Shown one piece after another: positions 1 to 49,968 of a DNA stretch of 49,968 bases. Positions within the stretch are counted from its first letter, which is position 1. Each line of letters opens with the position of its first letter. The notes under the pieces were generated by a model. It had not been told where the DNA came from, ran no database searches, and was given only the letters and a program-made list of their open reading frames with translations. The position numbers were made by a program, and so were the translations under genes. This stretch comes from Bacteroidia bacterium (GTDB taxonomy: Bacteria; Bacteroidota; Bacteroidia; NS11-12g; UBA955), in assembly GCA_020853295.1 (NCBI GenBank), contig JADYZD010000234.1, forward strand, positions 1 to 49,968. Direction: 5' to 3'.

Positions 1-3000
1 TTAAGTCAATACAAACAAAAAGTTTCGATTCAAAAATCCATTGTAAAAACAGCATTATGTCGCTTGCAAGACAACCGCCCATTGTGCGAAGATTTTTATA
101 AATTAAAAGCATTAAAGGTAGAAAAAATTGCAGTATGCGGAGATATTGTACTCGATGGGTTGGCCGATACCACTGAAGTTGCGGCAGCCATTTATTACAA
201 TATAGCCAATTTTTTATCGCCAAAAGTATATTTCTATAGCCTAGAAGAAATGCAGGCCAAAAATGCAGCAGGCGAAAACCGTTTATTAAGCAATGACGAA
301 ATCTTTAACGGGCCAGCTTTGCAACATGGATTTGTAGATGATGCCGAACTTGACAACTCAGACCAAGCCTGTAGTATAAAAGCCAGTGACCTTATCCAGC
401 TGATTATGGATACAGAGGTAAATGGTACCAAACCAGTTAAAGCAGTTCGCGGATTGCAATTGGCCAATTTTCCGGAAGACAACGATGATAGTATTTCTGA
501 AAAAATAGTAAAGTGGTGCTTGGAATTGGCTATTGATAAGTTTTATGTTCCCCGATTGTCAGTAGAAAAATCAAACTTTACTTTTTATAAAGAGAATTTG
601 CCTTTTTCAGTAGATACGGATGAAGTAAATGCACAGATTGATGAACTTATTGCCCAAGAACGCAAACGTTACCCCATCAATCCAGTATTGGACATATCTA
701 TTCCTCAGGGCTCTTGGAGAGAGGTAACCGACTTCACTTCTATACAAGAAGATTTACCGATGACATATGGGGTAGGCAGTGCTGGAATTCCCAACTTGCC
801 TAGTGATTATGAAGCACGCACGGAAAGAATTGCAGAGGCTGCACAACTCAAAGAATTCTTGAGTTTTTTCGATCAATTGTTTTACAATTATCTACAACAA
901 TTGGACGGAATGAAATCGCTATTTAGTTTGAATGAAGGCACAAACGAATGGGGCGATTTATTGATGAATAAAACCTATTTCACCAAGCCGTTGGTGGGTA
1001 AACGTGCAAATGAATTTAATGCAGATCCTGCAGATGATGAATCTGATGATGTGATGAATATTTTTGTTCAACCTGATATTGTACCAGATGCATCTTCATT
1101 GGAGATTTTTACATCAAAATATGATTCATTGGACCATAAAATTGCCAACATTGCCGAAACAGAGGAATCCTTTGTAATGCGCAAAAATCGGTTTTTGGAC
1201 CACCTTTTGGCTAGATTTTGTGAACAATTTTCTGATTATGCACTGCTGCAATACAGCATGGATGGTGCCAAAGCAGGAAAAGAACTCATTAGTGATAAAC
1301 TGGCTTTTTTAAATGCCTATCCCCGCATCAGTGCATTCCGGGGTACTGCATTTAATTATACCAAAGCCTTGCCTTGGCATATTCAAAATGCATCAGGTTT
1401 TGAAGACCGCTGTGCGCTTTTGATGGGTATGGATACAGTAAGCCCACAAAAATTGCTTTTTTCTAAGAATTTTAAAATCACAGAAACTGCTGGGAAATGG
1501 GATTTTTTACTTCAAATTACCAGCAAACTTTTGGTCAATATTGAGGCATTGGATTCAAAAATTGACTTGTTACAATTGATAGAAAATGTAGTAGCAGCAG
1601 GTGTACTATCTTCTAATTATTCATTAAAATCCACTGCACCTGGCAAATACAAAGTGCTTTTAAATAGTGTTAATTGTAAATTTAATCCTATTGCCCAAAG
1701 CTTTAAAACCGACCTTACCTTAATTCAAGCCAAGGATGTAATTGCTAAAAGCATCAAAGGTTTAAAAGCAGAATTAATTGAACAATTTACCGCGAATCGA
1801 AAAAATTTAACACCGCCTTTGTTTGATTATTTTAAAATAGTCAACCATACAGTGGATGCAACCACTACCCCACATTTGCACACAATTGAATATATCCTTT
1901 ACGACCGTCCAACCTACCTCACAGGAGAGATTCAATTGCTCACAGGTACTATAGAAGGTGCTGAAATTGAAGGAAAAAATGCAGAAGATACCAAATTAAT
2001 TACTGCATATAATCTTTTATGGAAAGTGGTACGTTATGCTTCCGATGCTGATTGTTATCGCTTCAATCCGGCTACTGCCATAAATTATCCAGCATCATAC
2101 CACTTTGAAATATTTGATGAATACGACAATGTTCTGGGTAGTGATAAGAAACACAATTACAATTATCAACTTTCTCAGATTATCAAAAATGCAATTGCAC
2201 CATCAATAACTGTTGAAAATTCCGTCACAAATAGCGGCAATTACACAGTAAACAATGCCGTTGCAGATGGGCCTTATATTCGGATTCATGTTAACGAAAC
2301 CATACCGTCTATTGCGGCTGATGGAAATGCAATTTTCAAACACAAATTGCAATGCACTGTAGATGCGGATAAACGCAAATTAACCATTACTGGCCTAGAT
2401 TTATCAGCTGCTTTAAGAACTGGTGATTCAATAAATATTTATAACGGATCCGAATATGTTCAAACTGTTGAAATACGCAAAATATATTTTAATTCCAATA
2501 CAGTAATAATTAGCAATGAGGCCATAGAAAAAAACACATCCGCCAATATTTCATATGAGAAATCTTTTGAAATCAAACAGATTTCTGGCCATATATTTAT
2601 TGTAAAAGGGGGTATGGAATTGTTGGCTATTGCAGATATGGTCGATTTCATGCAAGAAAAGTTTATTCAAAAAGAAGGCATTCATTTAATTGAGCATGTG
2701 TTATTGCGCCCAAAAGTGATTCACCAAGATGCTTTTTTTAATATTAAAACCGACGATGACTGTGAGGATTGCAAAATATCCGATGTATACAGCTTTACCA
2801 TGTCGGTAGTACTACCCTATTGGCCCGATCGCTTTTTGGACCTTAATTTTAGGGCGATGATAGAAAAAACTATTCGCCGAGAAGCACCTGCACATTTGGC
2901 ATTAAATATTTGCTGGGTAAGTCCAATACAAATGATGCAATTTGAAACTGCTTATAAAGAGTGGCTCATTGCTATTAATACCTTTAAAGAGGACTCTGCA

Positions 3001-3147
3001 GAAAGAATTAGTGCATTGGCCAATTTCATAGATATTATTAAGAAACTACGCACTGTATACCCATCTGGCCGACTGCATGATTGCAAAGAAAATGAAATCA
3101 CAAAAAATCCTGTAATATTAAATCTAACCCAACTAGGCACCTTTTAA
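1..3147 (+). CDS. eCIS baseplate-class structural protein, 5'-truncated by the window edge (position equivalent to Afp11/gp6-like)
   Basis: Frame 1 is open from nt 1, with no stop before the TTG at 64 used by the ORF track, so the gene begins upstream of the window. More than 1040 aa are visible and the stop is at 3145-3147. An 11-nt gap separates it from the next large same-strand ORF, and tape-measure and AAA+ ATPase genes follow. Function is assigned from size and synteny only. Confidence 0.5.
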   Translation, partial: LSQYKQKVSIQKSIVKTALCRLQDNRPLCEDFYKLKALKVEKIAVCGDIVLDGLADTTEVAAAIYYNIANFLSPKVYFYSLEEMQAKNAAGENRLLSNDEIFNGPALQHGFVDDAELDNSDQACSIKASDLIQLIMDTEVNGTKPVKAVRGLQLANFPEDNDDSISEKIVKWCLELAIDKFYVPRLSVEKSNFTFYKENLPFSVDTDEVNAQIDELIAQERKRYPINPVLDISIPQGSWREVTDFTSIQEDLPMTYGVGSAGIPNLPSDYEARTERIAEAAQLKEFLSFFDQLFYNYLQQLDGMKSLFSLNEGTNEWGDLLMNKTYFTKPLVGKRANEFNADPADDESDDVMNIFVQPDIVPDASSLEIFTSKYDSLDHKIANIAETEESFVMRKNRFLDHLLARFCEQFSDYALLQYSMDGAKAGKELISDKLAFLNAYPRISAFRGTAFNYTKALPWHIQNASGFEDRCALLMGMDTVSPQKLLFSKNFKITETAGKWDFLLQITSKLLVNIEALDSKIDLLQLIENVVAAGVLSSNYSLKSTAPGKYKVLLNSVNCKFNPIAQSFKTDLTLIQAKDVIAKSIKGLKAELIEQFTANRKNLTPPLFDYFKIVNHTVDATTTPHLHTIEYILYDRPTYLTGEIQLLTGTIEGAEIEGKNAEDTKLITAYNLLWKVVRYASDADCYRFNPATAINYPASYHFEIFDEYDNVLGSDKKHNYNYQLSQIIKNAIAPSITVENSVTNSGNYTVNNAVADGPYIRIHVNETIPSIAADGNAIFKHKLQCTVDADKRKLTITGLDLSAALRTGDSINIYNGSEYVQTVEIRKIYFNSNTVIISNEAIEKNTSANISYEKSFEIKQISGHIFIVKGGMELLAIADMVDFMQEKFIQKEGIHLIEHVLLRPKVIHQDAFFNIKTDDDCEDCKISDVYSFTMSVVLPYWPDRFLDLNFRAMIEKTIRREAPAHLALNICWVSPIQMMQFETAYKEWLIAINTFKEDSAERISALANFIDIIKKLRTVYPSGRLHDCKENEITKNPVILNLTQLGTF

Positions 3148-3158
3148 ACAACTAAAAA

Positions 3159-6100
3159 ATGGAAATTATCAATACACTTCCGGTATTTGAAAACAGCCAG
3201 GTATTAACCGCCTCGCAGCTCAATTCCATGCGCGATTACTTGCAGCAACAAAACAACATCACACGTGTTGGCCTAATTGGGCGCGGCATAGTTTGCGGAC
3301 TAGAGGCCACAAAAATTGGCAACACTTATAAAATAAGCGCCGGCATTGGGGTTTCTTCCTGGGGCTTTTTATTTTGTGTAGATGATTGTGAATTAACCCA
3401 TTTTAAAGAATATAAAATTCCCGACAATACCGATTATTTTCCCTTTCAGGATGATACTGGGAAACAGAATACTCCCTTATGGGAACTGCTTCCTTCCTCA
3501 GCCAATGGCAATACTGGTGTTTCATCACTGAGTGATTTTGATGGAAATTTAAACGAATATGTAGTGTTGTTGTATATGGAAGAATACAACAAAGATTTAC
3601 AAAGTTGCCTGGGTAAAAGTTGCGATGAATTGGGCATAGACCGTACCTATACTATCCGCAAATTGCTCATTAAAAAAACCGATTTAGACCTAGTAAATGC
3701 AGAAACGAATAACAAAGGGGGGTATTTATACGAGGGCTTATTTGATGCCAAAGAATTGCATTTAATGCAGCCCATATTAAATGCACAAACCAGCAGTAAT
3801 TATCACATGCTGGTAATTGCATACCTTACACCTGTTGCCATTATTACCAAGCCCTTATTTGAAAATCTGGATATTATTTACCAAGCCATTTATCCGATAC
3901 TCAAAAATAAATTCCCCAATTCTCCCATTTCTGATTTGTACAATTTATGGAATGATACATTAATACAATATACCGAAAAATTCATGTCGGGTGAAGCTAT
4001 TGGTTTTCAATATTTATACGACCGTGCTGCCGATGCTGTAAAATCACTCAATGAACTTGCCTGTGCTGCCATGCACCTAAACAGCCAGTGCAAATTTAAT
4101 TCTAATGCATTTCCCATGCATTTAATGTTGGGCAAAATCTCCTGTCCTCCAGATAAATACCGCCAAGAATTTGTGTATTCACCATTATTTAATGAACAAA
4201 AAGACTGGACACAAAAGGTGGTAAAACTATTTACAAGAACAGCTGAAATTATTGCCAACTTCATTGGGCAAGATGATTCTTTAGGAAAAGAATTTGGTAT
4301 TGCTGCAACACCCAGTATGGAAAAATGGCAAAATCTAGGTAAGAGCTCAATTCCTTTCTACTACAAACCAGAAACCATGGATGAAAATTGGGATGAGAAT
4401 AAATGCGGCGTGTGTTATACCAAAGGCAATAGCATCCTCTCCTATTACAAACAAAAAGAAGGTGGGAGCAACATAGGTTTTGAAACCACTCCGTGGTACT
4501 TCAACACCCAGAAATACAATTTTATTCGAATTGAGGGCCAACAAGGATTTGAAGTTGGTTTAGCAATTGAAAAATTGAAAGGAATTGCCAAAAGATTTAA
4601 TATTCCCTTTTCATCCAGTTATGCATTTTTAGGTCAATCTACCCCAAAAGGAAAATACGGAGATAATGACTGCTGTTATCCTGATTTGGATGTAAAATAT
4701 TTGCCTTGGCGGAATAAATTTTTATTTTATGTGCGCAACATTTTAAACACAACCAAACAGCTGGAAACCGTATTTGAAAATTTCTCTACTGCCTTTGGCA
4801 GCACCCAAAAAGCAAATTCCTATTACTATGCACCAGAGGCAGCAGCTGCGGCTCCTAATGCTTCTGATGGCAATGTGGTAATGGAAAAAGCAGCATACAA
4901 CAATAGCGATAGTGGAATGCTCAAAGGTTTTGATAAAGTGATGTTTAACATGGCAGCATTTCAGGAAAACTTTGAATTAGCGAGTGCCAAAAATGTAAAT
5001 ATTTCACCGAAAAACAAAAGCAAAATAATCAAATCAAAAGTATCCGCTTCTACTGCGGGCAGCAAAGCATCTACTGATAGTCCATTGGAAACTTTATTGG
5101 GCTGGATTACCGATTTTAACGACTGCCTAGAAGGCATGGAAAAGGTTTTGCCTACAAGCTTTTGTAGGTATGACCATACTGCATTTACAGAACAATACAA
5201 ATGCACAATGAACAAATGGATTGCGCTTATCAAACTCTTTAGGGATATGATCAATAGACAGCGTGACCCTGCTATGGTTCAAAATTTAGTAAACCTAGTA
5301 TTGTTGTACAAAGGAATTGCATTTTTTAAAGATGTACTTTTCATTGATATAGATACTATTGCTGAAATGAAAGCACGTCGTTTACAACAAGTTGAAAAAA
5401 CAAAGATATTCAGCAATGTCGTTCGAAAAAACCCAGGAATAGAACACTTGGCCGGTGTATATCGCAACGACCAGCTAGTGTTGTTAACCTATACCCCACC
5501 GCTAAAAGAAACAAAAAAAGATATTGATGTATCATTATTGGAAATGCTCAAAAAATCAGCTGACAAAAATGAAACCACAGAGAAATTCGTAGATATTGTT
5601 TTACAATATATAAAAGAATTTGATTCCAAAAATTTGTCAAAATTAGAAGGCAGGGTAATTGCTGATTTTGCCATTCACAATGATTATTGTTGTGAATGTG
5701 AAGCCGACGTTGACTCATATAGTGAACTTGCGCCCCAAGCATTTCCTAAAGCATATGCCATAAATCTTGAACAGGGCAAAGAGGTATTTAGCACCATTTT
5801 TAAACCCGTAAACGTATTTTACCACCCAGAAAGATACCATATTGCAGTTAACTCTAGAGCCAATTATTCAGAGGCCGAAGTCATCACCCAAGATTACCAG
5901 CCTATAGACGGACTTGAAAGGGAAATAGTTAAATACACCGTTAGCCAAGAAGATTTAAACAAAAGTCCAAACAACCGCACCAAACTGATATTATTTGATG
6001 AAATCGAATACGAAATTCAAGACAGAGAAAATGATTTTGAAGTATTAGATTCAGGTATCATTAATGTATTTTTATACCGAAATAAAGTGGCTGAATTGCC

Positions 6101-6365
6101 GACTTTTAGTGCAAATGGCCGCTTGGTTTCAGATAAGAAAGATCCAATTACTTTTTATGCCATTTCGCTTCAAGACGCGAAAACTGGCGATAATATTTCT
6201 GAAACTACCATTCAGAGTGCACAGGGCATTTTTACCATCCCTGATTTGGAGCCTGGAGATTATACAGTTAGTTTTTCCGTTCCAGGATTCAACAACATGG
6301 ATGTGCCCCTTTCCATTAAAGATCAAGATGAAGACATGGGCGATATCGTATTTAGACGCGGTTAA
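3159..6365 (+). CDS. eCIS baseplate/periphery structural protein (Afp12/gp7-like position) with a C-terminal carboxypeptidase-regulatory-like beta-sandwich
   Basis: ATG at 3159, 1068 aa. The stop TAA overlaps the next ATG (TAATG at 6363-6367). The last ~85 aa (nt ~6105-6362, ...GIFTIPDLEPGDYTVSFSVPGFNNMDVPLSIKDQDEDMGDIVF) match the CarboxypepD_reg-like pattern. The rest is assigned by synteny. Confidence 0.5.
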   Translation: MEIINTLPVFENSQVLTASQLNSMRDYLQQQNNITRVGLIGRGIVCGLEATKIGNTYKISAGIGVSSWGFLFCVDDCELTHFKEYKIPDNTDYFPFQDDTGKQNTPLWELLPSSANGNTGVSSLSDFDGNLNEYVVLLYMEEYNKDLQSCLGKSCDELGIDRTYTIRKLLIKKTDLDLVNAETNNKGGYLYEGLFDAKELHLMQPILNAQTSSNYHMLVIAYLTPVAIITKPLFENLDIIYQAIYPILKNKFPNSPISDLYNLWNDTLIQYTEKFMSGEAIGFQYLYDRAADAVKSLNELACAAMHLNSQCKFNSNAFPMHLMLGKISCPPDKYRQEFVYSPLFNEQKDWTQKVVKLFTRTAEIIANFIGQDDSLGKEFGIAATPSMEKWQNLGKSSIPFYYKPETMDENWDENKCGVCYTKGNSILSYYKQKEGGSNIGFETTPWYFNTQKYNFIRIEGQQGFEVGLAIEKLKGIAKRFNIPFSSSYAFLGQSTPKGKYGDNDCCYPDLDVKYLPWRNKFLFYVRNILNTTKQLETVFENFSTAFGSTQKANSYYYAPEAAAAAPNASDGNVVMEKAAYNNSDSGMLKGFDKVMFNMAAFQENFELASAKNVNISPKNKSKIIKSKVSASTAGSKASTDSPLETLLGWITDFNDCLEGMEKVLPTSFCRYDHTAFTEQYKCTMNKWIALIKLFRDMINRQRDPAMVQNLVNLVLLYKGIAFFKDVLFIDIDTIAEMKARRLQQVEKTKIFSNVVRKNPGIEHLAGVYRNDQLVLLTYTPPLKETKKDIDVSLLEMLKKSADKNETTEKFVDIVLQYIKEFDSKNLSKLEGRVIADFAIHNDYCCECEADVDSYSELAPQAFPKAYAINLEQGKEVFSTIFKPVNVFYHPERYHIAVNSRANYSEAEVITQDYQPIDGLEREIVKYTVSQEDLNKSPNNRTKLILFDEIEYEIQDRENDFEVLDSGIINVFLYRNKVAELPTFSANGRLVSDKKDPITFYAISLQDAKTGDNISETTIQSAQGIFTIPDLEPGDYTVSFSVPGFNNMDVPLSIKDQDEDMGDIVFRRG

Positions 6366-7927
6366 TGACTACCCACCACGTCCATAGCAGCAAATTCAAC
6401 ATATCTGTTGTCGACACGGCACAGGCCCTTCAAGCACGTCAAAAAATTAAAGAATTTGTGCAGTACGAACTGGAACCTATTTTCGAATCCGTTTTTGATA
6501 TCTTACCCGAAACCCAAACCCTACATATTCCCAAATTGGAAATAAACTTGGGAAATATTGATTTAAATAATCTCGAAAATATATTAAAAACAAAGCTCAA
6601 CGAGAAATTAATGGAATCCCTGCTGTTGCTTTTAAAACAACAAGCGGAATTGGGCGTTGCTGGGATGAATAAATCAGTATCCGATACCGAAATTTCTGTA
6701 CAAAACGGACGCAGCTTGTATGCCGATCCAAGTGGCAAAATAGTGGCAGATTCATTTGAAGGTTTTTCCGACCCCAACACCCTCCTTATCCATTATCTAG
6801 AGCATGGCCGTCTGCCTTGGTATACTTCTGAGGCAGGTATTGTAGCATTCAACAACCATATTGGCGAAATTAAAACCCAGTATTCAATATTTATTCAATA
6901 TTTGAATACATACTCCCCTGAAAGTGTTGAATACATGCGTATTTTGAACCTCATTAGCAACCGTACCTGGCTACAATGGCTACACTTTGAACCCACTGAA
7001 ATTGATGATTTTTTTGCGTTTTTCCGCACCCATTTTAATTCAATTGAAAAGTTTAAAATACAGGATTCCCAAAAAGTGATTCAAGAGCTGGAACAACGCA
7101 TACAGCGCATTACAAAGAATCTGATTTTGCAAAACAATCCCCCTCCAGTCATCCGAACCTGGAAAGATTTTTTTACTCATATTTCAACGCAAAAATCTGC
7201 AGAATTTCAGCAAATAGAAAAATCAATTCATCTTCTATCTGCCATAAACTTTAGCAGCGAAATCCACAATAATAAATGGGTGGAAGCCTTGATAGAACTA
7301 ACAAAAATTAAAAAAGCAAAAACTTCTCCAAAGGACACCGAAGTCAACACCACCAAAGCCCAAGAAAACACTGTTCCACCCGATAAAAAAGCATTTAAAG
7401 CACCTAAATATAGACAAGAAAACGAGTCGTTCTTGATAGACGATGCGGGTATTATTTTGCTATGGCCATTCTTGAGCCAGCTGTTTGCTCACCTGCTTTG
7501 GTTCAACAAAGAGACAGGTGAATTTACAGATGAAAATGCGCAAAATAAAGCTAGTGTATTTTTGCATTATTTGGCAAACAATACGCTGCCTGAAACTGAA
7601 AACAAATTGGTTCTTTGCAAAATAATTTGCGGAATTGATATTGATGCGCCGTTAAACTTGGATTATACTTTCAATGCAGAAGAAATCGAAACTGGCAACG
7701 AATTGCTCACTGCGGCAGCAAAGCATTGGACTGCATTGAGAACTGAATCGGCAGAAGCCTTGCAAAATGAGTTCTTTTTTCGCAAGGGAATATTAAAATT
7801 CACAGACCCCAATTGGTCTTTAACCATAGAACGAAAAAGTATTGATATACTTATTGACCGGCTCCCTTGGAGCATTTCAAATATTAAATTGCCATGGAAC
7901 TCGTATATACTAAACACAACCTGGTAG
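6365..7927 (+). CDS. contractile injection system tape-measure protein (Afp14/Pvc14-like)
   Basis: 520 aa. The N-terminus carries ...LHIPKLEINLGNIDL (family pattern LELDLG-I). The C-terminus carries DDAGIILLWPFLSQLF... and ...LIDRLPWSISNIKLPWNSYILNTTW, resembling the conserved AG-LLL-PFL and LPW...LPW blocks I recall for this family. It sits immediately upstream of, and overlaps by 34 nt, the AAA+ ATPase, as in Afp/PVC loci. Confidence 0.6.
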   Translation: MTTHHVHSSKFNISVVDTAQALQARQKIKEFVQYELEPIFESVFDILPETQTLHIPKLEINLGNIDLNNLENILKTKLNEKLMESLLLLLKQQAELGVAGMNKSVSDTEISVQNGRSLYADPSGKIVADSFEGFSDPNTLLIHYLEHGRLPWYTSEAGIVAFNNHIGEIKTQYSIFIQYLNTYSPESVEYMRILNLISNRTWLQWLHFEPTEIDDFFAFFRTHFNSIEKFKIQDSQKVIQELEQRIQRITKNLILQNNPPPVIRTWKDFFTHISTQKSAEFQQIEKSIHLLSAINFSSEIHNNKWVEALIELTKIKKAKTSPKDTEVNTTKAQENTVPPDKKAFKAPKYRQENESFLIDDAGIILLWPFLSQLFAHLLWFNKETGEFTDENAQNKASVFLHYLANNTLPETENKLVLCKIICGIDIDAPLNLDYTFNAEEIETGNELLTAAAKHWTALRTESAEALQNEFFFRKGILKFTDPNWSLTIERKSIDILIDRLPWSISNIKLPWNSYILNTTW

Positions 7928-9276
7928 AACAAAATTTGCTTTCTACGAATGCAGATGACATTTCAAATGAATTGGATTGGTTTGAATCTGTGCTACAGAT
8001 GCGTTCGGCAATCAATGCTGGAAGCGCGTCTCCCAATGCCAATATTTTCACACTTACGCCACCAGATTTATCAAAAAGAAAATCTTCTTTTGCCCAATTT
8101 ATTAAAGAACATGACCTAAAATTCGAAGACCGTTTTCTTTTGTTTATGTCTATGGTACCGCAGATAAAGCCTGAGTGTTTGGACATTTTTCTCGTACAAA
8201 ATCAACGAACAGGTCAGATTTACACCGAATTCGGAGGCCGCCGTGGCAAAATATTCAATGGTTTTTTACCCACAGCAGAAACATTTTTATTTGTACTTGC
8301 TGGTGGAAATTTGCAAAAACGATTTGAATTATTGCAAATTTTTGATGCGCGGCATCCACTTTTTTCATTAAATATTTTGGATGCTGATGTACCCGAACCC
8401 GGCGATCCTATTACCAGTTTGCCCTTACAAATAAACAAAAATTGGTTTGAATTATTTACCACAGGTGAAGAATCTACGCCAAGATTTAACAATGAATTTC
8501 CAGCACAAAAATTATCTACTTTATTGCAGTGGGAAGATTTGATATTGCCCTCACAAACCAGCGAACAACTCAACCAAATAGAAACTTGGTTACAACACCA
8601 TACAGTATTGATGGAGGAATGGGGCATGCGCGGTCGGTTAAAACCAGGATTCAGGGCACTTTTTCATGGCTTACCTGGCACAGGTAAATCATTGGCAGCT
8701 ACATTACTGGGAAACCGTTTTGGGAAATCGGTTTACCGCATAGATTTATCAAAAGTAGTTTCGAAATACATAGGTGAAACCGAAAAAAACCTAGCCAAAG
8801 TTTTTGACCGTGCTGAAAACCGCGGTTGGATTCTATTTTTTGATGAGGCCGATGCCCTGTTTGGAAAACGCACCCAGGTTTCGAGTTCAAATGACAAATA
8901 CGCCAACCAAGAAACTTCGTTTCTATTGCAACGGGTTGAGGATTATAACGGGCTTGTAATTCTGGCCTCCAACTTTAAACACAATATGGATGACGCATTT
9001 ATAAGGCGTTTTCAAAGCGTTGTTGATTTTTCATTACCAGGACCAGCAGAACGATTGTTAATTTGGGAAAAAGGCTTTTCAGAAAAAGCAGTTTTAGAAG
9101 ACAAAATGGATTTAAAAGAGATTGCAGTGAGACATGAAATCAGTGGTGGGGTAATTATGAATGTAATCCAATACAGTTCATTACAGGCCCTGAAACGTGG
9201 GGATGGAATTATTCGAAACCGCGACATTATTAATGGAATTAAGTTTGAACTGCGTAAAAGTGGCAGAACCTTGTGA
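7894..9276 (+). CDS. eCIS AAA+ ATPase (Afp15/Pvc15-like assembly or payload-loading ATPase)
   Basis: 460 aa. Walker A GLPGTGKS is at nt 8668-8691 and Walker B ILFFDE at 8830-8847, followed by ADALFGKR. There is a single C-terminal AAA+ module plus an N-terminal non-ATPase region. Its position between tape measure and payload supports the call. Confidence 0.8.
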   Translation: MELVYTKHNLVEQNLLSTNADDISNELDWFESVLQMRSAINAGSASPNANIFTLTPPDLSKRKSSFAQFIKEHDLKFEDRFLLFMSMVPQIKPECLDIFLVQNQRTGQIYTEFGGRRGKIFNGFLPTAETFLFVLAGGNLQKRFELLQIFDARHPLFSLNILDADVPEPGDPITSLPLQINKNWFELFTTGEESTPRFNNEFPAQKLSTLLQWEDLILPSQTSEQLNQIETWLQHHTVLMEEWGMRGRLKPGFRALFHGLPGTGKSLAATLLGNRFGKSVYRIDLSKVVSKYIGETEKNLAKVFDRAENRGWILFFDEADALFGKRTQVSSSNDKYANQETSFLLQRVEDYNGLVILASNFKHNMDDAFIRRFQSVVDFSLPGPAERLLIWEKGFSEKAVLEDKMDLKEIAVRHEISGGVIMNVIQYSSLQALKRGDGIIRNRDIINGIKFELRKSGRTL

Positions 9277-9350
9277 GTAAAAATATGAGGTAAAAATAAA
9301 ATCTATTGATTTAATTTGATAAAAGCGAATCTATAAACTGACACAACCAT

Positions 9351-12300
9351 TTGACCCCCGTTAAAACCAATAACGCCGATTCCAAATCTCAATCCTTGAG
9401 AATACAGCCCAAACTCACAGTTGGGGCTGCCAATTCGCCCGAGGAAAAGGAAGCAGATATGGTGGCCGAAAAGGTAATGCGCATGCCTTCTTCGGCCGGT
9501 TTTGGGGGTATGGCGGGCAATCCCAATCAATTGGAGAATATGAAGGTGGGCGAATCGGGAGGAACAGGCGCTGCACAGCGACTGGCCAGGAAGGTTCACA
9601 AACCCAAAATTGAGAGAAAATGTGCCAGTTGCGGGGGCAATCAAGAAAAAAGGCCTCAAATACAACGCAAAAGTCAAGAGGTAAAAATTCAGAAACAATG
9701 TGCCCGTTGCGCACAAGAAGAGAAAAAAATACAACGCATATCTTCTAAAAGCCCGCCGGCACAGGGAGACAAAAGTGAAAATACTCAAGATTCAAATGCA
9801 AATACTTCGGAAGGACATTCTGGAGGTGGCACTGTATTGACCGGTGCTATTCAGCGCAAATGTGAATCCTGCGAGAATAAGAATAATGACACCCTAGGCC
9901 ACACTGAGAACACAAATATTTTAGTACAGCGCACTAGCCATGCGGGCGCTGAAGAAAGCCAAGCATCTGCTGAAATTAGTGATGCTATTGTAAAAACCAA
10001 TGGTGGAGGGAAATCCTTACCTACCGCTATACATCAAGACTTAGGAAATAAAATTGGGGCTGATTTTTCTCAAGTAAAAATACATGAGGGAAGTGATGCA
10101 GCTCAGCTCAGCAATAAATTAGGTGCCAGGGCTTTTACCACTGGCAATAATATTTACTTTAACACCGGAGAATACAATCCAGAATCCGCAACAGGCAAGC
10201 AATTACTGGCCCATGAACTTACCCATGTTGTGCAGCAAGGTGCCGCCGGACCTTCGGTACAGCGCAAATCAGATGAAACCATCATCCAACGGAATGCATT
10301 TACCAATGCTGCTTCAGCAGTATGGGACCATACAGGAGGTGCATTGGTCAACGCAGGAGAATCGGCAATTGAAACAGGTGTAGAGCTTGCTGGCGATGCC
10401 ACTGAATGGGCAGGTGAACAAATGGAATCTGTCGTTAATTCTCTAGCTCCTGGACTCTTAGAATTTTTGAGGGGGGATATCATTGAAAACGTACGCCAAA
10501 AAATTATCACTGGTGTAGATTCTATAACCGGTGGATTGTTTAGCGCAATTGAGACACAGGGATTTGCTGAGGTGATTGGTGATTTGCTTAGTGCTGGCTT
10601 TAGCTCAGCTACAGGTGCTATGGCAGAGAACTGTGCAGCCATTGCCAATGCAGCCCGCAAACTTTGGGATTTTATAAAAACATTAACTGGCCCTGCATTG
10701 CAAAGATTTAGGGCTTTCTTAAGCAATATTAGCAATTTCCTTTCTGGTATCTGGAATGATTATGCACTGCCTGCCTGGGATGCCATTAAGAAATTCGCTG
10801 GTGATGCCTGGGACTGGGTTGTTGAAAAGGCAAACTGGTTATGGGATCTTACTGCCCCAATCCGCAATACAGCAGAAAGAGCCTGGAACTGGATAAAAGA
10901 GATGTTTGGGATTGCATGGGGCAGTGCCACATCTGCTTTTGATTGGTTAAAAGCCAAAGCTATAGCAGCCTGGAATCGCGTAAATGCCCTAATTCAGCCC
11001 TATTTAGGCCCTCTAAAAGTAATTGCCGCTATACTGGTATTGCTTAGCCCTGCTGGCCCGTTTGTGGTAGCATATGTGGCACTGCCGCATGTTTGGAATG
11101 CCATTAAATGGGTGGCTGAGAATTTTAATACACATGTAATTTTAAGGGTCAAACAATTCTTCCACGACGAGGTGTTGCCTATACTTCAAAGTGGGATGAA
11201 TATGGTAAGTGGTATGATTAACTCTGCCATCACTTGGCTCAGCAGTATCTTTACAATGCTGGGTGTCCAAATTACCCGGATGCTGGGTATGGTGCGGCAA
11301 CTTCGATTGTTCCAATTAATCAGTTCCGGGATTACCCGCATTTGCAATGGCATTCAAACTGGGGTAAGGTATGTTACCTTAACAGCAAATAACTTACGAA
11401 CTAAAGTTTCAACGTTTGTTACCAATGTATGGCGCAAACTGGCGCCCTTCCGTGAATTCCTAAGGCAGATTATATTATTGTCCACCATAGGTCCATATGC
11501 CATATTTGATGATGGTGTTTGGGGAAGCATTACCTATATCGTAAATCTGGCAGGGACGATTCCGTGCATTAAAGAAATTACGGAATTGCTCAATTTCCAA
11601 GGTTGGATTCGCCATATTGGAAATATGCGTACCCAATTATTTGATTTATGGCACCTGATTACCCATCCTGATTTAATCGAAGAAAGGGCTAGAAATTTCC
11701 TTGAACCTTTCATGCAAAATGTGGGCGGTGAATCAGAAACCCGACTTAGGGCAGCATTGGGTCGTTTTGGTATAACAAGTGCACGGCATATTGCAGGTAT
11801 TCTTAAATACCTCAATCAATCCATAGCCCATTTAATGGCAAATTGGTGGGAGGAAATAAAGAAAATGGTTTGGTTCCTTATTTGGCCATTTGGTGAAGGA
11901 AGTCCGTTATATGAAGATGGAGCAAAACTTTGGAATTTGGTACCTCAAATGTGGAATGACTTGTGGGCCGGCAATTTCAGAGGGGTTCGAGATGGTTTAT
12001 TAGAATGGTGGCAAGCAGCCAATATGGTGGTAGGCTTATTTGCTGGATGGGCTGCAATAGGTGGCGCACTAGTTGGCGCCATTCTAGGTGCCATTTTTGG
12101 AATGGGTGGCGGCGCAATTCCTGGTGCTGGGGCTGGCTTTGAGATTGGTGTTATGTTGGGAGAAGGTGTAATGGTTTCCATGCTTGCAGCTGAAACCAGT
12201 ATTATCGCAGTATCTATTTACGATCTAATAACGGTAAGTGGTGAAAGTCCAAGAGGTCCGCCACCTGCAGCAGAGGCCGCACCAGAAGCACCAGCAGAAA

Positions 12301-15300
12301 GACGCGTTGAAGGTGCAGGATCGAGTGGTGTAGCCCCGCCATTACATAGTGGCGATATACGAACAGAGGCAGATATTATTGAGTATGCATACCAGCGAAT
12401 TGCAAACAGTGCCATATCACTTGGTATTATGGGTGCATTGTTCCTTTTGGGTGCTATTGGAGGCGAAATTGCTGGTGCGCTATGCAGTGGCTTTAAGGCT
12501 GTGGGTGAAGCTTTGGCAGAAAGATTTCCAAATGTAGCCAGGGCTGTAGCAGAATTGGGCGAGTCTGTTAAAACCAGTCGATTGGGAGAAGCTGCTACTG
12601 AATTTGGAGAAGGTAGAACCAGTGTTCGAAATGCATGGGATGATTTTAGGGGTCGTGGACCTGAAAATCGTGGTCCACCAGGTGAAAGAACAACAGAATC
12701 GGAACGCCCACCAACAACGGAGCCTGAAACTACCCGTCCACCAGAAAGAACTGGCCCTGAGGGCGAAAGGCCGGGAGAAACCCGACCAGGTGGAGAACGC
12801 CCATCGGCACCGGATGGCAGTGCAGTAATGGATGAAGTGCGCTGTCCAAATGGTCACCGTGCATCAATAAGAGAAGATGGTCGAATCATAGTTTGCGCTT
12901 CTCCTTGTGAACCAATTAGGACCAAATATTCAGCTGAACTAGAGGCCAATCGTGCATTCGACAGATCAATATCGTCGTTGGAATCCCGCTTTGACGACCT
13001 ATCCAACCGCAGGGCAACAATGGAACCAGCGGAATACACCCGACAGTTGCAAGCACTAGAAGCGGAATTACGTGGAATGGAGGGCGCACTTTCAGACCTA
13101 AAATCTTTGCGTGAAACTACATCTATTGACCCTGCTGCGGTAAGGGAACCACCTTCACCAGGATCACCCGGTTCAGATGAACATCGCACTGCAAGGTGGA
13201 ATGAATATGTAGAACGAACCACAGAAGGAACTCGTTGGTCACCAGAACGTTGGGAAAACCAATACAGAATAAATATGGAACAAGCACGGAGAGGCAATGC
13301 CGCGGCCGATGCTTATTGGAGAGATGAAGTGGGCTGGGGCCGCCGAGAAGTATATCCAAGAGAAGATCCTTCCCGTCGTTTGGATATTGCCGACCCGACT
13401 TCTATACCACCAAGAGCTATAGAATATAAAACAGGTTATACTACAGCCAGTGTAGATATCATGTCAGAAGTTACTAGAGATGCTAACCTGGTTCGTCAGG
13501 GATGGGATATAACATGGGTATTTGAAGGAAAAGCCAGTGCACCTTTGCTTGATGCCTTAACAAGTAGAAATATTAAATTTAGTTTTAACCCACCAAGAAC
13601 CAGCGCACCTCCAATCACTCCTAAGCTCATTGTAGGCGGAGTAAACTCACCTGAAGAACGGGAAGCAGATGCTGTTGCAGAAAGGGTTGCCCGTATGCCT
13701 TCCGAAGGACTGGTGCAGCGCAAAGGTGGTGATGCAATGGCACGCAACCAAAACAGCAAATTACACCTCAGTAGAGGAGACAAAAGACTAAATACCAAAT
13801 GTGCTGATTGTGCAGCAGCTGAGAATAAAAATGAAGGAGATAGAAGCCAAAATACTTGTGCAAAATGCACTGGTGAAGCTGATAACAAATTAGGACAAGA
13901 AAAATTACAACAACCGGATTCTCTTGCCAATAAAATCCAGCGTTCACCCGCATCTCAAAAAGAAGAATCAACCGCATCGGATGAGGTGAGCCATAAAATA
14001 AAAAACAGCAGCAATGGTGGTTCTAATCTACCAGGCACAGTGGCAGCAGATTTTGGCGAAAAAATAGGAGCCGACTTTTCCAATGTGCGCATACATACCG
14101 ATAGCACTGCGGCCGATTTAAATAAACAACTCGGAGCCCGTGCGTTTGCCACTGGAAATAGCATTTATTTTAATAACGGGGAATACAATCCCAATTCTGG
14201 AGAGGGCAAAAAACTATTAGCTCATGAACTTACCCATGTTGTACAACAAGGCAATGCCAAAGAAAGTGTAAATCGCCAAGAAGCAGCTCCGGCTCGTGCT
14301 CCAACTACTGAGGAATTGGCACAGCGATTAATTGATAATCCGGGTGAATTATGCAGCTTGCTCAACCCACCTTCATCCGATTCCAACAATTGTACCGCAG
14401 TCGCTGCAGCTGTAGACAGTTATTTACATTCCGGTAGATTAGAAGCAGCGGTAACTGGAGATGGATTAACCGAATATCACTTTTCGGGTACTTTGGGCTC
14501 AGAGGTACATTTAAGAGGGGTAATTAATTCAGTACCACGTTCTGGAGATGTGAGGGTGATTATGGGTATGCGCACACCTGAGGATATTGCAGCATATGCT
14601 GAATCTCATAATGGATTTATGCTAACCAATCAACACTGGTTTGTTGCAGTAAGGGTGAGAAGAACAGTTTATTTTATAGATTGTGGCAGCCATAGAATTG
14701 CCACTTCCGAACTTTCACATTATGCCAATTATCAGCGTCTTTCTTCTTTCCGAATTTTATCTGGTTCATCTGCTGTAACCCCTGTAGATCCCATGGCTGG
14801 TCCTGGTTTTGATATCCCAGGAATAGACCGAAAACCTGCACCGGGAAAAACAGAAAATCCATTAGAAAAAGAAAATGAAAATGTACCACAAAATGCAATA
14901 AAACAACCCGCGGCCACTGCTCAAATCCAGCGAGCACCTGAGCCTGAACCAGCAACCCAAACATCCAGTGTAGCTATAGATTTTATTCCAACTTGCACGC
15001 GAAAATTAGACATTAGTGGTTTGTATTTATTCCCTTCTTCACAGGCCACTTTCCAACCAGGTTCAAAACAGGTACAACTGGTTCGGATATTTTTGAATAA
15101 TATTTTAGGTGAACAATATTCCGAGGATTTGGTTGAACCAATGAGTTCAATTATTCTCAATAAATCCTTTATAAAAAGTGGTCAGTTTGCCGAAAATGAT
15201 GACTCATATGAAGGTCAAAAAATTGATAATATTTTCATAGCAATTGAGCCTTTAGATACTATTTATAAAGAGCTTGAGAAAAGGAATATTCAACCCAATT

Positions 15301-18300
15301 TTACACCAGAAGAATACGACCAATTATTCGAAGCTTTTATGGCAAAAGAGTTTTGGTACGACTTCGTGCGTATGGCAAAACTCGAAGATTTCAAACTACC
15401 AAACTGGTTAAATAAAAACATTTTCGACTCCATTGTTGCATTAAAACCCGAAATACTAGGTGCATATATTCCGGCATATCAGCAGTTTTTACAGGATGCA
15501 ACAGAAAACAATAAAGCAGCCTTTATGGAAATGGTTCAAATGCTGTTTTATTCCATATTGGAAATTCTCATGGCCATGGAAGCCATTAGAAGTGATACCT
15601 CACTCAACACTATTGAATCTACAAAATTGGCTTACCAAAGCATATGGTATATGCCACAGGATAAACCAGAAATAACAGAACCACTTGGAGTGTACCACAC
15701 CAATGTATTTATTTCTTTTATCAAATTTGCAGCGAAATATCCTACAGAATTTAAAGATGCGGAAACCGCAAATGATGCTCGGATAAAACTGCTTACTGAA
15801 TTTCAGAAATCAGAGGACTTCAAAACCTCTAATCCTGCAATATTCCCCCCATTCCCTGCTTTTATGGTAATGGCTGGAATGACAAATGGTTTTGAAACCA
15901 TAAAATCCGCATCAGGTTTATTCAGAATGGTTGTGAATTCCGATTCAATGTTTGGTGCAGGAATTCATGGCGTAACCGTTGCTATGAAACGCGACATGCT
16001 CTACAGCTGGAAGGTATATCAAATGCCAGATTCGCTGAAAGCAATCACAAAATCAAATGGAAATGATTTTAATAAAACAATAAAAGAAACCGATACTTAT
16101 GTTAAAAATTCTGCCGCCAATTTAGGTACTCCAGTTAAAACGGCTTCTACCGGACAAACTGCAGAGTGGAATATGGGAATGGGTGGTTATGATTTGGGCA
16201 ATTATATCATTACCGGCACCGTTCAACCGATATATGAAGCAGACTTGAATTGGATGCAAGAACCGAGCATTGCCGGACATCCATTCTCTTTAGTTACACC
16301 TGAATTTATTGCCGATAAATATGTAAATCAGGAAGAAAATTCATTGGCCGAATTAGAGGAACAAAAGAAAAATGCAGAAGGCGAAGACCTTGAAGCCATT
16401 AATAAACAAATTGCCGATTTAAAAGAAAGACAATCTCTCAAATATTCCGACATTGCCAGCCGCGATATTAATGATACCACCAAATTATTAGACCAAGCAA
16501 CCCGATTAAAAAATTACCTGCAAAATGACGTAAAAGATGAACCTATAAAACCTGGTGAAAAATCCATCAATCCATTTGATGTAAGATTGTATCAATACAA
16601 TGCAGATTTATATAAACTGTTCTTAATGATCAGTGAAAATTATAACCTGCGAGTTATGACAAAAGTAGAGGCGGTAGAGAAATTTATTGCGGTAGTACAA
16701 TCACAATTAGATGAACTTACCCGCCTGTATAAACGCAGTGTAGACGCGGAAAGCCGATTCTTGCCGGGCTATGAACCTTCTAGAATAATTGCCGGCCTAG
16801 TAAATGAAGACGATGGCAACATGATTCCACTTTTACTCGAAGTAGGATTGCACCCCGATTCAGATCCGGAAATGGGTTATTACAAAATGAAAATTGTGGA
16901 TGTTTCGGTGGATTCTCCTAAAAAAGATTCAATGGTTTATGTAGGTGAATCTTATTTTGTAAAATCGGCGGTAAAAGGAAATGAGGCAGAAACATTGGGT
17001 TATTCAATGCTCGCTAATCATGCAAGTTCAGTAACTGAAGCCGAAACTGCAGGCATTAAAAGTGCCATGGCTAAATTTGGAGGATACAACCCATATGCCC
17101 TTGGATTCATTAAATACAAAGCCCCCAAATATGGAATTACAGATAGCGTTCAATCAATTACAACCAATTTCGAATATTTTGAAAAAATTGTAGCTGTTTT
17201 AGGCATTATTGTTTTAATAGCTGGAGTTGTGGCCAGCATGGGAACACTTACCCCAGCTGCCGCCGCTGTGGTTACAGGACTGGGTATTGCTGTAGGTGTG
17301 GCGGGGGCTGTTTTGGCCGGTATTAATATTGCTGACCGAGTCGAAAAGGGCACCTTCGAATGGGATTTTCAAACCGCCATAGATATTATTTCTATTGTGG
17401 GAGCCGTGGCTATGGTTGCGGGCTCGGTGCGTTCTATTTCCATTGCCCTTTCGGGTGCAAGTAAAGTTACCAAAATGATGCAAATGCAGAAATTGGCTAA
17501 AATTATGTATATCTACGATGTTGCTGATTTCACTACCAATTCCATATTAATTGCCGGTAAATTTTATGAAGATGTACGTGCAATTAAAGCCTTGAAATTG
17601 CCCAAAGACAAGGAAGATGAACTTATAGCCTCAGCAACTTATGAAGCCATGCAACAAGGTGCAATGATGTCGGTAGCCATGCATGGAATTGGCAAACAAG
17701 GTTTTGAATTTTATAAGGCAAAAGTAGAAAATACCAATTATCAATCCTGGATGGATAAAGGGTGGATTGAACATGGCGAAGATGGGGTTTATAAAGTATC
17801 GGCAAATGCCCCTCCTTTTATTCACGATGCCTTGGCGCAAAAAGGAATATCGGGTAATGGAAAGGCAATAGATGAATCTACTTTAGAAGGTTTATATGGC
17901 AGTGTTGCAAGCACCAAAAGTACAGATAATGAAAGCACACTCTCATATACAAACGGTGATCGCGTAATGGTATGTGCCACCAATTGCGAACCCATTCAAA
18001 GTAAATATGCCGATGTATTGGCTGCACACCCAGAGCTTGAAACCCGACTCACTGAAATAGAAAAACAATTAAAATTTGCATCTGAAAATAACAATGAAGA
18101 AATAAAAAATGAAGCACTTAGTGCGTTGCAACATTTAGAAGGTGAAATTAGAATCACAAAAGAAAAAAATACACCTAAAACTCCTGACACACCCGATACA
18201 CCAACTCCTGTATCAGACACCTCCCCTGCACCAGAACCCACTGCAGGCAAAGCAACTGACACAGCCCCTGTTCCCCCTGATAAATCAGCTACGACTGAGC

Positions 18301-24016: not shown

Positions 24017-24673
24017 TCTTCTTTTATGATTGAGACTTCGGGCAAAAGTATACTATTTGACCCGTTTATCAGTCCAAATCCGTTGGCCTCGTCTATTGAT
24101 GTGAACACTATTTCCCCAGATTACATGTTGCTTTCTCATGGACATGAAGACCATATTGCTGATGCACCTGCAATTGCGCAACGCAGCAACTGCACGGTGG
24201 TGGCTATTTGGGAACTTGCAGCCTGGATGGTTGATAAAGGTGCCACACATACCCATGGAATGAACATAGGAGGCACTTGGAATTTTGATTTTGGGCGGGT
24301 AAAAATGGTACAAGCCATACATAGCAGCACTTTGCCCGATGGAAACTCGGCCGGCAATGCTGCCGGTTTTGTGGTTCAAAATGAAGTGGATTGCTTTTAC
24401 TATGCTGGAGATACTGCTTTGTACAGTGACATGGCCTTAATACCTAAGAGATTTAAACTTAAAACAGCATTCTTACCCATTGGAAGTAACTTTACCATGG
24501 ATATTGAGGATGCTATAGATGCAGCAAAAATCTTGGGAGTTACCCATGTTATAGGCATGCACTACGATACATTTGGGTTTATCGTTATTAATCATGAAGA
24601 TGCTATTGCTGCCTTTGCCAATGCAGGAATTACACTAGAACTAATGAAAATTGGCAGCACAATTACAATATAA
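23993..24673 (+). CDS. UPF0173-family metal-dependent hydrolase (metallo-beta-lactamase fold)
   Basis: MRVTYFGHSSFMIETSGKSILFDPFISPNPLA...LLSHGHEDHIAD: the HxHxDH motif and a family-typical N-terminus. Confidence 0.8.
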   Translation: MRVTYFGHSSFMIETSGKSILFDPFISPNPLASSIDVNTISPDYMLLSHGHEDHIADAPAIAQRSNCTVVAIWELAAWMVDKGATHTHGMNIGGTWNFDFGRVKMVQAIHSSTLPDGNSAGNAAGFVVQNEVDCFYYAGDTALYSDMALIPKRFKLKTAFLPIGSNFTMDIEDAIDAAKILGVTHVIGMHYDTFGFIVINHEDAIAAFANAGITLELMKIGSTITI

Positions 24674-24685
24674 AAAATAAAGACA

Positions 24686-25492
24686 ATGGGAAAAATAATA
24701 GCCATAGCAAATCAAAAAGGTGGGGTTGGAAAAACCACCTCCGCCATCAATCTCGCCGCCAGCTTGGCTGTGCTGGAACACAAAACCTTGCTTATCGATG
24801 CAGATCCGCAGGCAAATGCATCTTCAGGCTTGGGATTTGATCCCAAAAACATTAAAATTGGCTTGTATGAATGCTTGGTACAGGATATCAATCCTAAAGA
24901 TGTCATTCTTACTACTGAAGTGCCGTACCTAAGCTTAATGCCTTCAAACATTGACCTGGTAGGTGCCGAAATTGAACTTTTAGACATGCCCAACAGGGAA
25001 AGAATGATGGAAGGTGCTTTAAAAGCGCTAAAAGCAGAATTTGATTTTATTATCATCGATTGTTCTCCTTCTTTGGGTTTGATAACCACAAATGCTTTGT
25101 GTGCTGCCGATAGTGTGCTTATTCCAGTTCAATGCGAGTATTTTGCATTAGAAGGTTTGGGCAAATTGCTCAACACCATCAAAATTATTCAACAACACCT
25201 CAATAAAAATCTGGATATTGAAGGTATACTACTTACCATGTACGACGGTCGTTTGCGTTTGAGCAACCAAGTTGTAGATGATGTAAAAACCCATTTTCAA
25301 GACATTGTTTTCGAAACCATTATCCAACGCAACACCAAATTGGGTGAAGCACCAAGTTTTGGTTTGCCTGTATTGTACCACGATGCGGAAAGCCGCGGTT
25401 CCATGAACTACCTAAATTTGGCTAGGGAGATATTGGAGAAAAACGGAATTTTTACTCCAGAAACCGATAAACAGGAGGTGCCTGTATCATGA
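24686..25492 (+). CDS. parA: chromosome partitioning ATPase ParA/Soj
   Basis: Deviant Walker A KGGVGKTT, ...IIDCSPSLG..., and an ATGA overlap with parB. Confidence 0.9.
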   Translation: MGKIIAIANQKGGVGKTTSAINLAASLAVLEHKTLLIDADPQANASSGLGFDPKNIKIGLYECLVQDINPKDVILTTEVPYLSLMPSNIDLVGAEIELLDMPNRERMMEGALKALKAEFDFIIIDCSPSLGLITTNALCAADSVLIPVQCEYFALEGLGKLLNTIKIIQQHLNKNLDIEGILLTMYDGRLRLSNQVVDDVKTHFQDIVFETIIQRNTKLGEAPSFGLPVLYHDAESRGSMNYLNLAREILEKNGIFTPETDKQEVPVS

Positions 25493-26373
25493 GTGCAATA
25501 GTGAAAAAGAAAGCTGCATTGGGCCGTGGGTTAAGCGCATTGCTCGAAAATTCAGACACCGATATCACCAGCCGCGAGGTAAGGCCCGTTGGTTCGGTAA
25601 GTATGATCCCTTTAAATGAGGTAGAAGCCAATCCATTTCAACCCAGAACCGAATTTGGACAACAAGAACTTGAAGAACTCGCAACTTCTATAAAAGTACA
25701 TGGGGTTATCCAACCCATAACAGTACGAAAAATGGGGTACGACAAGTACCAATTGATTAGTGGAGAACGCCGTACACGTGCATCTATACTGGCTGGCCTA
25801 ACAAAAATACCAGCATATGTAAGGGTGGCCAATGACCAAGAAATGCTGGAAATGGCATTGATTGAAAACATTCAAAGGGCTGACTTAAATGCCATAGAGG
25901 TGGCCATGAGTTATAAAAGGCTTTTAGAAGAATGTACCTTAAAGCAAGAAGAACTTGGTGAACGTGTAGGTAAAGACCGAACTACCGTAAACAATTACTT
26001 GCGCCTGCTAAAATTACCCGATGAAATACAAATAGGCATCAGAGAAGGGAAAATTAGTATGGGCCATGCCAGAGCCATGGTGAATATGGATGATATTGCA
26101 GAACAGTTGGAACTCTTTCATCAAATTATTGAAGACAACCTGAGTGTAAGGGTAGTTGAGAATTTGTTAAAAGAACGCAAAAATGGAAATAAAGTGGAAT
26201 TCACTATTAATGGTACTGATTGGGATCCAGAAATAGACCGCATTAGAGAAATATTTAGCGAAAAACTAAAAACGGCAGTACACCTAAAGCACAGTGGTAA
26301 AGGAAAAGGCAAAGTAATTATTTCCTATAAAAACATGGCAGATTTGGAACGCATTTTGGGGATACTGCCCTAA
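25489..26373 (+). CDS. parB: chromosome partitioning protein ParB/Spo0J
   Basis: GVIQPITVRK...YQLISGERRTRAS...ALIENIQRADLN, the ParB box motifs. It is translationally coupled to parA. Confidence 0.9.
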   Translation: MSAIVKKKAALGRGLSALLENSDTDITSREVRPVGSVSMIPLNEVEANPFQPRTEFGQQELEELATSIKVHGVIQPITVRKMGYDKYQLISGERRTRASILAGLTKIPAYVRVANDQEMLEMALIENIQRADLNAIEVAMSYKRLLEECTLKQEELGERVGKDRTTVNNYLRLLKLPDEIQIGIREGKISMGHARAMVNMDDIAEQLELFHQIIEDNLSVRVVENLLKERKNGNKVEFTINGTDWDPEIDRIREIFSEKLKTAVHLKHSGKGKGKVIISYKNMADLERILGILP

Positions 26374-26381
26374 ACCAGCCT

Positions 26382-26903
26382 GTGAAATATTTATTGCTTT
26401 TCATATTTATCGCGCTTTCTTCTTTGGTGGGTTATGCCCAAGACACAAGCAGTTCTGAGGTAAAAACCCCCAAACCACCGCTGAAATTGCTGAGTTTTGC
26501 CGACCCACACAACCCCACCAAAGCCAGCATATATTCTGCTGTTCTACCGGGGCTCGGACAGGTGTATAACCAAAAGTATTGGAAAGTGCCAGTAATTTAC
26601 GCATCCATGGGCACAGCCACATACTTTATGCTCACCCAAAGACAGATTATGCGCGATTCAAATGCTTCGTTTAGGGCATTGGCGGCTGCCAATAAATCAC
26701 CCGATGCTTTTGCCATAAAGGCGCGTGACAATGCCCGCCGTTACCGCGATTTTGCCATCATTAGCATATCCGCCATTTATGTGTTACAAATCGTAGATGC
26801 CACAGTAGACGCCCACTTTTACAAACTCAATATCGATCAAGATTTGGAAGCCAAATTCAACCCAACTCCTACCCGATTTTGCACCTTAACCTACCGCTTT
26901 TAA
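26382..26903 (+). CDS. DUF5683-like membrane/periplasmic protein
   Basis: GTG start and signal peptide MKYLLLFIFIALSSLVGYAQ. It carries ...ASIYSAVLPGLGQVYNQKYWKVPVIYA..., the pattern found downstream of parB in many Bacteroidota. Confidence 0.6.
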   Translation: MKYLLLFIFIALSSLVGYAQDTSSSEVKTPKPPLKLLSFADPHNPTKASIYSAVLPGLGQVYNQKYWKVPVIYASMGTATYFMLTQRQIMRDSNASFRALAAANKSPDAFAIKARDNARRYRDFAIISISAIYVLQIVDATVDAHFYKLNIDQDLEAKFNPTPTRFCTLTYRF

Positions 26904-27217
26904 TGGACAGAAAATCCCAAATATTGGAATTTTTAAAGGAGTCACCACAAGACGCATTTTTAAACTACGCTTTGGCCCAAGAACATATTGGTGCGGGAAA
27001 TGATGCAGAAGCTGAAGAGATTTTTCGTCATTTATTGCTGTGGCATCCCAATTATGTGGCCACTTATTACCACTTAGGCAAACTGCTCGAAAGAAAACAA
27101 GAAGTGGATGCAGCTAAAGAGATGTATAAAAACGGAATTGAAGTTGCCAAAAGCATTAAAGAGCAACATGCACTTAGCGAATTGCAAAGTGCATTGTTAG
27201 AACTGGAGTACGATTAG
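26903..27217 (+). CDS. small TPR-like protein
   Basis: The ATG at 26903 overlaps the upstream stop (TAATG). 104 aa. ...AEEIFRHLLLWHPNYVATYYHLGKLLERKQEVDAAKEMYKNGIEVA reads as TPR-type helical hairpins. Confidence 0.55.
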   Translation: MDRKSQILEFLKESPQDAFLNYALAQEHIGAGNDAEAEEIFRHLLLWHPNYVATYYHLGKLLERKQEVDAAKEMYKNGIEVAKSIKEQHALSELQSALLELEYD

Positions 27218-28101
27218 TATTCAGGAATTGGACTGGCAGGAATATCTCCTACTCCAGGAATATCATGGGTTCCGTTTTTCACTTTACCAGGTACATGTAC
27301 GGGTATTTTACCTTGGTTGTTGGGAATGTTTATATTAACAGGTTCTATAGTAGAAATCGTACTGCGGGTAGTTTGAATTCTTAAATCTGGGCACCATGTA
27401 CCACCGCCAATACCACCCATAGTTATAATCGTTTTTTTAGCTTGAATATGGGCAGTTGGCAGGATATTGGATTTGATTTTTGAATCGGCATACTTCCAAG
27501 CATCCTTAAGTGGGATTTCATACTTACCTATGAGGTTTTTGTTTATGTCAAAAAAACTAAAGGCAAAAAAACTGTCGTGCCACACCCTAGGAATGGCAAT
27601 GTCAAAAGTGCCTTCAGGTGTCCGTTCAAATTCAAACACTTCTATATCGCGTTTAACTACAATGCTATAGACCCCATCGTCGCCGTTAAGTGCACCACCT
27701 ACAAGTGTAAAGCGAAATGTGGTGTCAGTAGCTGTTTGTTGGAATATCGGTTCAGAACCCGGTCCAGTTAGTGGAATTACTTCAATATCATTTTGTTGGG
27801 CACTGCTGTTATCTGCGGCAAATAAGAGCAACAAGCCCATTGCCCATTTGCGAATGGTACTATAAAAAATAGGAATTTTTTTGATTTCTTTATTCAATTG
27901 TTCGCTGCGCAAACGACCGCAAACATCATCCTTGCTGGTCTTAAAAAAATCGAGCAATTGCGCATTGGACATTTTTGTAAAATCCACAACAGTTTTGCTG
28001 CAAACTGCACAGTGCCTGCCTTGCTCGCTGGGCGACATGAATTCCCAGTTTTCATTACAGGGCTCTACAATGCTAAGCGATAAGGCAGGTTTTTTCTTCA
28101 T
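27214..28101 (-). CDS. hypothetical protein with an N-terminal Cys-rich motif
   Basis: The ORF-track start at 28107 is a TTG. The ATG at 28101 overlaps the stop of the upstream small ORF (ATGA). The N-terminus is CNENWEFMSPSEQGRHCAVCSKTVVDFTKMS, followed by one hydrophobic segment. Confidence 0.55.
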   Translation of the reverse strand: MKKKPALSLSIVEPCNENWEFMSPSEQGRHCAVCSKTVVDFTKMSNAQLLDFFKTSKDDVCGRLRSEQLNKEIKKIPIFYSTIRKWAMGLLLLFAADNSSAQQNDIEVIPLTGPGSEPIFQQTATDTTFRFTLVGGALNGDDGVYSIVVKRDIEVFEFERTPEGTFDIAIPRVWHDSFFAFSFFDINKNLIGKYEIPLKDAWKYADSKIKSNILPTAHIQAKKTIITMGGIGGGTWCPDLRIQTTRSTISTIEPVNINIPNNQGKIPVHVPGKVKNGTHDIPGVGDIPASPIPEY

Positions 28102-28301
28102 ACGCAAGTTAGAAATTTATTGAATTTGCCAGCCAATCCGGGCATTTCCATTTCTTGAAGGTTGGCTTTTGGAATTGCCGCTTTCCTTATTTTTTCATAA
28201 AAGGCAATGAGTTCTGCATCACTGTATTCTGTGAAAGCAAAAACATGCTCTTCGATGATATCCATAAGTTTCGTTTTGTTTTCTGTTGGTTTCATATACA
28301 T
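28098..28301 (-). CDS. small hypothetical protein (67 aa), translationally coupled to the downstream gene
   Basis: ATG start and an ATGA stop/start overlap with the 27214..28101 gene. No recognisable family. Confidence 0.4.
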   Translation of the reverse strand: MYMKPTENKTKLMDIIEEHVFAFTEYSDAELIAFYEKIRKAAIPKANLQEMEMPGLAGKFNKFLTCV

Positions 28302-28331
28302 GAATACCTTAAGGGAGAAAAAAGTAAATGC

Positions 28332-28361
28332 GAAAAAAAAAGGCCACCAAAATTGGCGGCC
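28332..28361 (-). terminator. rho-independent terminator after the BI-1 family gene
   Basis: Minus strand reads AGGCCGCC-aatttt-GGTGGCCT followed by ttttttttt. Confidence 0.75.
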
Positions 28362-28385
28362 TCATATATGTGATGATTAAATTTT

Positions 28386-29129
28386 TTAGTCTCTGCTGGC
28401 TATTTTGCTCAACAACCTCAATATTTCTAGGTACAACCATACCAAGGTTACCAAAAGGCCAAATGCAGAATACCACTCCATATATTTGGGAGCACCAATT
28501 TTACTTTGTTCATCAATCATGTTAAAATCAATGATCAGATTGAAAGCCGCAATTCCTGCAACAATAGCAGAAATGGCTATTGACAACCAACCATTGCCAT
28601 AATAAAATGATTGAACACCAAATAAAGACATGATAATGTTTACCAAATAAAACAAGCCTACACCTAGAGTAGCAAACATGATGATTTTGGTAAACATGGG
28701 GGTTGCGCGCAGCAAACCAGTTCTATAAGCCAAAAGCATGGCAGCAAAAATTAACAAAGTAATGGTTACGGCTTGTATCACTATTCCGTCGTACAAATAG
28801 TTAAAAACCATGCTGATAATGCCCAAGAATACACCTTCAACAGCGGCATAAACAGGCGCCAAATAAGGAGACCATTCTTTTTTAAAGGTTATAACCAAAG
28901 CCAAAATAAAACCTGCGATTGCAGAACCGTACAACCAGGTTTTGAGTCCCATAGATGCGGCTATTTCCAAATCGCCACCCATTTTCCACCAAATCCATGC
29001 TGCAGGCACTAACATTGTAGCAAACAACAAAATGCACTTATTGATGGTGCCTTTTAAAGTCATAGATTCGCCTTGGTAGCCTTGGGCCCATTCGGCCATC
29101 TGTTTTTCTGATAATACAGGATTTGACAT
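28386..29129 (-). CDS. Bax inhibitor-1/YccA family membrane protein
   Basis: 247 aa with about 7 hydrophobic segments and the N-terminus MSNPVLSEKQM... The overall architecture is typical of the BaxI_1 type. Confidence 0.65.
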   Translation of the reverse strand: MSNPVLSEKQMAEWAQGYQGESMTLKGTINKCILLFATMLVPAAWIWWKMGGDLEIAASMGLKTWLYGSAIAGFILALVITFKKEWSPYLAPVYAAVEGVFLGIISMVFNYLYDGIVIQAVTITLLIFAAMLLAYRTGLLRATPMFTKIIMFATLGVGLFYLVNIIMSLFGVQSFYYGNGWLSIAISAIVAGIAAFNLIIDFNMIDEQSKIGAPKYMEWYSAFGLLVTLVWLYLEILRLLSKIASRD

Positions 29130-29167
29130 TTTTATAGAGTAATGTTTAGGGTTTCGAATTAAAGCAA

Positions 29168-32100
29168 TCAGCGCATTAAATGCAAAGTTCCTTTTGCTTG
29201 ATATGTTCTGTCTTTATAATCTGTGTAGTCGATTACATACACGTATATGCCTGACTGTGCGGGTTGGCCAAGATAATTGCCATCCCAACCTACTTCATTG
29301 TTTTCGGTTTCAAACAATTTTTCTCCCCAGCGGCTATAAATGCGCATGGTATAGGTTTTCATGCCCCCAGAATTGGGCAAAAATCGGTCGTTTAATCCAT
29401 TGGCATCAGGTGAAAATGCATTGGGAATAAAAATCAGGGGTTCAAAGTAAATGCGTACATCATTGCTCCAACTCTCCCTATTCAATCCTCCATTTTCAAT
29501 GGCTTTAATGCGGAACCACATTCCGTAATGCTCTTTACCATTGTCAAAAAGGTCGGTTTGTGGACTGTTATAACTCTGCACCAAAGTGTAATCAGACTTA
29601 TTCTCAAGCAGGCGATACAATTCGTAACTTCCAACCCCACCAGGCCAGTTCAAATAATCGGTAAAGGTTAATTGATAACTAAACGGACCGGTTTTTAAGC
29701 CTTTCAACAATACATCGGTATTCTGATTTGAATAAATGCTGTCACCACACAAGTTTACAGCCACTGCCCTGTATTCGTAGCTATTGGAATCGGGCATTCC
29801 TGTTTTATCGCTAAACATTACTGCATTGGGGTCTGCAAATCCAACAGTTCCAAAACTGCCTGTGCTGCCCCTAAGTCTGCGTTGTATGTAAATTTGTTTG
29901 TTATACCTTGGTGCATTGGTAAGGTTGTAGAACACCAAAATTTCGGCATCAGAACCTGGAGGTGGATTCACGGTTACCAACCTGCATTCTATTTGTGGAT
30001 CATCAATAAACACATCCAATTTAATGGTGTCACCTACACAGCCAAATTCGCTGGTTTCTATGGTGTACACCTGCGCGTTTTGTAGGCCATTCCAATCTAT
30101 CGTTACACTATTGCCAATGGTAGGTGTTGTAAAACTACCACCCAATAAATTCCAATTGTAAATACTATTTGCAAATCCTTGCACACTGTAGTTGTAGTTG
30201 GTGATGTTAGGCGCACAAATCACATCGCTACCAGAAATTGCAGAAGTGGTGGGTTTGGGATGAATCACCAAAATGGTATCATTCCATGGCCCAACACAGC
30301 CGTATTGTGTAATTTCCCTAACACGTATTGGGAATGAACCAAAAGTATCGGCAACTACAGAAATGGATGGATTTCCCTGACCTATAAACGCCAATCCAGT
30401 GACTTCCCACTCATAAGTAGAACCTACAAAGCCTTTTATGGAATATGAAACGTCGGATGGGGTTTGGCAGAAGTCAAAATCACCCTGCAATACCTCTTTT
30501 ACCGGCACTTGTCTAATGTTTACAATTCTTGCTCTCACCGGCGACAAACAAGGTTGGCCAGTAACAGGGTCTAATGCGGTTGACTGCACACCTACGCTGC
30601 CCACACCTGCAGCCCCCCAATCTACTACTATTCTACCACTGCCTTGGCCTGAAATGATGCTGCCACCTGTAACAATCCAAGAATACGTTTCGCCATTTAC
30701 CGCATCAATAACATACACCAAACCTTTAGTAAACTCACAAATACTTGTATCGCCTTTTGGCAATTGACCTGCTAGGGCATGATCTTTCACAACAAGCAAC
30801 GACACCGTATCACCGGCGCAACCAAACTTATTGATTTCTACAGCTTTTACAAATCCGGTTCCTTTTCCACCCCAGTCTACTGTAATGGTATTGCTCATTG
30901 CTCCAGAAGCTTGAACACCTCCGGTAATAAACCATTTATACACCGAACCTGGGGTTGCAGGTAAAATGCGGTATCGAATGCCATTATTATTGGGACATAT
31001 TGAATTGGGTCCGAGAATAGGTGCTGTTTGGGGGTGTGAAACAAACACATTAAATGTATCCGTAGGACTCGGACAACCCAAGGCATTGGTAACAGTTAGC
31101 GTTACAAAACCATCTCCTGCCACATTCCATTGCACATTGAGAGCATTGCTGGTGCTGCTTCCCAAAATATTTCCACCCAAACTGGTCCATTTATAGGTAA
31201 CATTGGGATCGGCAGTGGAGGAATAATTTGAACTTGTATTTAAACAAAGGGTATCAGAACCACTTATTTTTGGTTTTGAAGGTGCCGCTACCAGAGTAAC
31301 AGCATAAGGCACAGGACCAACAACACAACCATTTGCACTGGTGATGTAAAGGTCTACATTTCCACTGTTGCCACCTCCCCAATTTACTTGAACCGTATTC
31401 AGATTGGTGTCACCAACAATGGTTCCACCTTGAACCCGCCAATGGTATTTGTTTCCGGCTACTTTATTGAGTATGCTATAGTTGACTTTTTGTGAAAACT
31501 GACAAACACTTTTTGGGCCTGTTGGTTTTTCTGGAGGATTAAATGGCGTAACGTAAATGAGAATATTTTCATTTACAAATTTAGATGGACATCCATCATC
31601 AAAGGCCTCAAATGTAATGACATAAGGCTCAGTGCTGAATTGATTGCAATCTGTTTTCCAACAAAATTTGGTGGTGGCAATGCGGGTACCACTTGCAATG
31701 TTTGGTGTCAATGTGGCCTTACTGCCCGTCCAGCCATTGGCACCAGTAAACATATCTCCATAACCCCTAATGGTAACGCGGTCAGTAACGTCCTTATCGT
31801 CAATTACTGAAACGTCTTTACAAATAGTAGCCCCGGCTTCTACGGTCCAGGTTTTGGTGCCGCCTTGGTAGAACAATCGAGGCTTGTTATTCGGCTTGCA
31901 ATCGATAACCAAAATTTGAAGGTCGAGTCGAATGGTTGAAATGGCAACACCATTGCGCCATTCTGTAACTTCTATAGCCACTGCGTATCTGCCACTAAAT
32001 GGAGATAAATAGGTGGTCAAACCATTCAAGGGATCTATTTGGCTAATACCTCCGTTACCAAATGGACGAGAGGCATTATAACCACCCACATAAGCTACAT

Positions 32101-32794
32101 TGCTAATCGAAGGAAAATTGGAAGCACACACATCCGGCAATGGATTTGCGATAGAAGCGCCTTGCCATGGAGTAACAAATCTGTATGAAAGTGAATCTCC
32201 ATCGGGGTCAACTGCCCTATTCCTTACTGTTGTGGTGTCGCGGGCGCAAATAAATGGAACCGGAACATCCAAGAAGTACGGAGAACTGTTTTTTAAAGCA
32301 CTTGCCGGAATTTCGGTATAATAAGTTTGACCTTGGAAAGGATCACCAGTGGCATCATCTTGCAAATTGGTTTGAGTATTTCTGCAGCACCTCTCCCATT
32401 TCAATTTATAACCCGTGCTGGTATTGGGCAATACGATATTGTCCTCATATATGCCTTGTTTCAAACAAGCACTGGCCAGTTCAGGACAAGAAGTATTTCC
32501 TACTGGATCTACGGCAGACTCTTTTTTAAGACGGATATTGGATGCTTTTTCCAATGCGCCATTCTTTCGGTAGGCGCATACGGTAATCACATCATCAAAA
32601 GGGATTTTTCTATCAGGATCGCCGTCATTACTACAATCGCGGTAAACATAAAGGGTAACCCGGTAAGTGGTAAATTGACCATTAGAGCCCACATATTTAT
32701 ATGACATGAAACCACCCACCAAATGGGTTGCATGTATGGTTTCTGTTAAGAAAAGAAATAAGAGGAATAAGGTAATTTTAAGTGTTCTTAACAT
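29168..32794 (-). CDS. T9SS type B sorting-domain (gliding motility-associated C-terminal domain) cell-surface protein with tandem PKD-like repeats
   Basis: 1208 aa with a signal peptide. The C-terminus is IFIPNAFSPDANGLNDRFLP...MRIYSRWGEKLFET...WDGNYLGQPAQSGIYVYVIDYTD...GTLHLMR, the CHU_C/type B T9SS CTD. Confidence 0.85.
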   Translation of the reverse strand: MLRTLKITLFLLFLFLTETIHATHLVGGFMSYKYVGSNGQFTTYRVTLYVYRDCSNDGDPDRKIPFDDVITVCAYRKNGALEKASNIRLKKESAVDPVGNTSCPELASACLKQGIYEDNIVLPNTSTGYKLKWERCCRNTQTNLQDDATGDPFQGQTYYTEIPASALKNSSPYFLDVPVPFICARDTTTVRNRAVDPDGDSLSYRFVTPWQGASIANPLPDVCASNFPSISNVAYVGGYNASRPFGNGGISQIDPLNGLTTYLSPFSGRYAVAIEVTEWRNGVAISTIRLDLQILVIDCKPNNKPRLFYQGGTKTWTVEAGATICKDVSVIDDKDVTDRVTIRGYGDMFTGANGWTGSKATLTPNIASGTRIATTKFCWKTDCNQFSTEPYVITFEAFDDGCPSKFVNENILIYVTPFNPPEKPTGPKSVCQFSQKVNYSILNKVAGNKYHWRVQGGTIVGDTNLNTVQVNWGGGNSGNVDLYITSANGCVVGPVPYAVTLVAAPSKPKISGSDTLCLNTSSNYSSTADPNVTYKWTSLGGNILGSSTSNALNVQWNVAGDGFVTLTVTNALGCPSPTDTFNVFVSHPQTAPILGPNSICPNNNGIRYRILPATPGSVYKWFITGGVQASGAMSNTITVDWGGKGTGFVKAVEINKFGCAGDTVSLLVVKDHALAGQLPKGDTSICEFTKGLVYVIDAVNGETYSWIVTGGSIISGQGSGRIVVDWGAAGVGSVGVQSTALDPVTGQPCLSPVRARIVNIRQVPVKEVLQGDFDFCQTPSDVSYSIKGFVGSTYEWEVTGLAFIGQGNPSISVVADTFGSFPIRVREITQYGCVGPWNDTILVIHPKPTTSAISGSDVICAPNITNYNYSVQGFANSIYNWNLLGGSFTTPTIGNSVTIDWNGLQNAQVYTIETSEFGCVGDTIKLDVFIDDPQIECRLVTVNPPPGSDAEILVFYNLTNAPRYNKQIYIQRRLRGSTGSFGTVGFADPNAVMFSDKTGMPDSNSYEYRAVAVNLCGDSIYSNQNTDVLLKGLKTGPFSYQLTFTDYLNWPGGVGSYELYRLLENKSDYTLVQSYNSPQTDLFDNGKEHYGMWFRIKAIENGGLNRESWSNDVRIYFEPLIFIPNAFSPDANGLNDRFLPNSGGMKTYTMRIYSRWGEKLFETENNEVGWDGNYLGQPAQSGIYVYVIDYTDYKDRTYQAKGTLHLMR
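30008..31528 (-). repeat. six tandem ~80-85-aa PKD-like protein repeats (coding repeat)
   Basis: The recurrent pattern G(P/S/D)..(I/V)C......Y......(Y/N).W...GG.I.......(V/I).V.W......V.V......GC.G.......V appears six times between aa ~423 and ~929. Confidence 0.7.
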
Positions 32795-32950
32795 TGTGCT
32801 CCTTTTGGGATTTAAATAGCTAACGTATATAAGACAATAATTATGCCTTATTGTTGTATCTAAAAGCCAATAAATACAAAAATATTACAAAAAACCGAAT
32901 ATCTGAGAATTGCTTTTGCCCCAGCACAATTCCCGTATTATTTTTGCAAC

Positions 32951-34021
32951 ATGCATTTCAAGGCCGATTGCCTCCATTTTTTGGGTCATATACCCTGTAA
33001 ACCCCACAAAATCCATGGTTATCACTGCCAAGATTGTCCGGCATATAGTAAAATTGAAAAGCGAATTCTCATCATAAAACTGGGTGCTATTGGCGATGTA
33101 ATTCGAACAACTCCATTAATTACCCGTTATAAATCTTTGTACCCCAATGCAAAATTCACGTGGATTACGCTTTCACCCGATATTTTGCCCAGTGCCGAAA
33201 TTCATGAAATACTAAGATTAAACACGGGAACGGTGCTGTATGTGCAAAACACGCAGTGGGACATAGCCATCAATTTGGACAAGGAAAAAGAAGCTTCTGG
33301 CCTATTGGCTATGGTTTCTGCAACTGAAAAGTTTGGATTTATCCTTAAAGATGGAGCCACACAGCCAGTAAATGATTTGGCTGTTCATAAATTTATGACT
33401 GGCTTGTTTGACGATATTTCTAAAGCAAATACAAAGAATTATTGCACTGAAATCTTTGAGTTGTGTGGAATGGAATACCATGGTGAACCCTATTTGTTGG
33501 ACAACCACAATGCCGCTGGCTACACCTGGAATTTGGACACCACCAAAACCACTATAGGATTAAATACAGGTTGCGGAGACCGCTGGACTACCCGATTGTG
33601 GAGTATCGACAAATGGGCAGAATTGGCAAAACAACTGCTTGCCCAAGGTTATCAAGTGGTGCTTTTGGGGGGCAAACAAGAACATGAACGCAACCTTGAA
33701 ATTCAACAAAAAAGCGGTGCCACTTATTTGGGGCATTTTCCTTTAGGGCAATTTATCAATTTAATCAACCAATGCCAATTGGTGGTTACACAAGTTACCA
33801 TGGGCATGCACCTTACACTGGGCCTGCAAAAGAAAATTGTGTTGATCAACAATATATTCAATCCTTACGAATTCGATTTGTTTGGAAAAGGCAAAATCAT
33901 TCAACCGCCTAAGCCATGCAAATGCTATTACCGCGGCAGTTGTGTAGATGGCGTTACTTGCATGGAAACCCTAGATTCTGTGGATGTATTTACTGCTGTA
34001 GAAGAAGTCATGGCGCTATAG
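32951..34021 (+). CDS. glycosyltransferase family 9 (heptosyltransferase-like)
   Basis: KRILIIKLGAIGDVIRTTPLITRYKSLYPNAKFTWIT... and ...VVLLGGKQEHERN... match the GT9 pattern. Confidence 0.7.
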   Translation: MHFKADCLHFLGHIPCKPHKIHGYHCQDCPAYSKIEKRILIIKLGAIGDVIRTTPLITRYKSLYPNAKFTWITLSPDILPSAEIHEILRLNTGTVLYVQNTQWDIAINLDKEKEASGLLAMVSATEKFGFILKDGATQPVNDLAVHKFMTGLFDDISKANTKNYCTEIFELCGMEYHGEPYLLDNHNAAGYTWNLDTTKTTIGLNTGCGDRWTTRLWSIDKWAELAKQLLAQGYQVVLLGGKQEHERNLEIQQKSGATYLGHFPLGQFINLINQCQLVVTQVTMGMHLTLGLQKKIVLINNIFNPYEFDLFGKGKIIQPPKPCKCYYRGSCVDGVTCMETLDSVDVFTAVEEVMAL

Positions 34022-34141
34022 TTTTGTGAGGTTGGTCTCACTCCATTGCATTTCATAAAGACCAAGCCCAGGAAAATCATTTTGTCCCCTGGCGGGTCTT
34101 GGTGCAGCACACCAAAATGAGACCAATATTATAAAGAGCAT

Positions 34142-34168
34142 AAAAAAAGACCGAGTTACCGGTCTTCT
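34142..34168 (-). terminator. rho-independent terminator after tRNA
   Basis: Minus strand reads AAGACCGgtaactCGGTCTT followed by ttttttt. Confidence 0.7.
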
Positions 34169-34171
34169 TTG

Positions 34172-34245
34172 TAGCGGGGAGCAGGATCGAACTGCCGACC
34201 TCAGGGTTATGAATCCTGTGCTCTAACCATCTGAGCTACCCCGCC
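34172..34245 (-). tRNA. tRNA with CAU anticodon (Met; Ile2 by lysidine modification not excluded)
   Basis: Reverse complement: GGCGGGGTAGCTCAGATGGTTAGAGCACAGGATTCATAACCCTGAGGTCGGCAGTTCGATCCTGCTCCCCGCTA. It folds as a cloverleaf with the anticodon loop TTCATAA, a GTTCGATC T-loop, and no encoded CCA. Confidence 0.85.
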
Positions 34246-34333
34246 AAATGGGCTGCAAAAATAGGTTTTTGAGCCGAATTTTCAAACGGATAATTTTAAT
34301 TCCTGCATTTCCCTTATCACCTATTTTTGCAGC

Positions 34334-35746
34334 ATGAAGTTTCACCTGTTTGTATGGCTGCTTTTCAGCACTTGTCTGGCCTATGCTCAAAACAGTCAGC
34401 AATGGGTTGGCAAGTGGGCAGGAACCTTAGAGAGCAATGGCTCTGAACTGCAAATGATGTTTGAAATTTCAGTAAAAAACTCAGGTTGGTATTGCAAACT
34501 AAGTGTGCCAAGCCAAGGTGTTGTGGGCACTCCTTTTTCTGTATCTATCATAGAAAAAAAATCAATATCCCTGCAAATGGAATACCCTGAGGCTTCTTTT
34601 TCGGGTAAAATCACCGATTCCAATACCATTAAAGGATATTGGCTGCAGAACAAACACTCTACTCCATTGGTATTAAAAAAAGTTTGGGGTATTTGGCCTG
34701 TTCCAAAACCACAAACGCCCACCAAACCTTATTCCTGGGTTTCAGAAGAAGTGAGAATTTCTGCAGCAGGCGGTAGAATAATGCTCGCCGGTGAATTGGA
34801 CAAACCCGATTCCGTGGGCAAATTTCCAGTAGTTATATTTATCAGCGGCAGTGGGGCCCAAGATCGTGATGCCACCATGGGACAACACAAAATGTTTTTG
34901 GTTCTTACCCAATTGTTTATTTCTAAAGGCTATGCTGTGCTCCGTTGCGATGATAGAGGTGCTGGCAAAACCAAAGGCCATCTGCAAACCATGATCAACA
35001 GCACTTCAGCAGATTTGGCCCAAGATGTAGTAGAAATGGTAAATTTCCTGCATACACGCACCGATATAGACACCCAAAAACTCGGTCTTTTAGGCCATAG
35101 TGAAGGTGCAATGATTGCCCCTTATGTTGCTGCACGAAATTCAAAAATAAAATTCATTATGATGCTGGCATCTCCAGCTGCAGGAGGCTTGGAAGCCAAT
35201 TCATACCAAAATAAAGTGGCACTTCAAAAACAACACTTTAAAGAAAAAGATATTGAATCCTTTTTAAACATCCACAAATCCTTGCTGCGGAATATTTGCA
35301 GTTTATCAGACACTACAGGCTGGACCAAACTTGCCGACAGTTTGGTGAATCAATGGCTCACCAATGGATCTACCAAAAAAGCCCGCTATATTTTGTTTAG
35401 AGGGAAAAAACAAGATTTAAAAACCATTCATAAAAGTTATCAAAGTTTTTTATTGCCTTGGTGGAAATTCTTCATGTTTTATGACCCCACACAAGATTTA
35501 GATTCCTTGCGTATTCCTGCCTTAGCCTTAAATGGAGGTAGCGACCAACAAGTGCCATGTGACCCTAATTTAAACCTAATTCGATTGCACAATCCCGATA
35601 TTGAGGCACATTGCATTCCTTATTTAAACCACATGTTTCAGAATTGCACAAGTTGCGATATTCCTGAAGCCTTAGCGATGGACCAAACCATTTCCAAAAA
35701 CGCCTTGGCTTATATGGAGAAGTGGTTGGAAAAACAAAAACCTTAA
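34334..35746 (+). CDS. secreted alpha/beta hydrolase
   Basis: Signal peptide MKFHLFVWLLFSTCLAYAQ and nucleophile elbow LLGHSEGAM (G-x-S-x-G). Confidence 0.65.
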   Translation: MKFHLFVWLLFSTCLAYAQNSQQWVGKWAGTLESNGSELQMMFEISVKNSGWYCKLSVPSQGVVGTPFSVSIIEKKSISLQMEYPEASFSGKITDSNTIKGYWLQNKHSTPLVLKKVWGIWPVPKPQTPTKPYSWVSEEVRISAAGGRIMLAGELDKPDSVGKFPVVIFISGSGAQDRDATMGQHKMFLVLTQLFISKGYAVLRCDDRGAGKTKGHLQTMINSTSADLAQDVVEMVNFLHTRTDIDTQKLGLLGHSEGAMIAPYVAARNSKIKFIMMLASPAAGGLEANSYQNKVALQKQHFKEKDIESFLNIHKSLLRNICSLSDTTGWTKLADSLVNQWLTNGSTKKARYILFRGKKQDLKTIHKSYQSFLLPWWKFFMFYDPTQDLDSLRIPALALNGGSDQQVPCDPNLNLIRLHNPDIEAHCIPYLNHMFQNCTSCDIPEALAMDQTISKNALAYMEKWLEKQKP

Positions 35747-36813
35747 AAATCCATTCGGAACTTTTCTCTTCTCAGTTCTGAATACGGAAGTGGGTTGGAA
35801 AAATCCTCTGTGTGTTGCTGCCTATTTCTCACAATATGAATGGCTTCAAAAACGGCATTTCTAAATGAAATGATACTTGCAGTGCCTTTACCTGCTAAAT
35901 CATATGCCGTGCCGTGGTCTGGGGATGTGCGCACAATTGGCAGTCCAGCGGTAAAATTCACACCATCAAAAAAAGCAAAAGTCTTAAATGGAATTAAACC
36001 TTGATCGTGGTACATGGCCAAAACTGCATCGAACTGTTTGTATTGACCACTGCCAAAAAAACTGTCGGCCGAATAAGGACCATAAACCAACTTACCGGTT
36101 TTAAAAACCTCGGCAATGGCTGGTTTAATTATAGTATCCTCCTCTTTGCCCAGCAATCCACCATCTCCAGCATGCGGATTCACACCCAGAACAGCTATTC
36201 TCGGTTTGCTGCATCCAAAATCCAAATTCAAACTTTGATGCAACACATTGAGTTTTTTTACAATCACCTCTTGAGTTAGGTATTTGCCCAATTCGGTTAT
36301 GGGAATGTGTTCTGTCGCTAAGGCAACACGCAGTTCATCTGCAACCAATACCATAGCATAATTTTCTATACCCAAAGCCGCTGCAATATGTCCTGTATGT
36401 CCAGTAAAACCTGGCAAATTTTGTGCAACTGTATTCTTATCTAGTGGTGCAGTAACTAAAGCTTCCAAATGCTTGGCTTTTACATCTTCAATGGCTTTTT
36501 CCAGGGCACTTAATGCCTCTTTTCCAGCTTCAGCAGAAGCTTCACCCGCCTTAACCTCCATGCCTTGTTCGGTGCAAATCACCAAATTCAGTTTTCCCGA
36601 TTTGGCCTCGCCGGCATGGTTAATCAAATGGTACCGCGGTTCTTCTAGTCCCAGTTGTTTTTTGTAAAACACAAATGCCTTGGGAGATGCATATACCACT
36701 GGAATACAGTATTTGTAAATATTTTCATCTGCAAATGTGCGGATGACCAATTCTGGCCCAATGCCGTTGGGATCACCTATCGAAATTCCTACTTTTACCA
36801 ATTTATTATCCAT
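35743..36813 (-). CDS. pdxA: 4-hydroxythreonine-4-phosphate dehydrogenase PdxA
   Basis: GDPNGIGPEL near the N-terminus and ...HAGDGGLLG.EE... The ATG at 36813 overlaps the pepA stop by 8 nt (the ORF-track start at 36837 is a TTG). Confidence 0.8.
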   Translation of the reverse strand: MDNKLVKVGISIGDPNGIGPELVIRTFADENIYKYCIPVVYASPKAFVFYKKQLGLEEPRYHLINHAGEAKSGKLNLVICTEQGMEVKAGEASAEAGKEALSALEKAIEDVKAKHLEALVTAPLDKNTVAQNLPGFTGHTGHIAAALGIENYAMVLVADELRVALATEHIPITELGKYLTQEVIVKKLNVLHQSLNLDFGCSKPRIAVLGVNPHAGDGGLLGKEEDTIIKPAIAEVFKTGKLVYGPYSADSFFGSGQYKQFDAVLAMYHDQGLIPFKTFAFFDGVNFTAGLPIVRTSPDHGTAYDLAGKGTASIISFRNAVFEAIHIVRNRQQHTEDFSNPLPYSELRREKFRMDF

Positions 36814-38194
36814 TAATTCTGGATTTAAGAAATTCAACCAGCATTCTCACTCCCACTCCTGTGCCACCTTTAGGCCGGTAGGCATCAGTTCCTGTTAAAA
36901 ATGCAGTACCTGCAATATCAAAATGCAACCAAGGGTAGCTGGTAAAATGCCTTAAAAACATGGCTGCACTTTGTGCTCCGCCTTCGGCTTTGCCCAAATT
37001 CTTCAAATCACTTATTTCACCTTTGGTATCGTTAAAATATTCTTCCCACAATGGAAGTTCTGCCAACCTTTCATAAGTTTTTTCGCCGGCAGCCATTATT
37101 TTGGTTTTCACTTCATCTCCAGCATTACCCATTAGTGCACTGCCATAAGAGCCCAGTGCCCTATGCGCCGCACCTGTTAATGTTGCAAAATCCATGACCA
37201 ACTCAGGATCGTATTTCTTAGCGAAAGCCAAGGCATCAGCCAATATTAAACGGCCCTCTGCATCGGTATTCAATACCTCTACTGTAGTGCCATCGTACAT
37301 GGTAATAATATCCCCAGGACAAGTAGCATTTTCGCCAGGTCTGTTGTCCGTAGCAGGTACCAAGCAAACCAACCAAATGGGCAATTGCAAGGTAGCAGCT
37401 GCGTAAATGGTTGCAGAAACTGTTGCACTTCCCGCCATATCACACTTCATCTGATCCATGCTCTGTGGTGTGGGTTTCAAACTCAGTCCGCCAGTATCAA
37501 AAACCACCCCTTTACCTACCAAAACAATGGGTTTGGTATTCACAGCATTTTGTGGTTTGTATTCCATAATGCTAAAGGTTGGAGGCTCTTGACTGCCAGC
37601 ATTTACGGATAGCAATCCTCCCATTTTCTGACTTTGGATGCGGGCTTCATTCCACACTTCAACGCTAAAACCAGCTTCTTTTCCCATTTCTTCAAAGGCA
37701 GCAGCTAGTCCTTCCGCATTGAGTCGGTTCACTGGTTCGTTCACCAAATCCCTGGCTTTAAAAACTGCTTTGGCAATCTTTTTCAATTCAGGAAGTCCAT
37801 CAGATCCTTCTCCCATTAGCGCCACCTCTTCAAGCATAATTCTTCCAGTGTCATCGGCTACATATTTGTCAAACCTATAATTGGTGAGCAATACCCCCTC
37901 AGCAAATGCAAGGGCATATTCCGCAGCGCAGTCTAGGTTATGTATGCCCAACTTTTTAGCCTTATCGGCATGCAAAAGGTTACAGAGTTTATTCCCCGCC
38001 TTTCTCATGCGTTCCAATTCAGCATTGGCAGTAAGTTTTCCAGCTTTTTCAGCATAAAATACGCCTTGCACTCCCCTGTAAACAGCAGATTCTACGGTTT
38101 CTGAAAGCACAGATTCAAAATATTCTTTGGCCGCTTCGGGCATGCCTGCAGTAGCAATGGCACTTAATTGGCTGTATAAATAAACGGTTGACAT
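36806..38194 (-). CDS. pepA: leucyl aminopeptidase (M17 family)
   Basis: NTDAEGRLILADAL signature and ...VGKGVVFDTGGLSLKP... metal/active-site blocks. Confidence 0.85.
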   Translation of the reverse strand: MSTVYLYSQLSAIATAGMPEAAKEYFESVLSETVESAVYRGVQGVFYAEKAGKLTANAELERMRKAGNKLCNLLHADKAKKLGIHNLDCAAEYALAFAEGVLLTNYRFDKYVADDTGRIMLEEVALMGEGSDGLPELKKIAKAVFKARDLVNEPVNRLNAEGLAAAFEEMGKEAGFSVEVWNEARIQSQKMGGLLSVNAGSQEPPTFSIMEYKPQNAVNTKPIVLVGKGVVFDTGGLSLKPTPQSMDQMKCDMAGSATVSATIYAAATLQLPIWLVCLVPATDNRPGENATCPGDIITMYDGTTVEVLNTDAEGRLILADALAFAKKYDPELVMDFATLTGAAHRALGSYGSALMGNAGDEVKTKIMAAGEKTYERLAELPLWEEYFNDTKGEISDLKNLGKAEGGAQSAAMFLRHFTSYPWLHFDIAGTAFLTGTDAYRPKGGTGVGVRMLVEFLKSRING

Positions 38195-38466
38195 TGAACT
38201 GCGAAATTAAGCTATTCCACCAAACTAAAGTGGTTTATCATGCAACTTGTTTGCAGCATTCAAAAAACAGCAATTCTTGTGGTATATAATGCTTTACAAA
38301 TGTGCTTTAAACCCTGTCCAATTGCCCATTGCTAAAGAATTTTATAACAATGATGGGTAGTGTTTTTTGTACTTTCAAAATAACTTGCATCCACTTTTAA
38401 AAATGGCGCTACGGCTATTATTTATATTTTAACAGAATTGGGACAAATAATAATAACATGAAGCTG

Positions 38467-38474
38467 TAACTTTG
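38467..38474 (+). promoter_or_regulatory. Bacteroidota -7 promoter box TAnnTTTG (TAACTTTG)
   Basis: Exact consensus 19 nt upstream of the ATG at 38493. The TTG used by the ORF track (38472) lies inside this box, which argues for the ATG start. Confidence 0.35.
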
Positions 38475-38492
38475 ACTTTCCTAAACTGCACC

Positions 38493-40766
38493 ATGCCCTC
38501 CTATTTCAAAACCATCTTCTGCTTTGTCTTTGGGGGCTTGTTCATATCATTTGCACATGGACAAAAAGCGGGCAGTAAAGTTTGGTATTTTGGCCTCAAT
38601 GCCGGCATAGATTTTACCCAAAACCCTCCATTAGGCATTACAAATGGCAGTCTATCTACAAATGAAGGTTGCGCAGCTGTGACCGATTTGAATGGAAAAT
38701 TGTATTTTTATACCGATGGCCGCACGGTATACGACAAAACCCACAATACCATGAGCAATGGCACCGGTTTAAACGGCGACCCCTCCTCCACCCAATCTGC
38801 AGTTGCCGTGGCCGATCCCAGTAACGTAAACAAATATTATGTATTTACAGTAGATGCTTTTGCAGGTTCAAAAGGATTGTGCTATTCCATAATCGATATG
38901 TCAATAAATGGGGGTTTAGGTGCCGTAACAGTAAAAAACACGCTACTAAAAACACCTGTTTGTGAAAAAATAACTGCCGTTAGAAAACCCTTCTCCGCTG
39001 TGGTATGGATTATCACTCGCGGCTGGGATAATGATAGTTTCCATATTTATAAATTGGACAGTGTGGGTTGCAATTTTTACAAGAGTCAAAGTATAGGAAC
39101 ATTAATAACTGGAAGCTCAAACAATTCTGTGGGATATTTAAAAAGCAATATACAAGGTACCAAAATCGCCTATGCCTGCTATCAGGGTTTTGCAGAATTG
39201 TTCGATTTCGACCCAACTACCGCTACCTTTAGCAATCCCATAAAACTGAACAATTTGGGCAATGCTTATGGGGTGGAATTTTCGAAAAATGGAACATTAC
39301 TTTACGTTGGAAGTTCAACATATAAAAAAGTTTGGCAGTACAATCTTGCGGCAGGCTCCCCCGCTAGCATTGTAGCAAGTAAAATTGATGCCGCCACAAT
39401 TATTGGGCAGGCGGTTTATGCCCTGCAAATGGGTCCCGATGGCATTATTTACATGGCTGTTCCCAGCAATTCCTACGTTTCCAGTATCCCCAATCCAGAA
39501 ATATTGGGCACAGGCTGTGGTTATATTCAAAAAGCCATTGATTTAAAAGGAAAACTCTGTGCGGCAGGTTTGCCCAATGCCCTAAACAGCGACAATTTTA
39601 GTCCGTATTCCGATTTTAAATACCAAGCCATTTGTGCAGGTAAAGCTGTGAATTTTAAGGATACTTTTGATTTTGTGAGTGATTCAATTCGGTGGTATTT
39701 TGGATTAAATGGCAAAAATTATTTGGGCAGTTCGGTGCTGCACAATCCCCAATTTACATTTCCAAAATCTGGCACATATACAGTAAAATTAGAAGCCTGG
39801 TTAAAACGGGTAAAGGTAGACTCTGTAAGCAAAACAGTGGTTGTTCCAGACACCATACGCGACACCATAAATATAAAAATATGTGATGGTGATTCCATTA
39901 AAATTGGAAATAAATATTGCAAAAATACGGGTGATTATTTCGAATGGCTTACCTCCTATTTGGGATGCGATAGTGTGGTGTTGAAACGCTTGAGTTTATG
40001 GCCCAAAAACAGCACCACATTGAACAAAACGATTTGTGCAGGCAGTACTTACAACTTTTTTGGCACCGATTATTCTAGCCCTGGAACTTATACCCATATT
40101 TTAAAAAATACCAATGGTTGTGACAGCATAATTACTTTGAAATTGTTACAATATCCCAAATCTGAAATGGAAATATTTGATACCATTTGCAGTGGAATTT
40201 TATATCCATTTTATGGACAATTTTTAAGCAATTCTGGAACCTACACCAAAACATTCACATCCTATACGGGTTGCGACAGTACAGTGAAATTAAACCTGTT
40301 TAAACGCAATTCCTTTACCTACAACATTTCTGATACTTTTTGTTTAAAAGACACCTATATATTCAATGGAATAATACTTACCAAACCTGGTATTTATTCT
40401 CAAAAATTTGTGGCTCAAAATGGTTGTGACAGTGTGGTAAAACTCAACTTACAACTGAAACTCTGCTATCCAGTAGTGCCCTGTATTATTGAAATTCCCA
40501 ATGCTATAACTCCTGATGGAAATAACATTAATGATGTGTTTAAGCCTGTTTTTTCCTGTAATGTTGTTGAATACCGATTGCGAATTGTAAACCGCTGGGG
40601 AGAAATCATATACTCCACTGATAATATGGGTGAGCACTGGGATGGTTTTATAGCAAACAAACCTATAGCCGATGGCGTTTATGCCTATATCATAGATGTG
40701 GTTGCCCAGCAATCACTGGATCTAGAAAAGCACCATTATGAAGGTACAATTGTGGTGCTGAAATAA
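38493..40766 (+). CDS. T9SS type B sorting-domain surface protein with four Cys-containing tandem repeats
   Basis: Signal peptide MPSYFKTIFCFVFGGLFISFAHGQ. The C-terminus is IEIPNAITPDGNNINDVFKPVF...RIVNRWGEIIYST...WDGFIANKPIADGVYAYIIDV...GTIVVLK. Confidence 0.8.
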   Translation: MPSYFKTIFCFVFGGLFISFAHGQKAGSKVWYFGLNAGIDFTQNPPLGITNGSLSTNEGCAAVTDLNGKLYFYTDGRTVYDKTHNTMSNGTGLNGDPSSTQSAVAVADPSNVNKYYVFTVDAFAGSKGLCYSIIDMSINGGLGAVTVKNTLLKTPVCEKITAVRKPFSAVVWIITRGWDNDSFHIYKLDSVGCNFYKSQSIGTLITGSSNNSVGYLKSNIQGTKIAYACYQGFAELFDFDPTTATFSNPIKLNNLGNAYGVEFSKNGTLLYVGSSTYKKVWQYNLAAGSPASIVASKIDAATIIGQAVYALQMGPDGIIYMAVPSNSYVSSIPNPEILGTGCGYIQKAIDLKGKLCAAGLPNALNSDNFSPYSDFKYQAICAGKAVNFKDTFDFVSDSIRWYFGLNGKNYLGSSVLHNPQFTFPKSGTYTVKLEAWLKRVKVDSVSKTVVVPDTIRDTINIKICDGDSIKIGNKYCKNTGDYFEWLTSYLGCDSVVLKRLSLWPKNSTTLNKTICAGSTYNFFGTDYSSPGTYTHILKNTNGCDSIITLKLLQYPKSEMEIFDTICSGILYPFYGQFLSNSGTYTKTFTSYTGCDSTVKLNLFKRNSFTYNISDTFCLKDTYIFNGIILTKPGIYSQKFVAQNGCDSVVKLNLQLKLCYPVVPCIIEIPNAITPDGNNINDVFKPVFSCNVVEYRLRIVNRWGEIIYSTDNMGEHWDGFIANKPIADGVYAYIIDVVAQQSLDLEKHHYEGTIVVLK
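39867..40457 (+). repeat. four tandem ~45-aa repeats, C.G..Y.F.G..Y...GTY......GCDS.V.L.L (coding repeat)
   Basis: ICDGDSIKIGNKYCKNTGDYFEWLTSYLGCDSVVLKRLSL / ICAGSTYNFFGTDYSSPGTYTHILKNTNGCDSIITLKLL / ICSGILYPFYGQFLSNSGTYTKTFTSYTGCDSTVKLNLF / FCLKDTYIFNGIILTKPGIYSQKFVAQNGCDSVVKLNLQL. Confidence 0.75.
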
Positions 40767-40768
40767 TA

Positions 40769-41179
40769 TTAAGGGTTCAGAATTTGTTGCAATTTTAAAA
40801 AGGCCTTATTCTGCTCTCCACCGAATATCCTGGTGATTTCCAAAGCACTTTCTTGCACAAATTGCGCATTATACCCTGTTAAAAACGCTGCATTTTTATT
40901 GGCAAAATATCCAAATTCTTGGAGGCAATATTCCCAGTCAGTTTCGTTTAGGTTGATCCAATCAAACATGGCTTCCACTTTATTGGCCATAACTCCTTCA
41001 AAACCTTCAAGCTGTGACCCACGTTTTTGCCATATTTTTTGTACCTGCTTTTTAAGCAAATCAAAACCATCAGCATCTATGGGTTCTTCACAAGAAGCAA
41101 TTCCATAAAACAAGAAGGCCAATTTTTTGAAAAATTCTTCGCGCACAGCGCTGCTGTTTTCGGTCAATATCGCACTCAT
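40769..41179 (-). CDS. hypothetical cytoplasmic protein (136 aa)
   Basis: Clean ORF with an ATG start and no recognised motif. Confidence 0.5.
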   Translation of the reverse strand: MSAILTENSSAVREEFFKKLAFLFYGIASCEEPIDADGFDLLKKQVQKIWQKRGSQLEGFEGVMANKVEAMFDWINLNETDWEYCLQEFGYFANKNAAFLTGYNAQFVQESALEITRIFGGEQNKAFLKLQQILNP

Positions 41180-41290
41180 ATATACAAATTAAGAGTAGAA
41201 TCTATTAAGAATCAATTTAAATAACTAACGTTTGTTAGTTAACTGCGAAAATCGCAATACAAGGGAACTATCAGTCCTATAAAGTAATAC

Positions 41291-41788
41291 TTATTCCACC
41301 CTCAATTGGATAGGTAAAACCTTCCAACTGCTCACTGCTTTGCCATTCACAAATGCCGGTATCCATTGCCCTGACGAAATTTTTAATACCCGAATGGCTT
41401 CTTGAGTAAATTCAGGACATGATTTTGTTTCTTCTTCAGCAGAAATCCTTGAAATTCTGCCTTTTGTATCCAACACAAATCGCAACTTCACACTGCCACT
41501 AATTCCTTCATCTAAACAGCGGGAGGGATATTGGAAATTTTCACTAACAAATGCTACAAAAGCATTATCACCCCCAACAAACTTTCCTAAAATATTTACA
41601 GAACTATCGGAATATATTGAGTCTTTTCCTCCGGTATTGCTTGCTCCAATAGGACCCGAAGAAACACCTACCTCATCTGAACTTCCTTCATTATTCCAAC
41701 CCATTGAATCTGTAGTTTGACACTGTGCACTCAAATGCACCAAACAACACAATGCAATAAACAATATCCCCTTCACGTCCAATTGCAC
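41291..41788 (-). CDS. TonB C-terminal-domain-like protein
   Basis: Signal peptide. The C-terminus is ...FQYPSRCLDEGISGSVKLRFVLDTKGRISRISAEE...EAIRVLKISSGQWIPAFVNGKAV, which fits the TonB_C pattern. Confidence 0.55.
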   Translation of the reverse strand: MQLDVKGILFIALCCLVHLSAQCQTTDSMGWNNEGSSDEVGVSSGPIGASNTGGKDSIYSDSSVNILGKFVGGDNAFVAFVSENFQYPSRCLDEGISGSVKLRFVLDTKGRISRISAEEETKSCPEFTQEAIRVLKISSGQWIPAFVNGKAVSSWKVLPIQLRVE

Positions 41789-41792
41789 AAAA

Positions 41793-43364
41793 TTAATTGT
41801 TTAATGCGCTTTTTAAGGCCTCTGCCGAAAAAGGACGGTAATCCGTAAATGTTACATTTTCATTGCTGGTTTGGGTATCCCTTACTCCCATTTTCACACT
41901 TCCATCATCACCATACACCACTGCTACATAGCGAACATTGCTGCCCGTTGGCACCTTTGTAAGTATATAATTGCCATTGGCACCAGTGGGTTGTATAAAA
42001 CTGCGCTGGTCTTTAAAAATCACATACACCAAGGCATCTGCTCGTTCAAATTGAAAGTGCTGGGTATCTTTTGAATTGCTGCCGCTAAACCGATCACAGT
42101 TAATTTTGGTCAATTGCGAACTGTTCATGGTAAATTCATTCACATTTTGTGCATTGGGATTGGCATTGGTTTCACTTGCGGTTACTGGTGCCTTCTCATT
42201 ATTGGCAATAGGCGATGTAATAAATACAGGCCCAGGAGTAATGTAATTTTTTGCTGTGGCAAACAGGATATCATATGTCCTACCATTGTCCAGGTTTCCG
42301 TCATTCAATGCTATGGGTGGGGCATCCATTAAAACGGCCTTTAGCTTGCCTTGAATTTCAGCGATCAAACTGTTTTTGCTATATTCAGGATATTTGGGTT
42401 TTACCGATTTTATCTTGCCTACCGAATTGAACTCTAAGGTATACACAAATGGAATTCCATCTTTCAAAATCTGACTTCGTACATCTGCTGGGACTTTTAA
42501 ATTCTCATTTACATATTCTTCCAAGGGTTTCCAGTTTCTAAAAATGACAAAAGTGGCAGGTTTGCCATTGATCACTTGGGTGCTTTTCAGCATCTTTATG
42601 GTATATCCATCAAATGGTTTATTAGCTGTATCGGTATTCTGTTGAGAAGGCTCTGTGCTCCAGGTAACCATTTCTGTACCTCTGGAATAAAACACCCTAA
42701 ACCCCGATTTGTCTTTCATATCGGGCACATTAATTTCAACCGATTTGCCACTGCCCAATTGAACTTTTTTATCGCCACTGTATGCTTCCAAATTCACCAT
42801 TCCACCTGTTTCCAGCAAGCTTCCATCGGTAGTCATAGTGGTTAAACCTGCTTCGGCAAATTCTGAATTCTCCGTATATTCTGTAAGCTTGATTTCCACT
42901 TCGCCCAAAACAGGATTGCCTTCTTCATCTACAAAAGCCAATTCTGGAAAAACGATTCTAAAACCTTTGGCGCCTACAATTTCAAATTCACGTGTAAGGT
43001 CTTTAATGTCAAAAGATTGGGTTTGAGCACGCATTTCAAACAAGGCCTTTTTTACTTCAATTTTTGCTTTGGCCCTTTTCTGAGCTGCAACTGCTTGTGC
43101 ATCATTATTGTCTTGCTGATTCCCTGTGTTTTGCTCCCAAGAACTGCCTTGTGGATAGTATACAGGCGGGTAAGTATTTCTAGGGTAGTATACTGGCCGC
43201 TGTCTGGGTGATTGTGCTGGCTGTTGGGGCTGTTCCTTTCGTGGTTGCCCTTCAGGTCCTCCTGTTTGTGGGCGGCGATCGGGTTTTTTAGGCAACTCCG
43301 GCTGTGCCAAAACTGTTGCTGCAAATACAAAAATACAAATTCCAGTGGTCAGTATTTTTTTCAT
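41793..43364 (-). CDS. secreted hypothetical protein with a Pro/Gln-rich N-terminal region
   Basis: Signal peptide MKKILTTGICIFVFAATVLAQ, then PELPKKPDRRPQTGGPEGQPRKEQPQQPAQSPRQRPVYYPRNTYPPVYYPQ. A 4-nt gap separates it from the downstream TonB_C-like gene. Confidence 0.55.
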   Translation of the reverse strand: MKKILTTGICIFVFAATVLAQPELPKKPDRRPQTGGPEGQPRKEQPQQPAQSPRQRPVYYPRNTYPPVYYPQGSSWEQNTGNQQDNNDAQAVAAQKRAKAKIEVKKALFEMRAQTQSFDIKDLTREFEIVGAKGFRIVFPELAFVDEEGNPVLGEVEIKLTEYTENSEFAEAGLTTMTTDGSLLETGGMVNLEAYSGDKKVQLGSGKSVEINVPDMKDKSGFRVFYSRGTEMVTWSTEPSQQNTDTANKPFDGYTIKMLKSTQVINGKPATFVIFRNWKPLEEYVNENLKVPADVRSQILKDGIPFVYTLEFNSVGKIKSVKPKYPEYSKNSLIAEIQGKLKAVLMDAPPIALNDGNLDNGRTYDILFATAKNYITPGPVFITSPIANNEKAPVTASETNANPNAQNVNEFTMNSSQLTKINCDRFSGSNSKDTQHFQFERADALVYVIFKDQRSFIQPTGANGNYILTKVPTGSNVRYVAVVYGDDGSVKMGVRDTQTSNENVTFTDYRPFSAEALKSALNN

Positions 43365-43475
43365 AATGGTTATTCTTAACTATATAAGTTGCAAAGATTG
43401 CGCCAAGATATAAGGTAGTTAATTTTTCAAGGATTTGTATGGCTTCATCTGCTAAAACCATACTTTTGAACCCAG

Positions 43476-44267
43476 TTGATTTTACCTGAGGATACCCCAA
43501 CAACATGCTTTACCTTGTTTGAAAAAACAACCCAGCACTTGCATGTACCTCCGTTATTAAACAATCCTTTTAAGGTCAAACCATCAGACTTGTGTTTGAT
43601 TGCCGCGTCTCAACTTCAGGATATGCTCACCCACCAACAAATATGGGTTCACAATTTTGGGCTCAATCCCGCCATGGACGGACCCATTATTGGCAAAATG
43701 TTTGGTGTTTTGGTGGTTAAAAACACAAAAGGAGAATTGGGTTATTTATCTGCTTTTTCGGGCAAAATGGCCGGTGTATTTCACTTACCAGGCTTTGTAC
43801 CTCCGATTTACGATTACTTGCACGAAAACAGTTTTTTAAACATTGGCATGCAAAAGCTAAACCTTATGAATGCACGGATAAAAGAATTAAACGCCAGCTC
43901 TAATACAAAAAACGAAGCATTGATTTTGGATTTAAAAACAAGCAGAAAAACACTGTCGGCATCGCTGCAACAAGAAATTTTTGACAACCATGTTTTCACC
44001 AATAGCAGGGGTGAACAAACCAGCATGATGGGCATTTTTGAACTTGAAGGTTATAAAAACCCACCTGCAGGTGCAGGAGAATGCGCGGCTCCAAAACTGT
44101 TCCAATATGCCTTTTTAAACAATTACACACCCATAGCCATTTCAGAGTTTTGGTGGGGTGTATCACCCAAATCCGACCATTGGAAACACAAGGAATTCTA
44201 TCCTGCTTGTAATGAAAAATGCAAGCCCATACTGGGTTACATGCTGCAAAACATCCCACTTGAATAG
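43476..44267 (+). CDS. conserved hypothetical protein; resembles the N-terminal non-catalytic region of long RluA-type pseudouridine synthases
   Basis: GKMFGVLVVKNTKGELGYLSAFSGKMAG... and ...GAGECAAPKLFQYA...CNEKCKPILGYML motifs, assigned from memory of the family. The start is uncertain: TTG at 43476, first ATG 50 codons later. Confidence 0.35.
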   Translation: MILPEDTPTTCFTLFEKTTQHLHVPPLLNNPFKVKPSDLCLIAASQLQDMLTHQQIWVHNFGLNPAMDGPIIGKMFGVLVVKNTKGELGYLSAFSGKMAGVFHLPGFVPPIYDYLHENSFLNIGMQKLNLMNARIKELNASSNTKNEALILDLKTSRKTLSASLQQEIFDNHVFTNSRGEQTSMMGIFELEGYKNPPAGAGECAAPKLFQYAFLNNYTPIAISEFWWGVSPKSDHWKHKEFYPACNEKCKPILGYMLQNIPLE

Positions 44268-44359
44268 CTTTGGCGGCCCTCACTTCGTTCGGGCCTCACC
44301 CCACCCTATTATTCCCACATTGCGTTTATAACTCCTGCATTTCACTCGCATTTGTTCAG

Positions 44360-44367
44360 TAAATTTG
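44360..44367 (+). promoter_or_regulatory. Bacteroidota -7 promoter box (TAAATTTG)
   Basis: Consensus TAnnTTTG ending 8 nt before the ATG at 44375, which implies a very short or absent leader. Confidence 0.3.
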
Positions 44368-44374
44368 CGCTTGA

Positions 44375-47065
44375 ATGTCAAAAATTCGTATAGGAATATT
44401 TTTTGGCGGTGCCAGCAGAGAACGCGAGGTATCCTTTGCCGGTGGACGCACTGTTTACGACAATCTCAATAAAGAACTGTTTGAAGCAGTCCCCTTTTTT
44501 ATAGATCCTTTTGGTACTTTTATTAAAACCGATTGGCAATTTATTTACAAAGGCAGCATTCGCGATTTCTATCCTCCTGCAGCCTTCTTGCCCGATTTGC
44601 CCCATGGCTTTCAGATTTATGCCGAAAGCTTGAATCCAGATAAAGACGCCCAAAAAGCCATGGCAAACGCCATTGGTACTATTGTTCCTGCTGAAGAAAT
44701 TTCACAATATATCGATTTCGCTTTTCTGGCTTTGCATGGTGTCTATGGCGAAGATGGCAGCATACAAGGACTCATGGAATGGTTGCAAATCCCATATAGC
44801 GGTTCAGGAATTTTTGCCAGTGCCTTGGGCATGAACAAGGCCCGCCAAAAAGACTTTCAGGAACGCGCAGGTTTGTACGTAAACCACTACCAAATTGTTC
44901 GCAGAAACGATTGGGTAAATACCGATGAAGACAGCAAACACCGCATATTCCGCTTTGCCAATGTAGAATTTAAGGAGCAATTTGTAGTAAAACCTGCCAA
45001 CCAAGGCAGCTCCCTTGGTGTGTCTGTCTTAAAACACCCCAATTACCGGGAATTTGAATCGGCCATGGACTTGGCTTTCTTTAGAAAAAAAGTGTATGCC
45101 GATGAATGGAACAACTTGTCTGAAGATGAAAAAGTATCCTTTATCAAGCAGAATTGCGATATCAGAAGCGGACTGGGATTGCCAGTTACTGCAAACGGTA
45201 CTCAAATTTTCTTGCCGCATGTTCTCTTGGATTTTCTCAATTCTGAATTGCAAATTCAGGATGAAGTGTTTTTAGAAGCACCAGAAAATGAGATTGAAAT
45301 TGTACTCGAAGAATTTTTAGAGGGCCGCGAATTCAGTTGCATTGTTTTGCGCGATGAGAAAGGCAATCCAGTTGCCCTGCCCCCTACTGCCATTATTAAA
45401 AAGACCGACCTTTTTGATTACCGCAGCAAATACCTCCCTGGTTTAAGTCAAAAAGAAACGCCCATTCAAGCCAATGATGAAATTGTAATGGACATCCGAG
45501 ATGCTTGTGTTTCCCTTTTTGAATACTTTGGCTTTAATACTTATGCCCGTATCGATGGCTTTTTGGTGAACGAGAGTGAGATTTTCCTCAACGACCCCAA
45601 TACGACTAGCGGCATGATGCCCAGCAGCTTTTTCTTTCACCAGGCTGCAGAAGTGGGTTTAAATCCCTCTCAATTTCTCACTTTTATCATCCATCAAAGT
45701 TTGCGTGAACGCATACTCACCCATACTTTTTCGGGCAAATACCATAAAATACTTGCCAGTTTAGACGAAAACTTGTCGGTAGATATTGCCGAAAAGCCAC
45801 AGAAAAAACGCATTGCTGTTATTATGGGTGGTTACAGTTTCGAACGGCATATTTCTATGGAAAGTGGCCGCAACATTTACGAAAAACTCAGCAGCAGCAG
45901 CGAGTTTGAACCCATACCCTTATTTCTTACTGGCAGCGCCGACAATTTGCAGTTGTACAAACTCCCTGTAAACTTTATGCTTAAAGACAATGCCGATGAT
46001 ATTCGTGAAAAAATTGAGCATTACAGGGAGAATGAAATGCTCAATACTTGTATTGAAGAAGCCGCTGAAATTACTGCAAAATACAATCCCACTGGGGCCA
46101 TTTTTAAACCAGAACGCATTCCTTTTTCTGAACTTCCAAGCATTTGCGAAGGGGTATTTATTGCCCTTCACGGTCGCCCAGGCGAAGACGGAACCTTGCA
46201 AAAGGAATTGGTAAAATTAGGCCTTTATTACAATGGCAGCGAAGCTTCGAGTGCTGGAATCACCATCAATAAGTATGTTACCAATGAGATGCTGAGGGAA
46301 GCTGGCTTTTTGGTTGCCGATCATTTGATGCTCGAAAAAGACAAGTGGTTGGCCAATTCAGCTGGTATGGAACAAGAAATCATCTCCAGATTCGGATTGC
46401 CACTTATTGCCAAACCTGCTGATGATGGCTGCAGCGCCGCTGTGCGCAAAGTAAAATCGCCTGCAGAATTGCACCATTTTATTGAGGCTATTTTTAGGAG
46501 TGAAAACAAACCTACTGCTACAATGCAACAAAACTTGGGACTCCTGCCCAATGAAGAGTTTCCTGCAAAATCGGAACTGCTGATCGAAAAATTCATAGAA
46601 AAAGGCGCAGCCACAAGGTTCTTAGAAGTTACTGGGGGCATGCTTTGCCACCGCATTGCAGATGGATCTTGTGAATATGAAGTATTTGAACCCAGCGAAT
46701 CGTTGGCTGAAACAGAAATCTTAAGTCTAGAAGAAAAATTCCTGGCCGGAGAAGGTCAAAATATCACCCCATCTCGGTTTTCTGCAAATCCTGAGGAACA
46801 GAAAAACATCAGCCAACAAGTGAAAACTACATTTGAAAAGGTGGCACGCACTTTGAATGTTACCGGCTACTGCCGTATTGATGCATTTGTGCGCATATTT
46901 GCAGATGGAACCGTGGAAACCATTATTATTGAAATCAATTCATTGCCTGGCATGACACCCGCTACTTGCATCTACCATCAAGCAGCCATTAATGGTTACA
47001 AGCCTTTTGATTTTATTAGCGAAATTCTCAAATTCGGAAAACAATCTTTAAGCTTACATGCGTAA
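44375..47065 (+). CDS. tandem D-alanine--D-alanine ligase-like (ATP-grasp) fusion protein
   Basis: Two Ddl-type N-termini: MSKIRIGIFFGGASREREVSFAGGRTVY at aa 1 and KKRIAVIMGGYSFERHISMESGRNIY at aa ~477 (nt ~45803). Half 1 has VVKPANQGSSLGVSV but a degenerate LNDPNTTSGM. Half 2 has AKPADDGCSAAV and the canonical EINSLPGMT. Confidence 0.7.
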   Translation: MSKIRIGIFFGGASREREVSFAGGRTVYDNLNKELFEAVPFFIDPFGTFIKTDWQFIYKGSIRDFYPPAAFLPDLPHGFQIYAESLNPDKDAQKAMANAIGTIVPAEEISQYIDFAFLALHGVYGEDGSIQGLMEWLQIPYSGSGIFASALGMNKARQKDFQERAGLYVNHYQIVRRNDWVNTDEDSKHRIFRFANVEFKEQFVVKPANQGSSLGVSVLKHPNYREFESAMDLAFFRKKVYADEWNNLSEDEKVSFIKQNCDIRSGLGLPVTANGTQIFLPHVLLDFLNSELQIQDEVFLEAPENEIEIVLEEFLEGREFSCIVLRDEKGNPVALPPTAIIKKTDLFDYRSKYLPGLSQKETPIQANDEIVMDIRDACVSLFEYFGFNTYARIDGFLVNESEIFLNDPNTTSGMMPSSFFFHQAAEVGLNPSQFLTFIIHQSLRERILTHTFSGKYHKILASLDENLSVDIAEKPQKKRIAVIMGGYSFERHISMESGRNIYEKLSSSSEFEPIPLFLTGSADNLQLYKLPVNFMLKDNADDIREKIEHYRENEMLNTCIEEAAEITAKYNPTGAIFKPERIPFSELPSICEGVFIALHGRPGEDGTLQKELVKLGLYYNGSEASSAGITINKYVTNEMLREAGFLVADHLMLEKDKWLANSAGMEQEIISRFGLPLIAKPADDGCSAAVRKVKSPAELHHFIEAIFRSENKPTATMQQNLGLLPNEEFPAKSELLIEKFIEKGAATRFLEVTGGMLCHRIADGSCEYEVFEPSESLAETEILSLEEKFLAGEGQNITPSRFSANPEEQKNISQQVKTTFEKVARTLNVTGYCRIDAFVRIFADGTVETIIIEINSLPGMTPATCIYHQAAINGYKPFDFISEILKFGKQSLSLHA

Positions 47066-47669
47066 AAATCTGTTCATCAATATTGCACTCATATTTGTAG
47101 CATTATTCTTGTTTCTTTGGCTGGTTTTTATGGGTATGGGCATTTATACCCGCCACAACCAATCGGTTACAGTGCCCAATTTAAAGGGGGTAAAACTCGA
47201 TGATGCCATAGCCAAGTTGGAAGATGCCAATCTGAGGTACGAAATATTTGATTCTGTTTACAATGCAGATTTTAAAAAAGATGCCATAACAGAGCAAGAT
47301 CCAGAAAGTGGCAATTTGGTAAAACCCGGCAGAATCATTTACCTCTCGGTAAATAGTTTGGCCAAACCCAAAGTAAAAATGCCAAAACTGATTGACCAAA
47401 GTTTTGCTTTGAGCAAAGCGGTATTAAAAAGTGTGGGACTTGAATTGGGAGAAGTTACCTTTAAATACGATGAAATTGGAAACAATCTGGTAATGGAACA
47501 ATTGTACAATGGCAGCAGCATTCCTCCTGGCCGTCAAATAGAAAAAGGCTCTAAAATAGATTTGGTAGTGGCCACCAACCGCAGGGCTGGCGGAGAACCC
47601 ACAAGCGATTCTACTGACATACCAATGCCCATAGACGAGGCCGTTCCAAACGATGAAATCAATCCATAA
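47058..47669 (+). CDS. PASTA domain-containing membrane protein
   Basis: N-terminal TM segment, then two PASTA-like units (VTVPNLKGVKLDDAIAKLEDANLRYEI..., KVKMPKLIDQSFALSKAVLKSVGLELGEV...). It overlaps the ddl-like stop by 8 nt. Confidence 0.75.
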   Translation: MRKNLFINIALIFVALFLFLWLVFMGMGIYTRHNQSVTVPNLKGVKLDDAIAKLEDANLRYEIFDSVYNADFKKDAITEQDPESGNLVKPGRIIYLSVNSLAKPKVKMPKLIDQSFALSKAVLKSVGLELGEVTFKYDEIGNNLVMEQLYNGSSIPPGRQIEKGSKIDLVVATNRRAGGEPTSDSTDIPMPIDEAVPNDEINP

Positions 47670-47733
47670 TTTCAAAGATTCTTTACAATTGGCAAACAAT
47701 AATTTCCTTTTAAAACTGTTAGCATTTTCACAC

Positions 47734-49659
47734 ATGAAAAAAACCTTGTTTTGTGCCCTTATTTCTTTGAGTTCCGGTATTGCATTTTGCCAAGGACCTG
47801 TGCTTACTCCATTGGGGCAAAGAACCCAAGCTCCTGCTATTGATTTGCGCACAGCAGCCATCATTACAGATACCCTTGAACTCCCTTTTTTCGATGATTT
47901 TACGGTTGCTGCTGGTTACCCTCTATTAAACAGGTGGACAGACAATCAAGTTTGGATTAACAATACATTTCCAGTAAATCAGCCCAATTACAATGTGGCT
48001 ACATTCGACCACTTAAATCAATACGGCGCACCCTATACTACCTTAAATAAAAACACTTCTGTATATGCTGATAGCCTCACCAGTATTCCCATAAAACTCG
48101 ATTTCTTTAAAACGGGTCCATCTACTACCCAAAATTATACCATTACCGATAGTATTTTTCTTTCATTCTTTGTAGAAATGAACGGCTTGGGAGATGCACC
48201 AGAGGCTGAAGATTCATTGATTTTGTTTTTTCTGGACAATGCTGGTAAATGGCAGCGCATGTGGAATAAAACTGGAAGTGCTGTAAATAAATTTGATTTG
48301 ATTTTGGTGCCTGTAAATGAATTTGAATTCTTACACAATGCCTTCCAATTTCGATTTGTAAATTTCACCCGTTCCACTGGCAATTTAAACCATTGGCATA
48401 TCGATTATGTGCGCTTGGAAAAATACAAAAAACGCACCGGTGGTTTTGATGTTTTTAATATTAAAGATGTGGCCATTACCACTCCGGATTATAGCTTTCT
48501 CAAATATTACCACAGCATGCCTTACAGCCATTACAAGGCAGATGTAAGTGGACAAACCAATGCCAGCAATACCCTTACTCTAAAAAACCTCGACGCAGGC
48601 GGCACATTACCCGTTCAAACCCGGTTTGCCATGCAAGTGCGCAACCAATACAACACCCTAGTGTACGATTTTCCTTTTGCTGCAAATAGCCAGAATGTGA
48701 GCAAAGACCAACCTGCGGTAATCAATTATCCCAGCATTCAAATGGATACTTTTTCGGGTGCCAATCCTTGCTTTACGGTGAAATACCTTACCATTCCCCA
48801 AAGCAATGATGGTACGCCTGATGCCTACAATACCAGCAGCGACAACAATACCATTACCGTAAACCATTGCTTCAATCCATGGTATGCTTACGATGATGGT
48901 TCTGCAGAAGGTGGCTTTGGTTTGGATTATGCATTTCTCGGAAATATCAAAGGGCAATTTGCCATGAAATTTGAGAATGTAAAAAAAGACAGCCTGCGAG
49001 GTTTGGCCATTTATTTTAATAGAAGCGAAAGCGATGTAGCGTTTCGCAGTTTCTATCTCAGAATATGGAAATCCCTTTCCCCTATTGGCCAACCCGATAA
49101 TAAAGATGAATTGATTTATGAAAAATATGTGTCAAAACCGAGTTATACCGATAGTATCAACCATTTCTCTTACATTTTTTTCGACACCACTTTAATTTTA
49201 GATGCCGGTACTTTTTATTGCGGTTGGCGCCAAAACCAACCCTATATTTTGAACGTGGGTTACGACAACAATTACCGCTATTTGGGACAAGATGCAGGCA
49301 ACCCCAATTTGTTCCACAACCTACTCGGACAATGGGAACGCAGCGATGCAGGCATCAAAGGAACACCCATGATTCGTCCTTTATTGGGTAAGAATATCGA
49401 CTATACTTTTAGCACTGAAAAAATCAGCCAAAACAAAACCCAAATATTTCCAAATCCTGCACAAAATATCGTAAATTTTAAATCCAATACCGCCATTTCC
49501 AAATTACAGATATTTGATTTTTCTGGTCGTTTGTTATTCGAAAAAAACCAGCCTGGAAATGATTTGGACATTGCATTTTTAAAAGCAGGAACCTATGTGT
49601 TTTCATTGACCAATGTGGCCGGAGAAACCACAAATACCGCCATCATAAAACAACAATAA
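47734..49659 (+). CDS. T9SS type A sorting-domain (Por secretion tail) secreted protein
   Basis: The ATG at 47734 gives signal peptide MKKTLFCALISLSSGIAFCQ. The C-terminus is IFPNPAQNIVNFKSNTAISKLQIFDFSGRLLFEK......LKAGTYVFSLTNVAGETTNTAIIKQ. Confidence 0.8.
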   Translation: MKKTLFCALISLSSGIAFCQGPVLTPLGQRTQAPAIDLRTAAIITDTLELPFFDDFTVAAGYPLLNRWTDNQVWINNTFPVNQPNYNVATFDHLNQYGAPYTTLNKNTSVYADSLTSIPIKLDFFKTGPSTTQNYTITDSIFLSFFVEMNGLGDAPEAEDSLILFFLDNAGKWQRMWNKTGSAVNKFDLILVPVNEFEFLHNAFQFRFVNFTRSTGNLNHWHIDYVRLEKYKKRTGGFDVFNIKDVAITTPDYSFLKYYHSMPYSHYKADVSGQTNASNTLTLKNLDAGGTLPVQTRFAMQVRNQYNTLVYDFPFAANSQNVSKDQPAVINYPSIQMDTFSGANPCFTVKYLTIPQSNDGTPDAYNTSSDNNTITVNHCFNPWYAYDDGSAEGGFGLDYAFLGNIKGQFAMKFENVKKDSLRGLAIYFNRSESDVAFRSFYLRIWKSLSPIGQPDNKDELIYEKYVSKPSYTDSINHFSYIFFDTTLILDAGTFYCGWRQNQPYILNVGYDNNYRYLGQDAGNPNLFHNLLGQWERSDAGIKGTPMIRPLLGKNIDYTFSTEKISQNKTQIFPNPAQNIVNFKSNTAISKLQIFDFSGRLLFEKNQPGNDLDIAFLKAGTYVFSLTNVAGETTNTAIIKQQ

Positions 49660-49663
49660 CCGC

Positions 49664-49966
49664 ATGCAAGACATTACCTCAATAGAATTAAAATCCCGAT
49701 TGGACCAAGGTGAAAACATCCTCATTATCGATGTTAGGGAACCTTATGAATTTGAAGAATACAATTTGGGTGGAAAATTAATCCCCCTGGGCACTTTACC
49801 TGAACAAATAGATGAATTGGAAGACTATAAAAATTCAGAAATTGTGGTGCATTGCCGTTCAGGTATGCGCAGCGCTTCGGCCAAAGCTTTTCTAGAACAA
49901 CATGGTTTTACCCAAGTGCGCAATTTATTGGGTGGGGCTATGGATTTCCAAGCCAATTTTGGTTAA
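49664..49966 (+). CDS. rhodanese-like sulfurtransferase domain protein
   Basis: 100 aa with the active-site loop HCRSGMRSASA. Stop at 49964-49966. Confidence 0.8.
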   Translation: MQDITSIELKSRLDQGENILIIDVREPYEFEEYNLGGKLIPLGTLPEQIDELEDYKNSEIVVHCRSGMRSASAKAFLEQHGFTQVRNLLGGAMDFQANFG

Positions 49967-49968
49967 AA

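Follow-up and report, generated by a model that had tools for sequence, protein, structure and literature searches.

The 3418-codon open reading frame at positions 9351-19607 of the forward strand is a genuine, conserved single gene whose fused architecture is kept in three independent assemblies. Its product (374.7 kDa) carries two modules, each composed of a leader, a CxxC linker and an eCIS_core (DUF4157) domain with an HExxH motif, at aa 16-300 and aa 1423-1638. The window studied here is the whole stretch of 49,968 nucleotides, a metagenome-assembled contig from a Bacteroidia bacterium. Judging from its domains and neighbors, the giant gene appears to close an eCIS (phage-tail-like injection system) operon as its cargo gene. 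We consider it probable that the protein is a tandem two-module eCIS cargo, that is, an end-to-end fusion of two effectors of the Tme type (see below), which its own modules mature in cis.

Particles of the eCIS type are being engineered for protein delivery, while the way in which they select, load and set free their cargo is still debated. The giant protein would represent a natural example of two complete effectors, each equipped with a leader and HExxH module of its own, that either share one loading event or are cut apart beforehand. With its 375 kDa it is roughly three times as large as the biggest cargo whose loading is demonstrated in the eCIS literature that we found (about 1,100-1,230 aa). 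This makes testable the capacity of the tube for such a chain, the use of internal leaders and a possible role as a processing protease of DUF4157, to which that literature assigns no established function.

The initial annotation, made from the sequence alone, had described a frame of 10,257 nt with no in-frame stop and a junction between its two parts (hereafter half A and half B) that has neither a stop nor an ATG, and both statements hold. The frame begins with a TTG, which is also called as the start in two other assemblies. A second assembly from another sample (L010) differs by 58 SNPs and zero indels, with 40 synonymous and 16 non-synonymous codon changes. The orthologue P0015 (locus L001; 3470 aa) aligns over its full length at 80% identity with the whole frame kept; an indel or stop splitting the ORF is seen in neither comparison. 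Relative to P0015, dN is 0.125 and dS 1.59 (saturated), giving a dN/dS of ~0.08, and purifying selection extends over the entire length, internal leader and core included. The junction sequence (...NIKFSFNPPRTSAPPITPKLIVGG) is free of stops, and the closest in-frame starts are a TTG at aa 1399 and an ATG at aa 1449. No other stretch of the protein diverges as much (dN 0.44 versus P0015), and the sole junction change is a 9-codon (27-nt) in-frame insertion that P0015 carries exactly there. Could the fusion nevertheless be an assembly, sequencing or gene-calling artefact, with two genes joined through a lost stop or a frameshift, or with an internal start for half B? The contig is metagenome-assembled and related loci have two separate DUF4157 genes, but we regard this as extremely improbable. 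One frame is present in three assemblies from different samples, including an orthologue at saturated dS, the only change at the junction preserves that frame, and 63 other proteins share the leader-core-leader-core order. Moreover, with no start codon between aa 1399 and aa 1449, an internal start would cost half B its leader.

The coordinates of the features are collected in Table 1.

Table 1. Features of the giant ORF and its flanking genes (positions in the window; residues refer to the 3418-aa protein unless a gene length is given)
Feature	Residues or length	Position	Strand	Basis or remark
CIS tape-measure protein gene	520 aa	6365..7927	+	Pfam CIS_TMP PF19268, E 5e-87
AAA+ ATPase gene, Afp15/Pvc15/Alg15-type position, presumed cargo loader	460 aa	7894..9276	+	Pfam AAA PF00004, E 2e-24
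Giant ORF, putative cargo, TTG start	3418 aa	9351..19607	+	Intact in L010 and orthologue P0015/L001
Leader 1, LRIQPKLTVGAANSPEEKEADMVAEKVMRMP	aa 16-48	9396..9494	+	Family motif; dN/dS 0.17
Linker 1, low complexity	aa 49-215	9495..9995	+	Three CxxC pairs, four [ILVM]QR[KTINS] motifs
eCIS_core/DUF4157 zincin core 1	aa 216-300	9996..10250	+	PF13699; dN/dS 0.03
Tape-measure-like, Trp-rich helical region	aa 316-696	10296..11438	+	PHROG tail length tape measure families
Gly/Ala-rich hydrophobic hairpins, half A	aa 890-1049	12018..12497	+	Hydropathy scan
His/Cys knuckle + coiled-coil "pre-toxin" unit 1	aa 1165-1245	12843..13085	+	Weak Ntox1-like
Half A toxin domain, LDIAD...AIEYK	aa 1270-1413	13158..13589	+	Homologues P0134, P0135 and Rhs C-terminus in L015
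Junction, PPRTSAPPI	aa 1414-1422	13590..13616	+	No stop codon, no start codon
Leader 2, TPKLIVGGVNSPEEREADAVAERVARMP	aa 1423-1452	13617..13706	+	Self-BLAST; dN/dS 0.09
Linker 2	aa 1453-1553	13707..14009	+	Two CxxC pairs, VQRK and IQRS motifs, predicted disordered
eCIS_core/DUF4157 zincin core 2	aa 1554-1638	14010..14264	+	PF13699; AF2 pLDDT 93-98; dN/dS 0.06
Domain of ~190 aa after core 2	aa 1639-1830	14265..14840	+	Conserved NNC...HWF...DCGSH residues
Large conserved region	aa 1848-2600	14892..17150	+	dN/dS 0.09
Hydrophobic hairpins, half B	aa 2606-2701	17166..17453	+	Hydropathy scan; dN/dS 0.02
His/Cys + coiled-coil unit 2	aa 2863-2934	17937..18152	+	Self-BLAST vs unit 1: 33% identity, E 8e-7; jackhmmer
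His/Cys + coiled-coil unit 3	aa 3028-3116	18432..18698	+	Followed by a long helical stretch
Predicted C-terminal DNA/RNA non-specific endonuclease domain, DDAGHLIAN	aa 3223-3327	19017..19331	+	Endonuclea_NS_2 PF13930
YbjN / T3SS-chaperone-like gene	147 aa	19654..20097	+	Weak Pfam TY-Chap1, 5.8e-4; NCBI "YbjN domain-containing protein"

That the N-terminal leader/CxxC/DUF4157 block recurs internally, as had been proposed, is borne out by two comparisons. Self-BLAST aligns aa 18-306 with aa 1422-1643 (38% identity, E 1e-46), and the profile search finds DUF4157 at both positions (Pfam eCIS_core PF13699 at aa 223-298, E 1e-29, and aa 1560-1635, E 7.5e-30), each match scoring 103 bits against a gathering cut-off of 22 bits. 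DNA-level repeats between the two modules were not found; given this and the low protein identity, a recent duplication of the module was rejected. The HELTH motifs at aa 288 and aa 1625 both read HELTHVVQQ, and the H, E, H and Q of HExxHxxQ are invariant in an alignment of 40 sequences. The leaders follow the family motif Q-x-K-L-x-V-G...E-x-E-A-D-x-x-A, of which E, A, D and A are invariant, and in the AF2 model leader 2 forms a strand and a helix (pLDDT 84-95). CxxC pairs lie at aa 91, 117 and 171 in linker 1, which also has a weak Pfam match to DnaJ_CXXCXGXG, and at aa 1484 and 1503 in linker 2. Eight [ILVM]QR[KTINS] motifs occur in the giant protein versus 0.38 expected, all within the two module regions and two of them directly after core 1 (aa 303 and 312); across the family, an 8-9 fold enrichment of the motif is seen immediately ahead of the core and immediately behind it. 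When the AF2 model of aa 1405-1830, which is good for leader and core only, was compared with the PDB by Foldseek, nothing came back below E 0.98, and a profile built from the module alignment likewise matched no related structure in the PDB.

Downstream of core 1, aa 316-696 match 10 PHROG tail length tape measure families at E <= 0.001 (best: phrog_1272, 6.5e-14; phrog_1535, 1.1e-11; phrog_4200, 2.6e-9), and homologous regions are present in P0028, P0047, P0054, P0061 and P0099. The hydropathy scan identifies hydrophobic segments in half A at aa 546-580, 890-958 and 1017-1049; the hairpins are 96-98% identical to those of P0015, and a weak DUF6861 match falls at aa 875-944. A Pro-rich stretch (aa 1091-1171) follows, and then the His/Cys knuckle and coiled-coil unit, which occurs three times in the giant protein and also in P0017-P0026. 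Ntox1 (PF15500) matches the unit with 21.9 bits (E 2e-4), below the 25-bit cut-off. Because of its threefold occurrence and its position ahead of the C-terminal toxin in most of P0017-P0026, we read the unit as a pre-toxin element and, also in view of the sub-cut-off score, rejected its identification as an Ntox1 toxin.

Half A ends in a domain for which a Pfam match is absent, while its LDIAD...AIE[YH]K motif is kept in all homologues. Its AF2 model (pLDDT 71) has PD-(D/E)xK nucleases as top Foldseek matches, namely MspJI, SfsA, EndoMS (probability 0.96), Can2 and Card1, all at E >= 0.013, and the domain may be a PD-(D/E)xK-like nuclease. Its homologues point to a polymorphic-toxin C-terminal domain that is paired elsewhere with immunity-like genes, one adjoining each of the two homologues of known context: an Rhs protein in L015 has such a domain at its end and a 155-aa ORF behind it, and an orphan toxin cassette (P0135), with the domain in a cassette array in L002, precedes a 145-aa ORF. 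The 155-aa and 145-aa ORFs, which are immunity-like, share 31% identity (E 5e-16). The stop codons of P0134, P0135 and the Rhs homologue in L015 fall exactly at the end of the half A toxin, and the second leader begins ~9 residues beyond it. Hence the reading of the ORF as two complete effectors fused in frame stands, since the toxin homologues end at the junction and the fusion is present in all three assemblies.

Half B repeats this plan with differences. The ~190-aa domain that follows core 2 had no match in Pfam, PHROG, NCBIfam or the PDB; a word-indexed search found no homologues, a local jackhmmer search found the orthologue only, and the AF2 model is poor over this region. A papain-like reading of its conserved residues was set aside as a guess that no search supported. 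The large conserved region, aa 1848-2600, is 30-33% identical to regions of P0016, P0018, P0021 and P0026 and has no family match in Pfam, PHROG or NCBIfam; a tape-measure-like region was not detected in half B. The Pro-rich stretch of half B sits between His/Cys units 2 and 3, and a module spanning aa 2977-3413 is common to P0017, P0019, P0020 and P0022 at 48-51% identity. The same order of parts, which had been claimed for both halves, is therefore broadly right, except that half B has the His/Cys unit twice, its Pro-rich stretch in between and the extra ~190-aa domain. At its C-terminus, half B is predicted to end in a nuclease of the EssD/EndA type. The Endonuclea_NS_2 match (E 1e-14) scores 55 bits against a 27-bit cut-off, and EssD, a T7SS nuclease toxin (8guo), is the only PDB match in a single-sequence search (E 7e-5). 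DDAGHLIAN aligns with DDGGHLIAR of EssD, with D-x-G-H conserved. Of the "three or more toxin domains" announced initially, two of nuclease type are thus supported and a third was not confirmed.

In the window as well as in L001 and L010, the AAA+ ATPase gene directly precedes the giant ORF, and the synteny of CIS_TMP, AAA and giant ORF is also found in L001 and L010. Since the contig ends before them, sheath, tube and baseplate genes are not in the window, and it is CIS_TMP, AAA and eCIS_core on which the assignment to an eCIS is based. In a survey of split versus fused versions, which the initial annotation had suggested, the gene is fused in L001 and L010, and in the related loci L005-L008 its place is taken by two DUF4157 genes that are separate, an AAA gene being followed by a DUF4157 gene of 488-590 aa and then by a DUF4157 effector of 2042-2173 aa. 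A genome scan with the ATPase yielded the orthologue and three distant loci of other layout, and a metagenome scan with the junction region yielded three distant partial matches; a split close relative was found in neither. The end-to-end fusion is suggested both by these separate neighboring genes and by the termination of the half A toxin homologues where the junction lies.

Multi-module DUF4157 giants are common in the databases. At least 227 distinct clusters with 2-4 cores were found in the sampled sequence databases. Among the best 120 homologues listed and the query, 105 of the 121 eCIS_core proteins have two or more cores, as do all 122 of the 122 new representatives from an exhaustive search, with up to four. 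These figures run counter to the rarity of fused effectors that the initial annotation had implied. Its remark that such proteins are not described may hold for the literature, where our search for multi-DUF4157 proteins or polyprotein cargo found no describing paper, but the sequence databases hold many. Leader-core-leader-core is the order in 63 proteins and leader-core-core in 58, the latter implying that extra cores can lack a leader of their own. The multi-module proteins span Bacteroidota, filamentous/bloom-forming cyanobacteria, Desulfobulbaceae and Accumulibacter, and because they form a large class in several phyla, a result on the giant protein would generalize.

In its layout, each half is similar to an effector type already described, namely Tme (BN159_7576, 2247 aa), the tape-measure-related effector found in the CIS of Streptomyces davawensis (PMC11126660). 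By its published description, Tme is a long ORF within a CIS cluster with an N-terminal DUF4157; like half A it has a tape-measure-like region, coiled coils and predicted transmembrane helices, and like half B a C-terminal DNA/RNA non-specific nuclease with D-x-G-H. In contrast to Tme, the giant protein joins two such effectors and has a second, internal leader and DUF4157 module; half A has the PD-(D/E)xK-like toxin in place of an EndA-like nuclease, and in half B no tape-measure-like region was detected. The AlgoCIS cargos of Algoriphagus machipongonensis, Cgo1 (498 aa) and Cgo2 (1228 aa), also combine an N-terminal region, DUF4157 and a variable C-terminal domain in a Bacteroidota eCIS cluster with two DUF4157 units per locus (PMC8894135; 10.64898/2026.05.27.728243). 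However, Cgo1 and Cgo2 are separate genes whose products are independently loaded, whereas the units of the giant protein are covalently joined and it is twice the combined size of both. The PVC-metallopeptidase polymorphic toxins (PMC3482391) likewise have a constant N-terminal HExxH domain and variable C-terminal toxins, with immunity genes often missing and autoproteolytic release predicted. A second copy of the domain was noted there in one protein, at the very C-terminal end, and interpreted as a toxin; in the giant protein, a leader and a linker belong to the second copy, behind which another 1,780 residues of cargo follow. Finally, VgrG2b of Pseudomonas aeruginosa has a solved structure with a C-terminal metallopeptidase annotated as DUF4157 (PMC6899460). 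It shares an HExxH zincin core annotated as DUF4157, but it is itself a toxin, fused to a spike protein, and E983, which serves it as third zinc ligand, is found ~44 residues downstream of the motif, whereas across 463 eCIS-type cores no Glu behind HExxHxxQQ is conserved.

The favored reading would proceed as follows. The leader region at the N-terminus would be recognized by the AAA+ ATPase encoded just upstream, which would thread the largely unfolded 375-kDa chain into the lumen of the tube. Contraction would expel the chain into the target, where the hydrophobic hairpins may act at the membrane after delivery and both nucleases would attack nucleic acids. The internal leader and core module would be functional and not a relic, and the zincin modules would most likely separate the halves in cis, either before loading or after delivery, by cutting at the conserved [ILVM]Q[RK]x / Q-x-K-L motifs on both sides of each module. 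MARTX toxins provide a working analogy for a processed eCIS polyprotein: these giant polypeptides, exported by type I secretion, carry several effector domains that are released in the target by an internal cysteine protease domain activated by inositol hexakisphosphate. Pfam matches to a cysteine protease domain or to RTX-type repeats were found nowhere in the giant protein. Evidence for the loading steps comes from AlgoCIS, in which the N-terminal cargo region is required and cargo fills the lumen (PMC8894135; 10.64898/2026.05.27.728243); the AAA+ protein Alg15 mediates loading there, a role published for Alg15/Pvc15 homologues (10.64898/2026.05.27.728243). The suggestion that the HExxH domain acts by autoprocessing dates from 2012 (PMC3482391), and the papers that we consulted report no cleaved substrate for any DUF4157 domain.

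Three published observations lend no support to processing by DUF4157: full-length Tme (>220 kDa) is visible on producer blots (PMC11126660), Cgo1 toxicity is independent of its own HExxH motifs (PMC8894135; 10.64898/2026.05.27.728243) and DUF4157 is dispensable for AlgoCIS loading (10.64898/2026.05.27.728243). The same observations favor one uncut giant toxin, in which the internal leader and core would be an adaptor (contacting spike, tube or ATPase, or aiding refolding) and not a protease. Streptomyces DUF4157 proteins that co-purify or co-elute with spike-complex proteins, suggesting spike binding instead, and the leaderless extra cores of the 58 leader-core-core proteins fit this reading as well. 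It is, however, in our estimate a possible but rather doubtful account, as both HExxHxxQQ motifs are intact under strong purifying selection, the internal leader is conserved though not N-terminal, the conserved motifs bracketing each core resemble recognition sites and the half A toxin normally occupies a free C-terminus. A further suggestion is that the protein is no injected cargo but sits in the producer membrane, where it would anchor or regulate the contractile particle in the manner of membrane-attached CIS types, and that its nucleases act in the producer, for instance in lysis or DNA release. Several strongly hydrophobic, highly conserved segments, the absence of immunity genes from our searches and the link of Tme to the producer's own extracellular DNA release in S. 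davawensis (PMC11126660) speak for it. On the other hand, AlgoCIS and a haloarchaeal system have been shown to carry DUF4157 proteins as cargo, and the half A toxin belongs to a polymorphic-toxin C-terminal family with immunity genes elsewhere, so that we hold a producer-membrane role to be quite improbable.

A more specific version of cis-processing is that the leader provides the third part that the DUF4157 zincin otherwise lacks, that leader and core together are self-cleaving and that the giants are cut polyproteins. The E-x-E-A-D-x-x-A helix would correspond to the gluzincin glutamate helix (ExxxD of thermolysin and neprilysin), supplied N-terminal of the HExxH core across the disordered, CxxC-rich linker. 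The Q-x-K-L-x-V-G strand would lie in the substrate cleft, the leader would double as the loading signal, and cuts at the [ILVM]Q[RK]x motifs bracketing the modules would yield separate eCIS effectors. This idea draws on the confident modeling of leader 2 despite 90 disordered residues before the core, on the invariant acidic leader residues and on the lack of any conserved Glu after HExxHxxQQ among 463 eCIS-type cores, in contrast to VgrG2b with its downstream Glu; the flanking-motif enrichment and the 63 leader-core-leader-core proteins are also consistent with it. Some cores are without a detectable leader, Tme is apparently full length and DUF4157 is dispensable for loading, all of which argue against it, and we judge it unlikely.

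Regarding immunity, no gene for either nuclease was found. The YbjN-like gene directly downstream of the giant ORF was considered as a partner and rejected: its product is unrelated both to the immunity-like proteins beside half A-toxin homologues and to the product of a 145-aa gene in L005, and the gene is missing beside effectors with the same C-terminal nuclease. It is absent after the L005-L008 effectors and is kept in L001 and L010.

The giant ORF is a single unbroken frame of 3418 codons (9351-19607, plus strand) that opens with TTG and contains no in-frame stop, and the computed mass of its product is 374.7 kDa. It lies on a 49,968-bp contig assigned to a metagenome-assembled "Bacteroidia bacterium". 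As the initial annotation had read, its N-terminal block (leader, CxxC linker and DUF4157 core; here, the module) is present twice: in a self-BLAST alignment, aa 18-306 and aa 1422-1643 share 38% identity (E 1e-46). The Pfam profile of DUF4157, eCIS_core, matches both copies with ~103 bits each against a cut-off of 22 bits, and HELTHVVQQ is intact in core 1 and core 2. Where half A (aa 1-1413) passes into half B (aa 1423-3418), the junction shows no stop codon and no start codon that could be used; the closest in-frame starts are a TTG (aa 1399) that belongs to the domain before the junction and an ATG (aa 1449) past leader 2.

An assembly artefact is ruled out, as the giant ORF is found in three independent assemblies. 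A near-identical gene (L010, Logan assembly of run SRR26425193) differs from that of the window by 58 substitutions and no indels, with 40 synonymous and 16 non-synonymous codon changes. The orthologue P0015 (3470 aa; locus L001, GCA_044224315.1) aligns over its full length with 80% identity and has matching neighbours, with a large gene, one of 1066 aa, CIS_TMP and AAA ahead of the giant ORF and a gene of 147 aa behind it. Between P0015 and the giant ORF, dN is 0.125 and dS is saturated (1.59), and a frame of more than 10 kb kept open across this distance can only be explained by selection. The P0015 junction carries an in-frame insertion of nine residues. The dN/dS values of the internal leader (0.09) and the internal core (0.06) correspond to a constraint equal to that on the remaining protein. 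Hence, the internal module is clearly under selection and does something. No DNA-level repeat was found between module 1 and module 2, which rules out a recent duplication of the module.

Features of the giant ORF product (aa) and of the window (nt, strand in brackets)
Feature	Position	Remark
Leader 1	aa 16-48	LRIQPKLTVGAANSPEEKEADMVAEKVMRMP
Linker 1	between leader 1 and core 1	low complexity, three CxxC pairs
Core 1	aa 223-298	eCIS_core, PF13699
Trp-rich helical region	aa 316-696	PHROG tail length tape measure families
Gly/Ala-rich hydrophobic hairpins, half A		hydropathy scan; weak DUF6861 match
Pro-rich stretch, half A		followed by His/Cys knuckle and coiled-coil unit
Toxin domain, half A	aa 1270-1413	
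Leader 2 and linker 2	start of half B	two CxxC pairs in linker, then core 2
Core 2	aa 1560-1635	eCIS_core, PF13699
~190-aa domain	directly after core 2	no family assignment
Large conserved region, half B	aa 1848-2600	~30-33% identity to homologues P0016, P0018, P0021, P0026
Hydrophobic hairpins, half B	aa 2606-2701	
His/Cys unit, two copies, half B		Pro-rich stretch between copies, then long helical stretch
Endonuclea_NS_2	aa 3223-3327	C-terminal part of half B; E 1e-14
His/Cys units (~75 aa)	nt 12843-13085, 17937-18152, 18432-18698	H...G-R-I/V-x-C-x-x-x-C, then coiled coil
Two >1000-aa genes	nt 64-3147 (+), 3159-6365 (+)	5′ of tape-measure gene
YbjN / T3SS-chaperone-like gene	nt 19654-20097 (+)	147 aa, 3′ of giant ORF
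Fused double Ddl	nt 44375-47065 (+)	896 aa, two tandem D-Ala-D-Ala ligase units
T9SS-sorted large genes	nt 29168-32794 (-), 38472-40766 (+), 47653-49659 (+)	CHU_C, Por_Secre_tail

The order of parts proposed for the two halves is broadly alike in both, except that half B has the extra ~190-aa domain and a doubled His/Cys unit. In half A, ten tape measure PHROGs match the Trp-rich region at E <= 0.001 (best E 6.5e-14). Of the three or more toxin domains initially envisaged, two of nuclease type are supported and a third is not. The DDAGHLIAN motif of half B lines up with the active site of EssD, a nuclease toxin of the T7SS. The toxin domain of half A has few relatives, namely the small proteins P0134 and P0135 and the C-terminus of an Rhs toxin (L015). 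P0135 is part of an array of orphan toxin cassettes (a deaminase and its partner; P0135 and a 145-aa gene; AHH and Imm11), and the 155-aa ORF that follows the L015 toxin is related to the 145-aa gene (31% identity, E 5e-16). Judged by this array and these related ORFs, the half A domain is a genuine C-terminal domain of the polymorphic-toxin type and has a cognate family of immunity proteins. It contains an LDIAD...AIEYK motif, and the best Foldseek matches of its AF2 model (pLDDT 71) are MspJI, SfsA, EndoMS (probability 0.96), Can2 and Card1, all at E >= 0.013. Motif and model point to a possible PD-(D/E)xK nuclease, with no Foldseek E below 0.013.

The stop codons of P0134, P0135 and L015 fall exactly where the giant ORF continues into PPRTSAPPI and leader 2. 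With these homologues ending at the junction and the frame kept in three assemblies, the proposed in-frame fusion of two effectors is supported. Tme of S. davawensis (2247 aa), which is seen at full length on blots, combines DUF4157, transmembrane helices, a tape-measure-like region and an EndA-like nuclease (PMC11126660). The data support the giant ORF as an eCIS effector of the DUF4157/Tme type that has several modules in tandem, and the best supported reading is a genuine tandem cargo gene in which two Tme-like effectors are joined end to end.

The rarity implied at the outset was not supported: multi-core DUF4157 proteins are abundant among the sampled homologues. With a core HMM built from the hits, at least two cores were counted in 105 of 121 eCIS_core proteins (the best 120 homologues listed plus the query) and three in 25. 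When module 2 served as the query of an exhaustive HMMER search, 62,290 representative clusters reached E <= 0.001, and 122 of 122 new proteins within the top 150 have two to four cores; both lists are score-ranked and hence tilted to multi-copy proteins, so these counts are a floor, not a frequency. A leader HMM assigned the order leader-core-leader-core to 63 of the sampled proteins and leader-core-core to 58. Hosts include Roseofilum, Limnospira, Planktothrix, Microcoleus, Crocinitomix, Niastella, Mucilaginibacter, Desulfobulbaceae and Accumulibacter. The giant ORF is one member of a widespread multi-module protein class. No description of multi-module DUF4157 polyproteins was found in the searchable literature, and the view that they are undescribed may hold there; many are present in sequence databases.

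The C-terminal nuclease module, the middle region of half B and the hairpin region of half A each occur in other, single-module effectors; the pieces of the giant ORF are shuffled in the manner of polymorphic toxins. In related eCIS loci (L005-L008), the AAA gene is followed first by a short DUF4157 gene of 488-590 aa and next by a large DUF4157 gene of its own (2042-2173 aa), and AlgoCIS likewise encodes its DUF4157 units as separate genes (cgo1, cgo2). Scans of genomes with the ATPase and of metagenomes with the junction region yielded no close relative in which half A and half B are split into two genes. In L008, a 1116-aa gene with no family match (4650-8000) abuts the 2173-aa DUF4157 effector gene (8001-14522) with zero gap, possibly a further fusion/fission site or a gene-calling split.

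Zhang et al. 2012 (PMC3482391) named the domain PVC-metallopeptidase and proposed autoproteolytic release; second copies were reported only at the extreme C-terminus and were taken as toxins. Geller et al. 2021 described DUF4157 as an eCIS core domain, with linkers of >1000 aa. In AlgoCIS, the tube is filled by Cgo1 and Cgo2 [Xu et al. 2022 (PMC8894135) and a 2026 preprint (10.64898/2026.05.27.728243)]. According to the same two sources, loading needs the disordered N-terminal region, is mediated by an AAA+ protein and requires neither DUF4157 nor the C-terminal domain, and Cgo1 toxicity is independent of the HExxH motifs. Work in Streptomyces points to a contact between DUF4157 proteins and the spike complex.

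With AlgoCIS and PVC as models, the adjacent AAA+ ATPase would engage the N-terminal leader region before the chain, in a mostly unfolded state, is threaded into the tube. Using rough figures of 1.21 cubic angstroms per Da and a lumen 4 nm wide and 100 nm long, the 375-kDa chain takes up ~450 cubic nm of ~1,250 cubic nm, and loading is therefore feasible by volume. Once ejected, the chain would act on the target membrane through its hydrophobic hairpins and attack nucleic acids with its two nucleases.

With respect to the internal module, we favour a cis-acting maturation unit that would separate half A from half B. The published data on Tme and Cgo1 lend no support to processing, and they speak for a somewhat unlikely alternative, in which the giant toxin is never cut and the internal module is an adaptor. 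The motif [ILVM]QR[KTINS] occurs eight times in the giant protein, with 0.38 expected, and is confined to the module regions (window 9660-10295 and 13713-13940). Across 443 cores, the looser [ILVM]Q[RK]x (IQRK, VQRK and others) is enriched 8-9 fold immediately before and after the core (0.44 and 0.39 per core in the flanking 10-aa bins; background 0.049), and both leaders begin with the same kind of motif, I/V-Q-x-K-L. We regard these short motifs as candidate sites of recognition or cleavage.

How the HExxH cores might be completed is a related matter. In the solved domain of VgrG2b, the third zinc ligand is a Glu ~44 residues past HExxH (PMC6899460). In contrast, no residue after HExxHxxQQ, Glu included, is conserved in 463 eCIS-type cores. 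Besides the core, only the leader is conserved within the module, and its E-x-E-A-D-x-x-A is invariant. The glutamate helix of gluzincins has the motif ExxxD, which the leader appears to match. In the AF2 model, leader 2 is a strand and helix (pLDDT 84-95) despite ~90 disordered residues before the core. Because of these features, the leader might complete the active site, each module being a split zincin; this is quite improbable, and cores with no leader detectable by the HMM count against it. The main value of the giant ORF is that it offers a naturally occurring case in which to test how large a cargo can be, whether internal leaders are used and what DUF4157 does.

The ~75-aa His/Cys unit, present three times, lies directly N-terminal of the C-terminal toxin domain in most relatives. 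Since Pfam Ntox1 weakly matches this unit, part of "Ntox1" may be a pre-toxin adaptor rather than a toxin. No recognisable immunity gene was found near either nuclease in searches of the whole window and L001, and the immunity family of the half A toxin homologues (L015 1842-2309; L002, the P0135 array, 6614-7051) has no homologue in the window or the orthologous locus. In L005, a PoNi-type immunity gene (16126-16866) follows P0023, a half-A-like effector (DUF4157, DUF6861 and Ntox1), which implies a putative PoNe-like DNase in the C-terminal 170 residues of P0023. Some relatives thus have immunity genes and this locus does not.

A CIS tape-measure gene (PF19268, E 5e-87) and then the AAA+ ATPase gene precede the giant ORF; the contig must end short of the genes for sheath, tube and baseplate. 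The two large genes 5′ of the tape-measure gene have no family match except a C-terminal CarboxypepD_reg-like domain in the second, and are probably baseplate or fibre components. The YbjN-like gene follows the giant ORF in the window, L010 and L001 and is missing 3′ of the related effectors in L005-L008. It was rejected as an immunity partner, being unrelated to the immunity-like genes of the half A toxin family; its product may instead assist the giant, hydrophobic cargo as a chaperone. Elsewhere in the window, the fused Ddl protein carries Dala_Dala_lig_N twice and the C-terminal domain in four stretches. Three large genes code for C-terminal sorting domains of type IX secretion, which fits a Bacteroidota host and bears no relation to the eCIS cargo.
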